Virus record (IMG/VR): IMGVR_UViG_3300005654_000003
Coordinates: 7,132-71,131 of that record
Source of the DNA: a virus
Direction: 5' to 3' (one strand)
DNA length: 64,000 nucleotides
Shown here one piece after another: positions 1 through 64,000 of the stretch. The notes beneath the pieces are model-generated. The model saw nothing but the letters and a program-made list of their open reading frames with translations, did not search any database and was not told the origin of the DNA. The position numbers and the translations under genes are program-made. Every line of letters starts with the position of its first letter. Positions within the stretch are counted from its first letter, which is position 1.

Positions 1-1286
1 TAAAGGATTATTGCATGCAATTGAAGCCTAATACGATTGAAGATATTATTGCAACGGTATCGCTGTACAGACCTGGTGCAATGGGCTCAGGATCGCACCT
101 TAGATACATTAAAGTTAAGAATGGTGATGAAGCACCAAATTATTATCCTAAATCTGAGTCTATTTTAAATGAAACGCATTCGGTTCTATGCTATCAAGAG
201 CAGGTAATGAAGATCTGTACGGATCTGGCTGGTTTTACTTTAGGTGATGCTGATGACATGAGAAAAGCCATTGGAAAGAAATCGATTGATTTATTAATGA
301 AGTATAAAAATCAATTTATCGATGGCATTATGTCTAGTTCCCAATATACAGAAGAACAAGCCTCGACTTTATGGACAGATATTGAATATTTTGGTGAATA
401 TGCCTTTAATAAGTCTCATGCTGCATGTTACGGTATTACAGGGTATTATACGCAATGGCTCAAAAGTTATTATCCACTTGAATTCTATACTACTGCACTA
501 CAATATGCCAGCGATAGAAATTTGTCATCCATTATAGATGAGATTAGTGTGAACGCTCACATGAAGCTAATGCCACCAGACATCAATAAATCTGGTGATA
601 GCTATTATACAGATTTTGATAACAATACAATATACTGGTCTTTATCGTCAATTAAGTATGTCGGTGTTAAAAAGGTAGATTTAGTTGTTCAGGAAAGAAA
701 AAAGGGGCTATTTTATAGCCTAAATGATTTTGTTTCAAGGGTAAAAATTGATAAGAGAACGCTAACCAATCTTATATTGTGCGGTGCATTTGATGAAGTT
801 GAGAATGTTGGAACGAAATATTCTAATCGGGCTTCATTGTTGCACGCCACTATGCATTCAGATGACTATACAGATTTCATGAATGGGTCTGGATTATGCA
901 GCAATACCGCATTTGCAATAAAGCAAAAGGATTTATGTGGCTATGCTATTATCGATTATGCAGGGCTTGGTGGTGCACTTTCAAATCCAATGCAGATTAA
1001 TTCCATTACTAAAAAACATATTGGTAAGATAGCCAGTGTCATTGGTATTGTTAGAGAAACAAGGGTGTTTAACACTAAAGTAGGTGAGATATGTAAGATT
1101 ACTGTAGAACAGAATTCAAATAAAATTGAAGCTATTATATGGAATGATTTTTTATCTCCTAATAAAGACAAAATATTATCGGCTAAGGGTAAGTTGGTAA
1201 ATTTTCAAGGCGTTTTGAGAAAAGATTTTAGATCAGATAACGTACAAATACAATCATATAAACAGAGTAAATTAATCATAAAATGA
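1..1286 (+). CDS. dnaE: DNA polymerase III alpha subunit (family C), C-terminal part; truncated at window start
   Basis: Frame open from the window edge (KDYC before M15). DnaE motifs SLYRPG, CYQEQVM, ADDMRKAIGKK, YAFNKSHAACY, YPLEFY, PPDINKS, LSSIKYVG; C-terminal OB fold. Confidence 0.93.
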   Translation, partial: KDYCMQLKPNTIEDIIATVSLYRPGAMGSGSHLRYIKVKNGDEAPNYYPKSESILNETHSVLCYQEQVMKICTDLAGFTLGDADDMRKAIGKKSIDLLMKYKNQFIDGIMSSSQYTEEQASTLWTDIEYFGEYAFNKSHAACYGITGYYTQWLKSYYPLEFYTTALQYASDRNLSSIIDEISVNAHMKLMPPDINKSGDSYYTDFDNNTIYWSLSSIKYVGVKKVDLVVQERKKGLFYSLNDFVSRVKIDKRTLTNLILCGAFDEVENVGTKYSNRASLLHATMHSDDYTDFMNGSGLCSNTAFAIKQKDLCGYAIIDYAGLGGALSNPMQINSITKKHIGKIASVIGIVRETRVFNTKVGEICKITVEQNSNKIEAIIWNDFLSPNKDKILSAKGKLVNFQGVLRKDFRSDNVQIQSYKQSKLIIK

Positions 1287-1717
1287 CAAGTGAAGAGCAA
1301 AAAGTAGTATATGAAAGGATATTTTCAGAATTACACGAATTACGACAAAAAAAGGGGCATGACTATGCAGCATCAGGTGATGTATTAAGTAACTTTAAAT
1401 TAACCGCAAAACTTAGTGGAGATACAGACTATGGCTCTATTTTGCGTTTTATGAATACAAAAATTGTGAGGCTCAATAATTTAGCTACTAAAACAGAAGT
1501 GAAGAACGAACCTGTTGAAGATAGTCTAATGGATTTAATTAATTATGGTATTCTGGCAATATGCATGAGGGAGGAAGAAAAAAATAAGTCTGAAATGAAC
1601 GATTCCTTATTGTGTATTGATACTGGTAGAACAAATGGTTTTTCTATGACTGATGGCACAACGGCACTGAATACTACACCTATAGACAATCACACCGCAA
1701 TTCTTAGTGAAGATTAG
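1283..1717 (+). CDS. DUF1599 / nucleotide-modification-associated helical protein
   Basis: KKGHDY..SNF...RFMNTKIVRLNNL...EPVEDSLMDLINYGIL pattern typical of DUF1599-like MazG-fold proteins; ATGA overlap with dnaE. Confidence 0.65.
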   Translation: MTSEEQKVVYERIFSELHELRQKKGHDYAASGDVLSNFKLTAKLSGDTDYGSILRFMNTKIVRLNNLATKTEVKNEPVEDSLMDLINYGILAICMREEEKNKSEMNDSLLCIDTGRTNGFSMTDGTTALNTTPIDNHTAILSED

Positions 1718-2599
1718 ATGAATCTATTAGTAGACATATCCAATATCTATTATCGTTCTTTTTTTAAGGTGCAGTCGTACCAGAATCAAAGTGATGAAGA
1801 AAATGCACATCACATGGTTCGTAAGTTCTTTATCGATTTTTCATACATAGTGAATATGTTTGTAAAGGTAGATAAAGTGATTTGTTGTTTTGACAGTAGG
1901 AGTTACCGTAAGGACATAGACCCGAACTACAAGGCCAATAGAGGCATGAAAAAAGAGAAATGGTTCTACGACTGTTTAGATGAAGTAGAATGGTTCTTGA
2001 AGAGCAATGGAGTCATTACGTTAAAGCACGATGGCTTAGAGGCAGATGATCTTATATATTTGTGCACCAAACTATATGATCCCAGTGTCATTATATCTAA
2101 TGATAAAGACTTACATCAATATTTAAAGAAAGATATTGCTTCTTTATCTTTGAAAAAGGGTAACAATCGATTATTTGTGACCTCTGATTCGATATTTGAC
2201 ACCAATATATTTCATAAAAAAGATGACTTTAGTAAGCATCTCATTATTCCAGAAAATGTAACCATAGAGAAAATCCTTTTGGGTGATGTTTCTGACAATA
2301 TACCACGTGTAGTGAGAAAAGGCGTTGGCCCTAAAGCATTGCAGAAGATTATTGCTAAAAAAGAGGCTTTTATTTCTGATGGATTACTAGATTTAGAAAA
2401 AATGATGGCTATTGCCAATGTTCTTTACAAAGATTCTATTACCTTTGATAAAATGCAAAAATCATGGGATCTTGTGACATTCAATGGGAAATTTGAAGAT
2501 TCAATATTCTTAGAAGCCCATTATACTTATCACAGACCATTTAAAATGCAGCAGTTTTTAAAAGGAACAAGATATTTATCACTAAAAGATCAGTTATGA
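1718..2599 (+). CDS. 5'-3' exonuclease (T4 RNase H / PolA N-terminal type)
   Basis: LLVDISN, CCFDS, YKANR, LEADDLI, ISNDKDLHQ, ILLGDVSDNIP, GVGPK. Confidence 0.9.
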   Translation: MNLLVDISNIYYRSFFKVQSYQNQSDEENAHHMVRKFFIDFSYIVNMFVKVDKVICCFDSRSYRKDIDPNYKANRGMKKEKWFYDCLDEVEWFLKSNGVITLKHDGLEADDLIYLCTKLYDPSVIISNDKDLHQYLKKDIASLSLKKGNNRLFVTSDSIFDTNIFHKKDDFSKHLIIPENVTIEKILLGDVSDNIPRVVRKGVGPKALQKIIAKKEAFISDGLLDLEKMMAIANVLYKDSITFDKMQKSWDLVTFNGKFEDSIFLEAHYTYHRPFKMQQFLKGTRYLSLKDQL

Positions 2600-2898
2600 G
2601 AGATATAAAACGAATAGAGTGGTTTAAGAGTAAAATAAAGACACCAGATGATTGGTACTTGTATTTTGTCTGGCTATACGCTAGTGAAGGTGAAGAGTAC
2701 ACTGAGGAAGAGTTAGAAGATATTAAGCAGGATGCCATTCGGTGTTTTGCTGTGCATAGAGAGCTGATGGCTTTTTGGGAAGAAAATGCCGATTTGAGAC
2801 TACAGCAAGTATGTATTGCATGCGGATGGATTAAACTGAAACCTGGATTCTGGTTCTACAAAGAAGATCAAGACTATATAAACACATTTAACAAATAA
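2596..2898 (+). CDS. hypothetical protein
   Basis: 100 aa ORF with ATGA overlap inside the replication operon. Confidence 0.65.
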   Translation: MRDIKRIEWFKSKIKTPDDWYLYFVWLYASEGEEYTEEELEDIKQDAIRCFAVHRELMAFWEENADLRLQQVCIACGWIKLKPGFWFYKEDQDYINTFNK

Positions 2899-2902
2899 CA
2901 AT

Positions 2903-3433
2903 ATGAGCTATATTATACCAATAGAAATAGGAGGAAAAACAATTAATTTTAAAACAGAGGGATATGCTGAAAATGTCGATGTCGACAATATCATATCAAT
3001 TGATCATGCCAACGTAGTTGGTGAATTACTATTAAATCCCGTTTCCTTAAACAATGCATCTATTTTATCGGCTCAGGCAGATAAGGAATTGCGACTATTA
3101 AAGATACAGGAGGATATTGTATTTGGTACACTTTGGGGAGAAAAGAAAGATGCTTTAACTATAGAAACTACGGATTCAAAAGGTAATGTAAAGTTTAAAG
3201 CACCAACCATAAATGATTTAGAAAATGCAGTTAAATTAGACCCTAGATATACAGAGATCAAAAAAAAGATAGCTGATGCAGAACAGGGATGTTCCATTGC
3301 AAAGAGCTTTATGTTTTCTTTAAAGGCTAAAGGCGATGCCCTTTTGTCTCTATCTAAGAGTATCGTGCCAGAAGATTTTAGTGCAGAACTCATTGAGAAT
3401 CAAATAAATGAGGTTATTAAAAAAAATAAATAG
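2903..3433 (+). CDS. hypothetical helical protein, possibly UvsY-like recombination mediator
   Basis: 176 aa, helical/coiled-coil character, directly before SSB; UvsY call rests on position and character only. Confidence 0.45.
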   Translation: MSYIIPIEIGGKTINFKTEGYAENVDVDNIISIDHANVVGELLLNPVSLNNASILSAQADKELRLLKIQEDIVFGTLWGEKKDALTIETTDSKGNVKFKAPTINDLENAVKLDPRYTEIKKKIADAEQGCSIAKSFMFSLKAKGDALLSLSKSIVPEDFSAELIENQINEVIKKNK

Positions 3434-3501
3434 AAAAAAGCGAGTTATTGTAAAACTTTTATAATAGTTTTGTTTTTATAATAAATTATAAATTTAAACA
3501 C

Positions 3502-4746
3502 ATGAATGATCAAAAAGGTTCTTCATTATCTATCTTAAATCAGATAGCTGGTGAAATGAAACAATCACAGGGGGGTTCAAAAGGAAAATTGACCTTTCTT
3601 AGTTACAAAGATGCAGGGGTGCACAAGTTTAGAATACTTCCAGCACATCCAGATTCAAAATCAGGTTCTTATATTCAAATGTCTAAGCACTATTTTACAA
3701 AACGTGCAGCAGAAGTTTGGATTAATAATGAAAAAACTGATCAAATAGCATTGAAGCCAAAAAAACTATATAATGCTGTACAGCATGGGGCTAATATTCC
3801 AAATGACCCTATTGAACTATATAAGGCTCACTTGGCTCACTTAGTTACTACAGAGCATTTTTTAGGAGACAGAGGGCCAATTGAGGCAGATGTTATCGGT
3901 AAATTTCAAAGAAAACCACTTTGGTCTATGAATATGACTACTGAGGGCGTTGTTTATGCAGTGCAAATCACTACTGATGCAACGGGTAAAGAAGTTTGGG
4001 GTGATGTAGGTATTTTAGCTCTAAAGCCTTCTATTGTGAAGAGAGTGCATGACATTACTAATAGTGAAATGGCAGAGGGGCAAATCGTAGGTGATTCTGA
4101 TCCTTTTTCTGATTCTGTATTGGGTTTACCAATCATTATCAAAACGAATCCAAATGATATTAAAAACTACTACACAACTGAGCTTTGTAAAAAACTTGGT
4201 GCAGATAGGAGAGTTACTGAATATCCAGTTCCAGCATCTATCATGAATCAATTAGCTGACATGAAGTCTTTAGATGACGTGTATGTGAATGTTTACAATA
4301 GAAATCACTTTGATTGGGCTTTAGAGGGTATTAAGTATTACGATGAGGAAAGAAATATCGGTTTATTGAAAAGACCTGATTTCTTAGCTAAATTAGAAGA
4401 GCTTGCAAACTATATACCAGATGCACCAACAAAGGATGAGGTAAAGACTCAGGCAGCAGTAGCACCAGAAGCGACAACAACCGCTCCAATGCCAGTTACA
4501 AACATGACTGATCCATCAACTATGAATAGAGTTGAATTGAAGTCGTATATTGTGACAAATGAATTACCAGTTGTTGTGTCTTCTGAAATGTCAGATGACG
4601 ACATTAGAGTAGCCATACACGCTTTAAAAACGCCTGTAGCTGAAACTGCACCAATTATTGCACCAGAAGCTACATCAGTTTCTAAAACGGCTGATGAGAC
4701 ATTAGATCACTTAGCTACATTAAGAGAAAAATTGGGCAAGCAATAG
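3502..4746 (+). CDS. single-stranded DNA-binding protein (T4 gp32-like) with Ala/Pro/Thr linker and small C-terminal helical domain
   Basis: KFRILPAHP...HYF N-terminal pattern of gp32-like SSBs; replication-cluster context. Confidence 0.7.
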   Translation: MNDQKGSSLSILNQIAGEMKQSQGGSKGKLTFLSYKDAGVHKFRILPAHPDSKSGSYIQMSKHYFTKRAAEVWINNEKTDQIALKPKKLYNAVQHGANIPNDPIELYKAHLAHLVTTEHFLGDRGPIEADVIGKFQRKPLWSMNMTTEGVVYAVQITTDATGKEVWGDVGILALKPSIVKRVHDITNSEMAEGQIVGDSDPFSDSVLGLPIIIKTNPNDIKNYYTTELCKKLGADRRVTEYPVPASIMNQLADMKSLDDVYVNVYNRNHFDWALEGIKYYDEERNIGLLKRPDFLAKLEELANYIPDAPTKDEVKTQAAVAPEATTTAPMPVTNMTDPSTMNRVELKSYIVTNELPVVVSSEMSDDDIRVAIHALKTPVAETAPIIAPEATSVSKTADETLDHLATLREKLGKQ

Positions 4747-4772
4747 ATTATTCATGTTTGCTTGTTCATAAG

Positions 4773-4809
4773 TCCCCATTACAATTAATTTGTTTTGGGG
4801 ATTTTTTTT
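4773..4809 (+). terminator. intrinsic terminator after SSB
   Basis: TCCCC(4773-4777)...GGGGA(4797-4801) followed by a run of T; long loop. Confidence 0.5.
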
Positions 4810-4828
4810 ATATATTGCTAATATAAAT

Positions 4829-5860
4829 ATGACGTACATGAGTTTTTTAAGCAATAGTTCCGCACCACATCCAGACGATTATGAATATGCCCATTATTTA
4901 ATGGTTTCTGAATTCGATGTGTATGTTTATCACAAACTCAATTTTGAGATCAAGACCAGTGAGGTGAAAAAAATGAGACGTAGGTTAATGCGAACCAATA
5001 CTGTCCGAAAAGAATATCGATCACTGGATAATAATAAAGTGGTTTTTGAGCAAGGCATGGTGATGTCAATGTCGTTAAACAATAAGAAAAAAACAACGTG
5101 GTGTACATTTACGTTTATTCCTGAAAAAATTTCGGGTTATCAGATTTTTATGTCAATAAAGTCATATATTTCTAATGATCCCAATAACAAAAATACAGTT
5201 CATATTGTAGGTTCGAGTAACATGGGGCTTTATTTAATTGATTTTGATGTCATTACACAATCTACAGATATTTCATTAAATTATAATGAAGATACGCTGG
5301 TCGATTATGCGTTTTTGAAAAGCAGTTTAGCTGAAAACAAGGAATCGTTGGTGATCTTTCACTCTGAACCTGGTACTGGAAAGACCAGCCTCATTAGATC
5401 CCTTGTAAAAGAAGTGCCCAAAAAGTTTGTGTTCTTGCCCAACAATATGATTGACATGTTCATTGACCCATCCTTTATGGATTTTGCATTAGAAGACTTA
5501 AAAAATTCTATTATCATTATTGAAGATGCTGAAAACATCTTGGGATCAAGAGATCAGGGAGTTAATCCTTATGTGAGTACTATATTAAATCTTACCGATG
5601 GATTGATGAAGGATTTATTAAACATTAAGATCATTTGCACTATCAATAGTGACATCAATAATATTGACACCGCCTTGTTAAGAAAAGGACGTTTATTGTT
5701 GCAGTCTGAGATACAGGATTTAGTTCCAGACAAGGCTAATGCTTTATTGAAAAAATTAGGAGTGGATTACGTGACTACAGAACCCATGAGGTTATGTGAT
5801 ATATATAATATGGATTCTCAGGCAGAGACATCCGTGACTAAAAAGGGTATCGGGTTTTAA
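4829..5860 (+). CDS. AAA+ ATPase
   Basis: Walker A HSEPGTGKT, Walker B IIIIEDAE, ILNLTDG, IDTALLRKGRL. ATG 4829 preferred because the track's TTG 4790 lies in the terminator. Confidence 0.85.
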   Translation: MTYMSFLSNSSAPHPDDYEYAHYLMVSEFDVYVYHKLNFEIKTSEVKKMRRRLMRTNTVRKEYRSLDNNKVVFEQGMVMSMSLNNKKKTTWCTFTFIPEKISGYQIFMSIKSYISNDPNNKNTVHIVGSSNMGLYLIDFDVITQSTDISLNYNEDTLVDYAFLKSSLAENKESLVIFHSEPGTGKTSLIRSLVKEVPKKFVFLPNNMIDMFIDPSFMDFALEDLKNSIIIIEDAENILGSRDQGVNPYVSTILNLTDGLMKDLLNIKIICTINSDINNIDTALLRKGRLLLQSEIQDLVPDKANALLKKLGVDYVTTEPMRLCDIYNMDSQAETSVTKKGIGF

Positions 5861-6021
5861 CGCCTGTGATTAAACCAAACAGCTTTTCCGCCTCTATCAT
5901 GCATACCAGCATGTGCTTTGCCCTTAATTGAAGATTTTTTCTTACCATAGATACTAGCATCCTTAGTGCAGGAAACAGTTGTGAAGGTAATAGCGATAAT
6001 TAAAAATATTATTTTTTTCAT
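5857..6021 (-). CDS. small lipoprotein (54 aa), not in the ORF track
   Basis: Hand translation MKKIIFLIIAITFTTVSCTKDASIYGKKKSSIKGKAHAGMHDRGGKAVWFNHRR*; signal peptide with VSC lipobox; fills the intergenic gap. Confidence 0.6.
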   Translation of the reverse strand: MKKIIFLIIAITFTTVSCTKDASIYGKKKSSIKGKAHAGMHDRGGKAVWFNHRR

Positions 6022-6062
6022 TGTACTGGTTTTGTGTATTAAAAATAACTAATTTTACCGTC

Positions 6063-7094
6063 ATGGAAAATAAATATCTTATTGTGATGGACACACACAT
6101 AAAAGAGTCCAATATATCTTTAATTGAAAATCTGTTTGATCAAATCATTGATGTTTGCAAAAAATATGATATTAAACATATATTACATGGAGGTGATATG
6201 TTCAATGCCAGAAAAGCACAGTCTCTTTCTGTTTTGCGATGCTTTGATTATATTCTTGATCAAATACACGAGGGGGGCTTGCACATGCATGTAATCCCAG
6301 GGAATCATGATCGCACCAATCTGGAAAAATCAGAGAGCTATCTTGATGTTTTTAGACACCATGAAGCATTAAGTGTTTATGATCCTGAATACTCTATTGA
6401 TCACATATCTGCACACATGGTCTTTCATATGCTACCGTACTTCAAAGAAGATGGATCGTATTGGCAAAGACTTTCTGACCTGAAAATTGTGGAGGGTAAA
6501 AGAAACATTCTGATCACCCACATAGCTGTAAATGGAGTGAAAAACAATGGTGGAACGTCTGTTAAAAATAACATTACAGCAGATCTTTTTAATAGATTTG
6601 ATTCCGTTTATGTAGGCCATTATCACAATAAATCATCCATAAATGATAGGATTCATTACTTAGGCTCACTATACCCAGCCAATTATGGTGAAGATAATGA
6701 CAAGGGTGTACATATTCTAAGTGAAGATGGCTCTTTAGAGTTTTTAAAACTAGATTTCCCTGAGTACTATACCATAGGATATGATGCATCCAATGTAAAA
6801 GACATGCAAAAAGCCATGAAAGACTTATCTAAGAATCATGAAAATAATCATGTGCGTATTAAGGTTACTGGCACAGAAGATCAATTAAAGAATATGAATA
6901 AAAAAGATTTTGAACAGTTTACCATGTTTGATATGCGATATGAAACCAAGACATCAAATAGAACCGAACTGAAAGAATATAAAGAAAGTGATCTCTTAGA
7001 AGCCTTTACGACCTTTACAGGAACGTCATCAGATATAGATCAATCAATTATCGACTTATCTCATAATTACATTAAAAAAGCATTAAAATCATAG
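6063..7094 (+). CDS. recombination nuclease subunit, Mre11/SbcD/gp47-like
   Basis: DTH, GGDMFN, IPGNHD, LITH, VGHYH metallophosphoesterase motifs; next to the Rad50-like gene; ATG 6063 preferred. Confidence 0.9.
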   Translation: MENKYLIVMDTHIKESNISLIENLFDQIIDVCKKYDIKHILHGGDMFNARKAQSLSVLRCFDYILDQIHEGGLHMHVIPGNHDRTNLEKSESYLDVFRHHEALSVYDPEYSIDHISAHMVFHMLPYFKEDGSYWQRLSDLKIVEGKRNILITHIAVNGVKNNGGTSVKNNITADLFNRFDSVYVGHYHNKSSINDRIHYLGSLYPANYGEDNDKGVHILSEDGSLEFLKLDFPEYYTIGYDASNVKDMQKAMKDLSKNHENNHVRIKVTGTEDQLKNMNKKDFEQFTMFDMRYETKTSNRTELKEYKESDLLEAFTTFTGTSSDIDQSIIDLSHNYIKKALKS

Positions 7095-7097
7095 AAT

Positions 7098-9011
7098 ATG
7101 TGGAATATTGAAAAAGTACAAATATCAAATATCATGTCTATTGCTGATCAAGTATGGCAGGTTAACAATAATGCACTGAGCCTTATATATGGAATCAATA
7201 GTACTGATCCAGATGCACACTCTAATGGTAGTGGAAAATCGACACTGTTGGAGTGCATTAAACTTGGGTTAACGACAAAAACGATTAAAAACGTTAATAA
7301 AAAAGACATTGTAAGACACGGACAATCAGATGGTTATATAAAAATGGTGTTAAAAAATACCGTTATTAATGAAGAAATGTTAATAGAAAAATACTTTGCT
7401 TCTAAGTCATCTAACAAGTGTAAAATATTTATCAATGGTAACTTACAGGAGCATCTTGTGGACATGAATATTACCGAAAGTGATAAATTCATTTTGGAAA
7501 AACTAAAGCTCAGTTCCAGTGAGATCGATGACTATTTCTTAATTAGTAAAGAAAAATACACGTCTTTTTTCAATGCATCTGATAAAGTCAAGAAAGAATT
7601 AATTAATCGGTTTTCTAAGATTGATGTACTTGATCCCGTGGACGACATGATTAAGACGGACATCGATAAAATTAAATCAGACATTGCTCATAAGAGACAT
7701 GAGATAGATAATAACAATGCCAGTATAATAGCCTTTAAGGCCAGCATGGAATCCATAGATGAACAAAAGCAGAAATGGCAAAACGATGCAGAAGAGCTCC
7801 TAAAGAAATCACAGGGTACATTAACCGACATAGAGGTGAAAATGGGCATGTCTTCTACCATGATCGTTATTAATCCAGAAGAAGTGAAGGCCAAAGGTGA
7901 CTATGCAGAACAGATAGCTCAAAAAACCTTGTTGGATCAAAAGCAGCAGATTCACAATTATCATGTTAATATAGATAAATTAAATGAGCAGGCACGTAAG
8001 TCTAACGAGGCATTATTGGAAGCCACTACAATGGTTAATAAGATGCAGGGATCACTTGTTTCTCAGGCTACGTGTCCCAAATGTCAATATACATTTTCCA
8101 TTAACGATGCATCTACGCCTATCGAGACTGTGGAGAAAAATATAGGGGAAGCTGAGGCATTTTGTAATGAAATCAGGGGTGTTTTAGAAGAAATTCGTAA
8201 CAAAATAAGGGTTAATGAAGATAAAATATCGGAGATTAAGACCAATTTTGACACCACTGAGTTAGATTTAGCTAAAAAAGAGCATCAAGACTTGCGTATG
8301 AGGCAGCAGGAAGGGCAAAATGCATTACAGATCATTGAATCCGAAATAACCTCTTTAAAAAGCATACATGCGAGTCAAACAACTCAGATTGAGTCATTGC
8401 AGAAGATGATAGCGGATGCAGACAAGGGTAAAATTAGTGATCAAATTAAGTATTGTGAAGCAAAGAACGAGTCTATCGAAAAAGAAGTGCAGGAACTAGA
8501 ATCGTCTATTGTGAAACTTTATGCTTCATCTCAATCCCTTATAACGAGCTTTAAGACCACTATCGCCAACAATTCCTTATCCTATATCCAACAAGAGGCC
8601 AATGACGTGCTCACGGCCATGCAATGCCCTCACAGGGTCTCTATTAGTGGCTATAAGATGTTGGCTTCTGGTAAACTAAAAGATAAGATTACTGTATCTA
8701 TTGCCAGAAATGGAGTTGGTGAAGAGCCATTTGGTTCATTTAGTGGTGGAGAAAAGGCTAAGGTAGATTTTGCGTGCATGTCTGCACTGAATAAAATTAT
8801 TAATAAAAATGTAGCTCCTTATGGACTTAATTTAATGTGCATTGATGAAGTTTTAGAATCAATCGATTCCGAGGGCTTTGTTTCTTTGGTGGATTCTATA
8901 AAAAATATAGACTCGACAATCCTACTGATTACGCACGTTGATCCAGAAACCATCCATAATGTTAATAAAATAGTTGTTGAAAAAGTAAATGGTATTACTC
9001 AAATTGTTTAA
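7098..9011 (+). CDS. recombination ATPase subunit, Rad50/SbcC/gp46-like
   Basis: Walker A NGSGKST, coiled coil with CPKC zinc hook, signature FSGGE, Walker B CIDEVLESID, ITH. Confidence 0.93.
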   Translation: MWNIEKVQISNIMSIADQVWQVNNNALSLIYGINSTDPDAHSNGSGKSTLLECIKLGLTTKTIKNVNKKDIVRHGQSDGYIKMVLKNTVINEEMLIEKYFASKSSNKCKIFINGNLQEHLVDMNITESDKFILEKLKLSSSEIDDYFLISKEKYTSFFNASDKVKKELINRFSKIDVLDPVDDMIKTDIDKIKSDIAHKRHEIDNNNASIIAFKASMESIDEQKQKWQNDAEELLKKSQGTLTDIEVKMGMSSTMIVINPEEVKAKGDYAEQIAQKTLLDQKQQIHNYHVNIDKLNEQARKSNEALLEATTMVNKMQGSLVSQATCPKCQYTFSINDASTPIETVEKNIGEAEAFCNEIRGVLEEIRNKIRVNEDKISEIKTNFDTTELDLAKKEHQDLRMRQQEGQNALQIIESEITSLKSIHASQTTQIESLQKMIADADKGKISDQIKYCEAKNESIEKEVQELESSIVKLYASSQSLITSFKTTIANNSLSYIQQEANDVLTAMQCPHRVSISGYKMLASGKLKDKITVSIARNGVGEEPFGSFSGGEKAKVDFACMSALNKIINKNVAPYGLNLMCIDEVLESIDSEGFVSLVDSIKNIDSTILLITHVDPETIHNVNKIVVEKVNGITQIV

Positions 9012-9047
9012 ATTGCAATTCCTATTAAAAAAAACAATCACGACACA

Positions 9048-10448
9048 ATGAGTAGATTTTTACAAAAAGACTTCCTATTTGAACTTTTCAAAATCAGCAT
9101 AGAATCCAAATACTACATGGGGTTATTAATTGATCACATGCAGTTTGAATATTTACCCTCTGAGGCATTTAAAAAACTATTTAAGCATGTAAAGTATAAC
9201 TTTGCTCTTCATGGTAGACAGTTGCCTACGTATGGTGGATTGACTCAGGAGTTTGAAAAAGATGAAGAAGTTGTAAAGATCCTGTTTGACATTAACCAAT
9301 GTGATGTAAGAGATAGGCATTATAGTATTGCTCAGGATTTTGAAGGATGGCTACGTCACACAAAATTTATTCATACGCACACTACTGAAACAGAAGAATA
9401 CCAAAAAGCTACCAGTGCAGAAGATAGAGATAGAGCATTGGGTAGATTCTATAGAAAAATGGAACAAGCCATATCTTTTAGTATGGTTAAAAAAGACTAT
9501 GAGGGCGTATATAATAATTTTACTGAACGACAAATATATAGGTCTAAACTAGCAGAGGAAGGAAACTCTAACAAAATTGCGACTGGCATTAACGAATTAG
9601 ACTACTATTTAGGAGGTGGATTAATAAGAAAACAGTCGTGTCTGCTAATGGGTAGAAGTGGGGCTGGTAAGTCCACCATGATGCGTTGGCTCAGTATTCA
9701 GGCGTTTGCAAGAAAAAAGAATGTTGTGTATTTTTCATTCGAGGGATCTAAAGAGCAGACCATGCTTCTATTTGATGCAGCTTGGACAGGTACACCTATT
9801 GCAAAAATGGCTATGGGTGAACTTGATCATAATAAACGGGAAGCTGTGTATTCTACTGCCAAAAAAATGGCTGGTGGTGGTGGTGACATTACCGTTATAT
9901 CTTCTAATTCTTTTGATGAAGTCACCATTGACTCATGTAGGCGAATTTTGATTGATATTGAACGCCAGATAGGTAAAATAGACTTAGTTTGTTTTGACTA
10001 CTTAGAGCTACTGCAAACGGGTGAAACCTATACAAAAAAGCATAGTGGAAAAGATGAAAGAGAAAGAAGAAAACATCTTGCTGAAATGATCACTGATATA
10101 TCTAAAGACTTGGACTGTGCAACGGTAACTGCCACTCAATCCAATAATGTCATGCCAGCTATATATAATAATCCTGATTTTGTGCTAACACGAGACAATA
10201 TATCAGATGCTAAAAACGTATTGTATCCATTTTCTTACTTCATTACCATCAATGCTACTTCTGATGAATATAGTAATCAAGTAGCCCGATTGCATATAGA
10301 CAAATTTAGGGAAGGGAAATCTGGACAGACAATGAATATTTGTCAATCTTTACATTTGGGTAGGTTTTACGATGGAGATAAAACTTGTAAATTATTTTGG
10401 GACTCAGTAATTAATGAAAAAAGACAAATCCAGCAAGTTGAAGAATAA
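9048..10448 (+). CDS. dnaB: replicative DNA helicase (DnaB/gp41-like)
   Basis: ATGINELDYYLGGG, GRSGAGKST, FSFEG, CFDYLELL, TATQSN, IDKFREG. Confidence 0.9.
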   Translation: MSRFLQKDFLFELFKISIESKYYMGLLIDHMQFEYLPSEAFKKLFKHVKYNFALHGRQLPTYGGLTQEFEKDEEVVKILFDINQCDVRDRHYSIAQDFEGWLRHTKFIHTHTTETEEYQKATSAEDRDRALGRFYRKMEQAISFSMVKKDYEGVYNNFTERQIYRSKLAEEGNSNKIATGINELDYYLGGGLIRKQSCLLMGRSGAGKSTMMRWLSIQAFARKKNVVYFSFEGSKEQTMLLFDAAWTGTPIAKMAMGELDHNKREAVYSTAKKMAGGGGDITVISSNSFDEVTIDSCRRILIDIERQIGKIDLVCFDYLELLQTGETYTKKHSGKDERERRKHLAEMITDISKDLDCATVTATQSNNVMPAIYNNPDFVLTRDNISDAKNVLYPFSYFITINATSDEYSNQVARLHIDKFREGKSGQTMNICQSLHLGRFYDGDKTCKLFWDSVINEKRQIQQVEE

Positions 10449-11037
10449 CGTACATGAAGACATGTGTAATCTAATACGCATTTATGTGTATATTTACCAA
10501 AAATACTACAAACAGGCAGATTTTTGCATTAATGATTTTGCTATTTCTGCACATGCAAAAAAGTCTAAGTATCTGGTTTCCAGTGTACTAAAGACATCTA
10601 ATTGGGGTTCTATTGGGTTTGAATGGATGTTTACGTACATTTTATTCCAATTTGGTAGATTGACGTACTATAAGAAAAATGACCCACAAAGATTTACCCC
10701 CACTGTATTTGGTAAAATAACCCCTGCGGACTTATTTAAGAAATCTTCTGTAGATGCATGGATGGGTAGATATGCGACATATGATTATGCGGAGGAAAAA
10801 CATGTCTTTTGTGTAGACAATGGTATTTCAAAAAAAGAGATTAAAGATAGAGTATATCCACCAGTCAAAGAACAAGATATTAATTACGATGCTGTGAAAG
10901 ATTCAGATCGTAAATTGTTTTTAAATGAAAAACAAGGGATGGATTGGTGCATGAGTCAGTCCATTTACTTTAGCTCTACCTCAAAGATTTGTGCTCAGTG
11001 TAGATTTTCTGATAAATGCATCACTAGAGAATCCTAG
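10414..11037 (+). CDS. hypothetical protein with C-terminal CxxC..C motif
   Basis: 207 aa ORF overlapping the helicase end; ends convergent with the minus-strand block. Confidence 0.6.
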   Translation: MKKDKSSKLKNNVHEDMCNLIRIYVYIYQKYYKQADFCINDFAISAHAKKSKYLVSSVLKTSNWGSIGFEWMFTYILFQFGRLTYYKKNDPQRFTPTVFGKITPADLFKKSSVDAWMGRYATYDYAEEKHVFCVDNGISKKEIKDRVYPPVKEQDINYDAVKDSDRKLFLNEKQGMDWCMSQSIYFSSTSKICAQCRFSDKCITRES

Positions 11038-11488
11038 TGACATCTTCTGGCGTTAATGAAATGATCTCACCTTTATAGAGAATATCTATGTTTTTTTTCG
11101 TAAAATCAAACTGAGCTATACTGCCCACGCAAGTATTGCCTTCGTGTACAAATGTGACTTCGGATAGTTTACTGAAATAATTAACATAGTCCCATTTTTC
11201 CTGCATGCTTCTTTGCTCTTCATCTTTGTATATGAAGTTAGGGTAGCCAGAATTACCATAGATAATCATTTCAATGCTTTTCTTTACATCTGGTGAACTA
11301 AAGATATTGGGTAGCATGTTTCTATTAGCTATGTCTAAAATCTTATCTTTTTTCTTTTCAGCGACAAATGCCCAATATTTCTTGTGCTTTTGGTACGGAT
11401 ATATTTTAGAACGTAGCACGCATATTACATATTCTCGCTGTAATACCTCAAAGAGTTCGTATATTGATAAATTTCTTGACTTTGCCAT
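11024..11488 (-). CDS. hypothetical protein
   Basis: 154 aa; preceded by the TATATTTATA motif. Confidence 0.7.
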   Translation of the reverse strand: MAKSRNLSIYELFEVLQREYVICVLRSKIYPYQKHKKYWAFVAEKKKDKILDIANRNMLPNIFSSPDVKKSIEMIIYGNSGYPNFIYKDEEQRSMQEKWDYVNYFSKLSEVTFVHEGNTCVGSIAQFDFTKKNIDILYKGEIISLTPEDVTRIL

Positions 11489-11516
11489 TGTTTCTATATT
11501 ATATAAATATAGTAAA

Positions 11517-12479
11517 CTAGGCTAATTTGTTGGCTTTAATGGTATTAGAGATGTATGTTTCACCCGTGATAATGTGATCTGATAAGACCGTTTGTAATTG
11601 CTTAGCACTTATGTCGCCTGCATCTACATCAAAATATGGTATGTTAGCGATCATGACTGACTCAAAGTGTGGTGACGTTTTATTGTACGCCTTAGTGATC
11701 ATTCGATGCACGTCATTGTCATACATGAGAATCAAAGTCTTCACCATTGTTTTTTCTTTTATTCTATGAAGCTGCTCATCTGATACTTTACATCCAAATG
11801 TACATACGCATTTAATTTCATGCTGTTTATCAAGCCCTAATAGATTCTCAATGTTTATTTTATCAAATAAGCCTTCAACAACAATTAAAGTTTCTGTAGC
11901 ACCATTTATTTCATCAAATCCAAATAGTATTTTACTAAATGCTGTGATAGAGTTTAAATACTTTGGCTGCTGCTGACCAGTAGTGTCCCTTGCTATATAT
12001 CCACAAACGGCTTCATCTTGTGTAATGGCTACTACAATGTATTTCCTGAGACGGGTAGTGAGATTTGTGTACCCTACAATGTATTTTTTAAAGTCGGTAA
12101 TGCCACGTGATGTAGCATAGGCATCTTCATATACTCTTTTAAAACCTAAAGGCAGTGATTCGGCTTTAATAGATAGATCAATGTCTTCATTTTTTTGAAT
12201 ACTATCGAAAACCAATAGTTCCAGCTTATTTTCTAAATTGACCGTGTTTAGGTTATCCAGTAGACTCGTTTCACCTAGCTCCTTTAATAATTTTGGTAAA
12301 AACCCAGATTCTCCACACTTGGATTTACGCCAGCATTGGAATGGGTAGTTTTCTTTTTCTATATTAATATAGAATTCATCTTGTCCGCAAAAAGGACACT
12401 CAGATCTCACATTACCCTTAGAATCAGGTCGTCTAACTCTTCTTAATAGAGATAATATTTGCTCAGGATCAATTCTCAC
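11517..12479 (-). CDS. DNA primase (zinc finger + TOPRIM)
   Basis: CPFC...CWRKSKC zinc-binding domain, PKYLNS, VVEGLFD, LMYDND. Confidence 0.9.
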   Translation of the reverse strand: MRIDPEQILSLLRRVRRPDSKGNVRSECPFCGQDEFYINIEKENYPFQCWRKSKCGESGFLPKLLKELGETSLLDNLNTVNLENKLELLVFDSIQKNEDIDLSIKAESLPLGFKRVYEDAYATSRGITDFKKYIVGYTNLTTRLRKYIVVAITQDEAVCGYIARDTTGQQQPKYLNSITAFSKILFGFDEINGATETLIVVEGLFDKINIENLLGLDKQHEIKCVCTFGCKVSDEQLHRIKEKTMVKTLILMYDNDVHRMITKAYNKTSPHFESVMIANIPYFDVDAGDISAKQLQTVLSDHIITGETYISNTIKANKLA

Positions 12480-12488
12480 GCAACAAAT

Positions 12489-13403
12489 CTACAACTTCTT
12501 TCCCTTTGATGCTAATTTATCTTTCATTTTTTGCTCCACAGCTTTTGCTATAGATCTTTTTACATCGTGTAGTGTCTGTGCTCCTACTGGCTTTGGAGAT
12601 AGAGGTTCTGCTTCTACTGGTGAATCGGCAACGGGTGCTTCAATTACGTCTTCAAAATCTACATCTTCTACTATATCGTCTCGTTTATTGCTACCTGTAA
12701 TGACAGCAAATCCCTCTTTATTTGAATCGATATTGCCAAAAATTGTCAATAGTTCATTTTGCTCTTCTGCTGATAGTTTGGTAAAATCTAAATTAGAAAC
12801 ATCAATGGATTTTTGTTGTTCGTAATAGTTATTTAATTCCACCTTAAAGACTTTGGTATGTAAACCCATCATTTTTTCCTTCGCAATCATGACATCTACT
12901 GCTTTATTTAAAACATTAGATAATCTTTTGACGTAGTGTTCTCCATCCGAATCAATCTCGGTGTCTAGTAATTTGTTTTGCATGGCTTCATATCTATTGA
13001 TATGTAGTTCAATTAAACTTTTCTTTTCCCCCTCTAGTGCTTCTGAATATATTTGTTTTAAGACCCCTAAATACTCGCTAGAACGTCCTTTGGCTAATTT
13101 GTTTTCACTAAGCCAAGTCTTTGCTTTAAAGTAGTTTCCTGACTCAAAGTAGATGTCCATGGCCTGCTGCAAAATATCTTTATCAAGATCCTTAGATACT
13201 TCTTTGGATTTTAATTTTTCAGGTAATAGAGCTGATGTAGCTAAATACTGATTGAATGACTTCTTTGCTGCATCACTGAGCTCTGCATATCCCTTACGCT
13301 TAGCAAAAGATCTAAAGTATTTAAGATCATTGTCAAAAACCCATTTAAAGGTTTTTCCTTCGTATTTACCTGCGTTAAACTTGTACGATTTTTTACCACT
13401 CAT
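12489..13403 (-). CDS. hypothetical protein with N-terminal 'GKYxGK' small domain; possibly terminase small subunit-like
   Basis: FNAGKYEGKTFKWV motif; helical KEKMMGL segment resembles TerS. Weak. Confidence 0.4.
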   Translation of the reverse strand: MSGKKSYKFNAGKYEGKTFKWVFDNDLKYFRSFAKRKGYAELSDAAKKSFNQYLATSALLPEKLKSKEVSKDLDKDILQQAMDIYFESGNYFKAKTWLSENKLAKGRSSEYLGVLKQIYSEALEGEKKSLIELHINRYEAMQNKLLDTEIDSDGEHYVKRLSNVLNKAVDVMIAKEKMMGLHTKVFKVELNNYYEQQKSIDVSNLDFTKLSAEEQNELLTIFGNIDSNKEGFAVITGSNKRDDIVEDVDFEDVIEAPVADSPVEAEPLSPKPVGAQTLHDVKRSIAKAVEQKMKDKLASKGKKL

Positions 13404-14104
13404 AGTGATAGATTGAATTCAGAGTCAGAGCATGAATTAGATTCAGAAATAGAAGTTGAGTTAGAATCAGAAATAGATATAGAGCTCTCGCTTTCATCCA
13501 CTACTTCTTCTATGGGGTCTTCATTAAAAGATACCTGTAAGATAAAATCACCCAGCTCTTCACTTTCGCATTCATCGGATGTATCTTGGGTTAATTCTTT
13601 GTATTTCTTTTTCCATACATCACAGTTACCAGAATTCAGAAGTGCTGATGTTTTGCATTTTTTTGATGCCTTAATGCATCTTTGAATCCAAATACCTAAA
13701 GATTTATCTGGTTCAATAGAGCCTAGTTCGATTTCTACATCACTTGTAGCACCCAATAGTTCAGAATAATAAGGTAGATCTCCTGTACCGCCAAGCAATT
13801 CATATTTGTCTTCACCCTTGCAATCGCCTGCTGATACCACCGCAATATTATAAGAAAAAATACTTTCAGATGGAAAGATCAATTTCATTTTCACACCCGA
13901 TGCCACAGTGTCATTTGTATTATGCAATGCCACCATTCTAATTTCTTTCTTATTGTTTTCAATATTAAAATTACTTGGTGAGGGAAAAATATTATTGTCC
14001 CTGCCACTTGGAATAGTGGTGCTTGATATATACCCACCTAAAGAAACAAGTGGATTCTTTTGAATCTCTTTGGGCTGATCTGCATTTGTATAAACTAACT
14101 TCAT
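13400..14104 (-). CDS. putative virion protein with Ser-rich C-terminal tail
   Basis: SLGGYISST motif; ends ESESSISISDSNSTSISESNSCSDSEF; last gene of the tail operon. Confidence 0.55.
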   Translation of the reverse strand: MKLVYTNADQPKEIQKNPLVSLGGYISSTTIPSGRDNNIFPSPSNFNIENNKKEIRMVALHNTNDTVASGVKMKLIFPSESIFSYNIAVVSAGDCKGEDKYELLGGTGDLPYYSELLGATSDVEIELGSIEPDKSLGIWIQRCIKASKKCKTSALLNSGNCDVWKKKYKELTQDTSDECESEELGDFILQVSFNEDPIEEVVDESESSISISDSNSTSISESNSCSDSEFNLSL

Positions 14105-14108
14105 AACT

Positions 14109-15023
14109 CTAAAATAATATTTTTTTTATAAAGGAGGCTGGATTAAGATGCTTTTCTGCACACTTTCTCATAAGAGCTCCATCCGAATGTTTCCATTTAC
14201 TTAATTCTTTCACTATATCGTCTACTGATGCTTCGTTTAATGGCTTTAAAGCCCGTGTAATCCATCCAGAAGAATTCGTTTCCAATCCTTCAAGAAATTT
14301 TTTCTCTGAATCAATATATCCTTCACTTGGAAATAATCCGCCATTTATTACTGGAATACCCATTGCCATAGCTTCATGCATGCATCTACCTGTAGCAACC
14401 ACCAAATCAGCCTCTCTAAGATCCTTTTCGACATTCCAGTTCGCTACATTACCAAAACAGTCTTCAATGCCTCCTATGACCTTTAAACAAAGCCCTAGTT
14501 GTTTACATGCCTGTTTAAGATTAATATATCCTACATCTCTATTTCTTGGCCTAAAAATCGCCACAGTATGCAATTCCTTGTTTAGTTTTACAGGCTTAAA
14601 TCTTTTAAGATCGACAAAGTTTCTAATGAGCACCTTGTCTTTGTGCTCTGTATGCTTCATAGATCTCTCTCCAAAGACAAATGATTTGTCGATATTCATG
14701 TCATCTTTAATGGCATAGTCAGGGTTCATGAGTCCGTGCACAAAAAAACCCTTTTTGGCAAATGTATCTTTTCTAAACTCAATATTGCTTTTGTAAGAAT
14801 AATAGATGTAATCGTAATCAGATTCTTGTGGATAGACAATGAAAAAGTTTGCAATGTATTGTTCTAAATAATCTTCAAAATGAGACGGGGTATAATTAGA
14901 GAATGGTACATAAAAATCTATCTCTATATCTTTTATTTCTTTTTTCAATGTAGCGATAAAAGTATATAAAAAGGTATTTACACCTGTAATATTAGTGTGA
15001 TTTGATGTTACCAGTACCCTCAT
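14109..15023 (-). CDS. glycosyltransferase, GT-B fold
   Basis: MRVLV..TGVNTF N-terminus, RNFVDLKRFKP, ADLVVATGRCMHEAMAMGIPVI (Ex7E-like segment). Confidence 0.85.
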   Translation of the reverse strand: MRVLVTSNHTNITGVNTFLYTFIATLKKEIKDIEIDFYVPFSNYTPSHFEDYLEQYIANFFIVYPQESDYDYIYYSYKSNIEFRKDTFAKKGFFVHGLMNPDYAIKDDMNIDKSFVFGERSMKHTEHKDKVLIRNFVDLKRFKPVKLNKELHTVAIFRPRNRDVGYINLKQACKQLGLCLKVIGGIEDCFGNVANWNVEKDLREADLVVATGRCMHEAMAMGIPVINGGLFPSEGYIDSEKKFLEGLETNSSGWITRALKPLNEASVDDIVKELSKWKHSDGALMRKCAEKHLNPASFIKKILF

Positions 15024-15442
15024 TAGTCAACGGTATATAAATTATCTTCTACAACATACCATTCGTAATCATTTCCACCTGATGACTGTGATGTGCCTCC
15101 ATGAAGTGTTTCAAGATAAATGAACTTCAATACTCGCCTTGCACCATCAGAGGTGTCTTCAATGCTTATGAGATCGGTATCTGTATCGTTGCCCAAAGTA
15201 TTTAATCGAATATTGTTTTCTGGATAAGATGACATGCTGGTGGATGAGCTATTGACCAATGTTATTCTACCAGAAGATACACCTACTTCTGAATATAGAT
15301 CCAAATACACTGTGTCGCCATGCTTTTGATTAGTGTGTGGCTCTAGTCGTATGATTAATAAAGGATTAGATGCATTAGTGTTTGTTAGCTTATAGTAATT
15401 AGTTCCTTCAACTATATCTAATATGTTTGCAGTTGTTGCCAT
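15023..15442 (-). CDS. hypothetical virion-associated protein
   Basis: 139 aa, beta-rich, coupled by TAATG overlaps within the tail operon. Confidence 0.55.
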   Translation of the reverse strand: MATTANILDIVEGTNYYKLTNTNASNPLLIIRLEPHTNQKHGDTVYLDLYSEVGVSSGRITLVNSSSTSMSSYPENNIRLNTLGNDTDTDLISIEDTSDGARRVLKFIYLETLHGGTSQSSGGNDYEWYVVEDNLYTVD

Positions 15443-17391
15443 TATGAGTAAAATGTTAAGTTAGTATTATCGCCTTGATCATTGATGTCGGATTCAGGCA
15501 CAAGCCCTGTAAAACCTGCTGTTTTTTCTAAAAATCCAGTGAGCCTCCAATTACCTTCGTCATCAAATATGGCTCTTAACCAAAGTCCGTGATCAGGTGA
15601 AATGTAATCTTCATCACGATTGGTGAATTCTCGTAGTATCGTTCCTGGACTACCAGACGACACAAAATCCTGAACTATAAATAGATTGTTCCCATCCCTC
15701 GTTAAATTAAATTTAAAGTGAATCCAAAACACATTGCCTTCCTGAGCATCTATTGTGGATAGGTTAATGTAGTGGTTCGTTCCAAGTGTAATTGTACCTT
15801 CAATAATTTGATACTGCTTGCTTGAACCGACAACTAAATTTTTAGTTGGGAACGCATTGTTTAATTGCGTTGTGCTCACTCCAAATAGATCGCCAGTAAT
15901 CAGAGACCCAATGGTATTAAAATAAGAAGCAGTAGCCATAGATAGTGGAATAAACCCTACCGTGTCGCTAGATGTATATGGCGTTTGAGATGGCGATGCA
16001 ATGAATACTCCATTATCGTCAAATTGACCTTCATTGTAAAAACCAATAGCATCATCTTGTGGTAAGAAAGATGGCGAATATTCTAGGAACTGCTTATATC
16101 TGTACGTAAATACATAGGATGTGCCTGTGGCCTTATATACTGACAATGGAACTTTTACTACATCTCTATTGATAGGGTAGTTGACAACTACATCAGGTAA
16201 TTCTACATTGTCGTCTGGATTAGATTTGAATATTAATTCTATTTCATCAGCATTTGGCACAACCAGCAATTGCTGTGTAGTGTCACTAAAGTCATCGGGA
16301 TTCGCTGCATCAAGATCAAAGTTTAATTGACTACCTGATTTAGAGCTGTTCTTCACATTCACATATTCTCCTGCCTCATTATATATTCTCCAACCATCTA
16401 AATCACCATTAGAGAAAAGAGTTACATCATTAGCTTTGTATCTACCTCCTTGTGCAGCATTAAATGTGATTCTATTTAATTTAGAGTTAAAGGACCAGTT
16501 GCTTGACCTTAATCCCCACGATGCATGAACAATATTGTTAAATCGAGGCCCTAAATTAACATCATACTTAATGCTTTCAACTCCAATTACAGGGTTAATG
16601 GCTTTGTTAAAATTTGTCAGTAATCCATTGTCTACTGACTTATACTTGTAATCTACACGTTTATCTTCTATTTCTAATATAGTGCCGTCATTCTTTACTC
16701 TAGCTAAGAAAAAATCTTCACCTGTTGTAAATGTCGGTGGCGTATTCACTGTTGTTTCTGCTACAAATTCTAGGTTACAGGAATCGTAGTTGAATATATC
16801 TTTTTCAGTTGAGGTGGGTACTGAACCTGGTGCGAACGTCCCAACCACAACTAACTTCAAGTCAGTTTCCGCTACAAAATTACCCTGTAATACTGCATTG
16901 TTGTCGTCCACAACCTCTAATACATCGTACTCCAATAGGTTATTTGTAGAATCAATGAGTTTTACCCTTGATGGAAAGTTTGGCTGACCCCTAAGTACTT
17001 GTGTTAATGTTCCATTTGATGTAGAACATGTAAGATTGCCATTGATGTCTATTGAAAATGTCCCTATTTCTTCATTAGCTATGGCGTAGCTGATTTTTAC
17101 CCAATACCATACATCGTCATTTGGTACAGTGATAGCGTTTGTAGCTGGCTTGTATATAAACTTACCATTACTGTCAAATGCTCTGATTTCATTGTGATTG
17201 ATCTCCAATGAAGACCCTTCTGTGATTTTGCCGTTTTCAAATAAACTAGAACCTTCATTGTCGATTAAACCAAAAGTCAATGAATTTTGCTGAAAGTATT
17301 TTACATATCCTTCATCTTGAACAAATTCCTTAAATCTGTTCAGTTCCGCTTTTTCTAAAAATAAACCTGTGCTGAATTTTAAACTACCCAT
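15442..17391 (-). CDS. baseplate/tail structural protein
   Basis: 649 aa, N/T/G/D-rich beta-strand composition; first gene after the late-type motif at 17412. Confidence 0.6.
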   Translation of the reverse strand: MGSLKFSTGLFLEKAELNRFKEFVQDEGYVKYFQQNSLTFGLIDNEGSSLFENGKITEGSSLEINHNEIRAFDSNGKFIYKPATNAITVPNDDVWYWVKISYAIANEEIGTFSIDINGNLTCSTSNGTLTQVLRGQPNFPSRVKLIDSTNNLLEYDVLEVVDDNNAVLQGNFVAETDLKLVVVGTFAPGSVPTSTEKDIFNYDSCNLEFVAETTVNTPPTFTTGEDFFLARVKNDGTILEIEDKRVDYKYKSVDNGLLTNFNKAINPVIGVESIKYDVNLGPRFNNIVHASWGLRSSNWSFNSKLNRITFNAAQGGRYKANDVTLFSNGDLDGWRIYNEAGEYVNVKNSSKSGSQLNFDLDAANPDDFSDTTQQLLVVPNADEIELIFKSNPDDNVELPDVVVNYPINRDVVKVPLSVYKATGTSYVFTYRYKQFLEYSPSFLPQDDAIGFYNEGQFDDNGVFIASPSQTPYTSSDTVGFIPLSMATASYFNTIGSLITGDLFGVSTTQLNNAFPTKNLVVGSSKQYQIIEGTITLGTNHYINLSTIDAQEGNVFWIHFKFNLTRDGNNLFIVQDFVSSGSPGTILREFTNRDEDYISPDHGLWLRAIFDDEGNWRLTGFLEKTAGFTGLVPESDINDQGDNTNLTFYS

Positions 17392-17438
17392 TTTATCTAT
17401 CTAATTAGTATTATAAAAATAATTAAATCCGTGTTCAA

Positions 17439-17470
17439 TTTGCCGTATGTTATTACTTTGTATATATTTG
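17439..17470 (+). promoter_or_regulatory. Bacteroidota housekeeping-type promoter (-33 TTTG, -7 TAnnTTTG)
   Basis: TTTG at 17439-17442, 20-nt spacer, TATATTTG at 17463-17470, ATG at 17476. Confidence 0.6.
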
Positions 17471-17475
17471 CCCTC

Positions 17476-17742
17476 ATGAATGATCCTAGAAGAATCTTTT
17501 GGTCTATGAATAATAACACTAAAAGAGAATATGAAATAAAAATCAAATACCCTGTTGTGAAAGATTTTACCTTTAATTATAAGGGTAATCAGTGTAGAGC
17601 ACACTATATGGAATTAGAAGATGGGAGTCGAGATTTATTATCGATTTCTGGTGCAATGATTCTTTGGAAAAAAGATAACCTGTCACAGAATGTGACCAGT
17701 AGGTTTTTAAGAACAGTAAATAAACTAATGCAAGATGATTAA
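17476..17742 (+). CDS. hypothetical protein (plus-strand island ORF1)
   Basis: In-frame ATG 17476 just after the promoter; overlaps ORF2. Confidence 0.6.
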   Translation: MNDPRRIFWSMNNNTKREYEIKIKYPVVKDFTFNYKGNQCRAHYMELEDGSRDLLSISGAMILWKKDNLSQNVTSRFLRTVNKLMQDD

Positions 17743-17947
17743 ACGTAAGTCAATACAGGAAGCCATAAGTGAACTCAATGCTGACAAAGAAGAGATGGCC
17801 AGCAAAATATCTCAAATGGTGGATAAGATGGAAAAAAAATTTAATGTCGATGTAGAATGCATCTTTTTAACCAAGAACGTGCCCGTAGGCGACAAAGAAG
17901 ACTACATGACTCCAAATAAGAACGTAACAATTAAAGTCGTATTTTAA
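17735..17947 (+). CDS. hypothetical protein (island ORF2)
   Basis: 70 aa, coupled to both neighbours. Confidence 0.6.
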   Translation: MIKRKSIQEAISELNADKEEMASKISQMVDKMEKKFNVDVECIFLTKNVPVGDKEDYMTPNKNVTIKVVF

Positions 17948-18270
17948 TGGAAACACATAGAAAATTAACCAGAAAGGGTGATGGCCTCACTAAAATGTCA
18001 AGTGATCACAAGTGGCTTGAATACGATAAGAACGGCATGAACCCCACCTCTCATAATGAAATAGCTGTAGGTAGAAGTTTGTTGTTATCACCATTTAATC
18101 CAGCGTACACATGGCAAACTACAGAAGTTGTGAAGATTGTTGAAGATGCTAAAAACAAAATTGAATTCACCACCATGAATAGCCATTACACACTAGAGAT
18201 ACTAGAGGGGGCTTATCAGTCTACATTAGAAGCAATAGAGCTCGGTAATTTTAATATTAAATCTAAATAA
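17947..18270 (+). CDS. hypothetical protein (island ORF3)
   Basis: 107 aa, TAATG overlap. Confidence 0.65.
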   Translation: METHRKLTRKGDGLTKMSSDHKWLEYDKNGMNPTSHNEIAVGRSLLLSPFNPAYTWQTTEVVKIVEDAKNKIEFTTMNSHYTLEILEGAYQSTLEAIELGNFNIKSK

Positions 18271-18482
18271 TGAATAAGTCGCCATATAAAATATCAGGAG
18301 ATGCCAGAAGAGAATTAAAAAAAGAGCTTGCTGATCTTAAATCATATAAAAGCAATTATTATTGGTGCAAATACATTGATGCTGAGCCAAATAAGGAATC
18401 TATACAACAAGATCATAAGCATTTATGCCCTGTTAGGACAAAAATATTGAGATTAGAGCATGCATTGAATGAAGAGGCTTAA
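18270..18482 (+). CDS. hypothetical protein (island ORF4)
   Basis: 70 aa, TAATG overlap; stop overlaps the convergent structural gene. Confidence 0.6.
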   Translation: MNKSPYKISGDARRELKKELADLKSYKSNYYWCKYIDAEPNKESIQQDHKHLCPVRTKILRLEHALNEEA

Positions 18483-20257
18483 CTGCCTGGGGCTTGAACC
18501 CACTTAAATATAGAGGTTACATTGTATGGAAATAAGTACTTTGTAGCCTCTTTTTCTACTGTATCATTAGATCTTTGTAGATTTCTATTTACACCCCAAA
18601 ACTCTAGTATGTTTGGTGTCTGTATAAATCCCTTGCTATAATCAGTATTTATGGGCTTTATAGATATATTCCTAACTTCTAATTCACCACCAGCTCCACT
18701 TGTATTATCAAGTGTAATTGATGGTAGTATTTTAACCACAGTATTTTGGAATGTTAAATTGTCTCCTAAATAACCAGATGTCTTTAATACTCTTTGAGCC
18801 TCAGAAGCATCGATGACCTGCCAATACGTTGCATCAGATGGATCAATTGTTTCTGGTACATCTCTTGTAGCTTTAAAATAGCTACTAAGCCATGATACGA
18901 TTGTATTGGCCCCATATGTCGTTCCTACGGCATTATATTGCTGAACCCTACCTACTCCATATATAGTTCCTGAAACCTTCTGAAAAGACGTTGTATTGAG
19001 TTGTTGTTCTGTAAAAAATTCGTTTTGAGCAGTATTATTTTGCACATTAAGTAAATCAGTCGGATTATTATTAAGATCAAAAGCACTTATTCCAAAAGTT
19101 AAGTTACCTACGTTCACATCTTGTTTTACCTCAAATGACACTTCATAGTCAAGATATGGATTTACTTTTATAAAATGTTGTTCACTAAACCCCCCAATAC
19201 CACCAGTTTCCCCACTTGGAACATTTTCAATCAACAAAGCACCTTCATTAATGCTAATGTCTCCGTCTGGATATAGATTAAAATCAGCGATTTCCGCAAT
19301 AGTATCTATTGGGTATTTTTCCGCATCGATGGTTTTATATAGTGGTGAACTGTTTCCAATATTCCACCCTACATTTTCATCTCTATTTAAAATAAAACAG
19401 AATTCATCAATGACGTTTCTGCATATTAAACGCAAGAATTCTCCATCTACCTGCTTTATATCAGTGATGGAACTATTGCTTAGGCTGGATGAGGTGGAGG
19501 AATCGTTAGAACCTGGGTGATCATATCCCTTTTCCTTGATAATCTGAATCGTTCCTCTATGTCTAACCTCATCTAAAGCATTCTGCATTAAATAGAACAA
19601 TTGTTCAATATCAGTAGATGTTCTACATACATTTATGCCTCTTTGGACAATATATTCTTCTAATAATTCTGGATCACGATAAAAGAATCTGTAATATCTC
19701 GCTAAACATACATACCATCCATAAAAATGGGTAATGCTACGCCAGAAATCTAAAAAATCCCTATCTCTGGTATTTGTTCCATCCGTTCCTCTATCCAAGT
19801 ATTTAGGAAGTAGCCCCTTTTTATATATCTTTTCTAATACGTTTACTGCCCATGAGATAGTACATACACCATTGTAGTCTACATAGGTGCTGAAATTGGA
19901 ATCGTCCCATGGCTGTCCAGGTGTCAGAAATTGATATTCACCTTCCAATTCTATAGAGTTAAATCCTAATGTACCTGTATTATCCGAGCCCTCTCTTTTA
20001 TATCTATATTCTACATAGAAAGTGTCGCTGGAATGAATCTGTATCGCCTCCACATTTGCTGTCGTAAGAGGTAAAAAATCAGAATATGTGATGCCATCTA
20101 TAGAATATCTGAATTCTTTATCAAAGTATCTATTAATGGTTTCCCCATCTACTTCATCTAAAAATGAAACTAAAGCAATTAAACCAATAATGGGGACTTC
20201 TGATTTTATGATCAGAACATCTCCGTTTTCAGTTGTTGTATTTTTGATAATTGCCAT
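18479..20257 (-). CDS. baseplate wedge/tail structural protein
   Basis: 592 aa in the tail module; Ser-rich linker SNDSSTSSSLSNSS; beta-rich C-terminal domain. Confidence 0.55.
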   Translation of the reverse strand: MAIIKNTTTENGDVLIIKSEVPIIGLIALVSFLDEVDGETINRYFDKEFRYSIDGITYSDFLPLTTANVEAIQIHSSDTFYVEYRYKREGSDNTGTLGFNSIELEGEYQFLTPGQPWDDSNFSTYVDYNGVCTISWAVNVLEKIYKKGLLPKYLDRGTDGTNTRDRDFLDFWRSITHFYGWYVCLARYYRFFYRDPELLEEYIVQRGINVCRTSTDIEQLFYLMQNALDEVRHRGTIQIIKEKGYDHPGSNDSSTSSSLSNSSITDIKQVDGEFLRLICRNVIDEFCFILNRDENVGWNIGNSSPLYKTIDAEKYPIDTIAEIADFNLYPDGDISINEGALLIENVPSGETGGIGGFSEQHFIKVNPYLDYEVSFEVKQDVNVGNLTFGISAFDLNNNPTDLLNVQNNTAQNEFFTEQQLNTTSFQKVSGTIYGVGRVQQYNAVGTTYGANTIVSWLSSYFKATRDVPETIDPSDATYWQVIDASEAQRVLKTSGYLGDNLTFQNTVVKILPSITLDNTSGAGGELEVRNISIKPINTDYSKGFIQTPNILEFWGVNRNLQRSNDTVEKEATKYLFPYNVTSIFKWVQAPGS

Positions 20258-20279
20258 AAAGCTATATTGTAAATATAAT

Positions 20280-21053
20280 TTATTTAAGGTAGATCTTGGA
20301 AATAGAAGTATCGTTTCCTTCTATCTCGACACTCACGTTTCGAGCACCCTTCATTAATTCTTTTGTCAGAGGTATATTGACTTCTATTTTTTGTGACTCC
20401 CCTTTATACTTAATTTTTTGTTTTGCTGCTATAAAAGAAGAATCTAAGACACTATGCACCTTAAAGTTAACATAGTACTCCTTGTGTTCAATTACGTTGC
20501 TCTCAGGCACAGAAAATGAGCAATACAGAATATCCGCCTTATGTGCTTTTGATACTTCACGTCTGGAAAATGTACCTGTTTTTTTTAGAGCCTTCACGTG
20601 CAATCCTACAATAGAAAGATGCTCACTGCTCATTACTTGTTCTAATTCGACAATATCGTGTTTTAAAACAACAATGACTGAATCCGATTTTTCTAAACTA
20701 TCTCTTAATTCCAGCACTTTTTCTTTTTGACTCTCTTTTTTGACAAGATTCACTTTATATTCTAAATATTCGACTCTTTTTTTGGCATTAGATAGGCGAA
20801 TTTCAATATCTTGATTAACGACATTCTTAAATTTTGCTCCATCTAGCTTAGCCATGATACGTAAAATTTGATCTGTATCTACCACCGCCTGTGACTCTAG
20901 GCTATCAATGGTTAATTCCATGATACGTATTTCATTTTTCAATGATACGATTACGCTGTCCTTAGTGACTGATTGTTCAATCACGGTTTCTATAGGGTCT
21001 TGATCTACGATGCATCCTGCAAAGAATACTAAAAAAAACGGTATATATTTCAT
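20280..21053 (-). CDS. lipoprotein with coiled coil and C-terminal Ig-like domain (Bacteroidota-type family)
   Basis: FAGC lipobox at Cys14; coiled coil about aa 30-145; SKAHKADILYCSFSV...KIKYKG...LMKGARNVSVEIEG resembles a common Bacteroidota hypothetical family. Confidence 0.55.
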   Translation of the reverse strand: MKYIPFFLVFFAGCIVDQDPIETVIEQSVTKDSVIVSLKNEIRIMELTIDSLESQAVVDTDQILRIMAKLDGAKFKNVVNQDIEIRLSNAKKRVEYLEYKVNLVKKESQKEKVLELRDSLEKSDSVIVVLKHDIVELEQVMSSEHLSIVGLHVKALKKTGTFSRREVSKAHKADILYCSFSVPESNVIEHKEYYVNFKVHSVLDSSFIAAKQKIKYKGESQKIEVNIPLTKELMKGARNVSVEIEGNDTSISKIYLK

Positions 21054-21370
21054 TAGTTTCTCTCTTTAAGAATTAAGTCATACGTTTTTTCTTGTCGTTC
21101 ATATACAAGTTTAATTTGCTCTTTCATATTCTTCATTCCATCACCAATATTGTCAAGTTTTGCATTTACTCTAATCGGATGTAGCTTCAAATCCTGAATA
21201 TCTCTTAACCCCTCATCGTAAATAATAGTCTGCTTTTCAATATTATCTAGCCTGTTATTTGTCGAATAATAAAATGGAATGAGTGCCAAACATGCTCCTA
21301 AAATTGCTCCCACTAATACCGATACTGTCTTCTGTATGGCTGGTTTTTGTACGGTTTCTTCTATATTCAT
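21053..21370 (-). CDS. single-TM membrane protein with coiled coil (holin/spanin-like candidate)
   Basis: TM segment VSVLVGAILGACLALIPFYY followed by a heptad-rich tail. Confidence 0.45.
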   Translation of the reverse strand: MNIEETVQKPAIQKTVSVLVGAILGACLALIPFYYSTNNRLDNIEKQTIIYDEGLRDIQDLKLHPIRVNAKLDNIGDGMKNMKEQIKLVYERQEKTYDLILKERN

Positions 21371-21414
21371 GTCTTATTTTATTAATGTTTTTTCAGACTC
21401 CTCCCTGATACACA

Positions 21415-21762
21415 CTAAACCTTTACTTTGTCAATATATTTTTTCAATAATTCAATCTCAGGCAAGTCATCTGCCAAAGTTCTCTTCTTTAGTTTCTCAT
21501 AATAAGAACGCTCAACCACATCCTCAATTAAACTTATTTGATAATCCAAATCAATTGTAAAGTCAAAGAAATTAAAGTCAAATGTTTTGAATAGTGGTGC
21601 AATGTCAATTGAGTTGTTCACAACATGATTCACAACATTACCCATGTACTCACTCTCATAAAGACTTTTAACGGTCTCAGTCTTTGCACCCTTACCCAGT
21701 ATTGCAATAGCAACACCATTTTCATAAATCAATTTGTATGTGTCTGTTCTGCTTTGTATCAT
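21415..21762 (-). CDS. hypothetical protein
   Basis: 115 aa directly after the LRR-like gene. Confidence 0.6.
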   Translation of the reverse strand: MIQSRTDTYKLIYENGVAIAILGKGAKTETVKSLYESEYMGNVVNHVVNNSIDIAPLFKTFDFNFFDFTIDLDYQISLIEDVVERSYYEKLKKRTLADDLPEIELLKKYIDKVKV

Positions 21763-21763
21763 A

Positions 21764-23473
21764 TTAGTCAGTTGTTACTGTACACCCCTTTGCAATTAAA
21801 CTTGTCTTTGCAGCACTCCCATTAAACCCTCCTGTTGTAGTGTCTGGTGTGGCACTATTCCCGTTCGTTTCTATCACCAATCCTGTTTTTCCACTTGCAT
21901 CAGCATCTACCAATAATTGATTTACATTAGCTACACTCATACCACAATTAACGAAGTTTAAACTACAAGTATTTGAAAGAGTTACACCCGTTAAATCTAC
22001 ATAACCCACATCTGTTGAGCCTACATTTAATGAAGTGATTACGCCTGTTGAGGTGGGCATGGTCAATCCTGTCATTAATGAATTAAACTTCAAGAACAAC
22101 GCACCACTTAAATTTGTAAACGGTGTTAAATCAAGAGTGCCTGTAATGTCATTGCTGTCTAAATACAACACCGTCACACTATTTGAAACGGTTGTAGGAA
22201 ACGTAATTGTTGTCAAGTCATCATTTGCACTTATATCAATCGTTCCAGACAAGGTTAAATCAGAAATATCACAAGTTGTTAATCCTGTATTTATAATTGA
22301 TAGGTTTGAAATATTGCCTGAGCTAGTGTGCCATGTCAAGCCTGTCATGTTAGGGTTCTGTGAAACATCGACCGTACCTGATAAATTTTCAAGAGGACTG
22401 AGGTCTTGTGTGCCTGTGATGTCACAATTATCAATTTGGAATGATACGATTGAACCGTTTGTTGTTGGAAATAAAAACTTTGTACAGTTAGCCATTATAT
22501 CGCATTGCACTGATCCTGAAATATCATTCAACCCACTCAAGTCAAAAGTACCTGTTATACCTGCTGCCCTTGTGTTTATAAACGTAACTGTGCCTGTTGT
22601 TGCATTTGCCGTAACTGGTGTGAATGCACTTGTGCAGCTTGATAGGTTTAATGTGCCTGAGAAGTGAATCACATTGCTCCAATCAAGTGCTGTTAATGGA
22701 TTGCTATGTACAATAAACTTATTGATCTTTGTGCTGGCAGGAAAAGTAAACCCTGTGATGTCATTGTTGTTCATTTCAAAAGAACAATCAAGGTCATCAA
22801 TATCTGTAAAGTCTTGCACCCCCGCAATATCACAACTGTAAGCTGTAACAGAAGTTAATTTACCACCACTTGGATAGGTTACTGTTTGCAGGTTTGAGTT
22901 TGTTCTTATATTCATACCACCCTGCATATTTGAGATAGGGCTAAAATCTAAAACCGTACCATCAAAACCACTTTGCATTGATATTGATGTGATTGCCACA
23001 CTGGTACTTGGAAAAGATATAGTTGAAATATCATTGCCGTTTGAAAAGTTTATACTACCACCCAATTGAGTCATTCCAGACAGATCAACATTACCTGTAA
23101 TCCCTGCACCACTAAAATTTATACTTGTTACTAGGGCTGTGGTTGTTGGAAATAAAACATCCTCAATACTTGTATTTCCATTAAACGTGTAAATCAAAAC
23201 ATTTACAAAAGGTCTGAAATCTAAATCACCTTTCAACCCATCAGACGGCATTGTCATTTCAGTTACACCTGTTTCATCATCAAAAGAAACCTCCACTGGC
23301 TTATCTCCTGAGCTGGCAAAGGTGTGGAATATTGATGAACCTGTTACCTTAGACTCATTACCATTTAACCACCAAACAACATTGCTTGCCCCTGCATTTA
23401 TTGTAGGGTCAAATGTAGTGCCTGTGTCACTATCAGTTGTCAAATATAATCTTGCGTATTTCTTAAAAAACAT
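21764..23473 (-). CDS. leucine-rich-repeat-like beta-solenoid protein, probable tail fibre/adhesin component
   Basis: About 24-aa repeats of type ITGxxDLSxLxxLSGxxxxxxNxxxTxxxFPTxxxxxTxxxxx. Start moved to ATG 23473 (TAATG overlap with the upstream gene). Confidence 0.7.
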   Translation of the reverse strand: MFFKKYARLYLTTDSDTGTTFDPTINAGASNVVWWLNGNESKVTGSSIFHTFASSGDKPVEVSFDDETGVTEMTMPSDGLKGDLDFRPFVNVLIYTFNGNTSIEDVLFPTTTALVTSINFSGAGITGNVDLSGMTQLGGSINFSNGNDISTISFPSTSVAITSISMQSGFDGTVLDFSPISNMQGGMNIRTNSNLQTVTYPSGGKLTSVTAYSCDIAGVQDFTDIDDLDCSFEMNNNDITGFTFPASTKINKFIVHSNPLTALDWSNVIHFSGTLNLSSCTSAFTPVTANATTGTVTFINTRAAGITGTFDLSGLNDISGSVQCDIMANCTKFLFPTTNGSIVSFQIDNCDITGTQDLSPLENLSGTVDVSQNPNMTGLTWHTSSGNISNLSIINTGLTTCDISDLTLSGTIDISANDDLTTITFPTTVSNSVTVLYLDSNDITGTLDLTPFTNLSGALFLKFNSLMTGLTMPTSTGVITSLNVGSTDVGYVDLTGVTLSNTCSLNFVNCGMSVANVNQLLVDADASGKTGLVIETNGNSATPDTTTGGFNGSAAKTSLIAKGCTVTTD

Positions 23474-24960
23474 TATCCAAAGTTTTTGCCATAATCCCAG
23501 AAGTAAGTCGTTCCTGCAAATCTCCATGATAAGATGGTAATATCATCTGCTCCTGTAGTTAATAAATTTGATACAGGAGTGCTCTCAATCACTTTACTTG
23601 GAGAGGGAAGGGATGTAATATTAAATCCTCCTGTGGAGTCTTGAATTACAATTAACTCTCCCTGCATTCCATCAGTAGCTCCTGTAATTGCAATTGCTGT
23701 ATCTCCTGTTAAGGTTACTTTTCCGTTAACACTCACAGAGGTATCTATTGTTGTTGTTGCTCCGTATGTTAAAACAGTATAGGGTTGCCAAGCTACACCA
23801 CCTGATGATAAATTAGAATGATACTCTGTAAAGTAAATGTCAGTGCCCTCATATTTAAATTCTAATATTGTGACAGCATTCGCATCAGTGTCAATCATGT
23901 CAGCCTGTGCCGTGCCTCTTGTTGACTTGAAGGCAGCAGGAAAGGCAATTTCATGCCCACCAGTACCATCTTGTGTAACAACAATTGTACCCTCATCACC
24001 TGAAGCAAAACTGTTCATGTATAGAGCCACATTGGTATTTATGTCAAGTGTTCTATTGTAACCCTCTGAAACATTCCAGTTAACATTGCCGCTTGATATT
24101 GTGAGGGCTGAAAAAGTATTTTTTACCCAAATTGGTTTGTTGAAAAACTCAGTACCATCATACACAAGACCATCACCATCGGCAAGTGCTGTGGTTGTTG
24201 TGTCAACATCTGTCAACTCATTAAGCGTTTCAGTTTTTGGAAACTCCGCCATCTCAAACTTAAACGTGCTATCGCTCCAAATCAATCCTCGTCCGTTTAT
24301 CTTTGCACCAGGCAAATTAACATCACTGTGTGTTCCAACAGAACCAGCAGCACTTACTTTAGCAGTATTTAAGACTACCGCAGCGTTAGCTGCTACTCTA
24401 GTTTCAGTATAATATTTATTCGTACCCTCTGCCAGATCTGTAGTAGTCAATACTACTGTTCCTGTTTGACCGTTGACTGTTGCTACTGCATCTGTATTAT
24501 CTACCTTGTACCACTTAGAGTCGTCTCCAAAAAATAAGTGATCTCCTATTTTCCAATCTGTAATGCCATCTAAACTTGTTGAGCCGTCCGCACTTACTCG
24601 ATAGTAGTCGCCTACATCTCCGACTCCATCAGCTAAGGAAGGTGTGTTAGTGGTTGCGTTCCAAGTGCCTTTTGGGGTTAATCCGCCACCTACTGTAACA
24701 GGATCAGATGGTACTAGATTTGTACCGTCCCAAGTCAAAAACTGTCCATTAGTGATGCCTGTAATATCAACATCTGAATTATCATTGATAGAATTCACTA
24801 CTTTCGCAAGAGTTTCCCATGCACTTGTAACGGCATTGTACACATAATGCTGCTTTTCTCCTACATTATCGTTATACCAAATCAACTGAGTATTAGACGG
24901 TGCAGTCGTACCCACATGAATCGCTTTAACTAAGCCTAAATTTTTACTTTGAAACGCCAT
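23473..24960 (-). CDS. tail fibre protein
   Basis: GTWNATTNTPSLADGVG...GDYYRVS...DWKIGD module, VATVNGQTGTVVL, EGTNKYYTE repeat, two QDxTGG/ILxF C-terminal modules. Confidence 0.75.
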   Translation of the reverse strand: MAFQSKNLGLVKAIHVGTTAPSNTQLIWYNDNVGEKQHYVYNAVTSAWETLAKVVNSINDNSDVDITGITNGQFLTWDGTNLVPSDPVTVGGGLTPKGTWNATTNTPSLADGVGDVGDYYRVSADGSTSLDGITDWKIGDHLFFGDDSKWYKVDNTDAVATVNGQTGTVVLTTTDLAEGTNKYYTETRVAANAAVVLNTAKVSAAGSVGTHSDVNLPGAKINGRGLIWSDSTFKFEMAEFPKTETLNELTDVDTTTTALADGDGLVYDGTEFFNKPIWVKNTFSALTISSGNVNWNVSEGYNRTLDINTNVALYMNSFASGDEGTIVVTQDGTGGHEIAFPAAFKSTRGTAQADMIDTDANAVTILEFKYEGTDIYFTEYHSNLSSGGVAWQPYTVLTYGATTTIDTSVSVNGKVTLTGDTAIAITGATDGMQGELIVIQDSTGGFNITSLPSPSKVIESTPVSNLLTTGADDITILSWRFAGTTYFWDYGKNFG

Positions 24961-24971
24961 TTATTTTCTTT

Positions 24972-25292
24972 TTATGTTAAGTCGTCTCCTTCCCAGAAGA
25001 GATGACCGTTCTCATTAATAAAATAATTATCAAAATCGCCTGTATTTGATAATATAATTAATTCACCTATATCATTGATATAATAATCAATAGCTTCTGG
25101 ATGATCTTGCATTTGTATAACAAGTTCGCCTCCGATGTACGATATGCTGTCTATATTATTGGCTAGACTAGCAATAAAAGCCTGAATTGTATTTGGCAGT
25201 ATTCCAGCCTCAAAGTATTCAGTCTTTATAAAAATAGTATTGCCCTCGGTTCTAAGGGAAGTAACTACTGGTATGCTTGTTGTTTCTGCCAT
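24972..25292 (-). CDS. hypothetical baseplate-associated protein
   Basis: 106 aa coupled to baseplate J. Confidence 0.6.
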   Translation of the reverse strand: MAETTSIPVVTSLRTEGNTIFIKTEYFEAGILPNTIQAFIASLANNIDSISYIGGELVIQMQDHPEAIDYYINDIGELIILSNTGDFDNYFINENGHLFWEGDDLT

Positions 25293-26500
25293 TATATATT
25301 TCTAAGTACGCTTGCTTGCAATGAAACATCAGCTACATTTGGATAAAAACTAGGCAATAAATTGCCACTAAGGTCTTGAATAATCGCTCCGTTAAGATCT
25401 AGCATTCTAAACGCCCTTAGTCGTGGTAATTTATTTTTATCAGTAGCTATATCTACTTTTGGCGTAAAGAATTGATCAGCAACATATCTTACACCCTTTG
25501 TGTTTTTGACAATGTTCAATAAATTATCCCACTCAATCACATCTGAACCTGCATTCCAGTATCTAAAATCCAAGTACTTAGCTATTTTAGTTTGTATTTC
25601 AATTCTAACATCATCTACACTAAAAGATGAAAAAATATCTACTCTAAAAGACATGTCCACCGCTTGCCATTCGATATTTTTGACCTCCATTCCATAAGAT
25701 TGCTTACCATTTGGCCTCAATTCAGTAAATGCAAAGAACTTTTCACCTTCAACAAGTAAATTATTCAGCTCTAATGTCGTTAGATCAATTCCGTTTACTG
25801 TCACCACAGCCAACCTAAGTTGGCCTAAGTCATTGAAACCCTGAAAGATAACTCTCAATATATTATTGTTTATTTTCATGAATGCCTGTTCTACCATAGC
25901 TAGAGTTCCTGTAGCTAGGATATTTGGGCCATCCTTGATTCTTTTTCTAAATTCTTCATCCGATTCTACATCTCTTCCACCTATCGCTTGGTATTCATTT
26001 ACGCAATAACGATGCCCTGCTGGCTCAGGTGATACCTTGTTAATAGAAGCTGGTGCAACATTCATGCTCACTCCCCTATCGACACTCCTAGCCTTTACAT
26101 AAGAGAATCCTGCTTCACCTATAGTTGTAGATATTTCTATATCGAACTGTACGCCATCTAGCGACTCAAATATGTGCGTACCAGCTAAATACTCTGTTCC
26201 TTCATCTCCTACTACACGTATGTATGTCGATGATTCAGATGATCCAAATCTAGGTGCAATCCCATATATTTCTGCTGTTGTATCTAATTGGGAAGAAAAG
26301 GCTAAGTCTGGAAATAATTGAGATAGAGCAATAACAATATCTTTTTCGGCCTTACCTGCTACTTTTGCTACACCATAAGCAATACCACTAAGGGCACTAT
26401 GATTAGATATTTTACTAACCTTATCGGTTTTATTTAGTAAAAGCTCTGCAAATAGTTTTTTTCTTTCTTCTAGCGTACTTGGACTTATGTTAATTGGCAT
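25292..26500 (-). CDS. baseplate J-like wedge protein
   Basis: QLDTTAEIYGIAPR, GTEYLAGT, NVAPASIN, GGRDVESDEEFRKRI. Confidence 0.88.
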   Translation of the reverse strand: MPINISPSTLEERKKLFAELLLNKTDKVSKISNHSALSGIAYGVAKVAGKAEKDIVIALSQLFPDLAFSSQLDTTAEIYGIAPRFGSSESSTYIRVVGDEGTEYLAGTHIFESLDGVQFDIEISTTIGEAGFSYVKARSVDRGVSMNVAPASINKVSPEPAGHRYCVNEYQAIGGRDVESDEEFRKRIKDGPNILATGTLAMVEQAFMKINNNILRVIFQGFNDLGQLRLAVVTVNGIDLTTLELNNLLVEGEKFFAFTELRPNGKQSYGMEVKNIEWQAVDMSFRVDIFSSFSVDDVRIEIQTKIAKYLDFRYWNAGSDVIEWDNLLNIVKNTKGVRYVADQFFTPKVDIATDKNKLPRLRAFRMLDLNGAIIQDLSGNLLPSFYPNVADVSLQASVLRNI

Positions 26501-26533
26501 ACTATCTTATTTATATAAAAATAGTTAAATACC

Positions 26534-27469
26534 TTAGAAAGAGGCAGACGTATTACTGATCTCACCTTTTCTATTCTCAACTTCAAAACTAATCTCTACA
26601 GAATCAGCCGTTCTATTAATGTCTACAATAGAAAAAGACTTTATAGAGTCATCTGTCGAGAATAAATTAGTAAGGTCTCTAAATATAATTGGATAGGTGA
26701 CATTATTGACGTTTGAACCCACTATGAATTTAGGGTTAATGCCATCAGTTTTAAATTCTGGATTATCGCCTTTTTTAACATTAATTAATGTTTCTATCGT
26801 TTGAGCAAAGGTGTCAGTTGGCGATAATGTTTTAATATCGTCATCTTCAAAGGAAATTGTATTGGCAAAATCTCTACCTAACACATTGTCATCTTCTAGT
26901 GTAGATACAACGCTCTTGATAGTTACTCTCCTGTTGCCGTTATTTAGGTTCGCTTTGATAATATTACCTCCCTCAGACGTATAGGACTCTTCTGTTAATT
27001 CATTCTGAATGGCTAAATCAGTCCAATCATTATCGCTATTGGTAGAATTTAAAATATCAGAAGACAATGACTCTAATGTTTGACCCTGCTTTAATGGGAT
27101 TTCTACTGGCAAATAACCGTTGTAATTTGTTCCATTGAATGTACTTCGTGACCATTTTGGTGCATTCTTGACATTTAATATCCACGTGTAGATATTTTCC
27201 ACATTCTCAGTAAGAATCCAGAATTTAAAGTTTCTTAAATTGTCACTTTGTAGTCTAATTGTTTCAAAATAGCTTTCTATGTCTGTTTCAATCTCTTTCA
27301 TTAATTGAAAAGATACGGTATTCATGGTTTTTGTTTCACCTCTATAGAATGATACGACATTTTGATAATGCCTATCTGCAAATACAGCCACCTTATTGAA
27401 CAAATCTCTAATTCTGAAACTCGTTTTATTTTGGAATTCTTCTAATATTTGTGGATTTAAGTTTGGCAT
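26534..27469 (-). CDS. baseplate wedge protein (LysM-like region + gp25-like C-terminus)
   Basis: LKQGQTLESLSSDIL...DWTDLAIQN; C-terminal KGDNPEFKTDG...IKSFSIVDINR; position before baseplate J. Confidence 0.65.
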   Translation of the reverse strand: MPNLNPQILEEFQNKTSFRIRDLFNKVAVFADRHYQNVVSFYRGETKTMNTVSFQLMKEIETDIESYFETIRLQSDNLRNFKFWILTENVENIYTWILNVKNAPKWSRSTFNGTNYNGYLPVEIPLKQGQTLESLSSDILNSTNSDNDWTDLAIQNELTEESYTSEGGNIIKANLNNGNRRVTIKSVVSTLEDDNVLGRDFANTISFEDDDIKTLSPTDTFAQTIETLINVKKGDNPEFKTDGINPKFIVGSNVNNVTYPIIFRDLTNLFSTDDSIKSFSIVDINRTADSVEISFEVENRKGEISNTSASF

Positions 27470-27471
27470 AT

Positions 27472-28203
27472 TTAAAATAAAGCACTTTTAATTTCATTTA
27501 ATACCGAATTTCCTGCCTTTTGTATAATATTATTTGCTGACAATGTAGCTGTTAATGCTCTTTGATCATCTGGACTAGCAAGATCTTCTATTCTAGCCAG
27601 TGACTTTAGCTGTAGATTGTAGTCCCAAATCATATTATGGGATTCATTTTGAGTAAAATCTATACCCATTGGCTTTACAATGTAGTTATTTCCCAACGCT
27701 AAGTTGTAAAAATATAGTTTATGAGGTGCATTGTTATCATCTAATTGTGAGGCCGTCTTCACAATTCTCTCTAAGATCTTGCTACAGCCATACCCTGTTT
27801 TAATGCTAGGTGAAAAATCTTGTACTCTATTACCATTCACTTGTCCAGATACACTAGAAAAAGAGAATGCAGAAAATGACACTACTTCTTTTCCAACTAA
27901 GAATTTGAATTGTCTACCAAAATTACCCTGTAAAGTAATATCTGTGGGCACAAATGTTTGAGTAGATATAGTTGTAATACCCCCTGCTGTTTTCTTAACG
28001 TTCATAATGGGACTATAGGATTCTCTTATTTCTTTAGGGTTTATGGGAAATAAAAAATACTCCACAGTTTCATCTTTAGAATTAACCAACTCTAATGCCA
28101 CCGCATACATTTCAATGTCATTGGGGAACAACGCATTTACGGCTGGCCTACCTACTGTACTAAGTAAGCCTTTATATCTATTAAGAGTATCTGAAACTGC
28201 CAT
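27472..28203 (-). CDS. baseplate/tail-tube initiator-like protein
   Basis: FLFPINPKEI...VKKTAGG...DITLQGNFG...WDYNLQLK pattern. Confidence 0.6.
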   Translation of the reverse strand: MAVSDTLNRYKGLLSTVGRPAVNALFPNDIEMYAVALELVNSKDETVEYFLFPINPKEIRESYSPIMNVKKTAGGITTISTQTFVPTDITLQGNFGRQFKFLVGKEVVSFSAFSFSSVSGQVNGNRVQDFSPSIKTGYGCSKILERIVKTASQLDDNNAPHKLYFYNLALGNNYIVKPMGIDFTQNESHNMIWDYNLQLKSLARIEDLASPDDQRALTATLSANNIIQKAGNSVLNEIKSALF

Positions 28204-28238
28204 GTATAAAAATAATTAAATGTAATGGGTTTAATGGG

Positions 28239-28493
28239 TTAGCTAATAATGGCCGTAGCTGGTGCTGTGGTAGCTCCTGTTTGAGCCACTGCTGTTCCTG
28301 CTGTGGTGACTGCAATGCCAGGTGGTACAGTAACCGTAGCCGTCTTAATATACGTAGTCACCTCACTTGCAATGGCCTTGGCTAATTCAGCTATAGCATT
28401 TTCTGGCTTGATAGATCCACCCTCAATGGCCTTACCTATTCTTGTTAATTGTAATTCTAATGCTTTTTCTAATACTGTTGGAACTAATGGCAT
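28239..28493 (-). CDS. small spike-associated structural protein
   Basis: 84 aa, VTVPPGIAVTTAGTAVAQTG; directly after the spike gene. Confidence 0.5.
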   Translation of the reverse strand: MPLVPTVLEKALELQLTRIGKAIEGGSIKPENAIAELAKAIASEVTTYIKTATVTVPPGIAVTTAGTAVAQTGATTAPATAIIS

Positions 28494-28494
28494 A

Positions 28495-29373
28495 TTATTC
28501 TATTTTATGTTTTTTACTTTTAAGACTTTCTAGTGTGGGCAAAAGGGCAGCTAATTGTGGTGCACTGATGAAAAATTGAGGACCAATGGATGTGGGCACT
28601 TGTGTTTTTGATAAAATATCAATGAGATCTTGCAATAGATCTACTGTAGTGTCTCCCAAGAGCATTGACTCATTAGCATCGCTTGCTCCCAAATTAATAT
28701 TTTCGCTGTCGATGTCCACCTTGCCATCTGATATTTCAATTTTATTGTCAAATTCATCTTCATAAGTAAAACCTTCGCCTTTTTTGTAAGCTATCGTAGT
28801 ATTATTTTCATCAATTTCGGGATTGTCTATGGTAATATTAAGCTCATCTGATACATCTATACTAAATTGTTGTGAAGATAGCTCTATCGAGCCAGAAGAG
28901 GCTATTTTAACAATGCTATCGAGCCCTCCATTTTTTGATTTAATATAAATATTACCCCCTTCCCTCACTAAAGCATTGGCGTTTATAAAGACATCACCAG
29001 TATTTTCATCAACCGTAAAATCACCTGAATTTTGTTTATTGTCTCTATAAAAAGAAGCCTGCCCCTCCCCTTGTTGTATCACTTCACCTTTTTTACTGAA
29101 TACCCCTACGATCACAGGTGCATTGTTACTCGGTATATTATTCCACGACACCATGCTACCTAAAGTATCTGTGGTGTCTGGAAACACAATGTGATCCCAT
29201 AAGTGCTTGGACATCAATACGTTTTCCATTAAGCCACCATTTTCCATAACAATGCTGACCGTTCCTGTAGAATAACAGAATCGAACATATTTATTTCTTT
29301 CTACTCCTTCTGGTATTATAACGTATGCAATTCCAGAAGAATGTCGAGATCCAATATTGTTTTTACTAACCAT
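28495..29373 (-). CDS. baseplate central spike (gp5/gpV-like)
   Basis: N-terminal OB-like region, beta-helix-like repeats, ESMLLGDTTVDLLQDLI...TSIGP C-terminus. Confidence 0.65.
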   Translation of the reverse strand: MVSKNNIGSRHSSGIAYVIIPEGVERNKYVRFCYSTGTVSIVMENGGLMENVLMSKHLWDHIVFPDTTDTLGSMVSWNNIPSNNAPVIVGVFSKKGEVIQQGEGQASFYRDNKQNSGDFTVDENTGDVFINANALVREGGNIYIKSKNGGLDSIVKIASSGSIELSSQQFSIDVSDELNITIDNPEIDENNTTIAYKKGEGFTYEDEFDNKIEISDGKVDIDSENINLGASDANESMLLGDTTVDLLQDLIDILSKTQVPTSIGPQFFISAPQLAALLPTLESLKSKKHKIE

Positions 29374-29378
29374 AGCAG

Positions 29379-32300
29379 TTAAAATCTTCTATATATGTTT
29401 GTTCTGTCAAAGGATAAGTCATCAATGTCATTGCCCTTGGCATCTAAATTTCTACCAAGAGTATTGTCGTGTACGCCACCAAGGAATTTAAAAGCCTCTT
29501 CTTTAGGTAAACACTGTAATCCTTTGACAAAGAAATTAAATACTGGCTTATTCACGTGCCAGTCAGATGCCACCATTTCACTAAAATTTGTTGCATCTTT
29601 ATTGTTGTTGTTGAACACAGATTCGTCATAAGGCACATGGCATAAATCAAAATACGAATATCTTACGCCATCTACAGTGATGCCCTTAATATAGTCTTCC
29701 CTCATACCTCTGCTTACCTGTAAAGTAGTGGTTCTATCTATATTGGTGTCACTAATCGTGAAGTTATTTGATACTGAATCTACATAATATATCTCACCTG
29801 TGGACTCTAGCTTGATAAAGTTTCCACGCTTTATAGTACGATCTCCATTAATAACTATAGTGCCCATTCTTGTAAAAGGCAAATAGGCACTGGACTCTAT
29901 CATATAAAGAAGATCCAGCATTCCTTGTCTTATGAAATACGCATTAGGGGTCTTTTCATTCTTATCTTTAACAGGATAAAAGGGTATATAGTTTGTCATT
30001 CTATCCATTGGCTTTGAACCAAATATTTCTGCATATTCTGGAAAATAGACTGCCTTTAAAAACGCCTGTGACATTTGTTTTGTCGTACCAGGTAATATCG
30101 GGGAAATATCTAATTTATACCATGAATAAGCTGTTGTGTCAAAAGATAGAGATGTAGAGATTACATCTGATTCTTTCACCGATCTAACAATGGAATCTGA
30201 CTCAGGGCTAGTTTCTATGCTTTTGTAGGCACTAAAGTCATTAGTGTCCGAAATCTGAGTAGCTGGTTCATCTGCTTTAAAATTGACCGATTTATGTAAG
30301 TATGATACTATACTTTTTCTGTCAAATGGCGGTTTTCTCACTACCAAATTAAATTGATCACCGTATGTATCTGTAAAAAATTCAACAAATGGCTTTAAAC
30401 ATATCTTATTCATTGCATTTAATAATGAACCGTGCTCATTGCCAATGCTAGAATCCGACATTCTTCTATTTGCTACAGAGTCATCTACTGTAAGTTTTAT
30501 GATTTGCCAAATACCTCTTACTGCACCCAGCTCTCTATTTTTATTAACAGTATTAATATTCTTTATTTGTTCCCATACTTTTTGAATTGCTTGCTTAGCA
30601 AATGTATTAGGCATTGTTGCAAAGTTCTCTGGTACAGCTACAATACCAAAGGAGGGCTTTGATCGCATTAGCCTATCATATTGATCTTCAAGATCTTGTA
30701 TGGCATTTATCTTGCTGTTCAGAATCTTTTCATTCAATTGTACATTTGATACGCCTGACACTTCTGCTGTATTGCTTATTTGATCAATCGGTTCTCTAGC
30801 CTTTGCCAATTGTTTCTTGTGAAAAGCATTCATATCTTGTGCAGCAGCCTTGAAATCCAATGTTTTTCTATCTTCACTGTTTACATCATCACCATCTAAG
30901 GTAGCGTTTGCAGCAGCATCCAATGTATCTCGGTAGTTTTGTTCTTCATCTGTTAAAGGTATGTCTTTAATGCCCTGTCGTAATCGCTTGATCTCTTTTA
31001 ATATCTTCGCACACTCTCGCTTAACATTTGCTGCAAATTCTAAACTTTCCTTATCTTTTTCAGAACTTGTTAATACTTTTCCAGTTACACTTCTGTACCC
31101 ATATGCTGCCCTATACAGTTCGTTATCTAATTGAAAGGGTAATCGTGACGGTTTTCTAATGAACTCATTGTCATTCTTAAATGGTTTCCACCCCACTAGC
31201 TTACCGCCTTTTTCTATTGCATGACCCCCCTCTTTGACTCTTATCAAAAAATCACCAATATGTCGATATATTTCTATATTGGGTACACTGTTGTATTTTC
31301 GCAGACTATCTTTTTTTCTCGCCTTTTCAATAAGAGCATATGTTTCTTGTTTATTCTTTTCTAAATCCTTATTAGCTTGATCCTCTTTAACTTTTTCATC
31401 TGTAGTTAATTGATAGGCATTGGTACGCTTGTCTCCATACGCATTAAATAACGTGTCCGAGCATATTTGAATCGTAGATAATGCATTAATGACATACTTC
31501 ATTGTACTATCAATGCTTCTTTGAAAGTTCTGAAATCTACTTCTTATTTGACCCTTAAACCTCAATAATTGCTCACTGGTAGCACCCGATTTACTATTGA
31601 GATTAGCAAACATTGATTCACTTGTGAATTCAAATGGGTAAAAATAAACACCATCTTCTATAAATAACTTTATCAAATCTCTACCTGTAACCGTAAGTGA
31701 TAAATTATTCGATGTTCCATCAAAATCTTCATCTACACTATCAATAAGGCCAATCATGTCATATACCTTATTAGGTAGATCTGCCTTATCTACTTCAAAA
31801 GAATAATCAATTGGAGATCGATCATTTTCCACCTCTAGTTTCTCGAACCTTAAAAACACTACATCGTTTTGGCTCAATACATTTTTAAAGTATGTACATC
31901 TTCTTTTTAGATTATTGTTTTCATCTGGAACGTGAAAGAAAGTATCTAAGACTACTTCATTGTTGGCTGTACGTTTAATGCTTTTTAAATCTATACCCCA
32001 ATCTCCATTAAATTCTGCCAAGGCTGGTGCTAGATCAAAGGTGAAATTACCCCCCGTTTCCGTCACACTTGTGTTTAGTGAACCTACAAATGGTGTAATG
32101 TCCAGCAATACATCTTCCATTTTGCCTGTACTAATGTCTGTGCTTAGTGCCCTACTCCACACCCATACAGAAACATTACTGAATATATCTGAAACAGAAT
32201 TGATTGATGTAGCCCTGTTTTCGGTGTCTGATCGATACGATTTATCATTTAGTAAATCAAATAGCTTTTTAGCCATAAATCCCTCATAATCAGCACTATC

Positions 32301-32651
32301 TATAAAATTGGTGCTTTGAATCACCCCAAAACTACCATCGATCTTATCAAATGGCAATGCTATTTTAGCTCCAATTGGAAACGGTACGTTCTTCAATGTC
32401 TCAGCACTAAAGTCAGATGGACTCAGTAATTGATCTTTATATTTACTAGCAAGTTGCTTATCGTCTGAAAAGAGTGTATCGTAAATGACCTTACCATTTT
32501 GATCTGTATCTGATCCTGTATATTCTAACAATGTTTTTGGATCTAAGCCTATATTAAATGCTATAGATGCCTGATCTCTTAAAAACACACCTACAGTCGT
32601 ATGACTTGCATTCGTGTTTGTGTATAAATAATATTCCGTTTTTTCTGCCAT
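29379..32651 (-). CDS. baseplate hub / tail-associated protein (gp27-like)
   Basis: 1090 aa between tape measure and spike; LTVTGRDLIK, VEFFTDTYG..LVVRKPPF, GTIVINGDRTIKRG. Confidence 0.65.
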   Translation of the reverse strand: MAEKTEYYLYTNTNASHTTVGVFLRDQASIAFNIGLDPKTLLEYTGSDTDQNGKVIYDTLFSDDKQLASKYKDQLLSPSDFSAETLKNVPFPIGAKIALPFDKIDGSFGVIQSTNFIDSADYEGFMAKKLFDLLNDKSYRSDTENRATSINSVSDIFSNVSVWVWSRALSTDISTGKMEDVLLDITPFVGSLNTSVTETGGNFTFDLAPALAEFNGDWGIDLKSIKRTANNEVVLDTFFHVPDENNNLKRRCTYFKNVLSQNDVVFLRFEKLEVENDRSPIDYSFEVDKADLPNKVYDMIGLIDSVDEDFDGTSNNLSLTVTGRDLIKLFIEDGVYFYPFEFTSESMFANLNSKSGATSEQLLRFKGQIRSRFQNFQRSIDSTMKYVINALSTIQICSDTLFNAYGDKRTNAYQLTTDEKVKEDQANKDLEKNKQETYALIEKARKKDSLRKYNSVPNIEIYRHIGDFLIRVKEGGHAIEKGGKLVGWKPFKNDNEFIRKPSRLPFQLDNELYRAAYGYRSVTGKVLTSSEKDKESLEFAANVKRECAKILKEIKRLRQGIKDIPLTDEEQNYRDTLDAAANATLDGDDVNSEDRKTLDFKAAAQDMNAFHKKQLAKAREPIDQISNTAEVSGVSNVQLNEKILNSKINAIQDLEDQYDRLMRSKPSFGIVAVPENFATMPNTFAKQAIQKVWEQIKNINTVNKNRELGAVRGIWQIIKLTVDDSVANRRMSDSSIGNEHGSLLNAMNKICLKPFVEFFTDTYGDQFNLVVRKPPFDRKSIVSYLHKSVNFKADEPATQISDTNDFSAYKSIETSPESDSIVRSVKESDVISTSLSFDTTAYSWYKLDISPILPGTTKQMSQAFLKAVYFPEYAEIFGSKPMDRMTNYIPFYPVKDKNEKTPNAYFIRQGMLDLLYMIESSAYLPFTRMGTIVINGDRTIKRGNFIKLESTGEIYYVDSVSNNFTISDTNIDRTTTLQVSRGMREDYIKGITVDGVRYSYFDLCHVPYDESVFNNNNKDATNFSEMVASDWHVNKPVFNFFVKGLQCLPKEEAFKFLGGVHDNTLGRNLDAKGNDIDDLSFDRTNIYRRF

Positions 32652-32656
32652 AATAC

Positions 32657-34609
32657 TTATTTTGCACCCATGCCCATGCGGTCTATCTTAGTTATATCTG
32701 CTTTAAAGTCTTCTGTCATTGCTACACCGTGAATAACCTTGTTCTTCTTAATATCCTGATTAACTGTCTTCACGTCTTCTTTAAATTTGCCTCCTAATGC
32801 ATCCACAAATGCATCCATCAATGTCTTTGAGAACTTAGCTCCTGCATATTCTGCTGCCTTTAATACACCATCGGCAGCTCCATTTGAAAAACTTTGTTCT
32901 ATATCTGCTGCTGCCACTTCATATCTTGACACGCCACTCGTGCCCATTTCTCCGACACGACCTGCTACCGTAGCCTCTATTGACTTATTATCTTTGAATG
33001 ACATTTCATCAAATCGTGTAGGATCGACCTCAAAAGCCCTTCTAACATCTTCTGCTGCATCAGGATTCAATCCAAAACCCTCCATGATAGCTAAAGAAAG
33101 ATCATCTCCACCACCCGTTTGTTCTTGCATCTGCTTTAATCGTTGTCCAAAAAAGCCTTCTTGCTCTAGTCCTTTAGCTTCCATTTGAATCATATCAAAA
33201 TAACTAGCCCCCTGTGCTTCTGGTAGAGCACTTAGGGCAGCAAAGTTTTGAGCTCTATTGAAGTCATCAGTTGGGTTCTGCAACGCTGAATTAATCTTAC
33301 TAATCGATGGACTTGCTCTCTCTCCTTTAAATTGACCTCCAATCTGAGCAAACGTAGAAACAATGCCAGTAATCATATTGGCATCAGGTGAATTTTTATT
33401 CTGTGCCGATTCTCTAGCTAATGAATCCTGAGTACCTAGCATCTCTGATAACTGAGTATAGTCATTGCCTTTAATAGCACCGCTTCGCTTCATGGCATTT
33501 ATAACATTGGCTATATTCTGACCACCACCAGTGCCCGTCATACGACCTGTGGATAATTGCCCCATTATATCACTGTCATCTAATCCATAGCCATATTTAA
33601 GTCCAGTTAAGTTCCTAACACCGCTATTAAGCCCTTTATTGCTTCCCTGTGCTGTAGCTATCTGTAATGCATATTCGTTAGCTTCTGCACCCGTTAAACC
33701 AAGCCCTACAGCAGAACCCACATTAGCCCCAGTCGTCATTCTGGTTTTTAGACGAGACATTTGCTGTTCTTTTTTAGCGTTTTCTTCTCTGTCTTTTGCT
33801 TGCTGAATTGATGGTGCTATTCCAGACATAAATGGTATTGCACCAGCAATACCGCCATAAAGTGCACCCATGAACTTAGTATCATCCTGAGCACCAGCGA
33901 GTGATGAGCCTACCTGACCTAAGCCACCCATTATATTCTTAATGGCATCAGCAACTAAGTTGGCTGCCAGTACATCTTTAAATACCCCCTTTTGTTTTGG
34001 GGCTGGATCACCTACAATGTTTTCTTGATATGTCAGCTTGTCTTTATCATGCTGAGACATTCCTGCAAAATTAGAGCTCCTAGCCCTTGAAATCTTACTT
34101 CTTACGCCATCTTTATCTTCTTTAGCCTCTTGCTCCCAAAGGCTTCTTTGAGCTTCCCATCTATCATTGATTTGGGCTTGCTCCTGCTTTTTTATATGCT
34201 CCTGTGAATTATCTATTCGTAATTGCTCTTTAGATACTTCTAGCATCTGTTTTAGCGTTGTTACAATAGTCTTATCTGAATTAGAGTCTTCTTTTAATCC
34301 TGAAAACTTCTGTGAGTATGAAGCAGATATTTCATCTTTTTGTGACTGTGTACGAGCACCAGCCAATTCTCTTTGTTGACCACCTTGTAAGAGTAACCTT
34401 TGTTGTTTCTCGTATAAATTATTTTGTTTTTCAATAGCCTTTATGGAATCTTCCATAAAACGCAATTGCTCTTTTAGAGACTCACTATGCTTTTTAGCAT
34501 CACGAATAATAGAATTGTTGGCCTCAGAAGCTCTTTTCTGAATCTTGTCGTAAAAAGATGAGACACCTTTATCTACACCTTCAAATATTATTTTTTTGCT
34601 TTCAGCCAT
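32657..34609 (-). CDS. tape measure protein
   Basis: 650 aa, helical, A/G/Q-rich; follows two chaperone-sized genes. Confidence 0.7.
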   Translation of the reverse strand: MAESKKIIFEGVDKGVSSFYDKIQKRASEANNSIIRDAKKHSESLKEQLRFMEDSIKAIEKQNNLYEKQQRLLLQGGQQRELAGARTQSQKDEISASYSQKFSGLKEDSNSDKTIVTTLKQMLEVSKEQLRIDNSQEHIKKQEQAQINDRWEAQRSLWEQEAKEDKDGVRSKISRARSSNFAGMSQHDKDKLTYQENIVGDPAPKQKGVFKDVLAANLVADAIKNIMGGLGQVGSSLAGAQDDTKFMGALYGGIAGAIPFMSGIAPSIQQAKDREENAKKEQQMSRLKTRMTTGANVGSAVGLGLTGAEANEYALQIATAQGSNKGLNSGVRNLTGLKYGYGLDDSDIMGQLSTGRMTGTGGGQNIANVINAMKRSGAIKGNDYTQLSEMLGTQDSLARESAQNKNSPDANMITGIVSTFAQIGGQFKGERASPSISKINSALQNPTDDFNRAQNFAALSALPEAQGASYFDMIQMEAKGLEQEGFFGQRLKQMQEQTGGGDDLSLAIMEGFGLNPDAAEDVRRAFEVDPTRFDEMSFKDNKSIEATVAGRVGEMGTSGVSRYEVAAADIEQSFSNGAADGVLKAAEYAGAKFSKTLMDAFVDALGGKFKEDVKTVNQDIKKNKVIHGVAMTEDFKADITKIDRMGMGAK

Positions 34610-34950
34610 TACTTATCATTCATTTGTTTCACACTTGCCATTAGCTTGTCAAATGCATCGTCCTTATCTTCTTCTGACCAATCATGATCTTTATCTAATA
34701 AGAATTCACCAGTTTCCTTATAACTATCAAGTAACGCTCTTTTGTTTTCTTGATCACTATAATGTTTCTCCATCATTTTGTCTTCTAATATTTCTGTATA
34801 AATATCTATTTGAGACAATTCACGATGCTTTGAGCTATTGAATGGTATCTTGTACTTATTGCGAAATAATTTATCGTAGGGGAACGTATTGTTCCAACCT
34901 ACAATAAATCTTTTAAGTAGCTCTATATTACTCTTCTCCTGCTTCTTCAT
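34609..34950 (-). CDS. tail assembly chaperone (second ORF)
   Basis: WNNTFPYDKLFRNKYKIPFNSSKHRE; directly upstream of the tape measure gene. Confidence 0.55.
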   Translation of the reverse strand: MKKQEKSNIELLKRFIVGWNNTFPYDKLFRNKYKIPFNSSKHRELSQIDIYTEILEDKMMEKHYSDQENKRALLDSYKETGEFLLDKDHDWSEEDKDDAFDKLMASVKQMNDK

Positions 34951-35311
34951 TCACTGTTTCTTCTGGATCAGATGAAAGTAAATCTTCCCACTTCATTAAC
35001 CATGGTAAAATATCTTTAACATATATTCTAAGTAACATGTTACTGTCCTGAGCCTTTAGCTCTAATAATGAAGACACTTTTAATGACTCAATTAATTGTG
35101 GACACAATACGTTAAAAAACGATGTCATGTCAATTAAAAACTTAGAATAAGTACTAGAATTAGAGCCTTGTTTAGCTATTGATTCATATCGACCTCCTGC
35201 TATAGTAGCTTTCATTCGTTCAATATCAATGAGTTGACCCGTATTTGGGTAATCAATGGTAAATTTTCTGTCCTTTACGGTAATTTCAATCTGTGAATCT
35301 GGAAATTGCAT
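34928..35311 (-). CDS. tail assembly chaperone
   Basis: 127 aa, first gene after a late-type motif; canonical position. Confidence 0.55.
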   Translation of the reverse strand: MQFPDSQIEITVKDRKFTIDYPNTGQLIDIERMKATIAGGRYESIAKQGSNSSTYSKFLIDMTSFFNVLCPQLIESLKVSSLLELKAQDSNMLLRIYVKDILPWLMKWEDLLSSDPEETVNEEAGEE

Positions 35312-35391
35312 ACAATTTGTGTTTAATGTTATGTATAAAAATAATTAAAGGAAGTCGAAAAACACTAATCTTTTTGACTTGTATCTATATA

Positions 35392-35805
35392 ATGATTAAT
35401 TTTACACCAGTTATGAAAAGATCCCTAGCGATAATCATGCTTTTTTATCTCACTTCCCCTCTTAAAGCACAGGATAGAATGGATATTTACTGCTTCATAG
35501 AGATGCAAGGTATCAAGAATCCTGATATTGTGTATAAACAGGCCGTACTAGAAACAGGACACTTCACCTCATACTCATTTACACATCGCAAGAATCTTTT
35601 TGGTGCTACTAATGGCAAAGGGCAGTATCTTACCTTTACATCTTGGAAAGAGTCTATTAGATGGTATAAGAGATGGCAATACGCCCATTATTGTGATGGT
35701 GACTATTATTCTTTTTTAAAATGCATCTATAGAGATAGTGATAGTTGTAAAAGATATGCAGAAGATACACTGTATATCAGTAAATTAAAAAATATTAAAT
35801 TATAA
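35392..35805 (+). CDS. glucosaminidase-family peptidoglycan hydrolase with signal peptide (putative endolysin)
   Basis: KQAVLETG.F..NLFG...Y.TF.SWKESI...YAED.LY.SKL (GH73-like); signal MKRSLAIIMLFYLTSPLKA/Q. Start is ATG 35392 or 35413. Confidence 0.75.
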   Translation: MINFTPVMKRSLAIIMLFYLTSPLKAQDRMDIYCFIEMQGIKNPDIVYKQAVLETGHFTSYSFTHRKNLFGATNGKGQYLTFTSWKESIRWYKRWQYAHYCDGDYYSFLKCIYRDSDSCKRYAEDTLYISKLKNIKL

Positions 35806-35874
35806 TTTATTATAATTACTTGCTTCATATTATAATATTTTATAATATTGTTTACATAAGAAAATCAGGAAATC

Positions 35875-36087
35875 ATGAGTGAAGCAAAATACATAGCATT
35901 AATCGAAAATAAGTTTGGAGATATAATTGTTATTAATGTCTCAGGAAAGGATAAGGTAGAAGTTGTAGGAATGGTGTCCAAGTTAGTTGAACTAAATACC
36001 CACAGGGGTTACATTTTAATGCTGGTATCAAAAACTAAAGAAGTGGTGGAAAAAATAAACGATAGATTTCTTAATACTGATAGATAA
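35875..36087 (+). CDS. hypothetical protein
   Basis: 70 aa ORF. Confidence 0.55.
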   Translation: MSEAKYIALIENKFGDIIVINVSGKDKVEVVGMVSKLVELNTHRGYILMLVSKTKEVVEKINDRFLNTDR

Positions 36088-36145
36088 ATCAATTCATAGT
36101 TCGCCAAAATTGTCAAAAATATGTATATTTGGCGAAATATATGGT

Positions 36146-36847
36146 ATGAAAATTTGCGTAATATCCGATACTCATGAAAAACATCAAGACTTGACTGAAC
36201 AAATACTTTCTGGTAAACCAGATGTCATAATCCACTGTGGTGATGCTGCCAATCATAAGAGTCCAGCTTTTAATCAGCATCCCATGATGGAATTTTTGAG
36301 ATGGTATGAGGGATTGGATATAGATCATAAGATATTCGTGCCTGGGAATCATGACACCTCTATACAACATGGATTCATACATCCCACACAATTTAAAACA
36401 ATTGACTTTTTAATAAATGAAACTATCGAAATTTCAAGACCGAATAATGGGCAACCTGATGTTAGGATTTTTGGCTCTCCTTATACACCTACTTTTGGAA
36501 CTGGCTGGGCTTATAATAAAGCACGTAACAAGCTGGATAGAATATGGAAACAAATTATTCCAGACAATATTGACATCGTTGTAACGCATGGGCCACCTAA
36601 AGGCATACTTGACTTAACTGAATCCATAGAGATGAGGCGTTATGAGCAAGTGGGCTGTAAAAGTCTCTTAAATCGCATTAGAGACGTGAATCCAGAATAC
36701 AGTTTATTTGGACATATACACGATGAATCAAATGTATTTAATTATGGACTTAAAATGATTGATGGAGTAAGAACTAAATTTATTAATGCATCTAATTGCA
36801 ATTTGCAATACAAATGCGTAAACCCCCCAATATTTATAGAGATATGA
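36146..36847 (+). CDS. calcineurin-like metallophosphoesterase
   Basis: ISDTH, HCGD, PGNHD, VTHGPP, FGHIH; TATATTTG at 36124-36131 upstream. Confidence 0.9.
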   Translation: MKICVISDTHEKHQDLTEQILSGKPDVIIHCGDAANHKSPAFNQHPMMEFLRWYEGLDIDHKIFVPGNHDTSIQHGFIHPTQFKTIDFLINETIEISRPNNGQPDVRIFGSPYTPTFGTGWAYNKARNKLDRIWKQIIPDNIDIVVTHGPPKGILDLTESIEMRRYEQVGCKSLLNRIRDVNPEYSLFGHIHDESNVFNYGLKMIDGVRTKFINASNCNLQYKCVNPPIFIEI

Positions 36848-37230
36848 ATAAATTAGAAATTGTAGAAAAAATAAAAGAAAAAATGCCAAATCAAGAGCAA
36901 TTGATTGGATGGATCAGGTCACTACCAGGATCAAGCACAAAGATGAATCCAGACACTCCTAAAGTTGGTGATGTACTTATGCATCCAGTATTTAAGCACC
37001 CGTATGTCTTATTAGAGAAACGTGAAGATGAATGGCTATGTGGCCTTATGACTTCTAAAGAAGACTGTTTAGAGATGCTTTGTGAAACGCAATCCAGATT
37101 TTTCAATGGATTCTTTAGCAAGGCATTGTTTACCGTTACAGATCCTTCTAAGCAATTCATAAATATGTATGACAATAAGAAACATTTAAAAACAGTTCTA
37201 AAACAATTAAAGCACACATTTAACCATTAA
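36844..37230 (+). CDS. hypothetical protein
   Basis: ATGA overlap with the phosphoesterase; KVGDVLMHPVFKHPYVLL. Confidence 0.65.
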   Translation: MNKLEIVEKIKEKMPNQEQLIGWIRSLPGSSTKMNPDTPKVGDVLMHPVFKHPYVLLEKREDEWLCGLMTSKEDCLEMLCETQSRFFNGFFSKALFTVTDPSKQFINMYDNKKHLKTVLKQLKHTFNH

Positions 37231-37232
37231 TC

Positions 37233-37457
37233 ATGAGTACAAAAGAAAAGAAAATATACGATCTTAAATTACATGAGAGAACAGAGATAGATCAAGACAC
37301 TTGGGCTATAAGAGTGCCTGGTGGATGGATATATGAACACTACTTAGAAGATAAGCCAATGGGTGCAGTATTCGTTCCATTCAATGATGAATTTATGGAT
37401 AGAAAAGAATTAACCATTCCAGATGTATCAGAAGATCAATTATTAAAAAGAAGCTAA
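37233..37457 (+). CDS. hypothetical protein
   Basis: 74 aa; RVPGGWIY...VFVP motif. Confidence 0.65.
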   Translation: MSTKEKKIYDLKLHERTEIDQDTWAIRVPGGWIYEHYLEDKPMGAVFVPFNDEFMDRKELTIPDVSEDQLLKRS

Positions 37458-37458
37458 T

Positions 37459-37743
37459 ATGAACATCACACACGAACAAGAGGGTATATCAGAAACATTA
37501 TTGAATCTTAAATTCTTAGTGGCCATGACTATGGCAGACGTAGATATATTTCTATTACAGAATAAAGAGCAAACTGCTGATAATGATCAAGAGCTCTTTA
37601 CAAGAGAAGAAATTAGGGATCAATTGAAAAAAACCATGGAGAATGTTTGCAATGGATTAAGTAAGTGTGGATATAGTCTGGAAAAGCCACTAAAAGTGGA
37701 TGATGTGTTTAAAAGATTAGATAAAATTACAGATTTTTTGTAA
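37459..37743 (+). CDS. hypothetical protein
   Basis: 94 aa in the same operon. Confidence 0.6.
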   Translation: MNITHEQEGISETLLNLKFLVAMTMADVDIFLLQNKEQTADNDQELFTREEIRDQLKKTMENVCNGLSKCGYSLEKPLKVDDVFKRLDKITDFL

Positions 37744-37796
37744 CCTTTTTATTTTTCTCCCGTTAATGTACTTAGAAACCACCTAAAATAATCGTT

Positions 37797-37973
37797 ATGA
37801 TGAGTCCAGAAGAATTAAAAGCAAAGAATAAAGCAGAATTACTTAAAGACATTGAAGCCTGTAAATCTCACGTTACATTAACTTACCTTGAAAGTAAGGC
37901 TTCAATAGCCATTAGAAGAATGGAAAGATTGGAGCAAATGATGGCAGAGGAAAGAGCACAACGCTCTTCCTAA
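37797..37973 (+). CDS. small hypothetical protein (58 aa), not in the ORF track
   Basis: MMSPEELKAKNKAELLKDIEACKSH...ERAQRSS*; stop overlaps the convergent protease stop. Confidence 0.5.
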   Translation: MMSPEELKAKNKAELLKDIEACKSHVTLTYLESKASIAIRRMERLEQMMAEERAQRSS

Positions 37974-39223
37974 AAGCTCACATAATACAATACCCCATCA
38001 ATAATATAGTAGCCTGATTTCCTTATTGCTCCTATTTGCTGGCCTAGAATAGTATATGTACCCCTCACATGAGGTGGTGCATTTTCTGGGCTTATTGGCG
38101 TTCCAAATCCCGTTGTAAAATCACATATTGTATCTGTTATGTAGATAGTATCTACTATAATGGTATCTGTTACATAGATGTATTCGATAATCGTATCGTA
38201 TTCTGTAACCTCTACAACTACGATAATGTTGTTGTAAGTAGTATCTACCACATTAATGATCGTAATGTTCGTGTCGTACTCATTAATATTGATCTGTGTA
38301 ATAATGGTATCATGTGTTTGAACTATAATCACATTAGTGTCATACACATTTACAATTACATCGTTATATGTAGTGTCATCTATCTGTACAGGTATAATAG
38401 TAGTGTCATACATTGTTACTGGAATGTTCACTGGAATAAATGTAGTATCGTATATAGTTACATCACCTATACATGTATCTGGTTCTTCTGGGTCTATTGT
38501 TGTTGTGCATTCAGTTAAACATGAATTGTTGTCATCTATAAATTCACTTATTTCTACTATACTTGCAGAGCTCCATAAATTTGTTCCTGATACCAATGGC
38601 GACATAATAAATGAAGTTCCAGATGGATCATGTCCAGCAGAAAAATTATGTCCGATCTCATGTGTCATTAACTGTCTTAGCATATTTGGATCAGTATTGT
38701 AGTATTCTAATACATTATACGGTACGCCTCTACATACGCCACCTACATACGCAATGCCAATAACACTTCCTGAATAATCCGTACCTGTCCATAGAGATGC
38801 CAATTCATGTGGCACTGTAATTCCACCTGACTGATCCCATGATCTAAATTGGGATAATTGATTAATAATGCTAGTGGGCGTAGAATCATTCCATAAATCA
38901 GCCGATGGGCTGGTAGAAACATATGTTCCAACTAAATTCAATTGAATTTCAGTACTAAATGCATTTTGATAATCGTCATTACTTAAAGCCGTAACAGTTT
39001 CTATATGGTTCACTACAGCACTTACGTTTGATCCAAAATCTAAATACATTTGATAATCGGCTACTGCAAAGTAATCAACAATTCTACAGTCTTCTGCAAA
39101 ACTATAATATAGTGGTTCTGATACGTGATTTAGTGAAGTATCGATCTCACCCTCTAAGCAAGTAACGTATTCATTGGTGTCTGGATTCGTAAAGAGTAAT
39201 GGTAGGAATAATAGAATGTTCAT
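37970..39223 (-). CDS. secreted reprolysin-like (M12B) zinc metalloprotease with DT-repeat stalk and T9SS-CTD-like tail
   Basis: HEIGHNFSAGHD zinc motif, FIMSP Met-turn, GIAYVGGVC; hydrophobic N-terminus; C-terminal YTILGQQI...KSGYYIIDG. Confidence 0.85.
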   Translation of the reverse strand: MNILLFLPLLFTNPDTNEYVTCLEGEIDTSLNHVSEPLYYSFAEDCRIVDYFAVADYQMYLDFGSNVSAVVNHIETVTALSNDDYQNAFSTEIQLNLVGTYVSTSPSADLWNDSTPTSIINQLSQFRSWDQSGGITVPHELASLWTGTDYSGSVIGIAYVGGVCRGVPYNVLEYYNTDPNMLRQLMTHEIGHNFSAGHDPSGTSFIMSPLVSGTNLWSSASIVEISEFIDDNNSCLTECTTTIDPEEPDTCIGDVTIYDTTFIPVNIPVTMYDTTIIPVQIDDTTYNDVIVNVYDTNVIIVQTHDTIITQININEYDTNITIINVVDTTYNNIIVVVEVTEYDTIIEYIYVTDTIIVDTIYITDTICDFTTGFGTPISPENAPPHVRGTYTILGQQIGAIRKSGYYIIDGVLYYVSF

Positions 39224-39299
39224 AATATAAAAATAACTAAAGCTGATCGCATTGATTTTTTTAGTATCTTAGTTTTTTTTAAACGCAAAATATAAGAGA

Positions 39300-39650
39300 A
39301 TGCATAAGGATCAAAGAAAAAAGGACATATATACCTTTATAAAGGGGAAATTAAAATGGCATGACCGATTAATTTTTGCATATGTAATGAAACACAATGT
39401 TGGGAAAAGAGTTCTCATGAAGAGAATAGGCAGTGTTTTGGGAATGAAAACATTAATTAATAATGACCTATATACAGAATCAATCATTGGAGACGAATTG
39501 AAAGACCCTATCTTTAATATTCACTATGTTAGAATATATGATAGACTCTATGATTTAGCCAATCTTCATGTAAGTGCTAAGAATGGCGATGGATTCATGT
39601 TAATAGATGAAAAAGGGGGATTTAAACAACGAGATGTTAAACAACAATAA
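39300..39650 (+). CDS. hypothetical protein
   Basis: 116 aa, first gene of a plus-strand operon. Confidence 0.55.
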   Translation: MHKDQRKKDIYTFIKGKLKWHDRLIFAYVMKHNVGKRVLMKRIGSVLGMKTLINNDLYTESIIGDELKDPIFNIHYVRIYDRLYDLANLHVSAKNGDGFMLIDEKGGFKQRDVKQQ

Positions 39651-39658
39651 ATAAAACG

Positions 39659-39928
39659 ATGGAATTTACAGAAGACGAATTAACAACTCTGGCCATATAT
39701 GCTCAAAAGTTTGACATGATGACCTTCAAAGAAAAGGCGAATGATATGTTAAGATCTAAAAAAGAAGCAATTACAGAAGATAGTTATGAAGATCTATACA
39801 ATGAAGCCGTAATAGAGATAGATGGATTAGAGTCGGAGATATGTGAGCTGGATAGAACCAATCAAAGATTAGAAGATGAAATTGATGGCTTAAATCAAGA
39901 AATATTATCATTAAAAAACGAACAATGA
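39659..39928 (+). CDS. acidic coiled-coil protein
   Basis: Heptad C-terminus IDGLESEICELDRTNQRLEDEIDGLNQEI. Confidence 0.6.
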   Translation: MEFTEDELTTLAIYAQKFDMMTFKEKANDMLRSKKEAITEDSYEDLYNEAVIEIDGLESEICELDRTNQRLEDEIDGLNQEILSLKNEQ

Positions 39929-40512
39929 ATACGCCTACAATAAATACGGCTTTTGAAGATTTAAAAACCATTGTTAAAGAATCCACAATAGATCATAATG
40001 ATGTACATAAATATAATATGTCATTAACTATTACAGATCCAGATAGTAGTGACATACCTTATGACATTAAAGAAATTGTAACTGCTAAATTAGATTTCTA
40101 TATGAATGGTGATTTATCTGTACCTCCATCACTACGACATCACTATGAGCATTTAATAAATGAGATAGGCAAGGTGAATTCTAACTATGGATGGCAAATG
40201 AAAAGGGCTATGCAGTTTGATATTGCTACAGAGAAACTTTTACATAATCCTGATTCATTAGATGCTTATGTAACTATATATGACGGTAAAGAGCAATCTC
40301 AACATGCTTACGACTCGCCTAACATACTTTCTATCGGTTTTCAGGCAGTTAATAACAAATTACATGTAAATGTACACATCAAGTCCTTTTCTGTCCACAA
40401 TGAGTTCCTACATGAGTCTTTATTGATTTTACAATTTTCACAAATGGTGGCCAGATCTTTATCGATGAGATTAAAACAAATTCATTTTTCTATTGACAAC
40501 TTAACTACCTAA
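39925..40512 (+). CDS. degenerate thymidylate synthase / dCMP hydroxymethylase (T4 gp42-like) homolog
   Basis: GKVNSNYGWQ and LLHNPDS match gp42-like motifs; the catalytic Cys and RSxD motifs are replaced. Confidence 0.65.
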   Translation: MNTPTINTAFEDLKTIVKESTIDHNDVHKYNMSLTITDPDSSDIPYDIKEIVTAKLDFYMNGDLSVPPSLRHHYEHLINEIGKVNSNYGWQMKRAMQFDIATEKLLHNPDSLDAYVTIYDGKEQSQHAYDSPNILSIGFQAVNNKLHVNVHIKSFSVHNEFLHESLLILQFSQMVARSLSMRLKQIHFSIDNLTT

Positions 40513-40518
40513 TTACAC

Positions 40519-40842
40519 ATGCAGATAAAAAAACACAAAATACGCCTCTATAAAAGGGCAATTAAAAATACATCTACACATCTATGGGAAGTAGAAAATC
40601 ACTGTAGTTACGCCTTCGATGCTCTAAATGCTAGAGAACAAATAGAATGTGCATGGTATCATTGCAAGAGACTAAAGGAAGAATTAGAGGAAAATTTCAA
40701 TGCAGATGAATACGATTACTATCTAAAAGAATCGAGTCGATTGAATTTAAAGATGAAAAATCTTGATAAGCAGATCGAATACTACTGCTCCAATGATAAA
40801 AAATATTGCATTGATACTGTACCCATGCAAATTCGTTCATAA
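40519..40842 (+). CDS. hypothetical protein
   Basis: 107 aa, last gene of the operon before a terminator. Confidence 0.6.
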   Translation: MQIKKHKIRLYKRAIKNTSTHLWEVENHCSYAFDALNAREQIECAWYHCKRLKEELEENFNADEYDYYLKESSRLNLKMKNLDKQIEYYCSNDKKYCIDTVPMQIRS

Positions 40843-40878
40843 CAAAAAAGCCCCAAGGATTTCTCCAAGGGGCTTTAC
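40843..40878. terminator. intrinsic terminator between convergent operons
   Basis: AAAAAAGCCCC...GGGGCTTT inverted repeat. Confidence 0.7.
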
Positions 40879-40899
40879 TGTTTACAGTTAATAGTAAAC

Positions 40900-41133
40900 T
40901 TATTTCACTGTATCTACTACTATAGTATCATTGATCACTGTATCAATTGGCATTACAATTGCCGTATCTACTACGGTACTATCTCCAATATTCAATTTAT
41001 CATTTACTGTCTCTTTAAAATCTGGAATTAAGAAGTAAGCTATTACGCCCACTACTGCAATTACTGCTACTGCTGTCTTTGTTCCTTTACTTTGGCCTTG
41101 AATCCAAGCCCATACTTTGTTTAATGTTTCCAT
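40900..41133 (-). CDS. small membrane protein with DT-rich exported tail
   Basis: TM AVAVIAVVGVIAYFLI; tail DSTVVDTAIVMPIDTVINDTIVVDTVK; TATATTTG upstream (about 41162-41169). Confidence 0.7.
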   Translation of the reverse strand: METLNKVWAWIQGQSKGTKTAVAVIAVVGVIAYFLIPDFKETVNDKLNIGDSTVVDTAIVMPIDTVINDTIVVDTVK

Positions 41134-41184
41134 TGTTAATTTTTGTGTTTAGTTACAATGCAAATATAGTAAACTATTTGAAAC

Positions 41185-41212
41185 AAAAAAGCCCCTATTG
41201 CAATAGGGGCTA
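41185..41212 (-). terminator. intrinsic terminator
   Basis: AAAAAAGCCCCTATTGCAATAGGGGCT, perfect stem; U-tract on the minus strand. Confidence 0.7.
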
Positions 41213-41313
41213 ATTTGCTCTTAACAAATAAAAAATATGAAAAATAAAGAACAATCATGAAACAAAAACATGAGTCCAAAACCATAAATCAAATATATAA
41301 CATTTTTTTCTAA

Positions 41314-41347
41314 TAAAAAAGCCCCTACCAAATAAATGATAGAGGCT
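41314..41347 (-). terminator. intrinsic terminator after tail tube gene
   Basis: AAAAAAGCCCCTA...TAGAGGCT imperfect stem; U-tract on the minus strand. Confidence 0.55.
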
Positions 41348-41385
41348 AGGGTCTAATAATATCTCATATTAGAGTAGTTAATCTA

Positions 41386-41907
41386 CTATGGGTTATACAC
41401 AATAGGATCTAAATATCTGAAACTCTGATCTTTACCAGAAACAACTCCCTCTGATATATTAATGTTTTCACTTTCAATGAAACATCTTGTCACAGTAGCC
41501 AATGGCTCAGACGTTGGTATAATTAATCCTGTGTTAGGATCAGGTGAACCAGCATCAGCAATCTTCTTATAAAGATCAATCTGTACTCCTATGTCATCTA
41601 ATGTAAGATTATCTTCAAAGTTTGAAGTGTTGATTCCATTTGCCACTTGTGAAGCTGCATTGGATATTCCTACATCACGTCTTACCGCACCTGGAATACC
41701 AGTCTTTCTGTAATCAATCATATAGAACGAACATGTTAATGATCCACTCCATTGAGTCACAGGTGCTTCCTGTGGTAAAATAGTTCCTAATCCTCTAATA
41801 TCGGCACGTTGGAATGAATCAGAGATTCTTACATCTCTCATAAGACCGACAACTTGCCCTCTTACTTTAATGATGGCTATCCCACCGTGCAAAACCTGAT
41901 TTGACAT
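41386..41907 (-). CDS. tail tube protein
   Basis: 173 aa after the sheath; IIKVRGQVVGLMRD...RGLGTILPQE...GSLTCSFY...SFRYLDP. Confidence 0.8.
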   Translation of the reverse strand: MSNQVLHGGIAIIKVRGQVVGLMRDVRISDSFQRADIRGLGTILPQEAPVTQWSGSLTCSFYMIDYRKTGIPGAVRRDVGISNAASQVANGINTSNFEDNLTLDDIGVQIDLYKKIADAGSPDPNTGLIIPTSEPLATVTRCFIESENINISEGVVSGKDQSFRYLDPIVYNP

Positions 41908-41940
41908 ATCTTTTTTCTTTTAATGTTATTATAAATATAA

Positions 41941-42564
41941 TTATTTCTTCTTTCTTGCAGCCCAACTTTTCTTGGATGCTTCCGACAATTTTTTTCTTGT
42001 TTCCTCCGATATACCCCTAGCACATCTTTTTTTTGCACTAATGGACATCTTGGTTTTTTGCTCATCAGTTGCTTTTCGCCCTAAATGAATCTCCCTCATT
42101 CGCCTTTTAAACCCATCAGTCCTTTTCTTGCCTTGATTTGCAAGTGATATTTTACGCTTTGTCTCTTCTGACATCTTCATGCCCTTTGTTGGCGACACTC
42201 TTCCTTTAAATGCCTTGGACACCTTATCTTTAGTTTCCTGCGAATGCTTTTTGCCTGTATTATATATTCTTAATTTCTCTTTTGTAGAAGCAGCACATGG
42301 GCTTGATTTGCCACCAGATTCTATATTGTAGAACAAGCTAGATTGGTCAGCACCATAGTACTCTATATAGTATTTTTCCAAATCATTTAATTGACTAGAG
42401 TCTTCTGCATGAGCTAAGATTTCTTTTTTAAAATTCTCTTTACCGTACTTATTTATTGCTTTTTTAATTAATGTTCCAGAACCATAATAGGCAGGATTGT
42501 CATTGCAATCCTGCCCTATGTATTTTCTTCCGTTAACTAAATTAGTGGTACAGTAAACAATCAT
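41941..42564 (-). mobile_element. free-standing GIY-YIG homing endonuclease with NUMOD3-type repeats (Seg-like)
   Basis: IVYCTTNLVNGRKYIG...YYGSG...KYGKENFKKEIL...LEKYYI; HSQETKDKVS and MSEETKRKIS repeats. Confidence 0.88.
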
Positions 42565-42567
42565 TTA

Positions 42568-44205
42568 TTAAACTTCAACTATTAATCCTGTGAAGAATAT
42601 GAAGTTGATCTCACTATTCGGTACAAACTTATATTGAACAGAATAAGCATCTTGATTTCTACTAACAGTGATGTCATAGAAGTCTAGGATTAGATTATCT
42701 GATCCAGGTAATGCTTTCTTTGTTCTCAAATATCCAGTTAACCATGCCTTCACATCTTCTGGTGAAAGAGTGTTTCTGTTAGTTCCCACTGGGTTCTTGC
42801 ATAGTTGCTGCTTAGCATTAATGATAATCTCCTTATTTAACTGTCTCGCAATTCTTCTGATCTGCTTAGAATGAGTCGTTCCATCTTCATTTACTAAGAA
42901 TGTATTCTTTTGTAATGTATTCACGCCCTTAATAACGTCAAATGAAGCTCCATCTAATCTAACCACTACTACACCTGCATCTAATGCCTGAGTAACTTCT
43001 TTGTCAGTTAAATCATGCTGTAAAGAATCTACATTGATGTTTTTAAACGTCAATGGCACTTGTGGTGCTATTCCAGCTTCACGACCTAATACGGCTGCTG
43101 CTGTGTACATTGCACTGTAAAGTTTTAATCCTTGTCTTGTTATTTGTCTTGGGCCACCATGAACAACTGTTACTCTATCGTTATCGTAGAATTGGGCTGT
43201 AGCAAGTGAAAGAGCAAACTCATTTCTATCTTTACCACCAGCTACTACAAGCTCAGGTTTAAATACTGACTCATTATTAATGAATTCAGCTAATCTAAAG
43301 TTTAATGCACTTTGAGCATCTGCACCCCATTGGTCTGCAAGTATATATGAACTTTGATCATCTTTGATTGCTTCTAAGGCATCTTCAATAATTCCTGATA
43401 CTGCATAATCCTCTGTTCCCCCTGTCGCTAATTCATAGTCAACATAAGCATCTAAGTCATCTGAACCAATAGATCCATCACCCGTTACTGTAGATGCCTT
43501 TACTTTAAAGTTCTTTTGGAATTCAGAGTCAGTCTTCATCCATGTAATAAGTGTTTCAATATTATTGAATTCAGGTGAGCTGATCAATAATCTTGGCTTA
43601 GAATCTGCTTCACTGATATTATCATAAGGAAGTCCATTCTCATCTAATCCAGTGTAAGATCCTACATAAAACTTCATCATGAACTTAGAGCTATCGATTA
43701 ACCCTGTAGTCATCTTAGTTGCAAAACCCTTTATTAGTTCATCTGTTGCATTTAATACACCATTTGCACCCAACCCCTCATCAGTTACTTGAAGAGTGAT
43801 TGAACCACCCTCTGTACCAGCAGAAGAGTCACTTGCACCAGTAAACGTTAATCCAATTTCTGCTGCTGTAGTAGCTGCTGCTCTGATATAAGTTAATTTA
43901 CTAATCCCTGAGAAATTTAAACCTGCTGGCCTAAATAATGGGGAAGCCAATAACCACCAAAGTCCACCTTTAGTAAATTCTCTAAAGTCTTGAATGTTAT
44001 CGAATTCATATACGGCTTTTTTACCGCTTTCTAATTGTCCTTGAATTCCAGCACCACCACCAAAACCTGCTCCCGATCCTGTGTCAATGACTACTACATT
44101 GCCATAAGGTAAATTGAGTGTAGGGTTTTTAATACCTGATTTGATGTTTGAATAAACACCTGGAATTTTTATCGTATTTCCATTAAAATTGAAACTTGTT
44201 GCCAT
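42568..44205 (-). CDS. tail sheath protein
   Basis: FNGNTIKIPGVYS, YIRAA, LATAQFYDNDRV, PQVPLTFK, GVNTLQ, IRRIARQL, INFIFFT. Confidence 0.88.
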   Translation of the reverse strand: MATSFNFNGNTIKIPGVYSNIKSGIKNPTLNLPYGNVVVIDTGSGAGFGGGAGIQGQLESGKKAVYEFDNIQDFREFTKGGLWWLLASPLFRPAGLNFSGISKLTYIRAAATTAAEIGLTFTGASDSSAGTEGGSITLQVTDEGLGANGVLNATDELIKGFATKMTTGLIDSSKFMMKFYVGSYTGLDENGLPYDNISEADSKPRLLISSPEFNNIETLITWMKTDSEFQKNFKVKASTVTGDGSIGSDDLDAYVDYELATGGTEDYAVSGIIEDALEAIKDDQSSYILADQWGADAQSALNFRLAEFINNESVFKPELVVAGGKDRNEFALSLATAQFYDNDRVTVVHGGPRQITRQGLKLYSAMYTAAAVLGREAGIAPQVPLTFKNINVDSLQHDLTDKEVTQALDAGVVVVRLDGASFDVIKGVNTLQKNTFLVNEDGTTHSKQIRRIARQLNKEIIINAKQQLCKNPVGTNRNTLSPEDVKAWLTGYLRTKKALPGSDNLILDFYDITVSRNQDAYSVQYKFVPNSEINFIFFTGLIVEV

Positions 44206-44271
44206 CTATAATCGTTTGAAAAGTTTGTAATATAAAAATAACTAAAGCAAAACTTATGTGTTTTGGGTGCT

Positions 44272-44625
44272 CTAGCTTAGTTTTTCTTTTGTCATAATCG
44301 CTTTCCATTCTTCTATTGGAAATTGATGCATTGAATACTTCTTTACTAAGAAGTTCTTATTGAATCCACGAATATTTGCTTGTTTACAAAAATCAAAAGC
44401 AGACATGGGCATATAGTCTTTTATTTCTACCCCTGCAAATTCTTCCAACGCCATTTCTGCTGCCAATGGCTGCACTTCTTCTACTTTATGCAGACTGTCT
44501 GCATCGTTTGAAGTTGATGTAAGAGACTGACTATTAAGTACATCAAATAACTCTTGCTTTGTGCTTTTTGGATCAAAATCAATACCTAAGTATTGTAATT
44601 CACGAATAATATCTTTTTTTGTCAT
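44272..44625 (-). CDS. hypothetical late protein with N-terminal HeH/LEM-like module
   Basis: TKKDIIRELQYLGIDFDPKSTKQELFDVL; late-type motif upstream. Confidence 0.55.
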   Translation of the reverse strand: MTKKDIIRELQYLGIDFDPKSTKQELFDVLNSQSLTSTSNDADSLHKVEEVQPLAAEMALEEFAGVEIKDYMPMSAFDFCKQANIRGFNKNFLVKKYSMHQFPIEEWKAIMTKEKLS

Positions 44626-44681
44626 AACAATTTATTTATATAAATATAATTATTATGAGAATGAGTGAATTATGTACTCAT

Positions 44682-45221
44682 TCATTTCAAGATAGATCCA
44701 TGTAGAGTAGTGACTGCCATCCACGCCTTTTGTATTCTAACGCTGTGATACTCTCTATACAGGCAGTCAACAAAGAACTGATGTTCTTTGAGATACATAT
44801 CTAGCTTCTTTTTATTTCCAGACTTCCATGAATACCTTAAATTACAATATCGATCCGCTAATTTAACTATCAATGCGGACTCATTATTAATGAGATGTGC
44901 GTATGTTTTTAACTTTCGATCCTTCCGATGCTCACCATCTTCATCAGTTACGTCACATATGATTGCTGCCGTCTCAGTATTGGGACATGCATCTACTAAA
45001 TCAAACCAATGAATACCTGTATCTTCTAGGATGTCATGAAGAGCTCCTGCTATTATTTCATCTTCTGTTGCATTCCATTTCATTAAGACCCCTACCACTT
45101 GACTTAAATGATATATGTACGGCTTATTACCGTACATTTGGTTTCCATGGTACTGAGTAGCTAATTTGAACGCTTTTAGAAGATCAGTCATTGTTGTTCG
45201 TTTGGGTAAAACTCTGGCCAT
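44682..45221 (-). CDS. HD-domain hydrolase of the RelA/SpoT family (small alarmone hydrolase / Mesh1-like)
   Basis: AFKLATQYHGNQ, KPYIYHL, AGALHDILEDT, VTDED, IVKLADRYCNLR. Confidence 0.85.
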   Translation of the reverse strand: MARVLPKRTTMTDLLKAFKLATQYHGNQMYGNKPYIYHLSQVVGVLMKWNATEDEIIAGALHDILEDTGIHWFDLVDACPNTETAAIICDVTDEDGEHRKDRKLKTYAHLINNESALIVKLADRYCNLRYSWKSGNKKKLDMYLKEHQFFVDCLYREYHSVRIQKAWMAVTTLHGSILK

Positions 45222-45421
45222 GTTTCAATGGCATATGATTTATTTACTGTATAACAGTTCATAGCACAAATTTCTTCAAGGGCATATAAGTCATGAATAT
45301 CTTTTTTAGATTGATTTCTACCAACTATTTTATTTCTATTGGTGGCTAATGTCTCTAAATGCTTATCTATATTAGCCAATTCATCTGGGCTTAAATGCTT
45401 TCTTAAATGTTTGTATTCCAT
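45188..45421 (-). CDS. hypothetical protein
   Basis: 77 aa ORF. Confidence 0.55.
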   Translation of the reverse strand: MEYKHLRKHLSPDELANIDKHLETLATNRNKIVGRNQSKKDIHDLYALEEICAMNCYTVNKSYAIETWPEFYPNEQQ

Positions 45422-45570
45422 GTTATGTTTTGATTGAGTATAAATGTAACAATTATTGTCGCATATTGTTACGATATTTGCGACAAAATTACTACTACTC
45501 TTTATGCTTTTTCTTTCTTGTGTACTTCTTCTTATCCTTATGTACCTGAGTAGAAGCCTTTAACGATCCA

Positions 45571-45843
45571 TCATGAGGATTGATCATTCTGCTTTTTTTC
45601 TTCTTTGTAGAAGATTTGTCCGCTTTCTTTGAATGCTTTTTTGAGCTCATCTAACTGTTCTTTGGTTAATTCCTTATCAAATGTGAGCAATCCTTGTGGA
45701 TTCTTACCGTTTCTTTGATCACTAACTGCTTTTGAAATGTCAGTAAATTTGCTGAGCTTCACATACAGTTTGCTATATATGGGTGTCCAAGTAAACCAAA
45801 AAGGTACTGTCCAACCTCTAACTCTCTTTTGCCACCACTTCAT
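45571..45843 (-). CDS. hypothetical protein
   Basis: 90 aa directly after the RNA ligase. Confidence 0.5.
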   Translation of the reverse strand: MKWWQKRVRGWTVPFWFTWTPIYSKLYVKLSKFTDISKAVSDQRNGKNPQGLLTFDKELTKEQLDELKKAFKESGQIFYKEEKKQNDQSS

Positions 45844-45844
45844 A

Positions 45845-46753
45845 TCAAAATACCATTGGTAAATGTTCCTTCACTTTACTGATCGTACAGTTAAGCAATC
45901 TCTTAAAATCTATTGTTGGATTCTTGTGCTCTTTTATGAAATTCCAGCAGTCTTCTCTCACTAGATCGTAATAGACCGTGTTTAAGAGCCTTGGAATGTA
46001 TTTACTACTCCAATCACCCATATCATTCTCTATCTTGGCCTGAATCTTCTCACAGAGGGCTTTAGTCACGTATTTGTCCACTATCTTTCTTTCCACTGGC
46101 ACAAATTCCACTTCTGGTGCTCCCATAGTCTTTGTATGCACTTCTTTGAACTCAGAGGTGACAAACTTAGCCCACGTGACTCTACCGTATTTATTCACGT
46201 AACCATAACGCTTCACTACTACACCCTCTCCAACTCCTTTTCCATCTTCTACTAAGAATTTATTATTGTATTTTGCCTGAAATATTATGTCATCTTCTGA
46301 TGGAAATGATAATATCTTGATTGGTGGAATGTAATCTATCTGGTATTCTTCTAATAATGGCTGGTACTCTTCATATGTCCAATACCTATATGACCCATCT
46401 GGATTATCTTCTACTACATCGAATACATAGAACTTATTTAATGCTTCTTTTCTGTAATTCTTGAAACTGTGCTGCACGAGCCATTCACCAAATACCCTTA
46501 ATGCTGGATAGTGATGTAACAATAAATTGATACCAGCATGCTCACTCACGTACCCATAGAAGCCTCTATTATCTCTTTCTCCTAGCTCTAATGTTCTATT
46601 TCTTGATCCAGCTCTAGTAATGCCCGTTATATCTTTCCACACTGATGCATTTGTTCCATCCAGTTTTGGAAATATATAGCACTTACCGTCCAATATTCCA
46701 TTCACTTCTGTTGTTCCTAACCTACAAAGGCTTTGGTATTTGTTAAATTCCAT
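45845..46753 (-). CDS. ATP-dependent RNA ligase (Rnl2-like)
   Basis: Motif I PKLDGTNASV, VFGEWL, FYVFDV, GEGVVVK, WAKFV. Confidence 0.85.
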   Translation of the reverse strand: MEFNKYQSLCRLGTTEVNGILDGKCYIFPKLDGTNASVWKDITGITRAGSRNRTLELGERDNRGFYGYVSEHAGINLLLHHYPALRVFGEWLVQHSFKNYRKEALNKFYVFDVVEDNPDGSYRYWTYEEYQPLLEEYQIDYIPPIKILSFPSEDDIIFQAKYNNKFLVEDGKGVGEGVVVKRYGYVNKYGRVTWAKFVTSEFKEVHTKTMGAPEVEFVPVERKIVDKYVTKALCEKIQAKIENDMGDWSSKYIPRLLNTVYYDLVREDCWNFIKEHKNPTIDFKRLLNCTISKVKEHLPMVF

Positions 46754-46772
46754 GAAACAAACTTAAATAAAA

Positions 46773-47186
46773 TTATAGAGAATCTACGTAATCCTGAATG
46801 ATTTTGTGCATCTTGGTCTTAGATAAGGGCTTTCTAAGGAAACTACCAACTTGTTTAAATGCTTTTGCTTTTTTAATGTCAGCATCGTCATACGAGTTAC
46901 TCACCATGGCAATTAAGGTAATTTTATCTGAATAAGGTAATGCTATGAACTCATCTAAGAACTCCCATCCATTCATTACTGGCATATTTATATCCAGAAG
47001 CACAAGTGATGGTAGCGGTTCACCATGTGCATGGCAGTCTTTTATATGGTTAATTGCCTCTAATCCGTTATAAGCTACCCTTATTTCATCTACAGTTACA
47101 GATGAGTCCTTAATTAATATCTTATTTAAGAAATTAGTGGCCTCATCGTCATCTACGAGCATTATTGATTCTATACGATTTATCAT
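46773..47186 (-). CDS. single-domain response regulator (receiver)
   Basis: IMLVDDD, LVLLDINMPVMNGWEFL, MVSNS, FLRKPL. Confidence 0.95.
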   Translation of the reverse strand: MINRIESIMLVDDDEATNFLNKILIKDSSVTVDEIRVAYNGLEAINHIKDCHAHGEPLPSLVLLDINMPVMNGWEFLDEFIALPYSDKITLIAMVSNSYDDADIKKAKAFKQVGSFLRKPLSKTKMHKIIQDYVDSL

Positions 47187-48301
47187 TCCAGTTGTTTGTT
47201 TATGGTGAAAAAGAAATCTGATCCACCTATTTTATTACCCTTTACCCATATATTGCCGTCATGTAAAGAAACTATTTTTTTACAATGTGATAGTCCAATA
47301 CCTATACCTGCATACGCATGTCTATCATGTAGTCTCTGGAATAATTTAAACACCCTGTCTTGATGTTCTTTTGGAATTCCGATGCCGTTATCTGATACGC
47401 AGAATTCATAATGGTCTTCCTTGTCAATACAGGAAATCTCTATCTCTGGTGTAACGCCCTCTCTAACATACTTAATGGCATTAGATATGAGATTTTGAAA
47501 GAGCATTTGTAGCTCTAATCTATAACCCTTTACCGTTGGTAGACTTTTTACTTTGATATTTGATTCAATACCTACTTCACCTTTGTCAATAGAAAAGTCA
47601 ATAACAGACTTCACTAAGTTATTACAGCTAATGGCATTAGATAATGGCGACCTACCTAACTTAGAATAAGCCAATATGCCCTTAATTAATTTACTCATAC
47701 GAACAGTAGAGTCGGCTACGAATTCTAAACTCTTTTTACCTGTCTCATCTAATTTGTCTTTATACTCATCTATAATGAAGTCGCAATAAGACTGAATGAT
47801 TCTCAATGGCTCTTGCAAGTCATGTGAAGCGATGTAGGAAAATTCTTCTACTTCTTTATTCTTTTGTCTTAAATCGCTTATCTTATTCTTTAAAGCCTCA
47901 TTTTTCTTTTCCAACTCTTTTCTTGTTACAACCTGATCAGTAATAACTTCTGTGAACATAATAATTCCTTTGATCTCATCTAAGTTGTTTCTCCATGGTC
48001 TAAGCTCAGCTCTGATATATACTATTGATCCATCGTCTCTTACCCATTCTTCTTCTTCTGACCTCCATACCTTGCCACGCAAAGTATCTTGATGGTCTTG
48101 TTTCCAGCGTTCTAAAATATCTGGAAATACTTCATAGTGAGATCTACCGTGTAAATCTTGATCGCCTAGCTCATAATCTTTGAGCCATCTGTCACTATAT
48201 GCAATATACTCTATATTCTCATTGAACATAGCTACTGCTGCTGGTACGTGCTTAATTAAAAACCTAAAGTTATTTGTGCTATTTTGAACCATTGCTGTCA
48301 T
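47183..48301 (-). CDS. cytoplasmic PAS-domain sensor histidine kinase
   Basis: PAS (YSDRW...GRSHYEVFP...W..DDG), coiled coil, H-box SHDLQEPLR, N-box QNLISNAIKY, DNGIGIP, FKLFQRL, GIGIGLSHCKKIV; no TM segment. Confidence 0.96.
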   Translation of the reverse strand: MTAMVQNSTNNFRFLIKHVPAAVAMFNENIEYIAYSDRWLKDYELGDQDLHGRSHYEVFPDILERWKQDHQDTLRGKVWRSEEEEWVRDDGSIVYIRAELRPWRNNLDEIKGIIMFTEVITDQVVTRKELEKKNEALKNKISDLRQKNKEVEEFSYIASHDLQEPLRIIQSYCDFIIDEYKDKLDETGKKSLEFVADSTVRMSKLIKGILAYSKLGRSPLSNAISCNNLVKSVIDFSIDKGEVGIESNIKVKSLPTVKGYRLELQMLFQNLISNAIKYVREGVTPEIEISCIDKEDHYEFCVSDNGIGIPKEHQDRVFKLFQRLHDRHAYAGIGIGLSHCKKIVSLHDGNIWVKGNKIGGSDFFFTINKQLE

Positions 48302-48686
48302 TTATTAATGAAGAAATAAACTCATCTGTGATTTCTTCTTTGTGTACGACATTCTTGTAGATGCGATCTAATCTTTTTGCACCCTCTTCACTTGAAGTCA
48401 TAATAACGATTTTAACATCACCTACTAAATCTTTGATAATGGGCAAGCTGAATTCACCATCCATGCCATTTAAAGAATTATCTAATAAGACAAGCCCATA
48501 CTCTTTATCTGTGAGCATCCATGTAGCCTTTTCTACACTATCGATTGAATCTATGAATACATTGGGATGCTTGTTGAACTTTTGTGTTAATAGAAACACA
48601 TAAGCATCTGAATCTTCTATGATCAAGACATCTAATCTTTTTTGCTTTTTACTGAACGAAAACATATTTTTAACTGCATTTAACAT
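48279..48686 (-). CDS. single-domain response regulator (receiver)
   Basis: VLIIEDS, LVLLDNSLNGMDG, IVIMTSS, VVHK. Confidence 0.9.
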   Translation of the reverse strand: MLNAVKNMFSFSKKQKRLDVLIIEDSDAYVFLLTQKFNKHPNVFIDSIDSVEKATWMLTDKEYGLVLLDNSLNGMDGEFSLPIIKDLVGDVKIVIMTSSEEGAKRLDRIYKNVVHKEEITDEFISSLINDSNGSK

Positions 48687-48715
48687 GATACTATAAAAAT
48701 AAGGAATTCAAACGA

Positions 48716-48898
48716 TTAATTCTCTATATGATAATATTCGATTTTTACAACCATTGAATGATCAAGTTCATATAGACCAGCAGCCATACATGCCTCAGCT
48801 TTGGTGTCAAATAACCTAAAGCTGCCGTCTTCATTTTTAAAATAGTCATTCATGTCTGCATTAATAATGATATACTTGCCCTCTAACGATCTGCTCAT
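48716..48898 (-). CDS. hypothetical protein
   Basis: 60 aa, ATGA-coupled. Confidence 0.55.
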   Translation of the reverse strand: MSRSLEGKYIIINADMNDYFKNEDGSFRLFDTKAEACMAAGLYELDHSMVVKIEYYHIEN

Positions 48899-49122
48899 AT
48901 ATTGTTATTATCATGTATGTCTAAATAGTCCTGTATTATCAGATTAATATTTAATAGTTCTTTTCTGCGAGAATTTAACCTTACTTTATCTTCTGACTTA
49001 TATTCCATGTCATCACAGCACTTAGCTACTGGTAAATTAGATTTGGTGTGTAGCCTATGTATTTCAGACATCACGTCCGCCTTACGGGCGTATATTTTAT
49101 CTAAAAATGCTTTTCTAATCAT
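48895..49122 (-). CDS. hypothetical protein
   Basis: 75 aa, ATGA-coupled. Confidence 0.55.
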   Translation of the reverse strand: MIRKAFLDKIYARKADVMSEIHRLHTKSNLPVAKCCDDMEYKSEDKVRLNSRRKELLNINLIIQDYLDIHDNNNI

Positions 49123-49367
49123 ATCTTTGGCCCTTTAATTGTTGCCCAATGTGTTACTGGATATTCTTTATCTTCATCTATCCATCCCTTTTCAGATACC
49201 CTCTGTCCTAACTCACTATCCTGAAAAGTCATGAAATACTCGTTAAACTCCATCTCTCCATCACTTAGTCTTGTAAGTACTGGATAACTGGCTAGAGTCA
49301 TTGCATGCTGCACAGTGGCATCTGGCAACCTATCCTTTACACTCACCCACTCTATCTGTTCTATCAT
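49119..49367 (-). CDS. DUF551-like phage protein
   Basis: EWVSVKDRLP...VTHW pattern. Confidence 0.7.
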   Translation of the reverse strand: MIEQIEWVSVKDRLPDATVQHAMTLASYPVLTRLSDGEMEFNEYFMTFQDSELGQRVSEKGWIDEDKEYPVTHWATIKGPKI

Positions 49368-49690
49368 ATCTCCTTGATTTCTAATCTATCTGCCAAGGCA
49401 TAGCTCACAACCTTATCAACCAAATCTGTCAATTGGCTATGGCCATTCAGCATCTCATTCAACATCTTTTTATCCTCTGCCTTATCTAGTACGTATTTTG
49501 TACGCTCAGATAACGCCTTAGCAAACTGATTTCCGTGATACTTTATCTTCTGCAAGTATAAATCCTGATCTTCTATGTGTTCAAAGTCATCTAAGGCCAC
49601 CTGCATTGCACACAACACCTTTAATATTCTTCTACGTTCAGTAAGAGTCACAAATTCTACTGGCTTTTCTATTCGCATTATTTTTTCCAT
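49364..49690 (-). CDS. hypothetical protein
   Basis: 108 aa in a tight operon. Confidence 0.55.
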   Translation of the reverse strand: MEKIMRIEKPVEFVTLTERRRILKVLCAMQVALDDFEHIEDQDLYLQKIKYHGNQFAKALSERTKYVLDKAEDKKMLNEMLNGHSQLTDLVDKVVSYALADRLEIKEI

Positions 49691-49694
49691 ATCT

Positions 49695-50477
49695 TTATTT
49701 TTTAAATGAAATTGATGTACCGTAATCTTTATTGATCATTTCTAAAATCTTTATTTGACCTTTTGGCCTTATCTTGACTACTTTATATGACTTATTGTTT
49801 TTTACAACTGCATTCACTTCCATCCAGCCAGCTTTGATATATTTTTGGAATGGGGTATTATAATCTTCTTTAGTCTGTAGCACTTCTTTTTCTCTTAAAT
49901 ACTCATACAATTTATTTCTACCGAACGTCTTACTGCATTCTAATTCTAGCTTGCTATGTATCAACTTAGAATAATCACCTACGCCAATTGCATTGTCAGT
50001 ACCCATGAACGCTTCTGCATAATTTAAAAACGGTCTACACTCCGTTAGTCCTTTTTCTAGCTCTTCATTTCTAGCTGCCATTTTAGCTGCCTCAAAAAGA
50101 GCTGCTGCATAAGTCTGTGGTAATGCATGCTGGTGTGTTCTATGCTTTTTTTCTATATCGATATAATACTGTCTTGCTAATTTACCTTTTGGTGTCTTTT
50201 GAACCATAGCTATATGCTTACTGGTATCTAATGTAAGAGCATAGTCTAATTTCTTTACTGATGGTGCTCCTTTTGTCGGGTGTACCAAATGGTACACACG
50301 CTGATAATCAGTGTGTTCCGAAAATCCATAGCTCAGCATGCGATCCATCCATTTTGAGAATCTTTCCTTCAATTCTAGGAAAGTATATAGGTCTCTTGCA
50401 GAGGTTACTTGTCTACCTTTGTCATCTATACTAATGGGCATAGCTATCTTTATTAATTCATGTATTTTATCTTCCAT
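49695..50477 (-). CDS. phage antirepressor-like protein (AntA/AntB N-terminus + KilAC C-terminus)
   Basis: TSARDLYTFLELKERFSKWM...DY...DYALTLDTSKHIAMVQKT.KGK.ARQYYI; LPQTYAAAL; GRNKLYEYLR...PFQKYI; TAACTTTG upstream at 50495-50502. Confidence 0.85.
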   Translation of the reverse strand: MEDKIHELIKIAMPISIDDKGRQVTSARDLYTFLELKERFSKWMDRMLSYGFSEHTDYQRVYHLVHPTKGAPSVKKLDYALTLDTSKHIAMVQKTPKGKLARQYYIDIEKKHRTHQHALPQTYAAALFEAAKMAARNEELEKGLTECRPFLNYAEAFMGTDNAIGVGDYSKLIHSKLELECSKTFGRNKLYEYLREKEVLQTKEDYNTPFQKYIKAGWMEVNAVVKNNKSYKVVKIRPKGQIKILEMINKDYGTSISFKK

Positions 50478-50527
50478 TGTGTTAAATTTTGCTTCAAAGT
50501 TAATACATTAATATGTATTTATCAATT

Positions 50528-50857
50528 TTACACATATACATTATGCTCTGCCCTAAATAAATTATTTCTTAGATCATCCCACGTAGGCACTATCTCGTAT
50601 CTACTTTTGAATTCTTGTTCACCCATCATTTCAAATTGACCGTGCATATGCTTAATGGTATAGCACCCTTCCAGTGCCACTGCTATTAATTTGTCATCAG
50701 CATCCAGAAACATCAATTTTTTAATATCTGCCATCTCTGCACGAACAATGTCATGGTATTCACCTACAAACTCGATCAGCTCCTTTTCATTCTTACCGTC
50801 AAAGAATATCGCATATAGCGACTGTATCTTTGGTACATATAGTCTTGCGTTCTTCAT
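50528..50857 (-). CDS. hypothetical phage protein
   Basis: YAIFFDGKN...EQEFKSRYE pattern; start moved to ATG 50857. Confidence 0.6.
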   Translation of the reverse strand: MKNARLYVPKIQSLYAIFFDGKNEKELIEFVGEYHDIVRAEMADIKKLMFLDADDKLIAVALEGCYTIKHMHGQFEMMGEQEFKSRYEIVPTWDDLRNNLFRAEHNVYV

Positions 50858-50859
50858 AT

Positions 50860-51042
50860 CTACTCTGCTACACTTGTTACGAATACAAATACAACTCTTA
50901 AAAATACAAAAGCATATGCAAGCCTGACCCATATATTCCAATCCAAGCAATCAATTGTTCCAGCTACAAAAGCCAAAACAAGGTAAACGACAAATAATGT
51001 GGTGAGGGATGCGAATATATTCCAGAAAATTTTGCTTATCAT
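50860..51042 (-). CDS. small two-TM membrane protein
   Basis: Hydrophobic segments FASLTTLFVVYLVLAFVAG and LAYAFVFLRVVFVFV; start ATG 51042. Confidence 0.55.
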   Translation of the reverse strand: MISKIFWNIFASLTTLFVVYLVLAFVAGTIDCLDWNIWVRLAYAFVFLRVVFVFVTSVAE

Positions 51043-51105
51043 AATGTAACCTTTTATCTTTGTTTTACGTGTAAGACTAATATAAACCAAATAAACCATA
51101 ATACC

Positions 51106-51420
51106 ATGGATAGCCTTTTAGTAATGATGATGCTTGCAACTTTCAATAATTTTTCAGAATTTCAACACACCGTTGTTGATGATAATACTGTTTTTCATGT
51201 AGTACACTTAGAAGATGGAAACAGATTAATGATTGAAGAGACTTTTGATCCTTATAGTATTTCGTTTGTTGCTGATCAATATGATGAAGACACTTTTATT
51301 TTTAGAGGATATTGGACTGACTATACAGAATATGTGATTGAAGTTGGTGTCAATGGCCACTATGATTCACCAGTACTGCATGCCTTACTGGCCCAAAAGA
51401 ACAATGTTAATGAGCCATAA
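51106..51420 (+). CDS. acidic hypothetical protein, possibly exported
   Basis: 104 aa with hydrophobic N-terminus; lone plus-strand gene. Confidence 0.55.
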   Translation: MDSLLVMMMLATFNNFSEFQHTVVDDNTVFHVVHLEDGNRLMIEETFDPYSISFVADQYDEDTFIFRGYWTDYTEYVIEVGVNGHYDSPVLHALLAQKNNVNEP

Positions 51421-51664
51421 TTGGCCGTCCGTTGTAATAATATAGATTTTTAATCACATCCTCTTCCTGTCTCATAAGCATTTGTATATACTCTTTGTAT
51501 GCCACTGAGTCATTAAAGATTCTAGTCGATAGCTGTATTGTATCATTATACACTACTTCTGTATCTACATAAACTACTGAGTCATTATACATGCATGGAT
51601 CACTCACTCTTTGAGCTTTTGCGTTAAGGCTGAAAAGTATTGCTGGTATAATTAAATATTTCAT
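51407..51664 (-). CDS. small exported protein
   Basis: Signal peptide MKYLIIPAILFSLNAKA/Q; DSV and DTI motifs. Confidence 0.6.
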   Translation of the reverse strand: MKYLIIPAILFSLNAKAQRVSDPCMYNDSVVYVDTEVVYNDTIQLSTRIFNDSVAYKEYIQMLMRQEEDVIKNLYYYNGRPIMAH

Positions 51665-51741
51665 TGTGTTGTTTAAAGTTAAAAAAAGCTAGTCTTTCCT
51701 AGCAGTCAAAACTCAATCCAGATAAAAGGAGGTGTCAGTTG

Positions 51742-51886
51742 TAATCAAAGTAGGACTCGAACCTACAATCTTACACTTAATGTATTTCAGTGCAAAACAT
51801 ATTGTTAGTAAGGTAAAGTTTCAAACCTTAATACATGCGGTCTTTCCTCTCTCTAACTCAGTGTCTACCAATTCCACCATTTGATT
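51742..51886 (-). ncRNA. tRNA-like RNA (Leu-type acceptor, D and T arms) with an expanded, non-canonical central region
   Basis: Minus strand: AATCAAA/TTTGATT acceptor stem plus discriminator A; D arm TGGTGGAATTGGTAGACAC; T arm GTAGG-TTCGAGT-CCTAC; 94 nt between D and T arms with no recognisable anticodon stem-loop. Confidence 0.7.
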
Positions 51887-51892
51887 ATATCT

Positions 51893-52408
51893 TTACTTAA
51901 ATTTCTTAATGATATGATTCAATGTTCCTTTACTTGAAATATTGAATTTCTCCATTGTTTTTTTATATGACCTAACACCGCAGTAGTATGCATATACCGA
52001 TTCATGTGCATGTTTAGTGTTAAAAGATGCTGCATGTTCTGCATGAGCCTGTCTTACCGCCTGTGGTCTGTCCATCATGTTTTCACTAGCAGTGCCAATG
52101 GCAATATTGTCAAACGAATTATCCAATGGATTGCCGTTTAGGTGTCTTACAACCATACCTTTTTCAAACATTTTCATTCCAAACTTCTGGAATGCTTGCA
52201 ACCTATGCACCCTAAGTCTTGCATGCTTGCCATCTACTCTGAAAGATATTTCTTTATATAGGTGATTTCCTCTACCTGCTTCTTTACATACTCGTTGAAC
52301 CCCTGTAGAAGATATTAGTTCTCCTTCCTTGGTTACTTTATATCCTGCTGCATGTGCATTAATTACTGCTCTGCTGTTTCTGCTTAATTCATCTTTTACT
52401 GTTTCCAT
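51893..52408 (-). mobile_element. HNH homing endonuclease
   Basis: RVHRLQA...VVRHLNGNPLDNSFDNIAIGTASENMMD; TATATTTG upstream. Confidence 0.88.
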
Positions 52409-52429
52409 GTCTCAAATATACAGATTATT

Positions 52430-52867
52430 TCAATACAGTACCAAAAATAACAAAGCTAGTGATGCTAAAAACGCAAACCACGTTAAATAAGACACTTTCT
52501 CTTCTAATGTGGCAATATGTTCCTTAGATACCATTAAGTCCTTTTGTAGCTCATGTATGTCCCTAGCATTGCTTTCTATTACTACTTCATAAGCTCTGAA
52601 TTTAGAATAATCGTCTTCATTGGTGAAATCGGACTTGCTTCGCTTATTCTTATAGTTATCCATAGATGCCTTCATGCTCAATCTATCTTGATGGATAGAC
52701 TCTATTTTCTGCATGTTCTTTGTACCGACATCTAATGCACATTGGCACACTGGAACAACGGATGCCTTGGATATACCCTTAACAATGCCACCATCCGCCA
52801 TCTTATAGCCCTTTTGAGCTTCTTCTATTGTACCATGTATCTTACCGCACTTGTCACACTGGATCAT
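52430..52867 (-). CDS. hypothetical protein (CxxC N-terminus, coiled coil, C-terminal TM)
   Basis: QCDKCGK; ends LTWFAFLASLALLFLVLY. Confidence 0.55.
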   Translation of the reverse strand: MIQCDKCGKIHGTIEEAQKGYKMADGGIVKGISKASVVPVCQCALDVGTKNMQKIESIHQDRLSMKASMDNYKNKRSKSDFTNEDDYSKFRAYEVVIESNARDIHELQKDLMVSKEHIATLEEKVSYLTWFAFLASLALLFLVLY

Positions 52868-53138
52868 TTTGTTTTTCCTTTTCTGATTTAAAGAAATTTA
52901 ACAAAAATGAATAATCTTCAATCAGCTCTGTTACCACTCCATTGATTAGCAGTTCGTTGTTTTTACGCTTTGTAAATTTCCCCTCTCGCTTTAAATCAAC
53001 AAATACGTCCATTTTTTCATGTATTGTAAATGACTTAAAGTGTGCTATTTCTAAATCTGAATGTTTTTTGCTCATAACGACTCCTGTAGCTTTTGTTTTA
53101 ATGTTTTCCAATTTAGCTTTTCTCCGCAATTGGGGCAA
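52854..53138 (-). CDS. hypothetical protein
   Basis: 94 aa ORF. Confidence 0.5.
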   Translation of the reverse strand: MPQLRRKAKLENIKTKATGVVMSKKHSDLEIAHFKSFTIHEKMDVFVDLKREGKFTKRKNNELLINGVVTELIEDYSFLLNFFKSEKEKQNDPV

Positions 53139-53338
53139 TAGTTGTTTCTAATTATATACCCTAACCTACCATCCATGAACTCTAATGGATCTTCTGTACT
53201 CTTTTTAAAAGCAGTATGCTTATATACTTCATTTATTCCTGCATTCATGCAAGCACCCTCCTTCAATAATATTATATAGTTATCCACATATAAATCCATG
53301 TCGTCAAACTCTCCTATTCTGTGATTACACTGGCTCAT
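53072..53338 (-). CDS. small zinc-ribbon protein
   Basis: QCNH...NYCPNCGEKL. Confidence 0.6.
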   Translation of the reverse strand: MSQCNHRIGEFDDMDLYVDNYIILLKEGACMNAGINEVYKHTAFKKSTEDPLEFMDGRLGYIIRNNYCPNCGEKLNWKTLKQKLQESL

Positions 53339-53454
53339 ATATATCCTTTATCGTTTAACTGTAACCATGCATTGCAGTCTGATAAACTGCCCTGAAAAGC
53401 TGTTGAATTATCTATCGTGTTTATTACTTGATATGTGTCGTCCATAAAAAGCAT
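53335..53454 (-). CDS. small hypothetical protein (39 aa), not in the ORF track
   Basis: MLFMDDTYQVINTIDNSTAFQGSLSDCNAWLQLNDKGYI*; fills the gap with an ATGA overlap. Confidence 0.4.
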   Translation of the reverse strand: MLFMDDTYQVINTIDNSTAFQGSLSDCNAWLQLNDKGYI

Positions 53455-53458
53455 TACT

Positions 53459-53917
53459 CTATATTGTTTTTCCATCTGTCATTTTATCTAAATATTTATA
53501 CCAATCTTCATGTGTTAAAAATGGCTCTGGACATGTACAGACTGCTGTAACCTGATTCTGTCCTATATTTGGATTTCCTATTATAAACCCCGTAGCCCTT
53601 TGCTCATCTGTTGCACTCAATACACCTCTACATCCTATACATCTATATGGCTTTAGCATCATTTTTCGTGCCTCTTCTATATCATAGCTCATTGGATTCT
53701 CGTTATCGCATTGAGGAATATGCACTGGCTTTAGACTCTTGAATCTTTCCATGTGCTCACTAAACACCTCATCTCTTGTCTTAGACCACCAATTCAATAT
53801 CTTAGAGTTTCTATCATTAACCAATGACTCTAGCTTCGTGATATATTTCAATACGCTTATTGGCGTTGTTCGATAATCCTCTTCTGCGTTTTCTTTCCAG
53901 TATTTGATGTCTTTCAT
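53459..53917 (-). CDS. hypothetical protein
   Basis: IKYWKENAEEDY.TTPISVLKYI.KLE N-terminus; CxxC..CxC C-terminus. Confidence 0.6.
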   Translation of the reverse strand: MKDIKYWKENAEEDYRTTPISVLKYITKLESLVNDRNSKILNWWSKTRDEVFSEHMERFKSLKPVHIPQCDNENPMSYDIEEARKMMLKPYRCIGCRGVLSATDEQRATGFIIGNPNIGQNQVTAVCTCPEPFLTHEDWYKYLDKMTDGKTI

Positions 53918-54330
53918 TTCTCAACTAATTTCATTTCTTTTTTGAATAGGGTTCTGTTTGTTGCTCCTATCATATTTCCATTAAGTTCATAGGATGTAGA
54001 AGTGCATTCACTTTCAAAGTCAACTTCAATATAATTTGATTGTTTTGCTAAATAATCAACAACCCCCCAACCATAAACAAAATCCCAAACCTTTTCTCCT
54101 ACCTTCCATTCTATTTTTTGTGGCAACCCACTTAAATCAAACCCATCCGATAAATTACATTCTCCATAGCCTTTCAGTGCTGACAAATCAAATTCTTCTA
54201 TTTCAGGTCGCTCAATTACTGTGAACTCATCACTCATTAATGACTTTTGTGTTACGTAAAGCCTCAAATGATCACAGATGGCGTCTAATTTTAATTCTAA
54301 GTACTTTATTCTTTTTTCTTTGTTATTCAT
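53914..54330 (-). CDS. hypothetical protein
   Basis: WKVGEKVWDFVYGWGVV SH3-like C-terminal domain. Confidence 0.6.
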   Translation of the reverse strand: MNNKEKRIKYLELKLDAICDHLRLYVTQKSLMSDEFTVIERPEIEEFDLSALKGYGECNLSDGFDLSGLPQKIEWKVGEKVWDFVYGWGVVDYLAKQSNYIEVDFESECTSTSYELNGNMIGATNRTLFKKEMKLVEK

Positions 54331-54497
54331 TTCTCTATTTTTCTTGATGTCATAAACCCGTGAATAATTACCAATGTCAATAAGTGCCCAAAGTTTAAAT
54401 CCTTTATGTTAGTAAGCCTAGATTCATTTAAGGTTGATTCACTACATCCACTTAATAAAAAACACGCCACACATCCTATTATTATTTTATTTTTCAT
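54327..54497 (-). CDS. small lipoprotein (56 aa), not in the ORF track
   Basis: MKNKIIIGCVACFLLSGCSESTLNESRL...IEK*; LSGC lipobox; ATGA overlaps at both ends. Confidence 0.6.
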   Translation of the reverse strand: MKNKIIIGCVACFLLSGCSESTLNESRLTNIKDLNFGHLLTLVIIHGFMTSRKIEK

Positions 54498-54739
54498 GTG
54501 CTTATTTTCTTAATTGCATTTAACTCTATTTTGATTCCTCCATGCTCATTTTGTTTTGGAACAATAATATTTTGGAGTCTAAAGTTTTGAGTTAAATCTA
54601 CCTCACATCCATCTGCTAAATTAAGACCAGTCAAGTCAATGGTTTCTAAATCCGTATATTTTATAACAATGTTTGTAACTCCGTTATCTATTTTAATTCC
54701 AAAAATCCTTGCTATTATTTTTTTAATTTTATTTTTCAT
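54494..54739 (-). CDS. hypothetical protein
   Basis: 81 aa, ATGA-coupled. Confidence 0.55.
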   Translation of the reverse strand: MKNKIKKIIARIFGIKIDNGVTNIVIKYTDLETIDLTGLNLADGCEVDLTQNFRLQNIIVPKQNEHGGIKIELNAIKKIST

Positions 54740-54939
54740 TTCTTCATTTTTACTAATACGGTGTTTTCCAACTCATTTATTTGCCCATTTTCTGTGAAAG
54801 TATGGTACAAGTTTTCGCCAAATTTAACACATATTGGGTATGTATTGCTAACATTGGTAGAAACAACCTTGCCAACACCCCTTTCTTTATCCATAACCTT
54901 ATCATTTACTTTAAATCTTAATTCTTCTCTATTTGCCAT
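54736..54939 (-). CDS. hypothetical SH3-like protein
   Basis: FKVNDKVMDKERGVGKVV...YPICVKF...FTENG; similar to the C-terminus of the 53914 ORF. Confidence 0.6.
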   Translation of the reverse strand: MANREELRFKVNDKVMDKERGVGKVVSTNVSNTYPICVKFGENLYHTFTENGQINELENTVLVKMKK

Positions 54940-55150
54940 AATCTATTTTTTTAGCTTTGTTAATCTTTTCTTTGCCTGCTTTGGTTAGTCTTAACTTGAA
55001 TTTGTTATTCATAGCACAAAAAAGTGAGAAGAAACTATTTTTACCCCTCCATCCATAGTCTGCATAATACTCAACATCACTCGGCTCAACCCATCCCTTT
55101 TTTAATGCCTTTAAAATATGCCAGTGTTTCTTTAAATCTTTTCTAGTCAT
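54929..55150 (-). CDS. hypothetical protein
   Basis: 73 aa ORF. Confidence 0.5.
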   Translation of the reverse strand: MTRKDLKKHWHILKALKKGWVEPSDVEYYADYGWRGKNSFFSLFCAMNNKFKLRLTKAGKEKINKAKKIDYGK

Positions 55151-55152
55151 AA

Positions 55153-55692
55153 CTAATATTGTGTGTTTTTATAAAATTCTTCACCTCTATCGCAGAATGA
55201 TCTTACCATTGATCTAACCAATCCATAAGACATTCCTGAGTGACCTTGTTCGTCTATTATATTCTTTGCTTCTTTCATGTCACATCCTTCGTTTAAGGGC
55301 TTGATTATAGCTAAGCACATACCTAGCTCCATTCCATTATATAAGTCTCCTAATCGTATTGGTACGCATTCAGTCCAATACTCCATATATTTTTCATCTA
55401 AAACCGCTTTGCCTTTATCTAACCACTGTTTAGTTAGGCTTGGAATTGACATAATGTGTTCTTTTTTGATTCGCTTTCGACTTTCCATTTGCCTATTCAC
55501 GTATGCATCGTGATCAGCTTTGTTTTTACCAGTGATCTTCATATATGCTGAATCTAAATGATCTACGTCATTGTATAGCATTACGCCATTGAATTCAGCT
55601 TTATATAGTCCATCTAATGATTTAAGCTCTCTCATAGCATCTTCTATGGTATATCCAGCAGCCAAATCTATTTCTTTATATTCCTTTTTCAT
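55153..55692 (-). CDS. hypothetical phage protein
   Basis: 179 aa; WTECVPIRLGDLYNGMEL...QGHSGMSYGLV; TATATTTG just upstream. Confidence 0.65.
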   Translation of the reverse strand: MKKEYKEIDLAAGYTIEDAMRELKSLDGLYKAEFNGVMLYNDVDHLDSAYMKITGKNKADHDAYVNRQMESRKRIKKEHIMSIPSLTKQWLDKGKAVLDEKYMEYWTECVPIRLGDLYNGMELGMCLAIIKPLNEGCDMKEAKNIIDEQGHSGMSYGLVRSMVRSFCDRGEEFYKNTQY

Positions 55693-55705
55693 TTGATCAA
55701 ATATA

Positions 55706-56503
55706 TTAATCTTCTACTAAGCTACCAAACTTCCAATTCCTTGTCAAGTCATTTAGTTCATCTTTCCATTTTTTATTTTTGTTGCTAATAGATACTGTTT
55801 CTGCTGACCAAAACCTTGGCTTATTTAATACGATACGATCTAAGCCGCCTTGATATTCAATATCAGCATATCTTTGGGTACGCTTCTTTATTCTTTCCTC
55901 TATATTCGTTAACCGTTCTATCTTAAAAAATGGTTCTGGCCTTGGCGTATGCTTTTCGATTGGCTCAGGTCTTTCGATTGGCCTATATTCTGGTATTGGC
56001 TCAGGGTCTTTTCTTTGTACTTCTACCTTATGGTTAAATTCCTCAATAATTCTTTTAGGCTTCTTTTTAGTCTCTTTAATAATCTTCTTAGTAGCTTTCC
56101 TCTCTTCTTTAGCCTTAGCTCTCTTTTCTTTTTGCCTTGCTAACTTTGCTTTTTTACGTTCCTCAGCTCTTTCTGCCTCAGCCATCTCTTGCCAATACCG
56201 TTTTTCTTCTAACCTGATACGCTCTCTTTCCTCTGCCCATAATCGATCATGGGTGTCCCCTGTGACCTTACAATGAATATCTAGCTTAGATACATCTGGA
56301 TATTCTGGCCATCCATTATAACCTTTAATGTCATATTCTGGTGGATAATGTCCATGACTAAGTATGTGTCCATGACCGTTGGCCATTTCATGACTGATCA
56401 ATGAATGATACATGCCATGCTCACGATATGCACTTTGACTGACAAATTGCTTATGACCTTGCTCTATATTACAGTTGAAATGTAAGTTTGGTTCTGATCT
56501 CAT
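55706..56503 (-). CDS. hypothetical protein with K/E/R-rich helical region
   Basis: His-rich N-terminus, charged centre, PEP repeats. Confidence 0.55.
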   Translation of the reverse strand: MRSEPNLHFNCNIEQGHKQFVSQSAYREHGMYHSLISHEMANGHGHILSHGHYPPEYDIKGYNGWPEYPDVSKLDIHCKVTGDTHDRLWAEERERIRLEEKRYWQEMAEAERAEERKKAKLARQKEKRAKAKEERKATKKIIKETKKKPKRIIEEFNHKVEVQRKDPEPIPEYRPIERPEPIEKHTPRPEPFFKIERLTNIEERIKKRTQRYADIEYQGGLDRIVLNKPRFWSAETVSISNKNKKWKDELNDLTRNWKFGSLVED

Positions 56504-56790
56504 TATTTTTTGCTTAAATAAAGATTATTACGCCTCTGTGCATACCTTTTAAGTTTCTTTTGCTTTATGTATCGATTATACATTGTTGAGTTCTGTTCAT
56601 GTAATGAATGGGGTCTTACTGTCCATGACTTGACCTTTTTACGTGTACTAGCCTTACGATCTATTACATGATAGCCATTAGGGCTCGTCTGGAACATTAC
56701 TTCTACTTCGTAAACGACTCCGTTCTTTTCAAAATATCTTTTTTCTCCTACCATGAAAACAAATCTATAAAAAAGTAAAGTGCCACGCAA
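56503..56790 (-). CDS. hypothetical basic protein
   Basis: 95 aa, coupled to the downstream gene; start uncertain. Confidence 0.45.
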   Translation of the reverse strand: MRGTLLFYRFVFMVGEKRYFEKNGVVYEVEVMFQTSPNGYHVIDRKASTRKKVKSWTVRPHSLHEQNSTMYNRYIKQKKLKRYAQRRNNLYLSKK

Positions 56791-56805
56791 GCAATTAGTT
56801 AGGAA

Positions 56806-56834
56806 ATAAAAAAGGGCTCAAATAAGCCCTTTTA
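56806..56834 (-). terminator. intrinsic terminator after neck/tail-completion gene
   Basis: AAAAGGGCT-CAAATA-AGCCCTTTT. Confidence 0.7.
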
Positions 56835-56874
56835 AGAGACTATCTCTGTCTCATCTATATATATGTGTCATTTG

Positions 56875-57630
56875 TTACTCAGGATCACAGTGAGCTTCAT
56901 CTTCTGGATCTACATCTGGTTCTACTACTGGAAATGGAACGCCATTGGTAGCCTCTGCATCTATTTCACCTGTTACGGTGCTTAAACACCCATTAAAGAA
57001 TTCATTCGCATGTAAACTTACTGCTCCTGTATTATACTCAAAACTAATGGTTAATGATCTCATGAATATATGCTTTGGCACTAAATCTGGATTAAGCATC
57101 ATGTCTCGACCTCCTAAATGAAAGTTATACATACAATACCCATAAAAATGATTCAATGCACCAATGATAAGTGCTCTAAGCACGTAATAGATCAATATTA
57201 TCTCATTTACGTTGTCTGAGGTTATCACAACATTAAAACTACCCTTAAATCGCTTAGAATACGTTTCTCTATACTTTCCAGCATTTTCTCCCTCATCTGA
57301 AAAGAACGCTGACTCATATTCTCCCATACCCAACCCTAATGTCTTTGTAACCTCATCTTCTGATGGTAGGGTTATGTGGATAGTTGGTGATGACATTTTG
57401 TTTCTATTGAACATAACATTAACGGCTATCTTTCTAACGTCATCTGATTCCTTATTAAACACTGTCTTAGCTTGCTCATATAAACTGTAGCGTTCCAACT
57501 TCTGATCTGCTAATAGCTTAAATAGGATCGTATCTTCTTCTTTGACCGTATTATTTAAGTCATTCTTGACGGCTGCTAATACCTTTTCTATGGTGTCGTG
57601 AATAATTATTTCTGGTACTAATGTGAGCAT
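56875..57630 (-). CDS. tail completion/terminator-like structural protein
   Basis: PTIHITLPSED...FNVVITSDNVNE..LIYYVLRA...FMRSLTISFEY; position in the morphogenesis module. Confidence 0.6.
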   Translation of the reverse strand: MLTLVPEIIIHDTIEKVLAAVKNDLNNTVKEEDTILFKLLADQKLERYSLYEQAKTVFNKESDDVRKIAVNVMFNRNKMSSPTIHITLPSEDEVTKTLGLGMGEYESAFFSDEGENAGKYRETYSKRFKGSFNVVITSDNVNEIILIYYVLRALIIGALNHFYGYCMYNFHLGGRDMMLNPDLVPKHIFMRSLTISFEYNTGAVSLHANEFFNGCLSTVTGEIDAEATNGVPFPVVEPDVDPEDEAHCDPE

Positions 57631-57698
57631 AACTGTGTGATTGTGAGTTTCTTAAAAAAAGTTTTATTATAATTTATTATAAAACTATATATTCTATC

Positions 57699-57995
57699 CT
57701 ATTGATTATCAATGACTTGATTCATTTTTATAATTTTACCACGTATTATGCCTTCACACACGCAGCCCTCTACTGTATCTTTCTTTACAGGTGTAATAGC
57801 TGTAAACTTTGTTGTGAATATTTCATCACATTCGCAGTCATGATCACCCTCTCCTACTTCTAATACTTCAAAGTAATTTTCTTGTAAGAATTCATCTACT
57901 GTAGCTACACTATGAGTCTTATATGTAGTTATTATTAATGTCATTGGTGTACTGGCCATTAATACTATGAAATACATGCTTATTTGCTTCTTCAT
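57699..57995 (-). CDS. small membrane-anchored phage protein
   Basis: N-terminal TM; CECDE.FTTKFTA...VEGCVCEG. Confidence 0.6.
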   Translation of the reverse strand: MKKQISMYFIVLMASTPMTLIITTYKTHSVATVDEFLQENYFEVLEVGEGDHDCECDEIFTTKFTAITPVKKDTVEGCVCEGIIRGKIIKMNQVIDNQ

Positions 57996-58119
57996 TTCTT
58001 TTTTACTTTACTTTTCCCTTTACACTTATTACATATATGTATGCCTTTAAAGGTTATCCATCTATGCTTACACACCATACATACACTTTCTACTATCTTA
58101 TCCATGGGGCTAATATATA

Positions 58120-58905
58120 TTAAAGTTTTAAATTAAACAATGCGTTGTCTATAATATCTGTTAATGTATTGCTCATTGTACCTTTGAATTCATTGTAGGT
58201 TTTCTCGGCTAAGTTCTTTGCCTCCATGCCTGGATGAATCCACGCCCCCTCATCCGAATTATCACTAACCCTCCTAAACGATGTATAAGTTCCATTGCCT
58301 GTTCCCTTATCCTTTGTTCTTGTTATACCCTCATATATACTTCCCTTGCGTTCATAATCTTTAAATGCATTGGTTTTAGGTATCTCTAATCTTGGCTTTG
58401 GCTTTGGTTCTGGTATGCCGTCTGGAATATCTTCTAAGTCTCTTTTAGTAACACTCTGACCGAACTCTTTTGTCTTTGCTATATCATATACCTTTTTAGG
58501 CATTATGGTACTAAAGTTTTCTTTTGTTGTTCCTGTTGATCCTACACTGAATGGTATTGTTAAGTACCAGCCCCCATCTTCTTTTTCTACTTTCTTATCG
58601 GATTGAGCAAAACTTAGTTTCATGTCAAAAGCTGTTGCACCCTCTTCAATCATTCTAACTATTTTCTCTTGGCTGTAGTCTAATACCACAGCAGATTTTA
58701 ATAAACCTTCATCAACTACACTTAATGAGCTCAAATAAGCCCCTCTAGTGGACGTTAATTCTCTGGATGCAGTTGCCCTCCACCTTGCCTCAAATTCTTT
58801 CGCTATCTCGCTCATAGAATAGTCTATCATTTGATCCACTTGCTTCTTATCAAGTGACATCTCTCTAGCTATATCTACCAAGTCTAATGTAATTGGTATA
58901 ACCAT
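58120..58905 (-). CDS. neck / head-tail joining protein
   Basis: TRGAYLSSL, IEEGATAFDMK, WYLTIPF, FRRVSDNSD..WIHPG. Confidence 0.7.
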   Translation of the reverse strand: MVIPITLDLVDIAREMSLDKKQVDQMIDYSMSEIAKEFEARWRATASRELTSTRGAYLSSLSVVDEGLLKSAVVLDYSQEKIVRMIEEGATAFDMKLSFAQSDKKVEKEDGGWYLTIPFSVGSTGTTKENFSTIMPKKVYDIAKTKEFGQSVTKRDLEDIPDGIPEPKPKPRLEIPKTNAFKDYERKGSIYEGITRTKDKGTGNGTYTSFRRVSDNSDEGAWIHPGMEAKNLAEKTYNEFKGTMSNTLTDIIDNALFNLKL

Positions 58906-58906
58906 A

Positions 58907-59719
58907 CTAACAACTTTCTTCTATCGGTAAGCTATTATCTATTATACGATCTCCATTTATATTTTCCGTATCTAGTACGTAGTGTGTATATCTACCAATT
59001 GCATGGATTGGCATTACTATATCTGATTGTTCTCTTTGTCCTTTATCTATGTTCGTTAACATTGTATGCCTTGGAATATCGATAATGTGATACTGTGGAT
59101 TATGTTTATACCTAACTGTTATAGATATTTGATCCGCTTGTTCATTTCCTTCTACCAAGGTTCTAAACTTTTCATCTAAAAATATGAAGTTATTCTCTAT
59201 TGTATAATCTTCATCTTCTGTTAACTGTAAGTATGGTAGTGTAGGTGATTCAAATAATGCTAGATATTCTATTTCCTTTACTGGATAAGTAAGTGAGAAA
59301 AACAATAAGTCATTTTTCATCTTTAAATATCTAACCTCATTAAATATAGAAATGCCATGTAAGACCGTTACACGATCCATAAATGATATTTCTTCTATAT
59401 CCCTTGTAGATATACTTGCAGTGCCTCTATTTTCTTCTGACCACTCTTTATACTCAGTAGAATGATTCATTGAGTGTATAATGAATCTAGTCTTTACTGG
59501 ATTGATAAATGCCCATCCTGTACCTCCACAATTTTGACAGTCACTTAATTGTCCACCTACTGATTTACTTTTGCAGGGGCAATGTAGTGCTTTCTCGTGC
59601 AGTACGTTATAACCCTTTTGATGTATGGCTATCTCAAAATCTCCTTTTCTGAAATCTGGCCTTGGCTTACTAATACCCGTTGGTGTACTTTGAATCTCTA
59701 TTTTCTTATTATTAGCCAT
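58907..59719 (-). CDS. head-closure / neck protein
   Basis: LHEKALHCPC....DCQNCGGTGW, FMDRVTV, VRYKHNPQY. Confidence 0.7.
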   Translation of the reverse strand: MANNKKIEIQSTPTGISKPRPDFRKGDFEIAIHQKGYNVLHEKALHCPCKSKSVGGQLSDCQNCGGTGWAFINPVKTRFIIHSMNHSTEYKEWSEENRGTASISTRDIEEISFMDRVTVLHGISIFNEVRYLKMKNDLLFFSLTYPVKEIEYLALFESPTLPYLQLTEDEDYTIENNFIFLDEKFRTLVEGNEQADQISITVRYKHNPQYHIIDIPRHTMLTNIDKGQREQSDIVMPIHAIGRYTHYVLDTENINGDRIIDNSLPIEESC

Positions 59720-59722
59720 ATA

Positions 59723-60433
59723 TTAAAATCTCCAATAACTATTTTCAAAAACAATATCTTTATCTACTACAGTGTTTAAATCAAATAATTTGATGTCATC
59801 CTGATTAACATCTCTGGCCAACTCATATATACGAATTAACTTATTCTCTAAGTCGTACCTCTTTAAATTCTTTTTGTTCCATGGGATTTTGCCTGTATGA
59901 GATGCTTTCATTTTTGCCACATATTCCTTGGTTCTAGGTGGCTTAGGTGTACCCTTGCAAGCAAAACCTCCCCTTTGTTTAACCTCCCATGGCATTCTTG
60001 CCCTAGCTTTTTTAGTAGCATCTGATATACGTTTTCTTTGTTCCAAGGTTCTTTTGCCAGATGCATTTGTGTTCCCAATACTTCCCTGCCTTATTTTTTC
60101 TATTGTTTCCTTGGAATAACAACCTGACTTCCCCTTATTCCATATATCCCCAAAATTAGGCTTTAGACCCCCTCTAGCCATATTATAGAATACATCTGAC
60201 TCTACTGCACCAAAGTAATCAATCCAATACTGTTCTGCTATATCTGCATTTTCTTGCGTTTCACAATATTCTAGTATTTGTTTCTTAAAGTTCTCCTTAC
60301 CATGTTTTTTTATCGCCCACTTCAATATCTTACCTGAACCCAAATATTTTGGATCATTGTATTTGTTGTAACCAATGTATTTTTTACCATTGATTAAATT
60401 AGTGGTGCAATATATAACATGATCTACTTTCAT
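59723..60433 (-). mobile_element. free-standing GIY-YIG homing endonuclease (Seg-like)
   Basis: VIYCTTNLINGKKYIG...YLGSG...KHGKENFKKQIL...AEQYWI...FYNMARGG. Confidence 0.88.
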
Positions 60434-61218
60434 TATACTGATGTAAAGTTAAAGCCTCTATAAAAATCACGCAGCAACGGTATTTGTTTCTTTAAATCAT
60501 TTTGATAGCCCAAAATTCTTGATCCATAGCCGCTGTTAGTTGCTGAGGACGTTGTACTTATGCTTTGACTCAATCCATCTATGCCTATTGATTGTGAGGC
60601 TATCCCTGCACCTAATATAAGATCTCCTGCAATATGAAACAAGTTTATTGATGCTAATTTACCAACTACATTTAATATATCGGCTGGAATCTTCTCAAAA
60701 CCAGTTACATACGCTAAATTCCAATAAAAAGGAATATCTGTTGAAGCATAGTAGTTTAAACTAGGAATTACGCCTGAGAACAATATATTAGAAGTTTGAC
60801 CACCAGAAGACACAGGAACCATGTATATACTTCTATGATATAAACCGTCTTCTGATGATTTTCTGGTGGTTATCCACTCCAATGGGTATTCTACTTGTTT
60901 AGTAGACCCTAAGAACCCTTTTAAGGATAGATTACATACAACTGGGTATGTAGTCTTAATAAATCCCCAATGCTCCCACTCTTCATGCCTAAAGGATAGA
61001 TTCTCTTCAAATATTTGTCTCTGTAGTTTCAGATTCAAATACTTTTCTATTTCATCCTGTGCAGCTTTGATATACATTTCAAATATATCGTCACCAATAG
61101 GAATTCCATCTTGATCTTCTATTCTAACACCAAATAAATAATTTTCTTTTATATCTGCTGCTGATAATATTAAACCAGTAGATTCTTTAGACTTTGATTG
61201 TAGGTTAATTGTAGGCAT
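60433..61218 (-). CDS. head-tail adaptor protein
   Basis: YIKAAQDEIEKYL, YVTGFEKIPADI, GIASQSIGIDGLSQS; position after the capsid gene. Confidence 0.75.
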   Translation of the reverse strand: MPTINLQSKSKESTGLILSAADIKENYLFGVRIEDQDGIPIGDDIFEMYIKAAQDEIEKYLNLKLQRQIFEENLSFRHEEWEHWGFIKTTYPVVCNLSLKGFLGSTKQVEYPLEWITTRKSSEDGLYHRSIYMVPVSSGGQTSNILFSGVIPSLNYYASTDIPFYWNLAYVTGFEKIPADILNVVGKLASINLFHIAGDLILGAGIASQSIGIDGLSQSISTTSSATNSGYGSRILGYQNDLKKQIPLLRDFYRGFNFTSV

Positions 61219-61692
61219 TTAAGATAAGTTTTTCTTCGCTAAGTAATTAACGATTGCTGACTTATTTTTTAACTTCTTTGTTTCTTCTTTTGGGAAATCT
61301 TCTAACAAAGAACGTAAGTCTTTTACAGAGTATTCTTGTAATGTAGATTGTTGATATTCAAAAATTTCTTCTTCTGTCATCTGTTTAGACTCTACTTCTT
61401 CTTTGATAGCTTCTTCCGTTACTTCAATTTCGTCTAATGGATCTATACCTGTATTAATGGCATCTGTTGCATCTTCTACAGTTTCAGTTTCATCTACATG
61501 AACCTCTTCTTCTTTTGCTTCTTCATCTTCTTCTTTTACAAGCTCTATACCGAACTGTAAGCCTAAAAGATCATCTACTAATTCTTCATCTATTTCAATA
61601 CAGTTATCTGTATCGAATTCAACTTGTCCAACTAAAGGAAGTATGATTGCTTGACCAGTAGTGCCTTTTGACAATGATTTTAATTTTACCAT
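61219..61692 (-). CDS. acidic late protein with C-terminal HeH/Rho-N-like module
   Basis: E/D-rich centre; LQEYSVKDLRSLL...KNKSAIVNYL. Confidence 0.6.
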   Translation of the reverse strand: MVKLKSLSKGTTGQAIILPLVGQVEFDTDNCIEIDEELVDDLLGLQFGIELVKEEDEEAKEEEVHVDETETVEDATDAINTGIDPLDEIEVTEEAIKEEVESKQMTEEEIFEYQQSTLQEYSVKDLRSLLEDFPKEETKKLKNKSAIVNYLAKKNLS

Positions 61693-61726
61693 GATTGTTA
61701 TATTAAATTTTATATATAAAAATAAA

Positions 61727-61753
61727 CAAAAAAGCCCTCATAAGAGGGCTTTA
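61727..61753 (-). terminator. intrinsic terminator after major capsid protein
   Basis: AAAGCCCT-CATAAG-AGGGCTTT with a U-tract on the minus strand. Confidence 0.75.
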
Positions 61754-61775
61754 ATGATTAATATGTTAATAAGTT

Positions 61776-63239
61776 CTAGTTAAGAGTTTTCCCAACGTTT
61801 ACAAACTTAACCATTTTCTTAGGTGCATACAACTGAGGCGTTGCAAATAAGAATGCTACAAAAGATCTACTCAATCCAACTACAGCAAGGTCTAACTTAG
61901 ATACAGGTGCAAGTTGCTTAAAGCTCATTGCTTCTTCTGTCATCTCAGCTAAGAATGCAGTTTCACAGTCAGGAAGTAATCTATGTCTGTCTCTTGCAAG
62001 ACCAGGTGCAGCACTATCATAGCCAGAAGCTAATTCAGCAGCAGATACTTCAAAGATTGGGTAAAACTTACCAGTGTTCGCACCGTTTACTTTAGTTCTA
62101 TATACTCTAAATGCAGTTGCAGCGAATGCAGATCCTACACCAGCAGAGAAATCTAAATCTACAGATGATCCAACTGTAAGAGTTACAGCAGCTCCTTGAA
62201 CTGTTAATGCAGACTCTCCATATCTATTGATGGCAGACACAGCATAAAATACTGGGCCATCTTCACCAGCTTCAAGTACAGATGAACCATCAGTAGCAAG
62301 TGCAGGTGAAGCATCAGCTACAGGGGCAGCAGGTGCTTTCACACTTGTAGCAGTATTAGATGATAACTTAGCAGGCTCAGCAGCCATGAATTTATCGTTT
62401 CCTAGAGTGATGTCACCCATAGTAGTAGAAATAGCCTTTGGAACTGTTCCAATAACACCGTCATATCCACCACCGTTCATTAAGATACGCTGATCATTGT
62501 AATAATCTTTTGCTAAAGCAGAGATTACAACTGGTGCAGCAAATAAGTGAGTTGGAATACCAAAATTAGCATCTACTCTTACTGCTCCGTCTTCTACATC
62601 CTCTTGTTTAAGAGACTTTCCTCTTAAATCTACAACAACTTCTGATCCGTAATACGCATCAAGGTTATTATATAAGAAACCGCTACCAGTTCCAATAGAA
62701 GCATGCTGTGCATATAAACCATTCCACTCTTCTGGAACGATATTCTCGTTTCCTTTAGTGATAAAGGTATTCGCTCTACGCTGAATCCACATTACTTTGT
62801 TAGAAACCTCTTTAGCCATTGCTGGAACAAAAGATTTCACCATTTGTGCTTGAAGAGTTACAGATCCAGTTACTTGTAAGTACTTGATCTTTTCAGCACG
62901 TCTTACATACTTAGAATCTTCTACATCAGAAAGTTCTCCTTCCCCGTAAAAACCTCCACGTTGATTACCATAAGACTCTAACTGAATAAATTCTTCAACT
63001 GTGTTATAAGCAGTCATTTTTGGCATTGCATTGATTAATTTTAAATCACTTGTTCTGTGATCTAATAATTTCAATGTCTTTTCTAAAGATTCAGCTTTTA
63101 ACGGCTCTTGCGTTAAAGACTGATTTGCGGTTTCACGTCCTGTGATGTGACCAGCTTGCATAGCTTTCAATAAGTACTCTGCATCTTGCCCACCGTCACC
63201 AGCGAATCCGTTTTGCATATCGTCTAAAGTGTTGTTCAT
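61776..63239 (-). CDS. major capsid protein (SPO1/Twort-like HK97 fold)
   Basis: LKAMQAG, LKAESLEKTLK, AYNTVEEF, EKIKYLQVTGSVT, EWNGL, VVDLRG, FKQLAPVSKLDLA, PKKMVKFVNV. Confidence 0.92.
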   Translation of the reverse strand: MNNTLDDMQNGFAGDGGQDAEYLLKAMQAGHITGRETANQSLTQEPLKAESLEKTLKLLDHRTSDLKLINAMPKMTAYNTVEEFIQLESYGNQRGGFYGEGELSDVEDSKYVRRAEKIKYLQVTGSVTLQAQMVKSFVPAMAKEVSNKVMWIQRRANTFITKGNENIVPEEWNGLYAQHASIGTGSGFLYNNLDAYYGSEVVVDLRGKSLKQEDVEDGAVRVDANFGIPTHLFAAPVVISALAKDYYNDQRILMNGGGYDGVIGTVPKAISTTMGDITLGNDKFMAAEPAKLSSNTATSVKAPAAPVADASPALATDGSSVLEAGEDGPVFYAVSAINRYGESALTVQGAAVTLTVGSSVDLDFSAGVGSAFAATAFRVYRTKVNGANTGKFYPIFEVSAAELASGYDSAAPGLARDRHRLLPDCETAFLAEMTEEAMSFKQLAPVSKLDLAVVGLSRSFVAFLFATPQLYAPKKMVKFVNVGKTLN

Positions 63240-63261
63240 TTTTGTTAACTTTAAGTTTATT

Positions 63262-63271
63262 TATAAATATA
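63262..63271 (-). promoter_or_regulatory. putative phage late promoter motif TAT(A/T)TTTATA (representative copy, before capsid gene)
   Basis: Same 10-mer precedes minus-strand starts at 11502, 17412, 26514, 28205, 35334, 39226, 41930, 44231, 44639, 48692 and 61715. Confidence 0.6.
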
Positions 63272-63276
63272 ATTGA

Positions 63277-64000
63277 TTACGGTAATACGTTGATTCCTAA
63301 CGCTTTTAATTTAGCCTGACCTCTATCGTCAATCTGTTTTGTGGCCTCTAAGCCTTTTACGATTCGAGAAAGATCGTCATCTCCTTTTTCAATAGCCATT
63401 TCAAATGCCTTGTTGATTAGATCCTCTCTTGATTGTTTATTGCTTAAACTATAGATTTCACCCTTTTCTATATCACCACCCTCTTTTATTTTACTCTCGA
63501 ACCTTTCAGCCCATGATTTAGAGATAAGAGACTTTGGTGCAGTCGGTGTATTTTCAATTTCTTTGATTCTATTTTTTAAAGTAGAATTCTCTTCTGATAA
63601 ATTGTCATAAGATTTTTTGATTGTATCAAATTTTTCTTCAAAAGATTTAGAAAGATTCTCAAATTTGTCAGCCATAGCAGAAAAACTTTTTTCTAACTCG
63701 ATGGTTTCAGATTTTTTGATACTACCTTGTGGTGTAATTCCTCCCATGTTAGCAGCAGCGTTTGCTCCCATATCTACAGAAGCACATGCCTTTGTAGTTA
63801 CATCTTTAGAATATACTTTACTCATAGCCTTTTTGATTTCATCTTCATCCATGCCCTTACTAAATAGTTTTTTGGCATAATTGCAAGCCGACTTATAGAT
63901 GCTTTTTTCCACATCTTCATCTTCTTCTTCTGAATCTTCATCTTTTTCAGCTACCGCTTCTTTTTCTTCTACATTGTCAGGTGCATCGTTTGTTTTTTCA
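63277..64000 (-). CDS. scaffold-like protein upstream of the capsid gene; truncated at window end
   Basis: Frame open to the window edge (EKTNDAPDNVEEKEAVAEKDEDSEEEDED...); repeated xKS motifs and coiled coil. Confidence 0.65.
   Translation of the reverse strand, partial: EKTNDAPDNVEEKEAVAEKDEDSEEEDEDVEKSIYKSACNYAKKLFSKGMDEDEIKKAMSKVYSKDVTTKACASVDMGANAAANMGGITPQGSIKKSETIELEKSFSAMADKFENLSKSFEEKFDTIKKSYDNLSEENSTLKNRIKEIENTPTAPKSLISKSWAERFESKIKEGGDIEKGEIYSLSNKQSREDLINKAFEMAIEKGDDDLSRIVKGLEATKQIDDRGQAKLKALGINVLP

Follow-up and report, generated by a model that had tools for sequence, protein, structure and literature searches.

What is a phage doing with a metalloprotease that seems built for the outside of a bacterial cell, and could the short tail at its C-terminus send it there by way of the host's type IX secretion system (T9SS)? 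The question is raised by one gene in a window of 64,000 nt, by which we mean the whole stretch of DNA that was analysed (it covers bases 7132-71131 of a viral record from IMG/VR that is 71 kb long and has a CheckV completeness of 72%). The original prediction took the gene to be phage-encoded, and the genes for a major head protein, a tail sheath and a virion protein in the window, together with the viral status of the record, bear this out (Table 1). The protease protein was also found on Logan contigs of ~99 kb from one marine metagenome; its sequence was carried by one marine DNA run only, and no RNA run was listed.

Phages of Bacteroidota are abundant in the sea and in the gut. The closest cultured relative of the window's sheath is that of Chryseobacterium phage MA9V-3 (43% identity), followed by those of Bacteroides phages, and the closest cellular relatives of the protease catalytic domain come nearly all from Saprospiraceae/Lewinellaceae MAGs (35-43% identity). 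Judged by these sheath and catalytic-domain relatives, the host of the window phage is likely a member of the Bacteroidota. A tblastn search of the protease against 50,697 records of cultured phages gave no match, and megablast of 8 kb against cultured phages returned only a 33-nt chance match.

Table 1 Features of the protease locus and of the structural genes used to place it (positions are those of the window; residues are those of the protease).
Feature	Position	Strand	Basis or remark
Protease gene, 417 aa (P0001)	37970..39223, stop included	minus	ORF from first ATG after in-frame stop
Hydrophobic, signal-peptide-like N-terminus, residues 1-22, to conserved Cys22	39158..39223	minus	read from sequence
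M12B (reprolysin-like) catalytic domain, residues 47-237	38513..39085	minus	Pfam, conserved site
DT-repeat, beta-rich stalk, residues 249-366, 12 DT turns	38126..38479	minus	
Pro/Gly-containing linker from stalk to tail, residues 367-387	38063..38125	minus	
Conserved C-terminal tail, residues 388-417, 30 aa, four predicted short strands	37973..38062	minus	
20-mer AATATAAAAATAACTAAAGC, first copy	39224-39243	minus	abuts protease ATG
20-mer AATATAAAAATAACTAAAGC, second copy	44229-44248	minus	23 nt upstream of sheath start (44205)
Recurrent core TATTTTTATA within the 20-mer	39226-39235	minus	
Virion protein	41389-41907		PHROGs search
Tail sheath	42568-44205	minus	phrog_279, E 4e-28
Major head protein	61779-63239		phrog_752, E 4.5e-61

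From ~35.3 to 40.8 kb, the window is filled with small plus-strand genes, among which the protease gene is the sole one on the minus strand, so that it looks like an inserted accessory gene. A gene with a glucosaminidase domain (a possible endolysin) lies ~2 kb away; no spanin was recognised, and PHROGs offered no family for either the protease or a 77-aa neighbour ORF. A profile search of 1.84 billion representatives, with the C-terminal half of the protease as query, recovered four more proteins with the full layout (P0002, P0006, P0008 and P0009), which are 351-389 aa long and 37-44% identical; a word-index protein search with residues 245-417 returned the query only. The resulting family consists of five clusters at 50% identity, to all of which the whole architecture is common, and at least two of these belong to unrelated phages. 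P0008 is encoded on a 41-kb IMG/VR contig that also carries terminase (E 1e-106) and portal (E 1e-108) genes and has the protease alone in common with the window, and its presence in an otherwise dissimilar phage suggests that the gene moves among unrelated phages. The remaining three members (P0002, P0006 and P0009) lie on short contigs of small unannotated genes.

The enzymatic part of the protein gave the clearest result. Five Pfam models (Reprolysin and Reprolysin_2 to Reprolysin_5; accessions, not in the order of these names, PF01421, PF13688, PF13574, PF13582 and PF13583) matched the catalytic domain with E-values of 2.6e-15 to 4.4e-9, and scored 36.7-57.6 bits against gathering cut-offs of 20.8-27. 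The zinc site HExxHxxGxxHD is intact (HEIGHNFSAGHD, residues 188-199), with a Met-turn downstream (M207 in FIMSP), and none of the residues H188, E189, G191, H192, H198, M207, S208 and P209 varies among the five members of the family. These data uphold the M12B zinc site and Met-turn that had been read from the sequence, and the product looks like an intact, active-looking M12B zinc endopeptidase. Six cysteines are conserved across the five-member family as well, which fits an exported, disulfide-bonded enzyme.

When the protease is made can be judged from the DNA just upstream of it. The 20-mer there had been reported as identical to one in front of the sheath gene, and our search found it exact at both sites, where chance would give 0.06 matches even with three mismatches allowed. 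Its core pattern, TAT[AT]TTTATA, occurs 13 times on the minus strand of the window and 0 times on the plus strand, and 12 of the 13 copies stand 1-25 nt before minus-strand starts, including those of capsid, sheath, virion protein and tail-module genes. The late-type motif of the original prediction is thus real, and since its core is common to structural genes, late co-expression of the protease may fairly be inferred. The core ends 2 nt before the ATG of the protease (and 1 and 5 nt before those of two other genes), so that these mRNAs would be leaderless or near-leaderless if the core is a promoter (a -7/-10-type element). A scan for sigma-70 promoters and terminators produced nothing above shuffled sequences.

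The protease begins with MNILLFLPLLF, a hydrophobic segment without a basic n-region. Two other members of the family, P0008 and P0009, begin with textbook n-h-c signal peptides (ending ...NS/QH and ...HS/QQ), and the N-termini of P0001 and P0002, both of which are free of basic residues, align with these. The conservation of this segment argues for translation from the ATG at 39223. By its alignment with clear signal peptides, the hydrophobic N-terminus described earlier is real and of an export type, and Sec export of the protease is probable as far as can be read from its N-terminus. We considered Cys22 as a lipoprotein site and rejected it: a lipobox is missing, and a stretch of 7-10 polar residues lies between the cysteine and the hydrophobic core.

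Behind the catalytic domain, the protein continues into the repeat stalk of the original prediction, in which we counted twelve DT dipeptides (between residues 249 and 365); I, V or T make up 58% of residues 252-366. Tandem repeats are weak at the DNA level, indicating that the stalk consists of diverged protein repeats, and no Pfam family matched them. The same kind of stalk recurs in surface proteins that are mostly of Bacteroidota type. The closest parallel is found in four Bacteroidales-type proteins (P0014-P0017; BspA-LRR and InlB-repeat proteins), where DT repeats directly precede DUF6383/Por_Secre_tail domains: as in the phage protein, YDT(I/T) repeats end in DTIYIxDT directly before the C-terminal domain, and the junction aligns. 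Unlike the phage protein, these four possess a full-length T9SS C-terminal domain (CTD; PF19910 at 32.6 bits, TIGR04183 at 20-23 bits), and their passenger domains (BspA LRR, InlB B-repeat) differ from that of the phage protein. DT repeats are also present in other secreted-looking proteins (P0007 and P0010-P0013). Given this company, the DT repeats of the phage protease are best read as a surface stalk.

A type V autotransporter was also considered for this part of the protein and was rejected: no Pfam barrel model matches residues 240-417, the DT turns are joined by strands of 6-9 residues in which both faces are hydrophobic, and the same repeats stand before CTDs in other proteins. Neither the tail nor the stalk was found in other genes of the window or of phage L084. 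The 77-aa neighbour ORF contains DT-like repeats that stay below significance (3.1 bits).

The tail had been likened to the sorting domains that direct proteins to the T9SS, and its residues (388-417) are exactly those originally quoted. The CTD of T9SS cargo is a seven-strand beta-sandwich of 70-100 aa, and it is this fold that is considered the unit of recognition (PMC10994853, PMC5445135, PMC11285876). Such domains may be specific to a species (PMC11285876). At ~30 aa, placed after the last DT repeat and a ~20-aa linker, the phage tail is ~40 aa short for such a domain. Searches with TIGR04183, TIGR04131, PF18962 and PF13585 gave no match at E<=10, whether with the whole protein or with three C-terminal pieces, and the tails of the remaining four family members drew no match from T9SS CTD models at this threshold either; a six-frame TIGR04183 search of the whole phage record was likewise empty. 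Positive controls performed as they should: the C-termini of Saprospiraceae homologues scored 32-39 bits, and one Bacteroidota genome (G123) yielded 18 matches over the cut-off, which is 23 or 27 bits for the type A profiles (TIGR04183 / PF18962). The HMM check with TIGR04183 and TIGR04131 that had been proposed for this tail therefore came out negative, with controls that pass. In the window's copy, the C-terminus SGYYIIDGVLYYVSF has GxY(I)(I) but is without the Pro, and it has no Lys in the last strand, as the original prediction had remarked in noting that the terminal KxxK was absent; the PxGxYVV and KxxxK motifs of type A domains are thus lacking here. The tail is not a TIGR04183/PF18962 sorting domain as defined.

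The structure models were of too low confidence to weigh for or against a CTD fold. An AF2 model of the full-length protein, built from a two-sequence alignment, reached a mean pLDDT of 29.7; for residues 320-417 with five sequences, the best model reached a pLDDT of 61 (others 35-48) and contained long repeat hairpins followed by four short tail strands. Foldseek of this weak AF2 model against PDB and AFDB clusters found no match better than E 0.1. An ESM Atlas model of residues 341-417 matched the C-termini of Bacteroidota secreted enzymes at TM 0.45-0.52, which we take as a lead only.

What stands of the proposed T9SS likeness is therefore local: the tail resembles the beta3-loop-beta4 motif and the terminal hairpin of a CTD, though it matches no T9SS model. 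When the five tails were compared with 19 real CTDs by hhalign, GIYDMLGREV was placed on the (V/I)YDxxGRxV hairpin with 78% probability over 11 columns. This decapeptide is the family consensus and carries the beta3-beta4 loop motif, with Gly394 invariant; Gly404, further along the tail, is invariant too. In RgpB of P. gingivalis, where the loop motif is F695-DMNGR-R701, its replacement or deletion, or the single change G699R, blocks secretion (PMC11285876). The second required element of a CTD is its C-terminal strand, with a near-invariant Lys that contacts PorV (the CTD of RemZ docks at the PorV loops); a single Lys is found in the last strand (NGK) of four of the five phage proteins, and Val takes its place in the window's copy. 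The loop motif of the window's copy is weakened as well (YTILGQQ versus YDMLGRE in its relatives), making it the most degenerate member of the family (T for D, Q for R, V for K); P0006 and P0008 retain all three residues.

Two further comparisons were made. A MAFFT alignment with P0014-P0017 brings four elements into register, namely the last DT repeats, the hairpin, the strand SGxY(L/I)V and the terminal strand, and in the same alignment three intervening segments are missing from the phage tails. An HMM built from the phage tails only gave canonical CTDs 15-17.5 bits and cellular short tails 13-30 bits, and for decoys it rose no higher than 4.6 bits in a six-frame translation of 718,000 aa; part of the test set was picked with a related profile, so that these phage-only scores weigh more than E-values. 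Set beside type A CTDs (TIGR04183/PF18962; the structures of RgpB, PorZ and RemZ), the phage tail is likewise the last element of its protein and is preceded by a linker; it, too, has a beta3-loop-beta4 of the (F/Y)Dx(x)GR type, in which the Gly is invariant, and then a strand GxY(I/L/V)(I/V) with one more strand behind it. In contrast to them, it has four short strands rather than seven, is without the PNP-type first hairpin and the KxxxK, has an aromatic residue at its end, and scores below the HMM cut-offs. The tail is plausibly a drastically reduced derivative of a T9SS type A CTD.

Short tails of this kind are not confined to phages. A metagenome scan turned up a DUF4960 protein (L110), encoded beside a GH32 gene, that ends in a tail 52% identical to that of the phage protein. 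Among 401 evenly sampled Bacteroidota genomes, G123 has at least four proteins ending in full-length mini-tails, and this genome carries the T9SS translocon protein SprA (2688 bits) along with its 18 canonical CTDs. TIGR04183 missed three of these four mini-tails and gave the other 13 bits. Within the family to which G123 belongs, mini-tail-like matches were present in 21 of 61 genomes, with up to eight per genome. The cellular tails (L110, and L112 and L121-L123 in G123) resemble those of the phages in being 30-36 aa long, in their C-terminal position and in the pattern GxY(D/T)xxG...GxY(I/V)(I/V)(D/N)G...hairpin, and the tails of L110 and L112 score 25-30 bits with the phage-only HMM; unlike the phage tails, they keep PxGxY and a KxxK-like end (GQKVVK), and no DT stalk precedes them. 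The recurrence of one short module at the C-termini of different large proteins is what a sorting or anchoring signal would show, although the likeness to the phage tails is no proof of function. The presence of mini-tails on proteins of a T9SS-positive bacterium, combined with the local CTD likeness, makes T9SS export a live hypothesis for the phage protease. The tail profile found nothing convincing in four Saprospiraceae genomes (best E 0.035), and the tail thus does not tie the phage to a host among these genomes.

The catalytic domain has its own cellular context. Uncharacterised M12B multidomain proteins of Saprospiraceae/Lewinellaceae (L003-L063) share the catalytic domain at 35-43% identity and also the general layout, in which the catalytic domain is followed by spacer modules and then by a C-terminal element; many end in TIGR04183 domains (32-39 bits). 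These cellular proteins have 600-1400 aa, PKD-type repeats and a full CTD of ~75 aa, whereas the phage proteins have 351-417 aa, a DT stalk and a 30-aa tail matched by no CTD model. The exact architecture of the phage protein was absent from the best 80 bacterial loci in cellular genomes.

Among phages, the nearest precedent is the 'Cryophage' (Bellas et al. 2020, PMC7468147), which is also a phage of a Bacteroidota-type host with hydrolytic accessory genes. These genes bear T9SS sorting signals, and a hijack of host secretion was proposed (PMC7468147). Phage-encoded T9SS cargo as a concept is therefore not new, having been described already for canonical domains (PMC7468147). The Cryophage cargo, however, comprises an endoglucanase, a GH39 enzyme and a PA14 protein that were annotated with type A domains of the canonical kind, in contrast to the protease of the window, whose signal is a mini-derivative at best. 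The protease family in its compact form, the mini-tail and the stalk module appear to be new.

Our preferred explanation, to which we assign a probability of about 0.42, is that the gene encodes a late-made, exported phage protease whose reduced, CTD-derived tail allows it to be displayed through the host T9SS. The gene would be a moron-like accessory gene of an uncultured, ~99 kb marine myovirus that probably infects Bacteroidota, and it would be transcribed with the structural genes from the copy of the late-type promoter motif that lies in front of it. Its product would be organised like a Bacteroidota cell-surface enzyme: a Sec-type signal comes first, then the catalytic domain, and behind this a rigid beta stalk of DT repeats, a linker and the tail. 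The tail would keep the beta3-loop-beta4 motif and the terminal beta-hairpin after the loss of strands beta1 and beta2 and of one middle strand, and the window's copy would have additionally lost the conserved lysine. Sec export to the periplasm would then be followed, late in infection, by passage to or display at the cell surface via a T9SS that the host is assumed to have, and the protease may there cleave proteins of the envelope or surface, such as adhesins or the receptor that the phage itself uses, either at lysis or ahead of it. The roles first proposed for it, receptor removal and biofilm dispersal, are guesses. T9SS export as such is plausible to us, at somewhat short of even odds. 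That the 30-aa tail is by itself a natural minimal T9SS signal, a four-strand mini-CTD whose beta3-beta4 loop motif and terminal hairpin suffice for surface display of the protease, is more doubtful.

Several features of the locus could also be accounted for without a T9SS. The signal-like N-terminus and the conserved cysteines fit export in general, and a protease that stays in the periplasm or envelope could assist lysis, cleaving tethers or outer-membrane proteins in a spanin-like manner, with stalk and tail serving structure or oligomerisation only. The late-type motif fits the timing of lysis, the putative lysin is near and a spanin went unrecognised, and every CTD HMM test was negative. 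We nevertheless consider such a lysis helper rather improbable: the protease and the putative lysin are on opposite strands and do not form one transcription unit, a long rigid stalk has no obvious periplasmic use, and stalk and tail are arranged as in Bacteroidota proteins displayed at the surface, with a tail that is conserved, CTD loop motif included, in five diverged members. This same conservation bears on the idea that the tail is a decaying CTD relic, captured together with a bacterial protease, and that the enzyme is set free at lysis to digest matrix, receptor-bearing debris or competitors. The D, R and K lost from the motifs of the window's copy (and kept by its relatives) and the lack of any score with CTD models are what decay would look like, and the multi-domain CTD cargo among the cellular relatives is a possible source of a trimmed copy. 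Yet in all five members no other part of the C-terminal half is conserved as well as the tail, which argues for selection, and a signal peptide would be pointless for an enzyme released by lysis unless its disulfides need periplasmic folding. A relic that no longer works as a signal seems improbable to us.

The stalk could instead be a fibre-like shaft, in which case the protease would be carried on the virion and cut a proteinaceous surface layer at adsorption. Repeats this rich in beta structure, whose strands are very hydrophobic, could assemble into a fibre, the late promoter motif is common to structural genes, and an ESM Atlas feature search with the C-terminal 78 aa listed viral clusters first (a lead only). 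A virion enzyme is very unlikely, however, since the gene is placed apart from the structural module, with small plus-strand genes around it, and PHROGs gave no match. Export is suggested by the signal-like N-terminus and the conserved cysteines, and cellular proteins have the same repeats in front of secretion domains; moreover, fibre proteins are fixed to the virion through their N-terminus, which in this protein is taken up by the enzymatic head.

For phages of Bacteroidota, we found no published description in the literature of a late protease that is exported and displayed at the surface. If display through the host T9SS is correct, the protease would be exposed during virion assembly, which would amount to a receptor-destroying or envelope-remodelling function. 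Should the tail prove not to work, the locus would be a small, tidy case of a phage trimming a captured host surface enzyme. If the tail does work, it would show how little of a CTD the T9SS translocon needs, a current question in a field that regards the folded seven-strand domain as the signal, and would be the smallest known T9SS signal, thereby providing a compact display tag and revealing a new phage use of a host secretion machine.

At three minus-strand genes of the window (28203-28214, 39223-39235 and 48686-48701), the late-type promoter-like core TAT[AT]TTTATA was separated from the ATG by 1, 2 and 5 nt, respectively, with gaps of 13-25 nt at the remaining sites. Should this core act as a -7/-10 element, the mRNAs of these three genes would be leaderless. 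At the other end of the protease gene, an imperfect inverted repeat (see table) falls within the end of a convergent plus-strand ORF (37797-37973) and could serve both genes as a common terminator; the terminator scan did not call it.

In two other phages, the genes for the protease relatives P0008 (contig L084) and P0006 (contig L086) overlap by 4 nt with a conserved downstream gene (phrog_13596), a counterpart of which is absent from the window. Within the window, the sheath gene is separated from the next virion gene by a homing-endonuclease-like gene. The repeats of a 77-aa ORF resemble the protease stalk by eye, a likeness that was not significant by HMM (3.1 bits), and an ESM Atlas search with this ORF returned no useful match.

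Features of the window and of other phage contigs
Feature	Location	Strand	Description
Imperfect inverted repeat	window 37945-37970		GGAAGAGC ... GCTCTTTCC; directly 3' of protease stop
145-aa gene	L084 11056-11493; L086 1369-1806		phrog_13596, function unassigned in phrog
Homing-endonuclease-like gene	window 41941-42564	-	phrog_314, E 1.7e-39
77-aa ORF	window 40900-41133	-	one transmembrane helix, C-terminal (V/I)DT(V/I) repeat run

For the C-terminus of the protease itself (P0001, residues 340-417), an ESM Atlas feature search returned two all-viral clusters of small proteins (scores 0.94 and 0.93; proteins of 87 and 158 aa; 101 and 223 members). A separate group of M12B proteins from viral IMG/VR contigs (L088-L096; 372-446 aa) differs from P0001 at the C-terminus, which is formed, in place of stalk and tail, by a basic beta domain ~80 aa long and rich in Lys/Arg. 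The M12B proteins of loci L103 and L106 have terminal sequences (PNP...GxY...K) resembling the type IX secretion C-terminal domain. Long arrays of FDTT/YDTT repeats occur in three secreted-looking proteins (P0007, P0011 and P0013), none of which belongs to a Pfam family. These share a C-terminus with the final residues G(Y/H)RR, and may represent a further C-terminal sorting class.

Follow-up and report, generated by a model that had tools for sequence, protein, structure and literature searches.

Three ORFs overlap on the minus strand of a 64,000-nt window, i.e. the whole stretch of DNA that was analysed, which covers positions 7,132-71,131 of the IMG/VR record IMGVR_UViG_3300005654_000003; all coordinates given here are positions in this window. 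In the order of transcription the ORFs encode a divergent stand-alone receiver (RR1, 48279-48686, 135 aa), a soluble PAS histidine kinase (47183-48301, 372 aa) and another stand-alone receiver (RR2, 46773-47186, 137 aa). The overlap of the RR1 and kinase ORFs is 23 nt, that of the kinase and RR2 ORFs 4 nt (ATGA). Alternative starts exist for RR1 (M8 at 48665, giving 128 aa) and for the kinase (M4, used by the gene caller on another contig, giving 369 aa). None of the three proteins contains a 19-residue window with a Kyte-Doolittle mean of 1.6 or above, and all three are therefore taken to be soluble.

Domain structure of the kinase and receivers

Pfam matches above the gathering score were obtained for all three proteins. 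The kinase matched PAS_4 (score 31.3), HisKA (40.1, cut-off 26.9) and HATPase_c (85.3, cut-off 26.4). Its PAS sensor domain (residues 11-123, 47933-48271) is followed by a DHp/HisKA dimerisation and phosphoacceptor domain (residues 140-216, 47654-47884), with H160 and the H-box SHDLQEPLR, and by a catalytic ATP-binding (CA) domain with N, G1, F and G2 boxes (residues 255-370, 47192-47539). H160, N274, D304/G306/G308, F318/F321 and G332/G334 were invariant in an alignment of 11 family sequences. The domain scores and the presence of the H, N, G1, F and G2 boxes place the protein in the HisKA class and, as judged from the alignment, it has every residue needed for autophosphorylation at H160. 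The solved structure closest to the PAS domain was PDB 3luq (E 1e-28), which is deposited only as 'Sensor protein'. Matches to named NCBIfam two-component equivalogs (PhoR, WalK, PorXY, LuxQ/O and others) were all far below cut-off, the best being LvrA with 170 bits against a cut-off of 1200.

RR2 belongs to the Bacteroidota/Rcp1-like class of single-domain receivers. It matched Pfam Response_reg with 49.4 bits over the full profile (positions 1-111), and its key residues (D12-14, D65, S96 and K119-P120) align with those of its relatives. It has 593 homologues with 40-47% identity, mostly from Bacteroidota. Its matches in the PDB include 3ilh (E 4e-20) and Rcp1 (1i3c, E 5e-8).

RR1 matched the same profile with 38.6 bits, the match covering only 83 of the 111 positions (1-83). 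When modelled with AF2 from an alignment it gave a complete (beta-alpha)5 fold, with five strands and five helices, at a pLDDT of 92.9, and in the PDB this model gave over 400 matches to receivers; modelling from the single sequence was useless (pLDDT 40.6). As modelled, RR1, though very divergent, is a complete receiver and keeps the phospho-acceptor pocket (E24/D25, D69, T97 and K116). A word-based search found only its own copies, and among 1.84 billion representative proteins it had one relative, P0243 (36% identity, E 3e-18). That relative does not adjoin a kinase, which suggests that RR1 may not be a substrate of the kinase encoded beside it. A predicted complex of the DHp-CA dimer of the kinase with RR1 scored 0.06, a value that speaks neither for nor against their interaction.

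Both receivers are thus of the CheY-like type (PF00072), and Pfam found no output or effector domain on either of them. The first-pass annotation had described three overlapping minus-strand genes, encoding a soluble PAS kinase with all catalytic boxes and two receivers that keep the acidic pocket, the phospho-Asp, the Thr/Ser and the Lys and lack an output domain, and this description agrees with the ORFs, domains and residues located here.

The upstream motif and the extent of the unit

The motif TATTTTTATA lies on the minus strand at 48692-48701, 5 nt before the ATG of RR1, and is a putative phage late promoter element heading the unit. The same motif occurs at 44231-44240, 25 nt before the start of the tail sheath gene, so the motif shared by the cassette and the sheath gene was correctly recognised in the first-pass annotation. 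Nine exact copies were found instead of the 1.4 expected; all are on the minus strand, and none of 100 shuffles reached this number. Eight of the nine are directly upstream of ORFs, at distances of 1-25 nt, and at most sites the motif has the extended form TTTARTTATTTTTATA. A relaxed version, TATWTTTATA, is present in 13 copies, where 2.4 would be expected, and the capsid and tube genes are among those that it precedes. Because the motif is common to the cassette and the structural genes, late co-expression of the cassette may fairly be inferred. The motif was absent from the structural region of Chryseobacterium phage MA9V-3, the nearest cultured relative, and therefore has no support from conservation; we infer its promoter role solely from position and statistics.

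The gene for an RNA ligase (45845-46753, minus strand; Pfam RNA_ligase, 69.9 bits; phrog_548) starts 19 nt past the RR2 stop. No terminator-like site was found between the two, and the RNA ligase is probably co-transcribed with the cassette. The last larger gene of the putative unit (44682-45221, minus strand) encodes an HD_4 protein with a RelA/SpoT-type hydrolase domain (Pfam HD_4, 36.6 bits; phrog_990), which matched positions 1-120 of TIGR00691 spoT_relA with an E value of 4e-14, a match under the cut-off of that model. With genes continuing in this way to the next motif at 44639-44648, the cassette appears to be the head of a putative unit of ~4 kb and not, as had been proposed, a complete operon of three genes.

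The carrier phage and the source of the cassette

The carrier is an uncultured marine phage of ~99 kb. Its IMG/VR record has 71,221 bp and an estimated completeness of 72%, and the same phage assembles to a contig of 98,868 bp in an independent Logan assembly made with a second assembler. The two were compared over 16,976 bp spanning the cassette and were 100% identical, and the GC content of the cassette genes (32-35%) is that of the phage (34.9%); the continuity of the assembly, which the first-pass annotation had marked for checking, is thereby supported. As that annotation also stated, the flanking genes are phage genes, with Pfam and PHROG matches to major head protein, virion proteins, Ant, HNH, RNA ligase, tail sheath and homing endonuclease. 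Its label of jumbo phage has to be dropped, since this class begins at 200 kb; the nearest cultured relative, MA9V-3, is likewise of 103 kb. A lytic lifestyle, which it had also assumed, is plausible, as no match to Phage_integrase (tyrosine integrase) was found in the 71 kb of this ~72%-complete genome, but is unproven, as Pfam identified a homologue of the Ant anti-repressor 1 kb upstream of the cassette. A search of sequencing runs for the cassette sequence returned one DNA run, from a marine metagenome that is probably the one behind the record, and no RNA runs.

The cassette is held in an accessory island of ~12.7 kb (44206-56874, minus strand) that separates the structural module of the head from that of the tail. 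In MA9V-3, a homologue of window positions 56875-57630 is followed within ~200 nt by the sheath gene, and in the IMG/VR contig L127 the sheath gene comes ~1 kb after a homologue of 58120-58905; neither of these nearest relatives has a kinase or receiver at that position. The locus gave no blastn match in 50,697 phage records, and the exact cassette is carried by only one phage lineage. The idea of an operon conserved in related phages and forming a phage clade is therefore not borne out, as the closest relatives lack the cassette and the tree places the kinase among those of Bacteroidota. The nearest kinase homologues, at most 53% identical, come from that phylum. In the tree the kinase falls in a clade of 81 sequences (SH-aLRT 98) whose named members are Bacteroidota, and it does not group with other viral kinases.

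By its identity of 40-53% to bacterial proteins, the combination of kinase and RR2 is an ordinary Bacteroidota bicistronic pair. Such pairs consist of a soluble or membrane PAS-HisKA kinase and a CheY-like receiver (e.g. kinase P0043 and its 133-aa receiver at locus L008), and they share with the phage the order PAS_4-HisKA-HATPase_c, the H-box SHDLQEPLR and the 4-nt overlap of the receiver gene with the kinase stop. RR2 is 35-47% identical to its Bacteroidota counterparts. The PAS domain is the most conserved part of the kinase, with 61-66% identity to the bacterial kinases P0002, P0034, P0042 and P0043, whereas the DHp domain is only 29-32% identical to kinases of the same PAS subtype. This strong divergence suggests that kinase and receiver of the phage are insulated from the bacterial pair with the same sensor. 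The phage cassette also differs from the bacterial pairs in sitting behind a phage motif. A downstream receiver was present at 36 of 72 related bacterial loci and receivers on both sides at four, including that of the marine Dokdonia sp. R86516 (L067), which has the receiver-kinase-receiver arrangement of the phage cassette. RR1, however, is unrelated to the bacterial upstream receivers (26% identity, E 0.002). The best explanation of these comparisons would be acquisition of the cassette from the host's phylum, Bacteroidota. A long residence in the phage is indicated by GC content that matches the phage and by motifs that are intact even though the nearest homologue is only 53% identical.

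Related kinases are also encoded elsewhere among viruses. Scanning IMG/VR with the kinase as a single protein found nothing, so an alignment-based scan was needed, and this recovered related kinases on 33 contigs. A receiver lies directly downstream in 21 of the 33, and a second receiver is present in ~10 distinct loci. The set includes terminal-repeat-complete huge phages, e.g. a 499-kb terminal-repeat genome with a kinase-receiver cassette (L030). It also includes L033, a contig of high GC content that has the phrog_752 capsid in common with the present phage and is a distant relative by its structural genes. In L033 the cassette lies between capsid and head genes, i.e. inside the structural module, as in the present phage. 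Where these viral loci have two receivers, both are encoded downstream of the kinase, unlike in the present phage, and the second is often extended at its C-terminus by a PAS domain or an unknown segment. As these other viral kinases occupy different branches of the tree, they appear to be independent acquisitions. When the kinase was compared with the 50,697 phage records by tblastn there were 119 matches, none of which reached 60% identity. Many of the matching records are clearly pieces of host DNA entered as phage, and the most credible match to a true phage was Microcoleus phage My-WqHQDG, with 32% identity in the core of the kinase. Two-component genes have already been recorded for viral contigs in bulk AMG surveys (PMC9636769), and our literature phrase searches on phage-encoded kinases and two-component systems returned nothing specific. 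Similar cassettes exist in dozens of uncultured phage genomes and none is characterised, so that the earlier statement that such operons are unusual in lytic phages is weakened by the 33 contigs and stands only in that none of them has been described functionally.

Possible roles of the cassette

Taking these results together, we think it reasonably probable that the locus is a functional two-component cassette, as predicted, which came from the host phylum and is kept in the hypervariable head/tail island of a ~99-kb myophage infecting Bacteroidota. Under this reading the unit would be transcribed late, together with the RNA ligase and the HD hydrolase. The PAS domain would respond to the kind of intracellular cue that its closely similar bacterial counterparts sense, and the kinase would pass phosphate to RR2 and probably to RR1. 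Since the receivers have no output domain, they would exert their effect through contacts with other proteins or through competition for phosphate, i.e. as a sink or buffer, and could in this way couple or decouple host phosphosignalling in late infection. Roles in the timing of lysis or in cross-talk with host phosphorelays are speculation.

Known signalling systems offer partial parallels. Cph1-Rcp1 and other (bacterio)phytochrome systems also signal through a stand-alone receiver; the DHp-CA region of the phage kinase matches the bacteriophytochrome kinases 8uph and 9ys3 (E 1e-26), and RR2 matches Rcp1, RcpA and RcpB (1i3c, 1k68 and 1k66). We nevertheless rejected a phytochrome identity: the kinase has a single PAS_4/PAS_3 domain and no GAF or PHY match and therefore lacks the PAS-GAF-PHY core, and light sensing is not indicated. 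The temperate Clostridioides difficile myovirus phiCDHM1 carries an agr cassette with a host-derived histidine kinase, for which a link to host signalling was proposed (PMC3901668). Both phages thus have a host-derived histidine kinase as an accessory gene, but phiCDHM1 combines an AgrC-type kinase with peptide-signal genes and has no response regulator, whereas the present phage has a cytoplasmic PAS kinase with two receivers and no signal-synthesis genes. The bacterial Detocs system comprises the kinase DtcA, the stand-alone receiver DtcB, proposed to absorb phosphate, and the receiver-effector DtcC (bioRxiv 10.1101/2023.01.24.525353). It resembles the phage cassette in having one kinase and two receiver proteins, one of which is stand-alone in Detocs; it differs in its receiver-effector, which the phage cassette lacks, and in its location in a bacterial defence island. 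The cassette was rejected as a Detocs system, as its only PADLOC matches were weak (E 2e-4 and 3e-5) and concerned candidate families that are unrelated.

The bacterial type of the proteins, together with the many 'phage' database records in which similar kinases sit on evident host fragments, could suggest that the three genes are host DNA misjoined to phage DNA. Such a chimera or contamination is effectively refuted by phage genes on both sides, on the same strand and tightly spaced, by the identical contig of the second assembler across the cassette, by the GC content of the phage mean and by the phage motif immediately upstream. It is also rather improbable that the cassette is a neutral passenger, i.e. 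a recently captured host kinase-receiver pair that has no role in infection and is decaying. In favour of this view, the nearest relatives lack the cassette, the island that holds it is hypervariable and contains homing endonucleases, and capture would be easy given the extreme abundance of this kinase family in Bacteroidota. Against decay, all catalytic residues of the three proteins are intact and the frames overlap tightly despite a nearest homologue of only 53% identity; in addition, the GC content is fully ameliorated, a phage-type motif heads the unit and independent fixation of similar cassettes is seen in many viral lineages.

Two further readings give the cassette a more specific role, and we regard each with reserve. 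The receivers, alone or helped by phosphatase action of the kinase, might drain or jam host phosphorelays, such as Detocs-type defences or abortive stress pathways, in which case the cassette would group functionally with the neighbouring RNA ligase and the alarmone-hydrolase-like HD protein. This is an unlikely explanation, which draws on the lack of outputs in both receivers, on the phosphate-absorbing role proposed for DtcB (bioRxiv 10.1101/2023.01.24.525353), on the presence in the same putative unit of an RNA ligase and a RelA/SpoT-type HD hydrolase, both typical of host interference and repair, and on the position of the cassette in a variable accessory island. However, no protein matches the Detocs models or another PADLOC family beyond the weak generic matches given above, a pure decoy could do without an intact sensor kinase whose PAS domain is well conserved, and late-type expression would be an odd time for blocking the sensing of infection. 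It is similarly doubtful that the cassette is a decision circuit owned by the phage, in which the PAS kinase would read a metabolic or redox signal of the infected cell and the receivers, through contacts with proteins of phage or host, would tune late functions such as assembly, lysis timing or host shutdown. It would then exemplify a widespread and so far unrecognised class of modules of one kinase and two receivers, captured again and again by phages of large and medium size and placed in or beside their structural modules.

Returning to the favoured reading of a functional cassette taken from the host phylum, its parts are themselves ordinary two-component proteins, with RR1 defining a tiny receiver lineage of only two known members. 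As the three proteins are small and soluble, they could be synthesised and their phosphotransfer tested without culturing the phage. Known phage sensing, e.g. arbitrium peptides, VqmA of phage VP882 and the agr genes of phiCDHM1, is mostly found in temperate phages and uses one-component or peptide receptors. If our reading is true, a complete pathway from kinase to receiver, apparently controlled as a late function in a phage of Bacteroidota that is probably virulent, and likewise the related cassettes on terminal-repeat-complete huge phages, would represent a different way for phages to read or rewire the state of their host.

The signalling cassette and its phage

The cassette, including an upstream motif, spans 46773-48701 on the minus strand and consists of three closely packed genes that encode a stand-alone receiver, RR1 (48279-48686, 135 aa), a PAS histidine kinase (47183-48301, 372 aa) and a second stand-alone receiver, RR2 (46773-47186, 137 aa). 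Pfam assigned Response_reg to both receivers and PAS_4, HisKA and HATPase_c to the kinase, all above gathering scores. The end of RR1 overlaps the start of the kinase gene by 23 nt, and the kinase stop and RR2 start share the sequence ATGA. When the kinase was aligned with ten homologues, all of its catalytic positions were invariant, i.e. H160 (in SHDLQEPLR), N274, D304/G306/G308, F318/F321 and G332/G334. The receiver residues are present both in RR1 (E24/D25, D69, T97 and K116) and in RR2 (D12-14, D65, S96 and K119-P120), and no hydrophobic segment was found in any of the three proteins. The first-pass annotation was correct on all of these sequence-level points.

The IMG/VR record that holds the window is 71,221 bp long, with an estimated completeness of 72%. 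A Logan contig of the same phage, assembled from a marine metagenome, extends to 98,868 bp, has an identical gene order and was 100% identical to the window over the 16,976 bp compared. The genome is therefore about 99 kb, which is at odds with the earlier description of a jumbo phage, and the join between cassette and phage DNA is genuine rather than one assembler's artefact; chimerism is excluded. The window encodes a DNA polymerase, an SbcCD-like nuclease, a DnaB-like helicase, a major head protein (phrog_752), virion proteins, a tail sheath and homing endonucleases. Because the nearest cultured relative is the 103-kb Chryseobacterium phage MA9V-3 (43% identity in the sheath, 59% in the capsid), followed more distantly by Bacteroides phages, the host likely belongs to the Bacteroidota. 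No tyrosine integrase was found in the 71 kb of the record examined, and an Ant homologue lies 1 kb upstream of the cassette; a lytic lifestyle is plausible.

Genomic setting and predicted transcription unit

In MA9V-3 the sheath gene comes within about 200 nt after the homologue of window positions 56875-57630, and in the related IMG/VR contig L127 it comes about 1 kb after the homologue of 58120-58905. At this point the window has an insert of about 12.7 kb (44206-56874) that separates the head genes from the sheath; this island contains numerous small ORFs and genes for an HNH endonuclease and Ant, as well as the cassette, an RNA ligase and an HD protein. Given this insertion, and since no Response_reg or HATPase_c gene occurs anywhere in the MA9V-3 genome, the cassette is an accessory acquisition of this phage lineage rather than something conserved across the phage group, a possibility left by the first-pass annotation. 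A second island (35312-41385) separates the tube gene from the homologue of window 34928-35311, and the two islands break a structural gene order that is otherwise like that of MA9V-3. The sheath and tube genes themselves are separated by a GIY-YIG/NUMOD3 homing endonuclease (41941-42564).

Nine copies of the motif TATTTTTATA are present, all on the minus strand, compared with 1.4 expected, and this number was reached in none of 100 shuffles. In eight cases an ORF starts 1-25 nt downstream of the motif, and a TTTART extension is common to most copies. The relaxed form TATWTTTATA has 13 sites (2.4 expected), including those before the major head protein, sheath and tube genes. The copy belonging to the cassette (48692-48701, minus strand) is 5 nt from the first RR1 ATG and 26 nt from the second in-frame ATG (M8, at 48665), which was picked as the start by one gene caller and better matches the spacing at other sites. 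The sole copy within an annotated ORF (25227-25236, minus strand, in ORF 24972-25292) may mean that the true start of that ORF is further downstream, or may be an internal promoter. Because the motif was not found in the structural region of MA9V-3, the closest cultured relative, its role as a putative late promoter is proposed from position and statistics only.

The cassette had been described as a complete operon of three genes. It is not a closed one, however: there is no terminator-like structure after RR2, and an RNA ligase gene (PF09414, phrog_548; 45845-46753, minus strand) starts 19 nt on and is probably co-transcribed with the cassette. The next minus-strand copy of the motif is at 44639-44648, and therefore a transcription unit of about 4 kb is likely, comprising RR1, the kinase, RR2, the RNA ligase, small ORFs and an HD_4 protein (44682-45221, minus strand). 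The last of these, 179 aa long, is made up solely of an HD hydrolase domain of the RelA/SpoT type (Pfam HD_4; TIGR00691 positions 1-120, E 4e-14), and in sequence it looks like a small alarmone hydrolase.

Origins of the kinase and receivers

More than 7,000 homologues of the kinase were found. The closest, P0002 (53% identity), is encoded on a contig of 2.8 kb where the neighbouring genes look bacterial; identity falls to 40-47% for the next ones, and those that are named come from marine or soil Bacteroidota, including Roseivirga, Cyclobacteriaceae, Aquimarina, Cellulophaga, Owenweeksia, Dokdonia and Chitinophagales. In a tree of the phosphoacceptor and catalytic domains (DHp-CA), the phage kinase was nested in a well-supported clade of 81 such Bacteroidota-type sequences, whereas kinases of other viral contigs were dispersed outside it. 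This argues against a phage-specific clade and points to the viral kinases being independent captures.

In the PDB the kinase core has matches among bacteriophytochrome and HK853-type structures, and the PAS domain matches 3luq (E 1e-28). Within the kinase, conservation is highest in the PAS domain (61-66% identity to the homologues P0002, P0034, P0042 and P0043), whereas the DHp domain, which decides partner choice in this kinase family, is only 29-32% identical to those of P0034, P0042 and P0043. We infer from this difference that the kinase may receive the same kind of input as its bacterial counterparts, with its output rewired or insulated. The GC content of the three cassette genes (32-35%) equals the phage mean (34.9%), which together with the deep divergence and intact motifs argues for long residence in the phage under selection rather than recent capture. 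The three P0043 loci (L008, L009 and L010) are bacterial contigs of 34.5-36% GC that encode a 354-aa kinase with 65% identity to the phage kinase in the PAS domain; one of the contigs has a sequencing-run accession number near that of the run with the phage, and these loci are a possible pointer to the host lineage.

In bacterial kinases of the same architecture an overlapping single-domain receiver gene comes next. Among 72 related bacterial loci a receiver lies downstream in 36 and upstream in nine; four, one of them from Dokdonia, have both. RR2 is 35-47% identical to the receivers of these counterpart loci and matches the solved structure 3ilh (deposited as 'Two component response regulator'), and its structural matches include the phytochrome-associated receivers Rcp1, RcpA and RcpB. 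RR1 is divergent: it has no detectable similarity to RR2 beyond the phospho-Asp loop, and a word-based search returned only its own copies. An exhaustive HMMER search of 1.84 billion representatives gave one real relative, P0243 (36% identity, E 3e-18), the other matches being generic receivers at E about 1e-7 or weaker. P0243 is alone on a 1-kb contig of 28% GC (L046:294-698), with no adjoining kinase; the study from which this contig comes also contains bacterial kinases with the same PAS subtype. The AF2 model of RR1, made from a small alignment, is a complete (beta-alpha)5 receiver (pLDDT 92.9) that resembles hundreds of receivers and none in particular.

Recurrence in other viruses and possible function

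An alignment-based scan of IMG/VR recovered 33 loci with related kinases; five of the records are proviruses, and three are genomes of 186, 461 and 499 kb with direct terminal repeats. A receiver ORF directly follows the kinase in 21 loci, and about 10 distinct loci encode after it a second receiver protein, which either stands alone or has an extension (PAS or unknown). In the 499-kb genome (IMGVR_UViG_3300020429_000529, L030:4152-9814) two stand-alone receivers come after the kinase, and the next protein (915 aa) has repeat and shoulder domains of Major Vault Protein (MVP_shoulder E 2e-25), which is unusual in a phage genome; the other seven of the eight larger non-receiver neighbour proteins scanned at the four loci from large genomes (L021, L022, L027 and L030) lack a Pfam match. 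A 37.7-kb viral contig of 62% GC (IMGVR_UViG_3300035698_008908) has the phrog_752 capsid and three head proteins in common with the window phage. Its capsid gene is separated from the next head gene by genes for a PAS_3 kinase, a receiver of 140 aa and a receiver of 275 aa whose C-terminal half is unknown (L033:4692-7065).

In the literature searched, we found no description of a complete phage-encoded kinase-receiver pathway. Bulk surveys of auxiliary metabolic genes list 'two-component system' genes among viral genes, mostly of temperate viruses (PMC9636769), phage phiCDHM1 encodes an AgrC kinase without a regulator (PMC3901668), and a comparison of 224 jumbo phages reported only a divergent receiver domain, never kinase-linked (PMC7824862). 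Such operons had been called unusual in lytic phages; they are uncommon, but they recur.

In the model that is best supported, the unit would be expressed by the phage, probably late, and the PAS domain would respond to a cytoplasmic cue. The kinase would then autophosphorylate on H160 and hand the phosphate on to RR2 (at D65), its syntenic and probably cognate partner, and possibly also to RR1 (at D69). Lacking output domains, the receivers would either contact other proteins or compete for phosphate as acceptors. We take seriously the alternative that the cassette works against host phosphorelays as a decoy or sink; its targets would include defences of the two-component type like the anti-phage system Detocs, in which a stand-alone receiver buffers the kinase, although Detocs profiles matched none of RR1, the kinase or RR2. 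That the cassette is a neutral passenger is disfavoured, as its motifs have stayed intact despite deep divergence.

As a system the cassette is of an ordinary kind; its location on a phage is uncommon, though recurrent. Its interest is that it offers a compact case of two-component signalling carried by a phage, one that is open to testing, and that cassettes of a kinase plus two receivers recur across uncultured phages.
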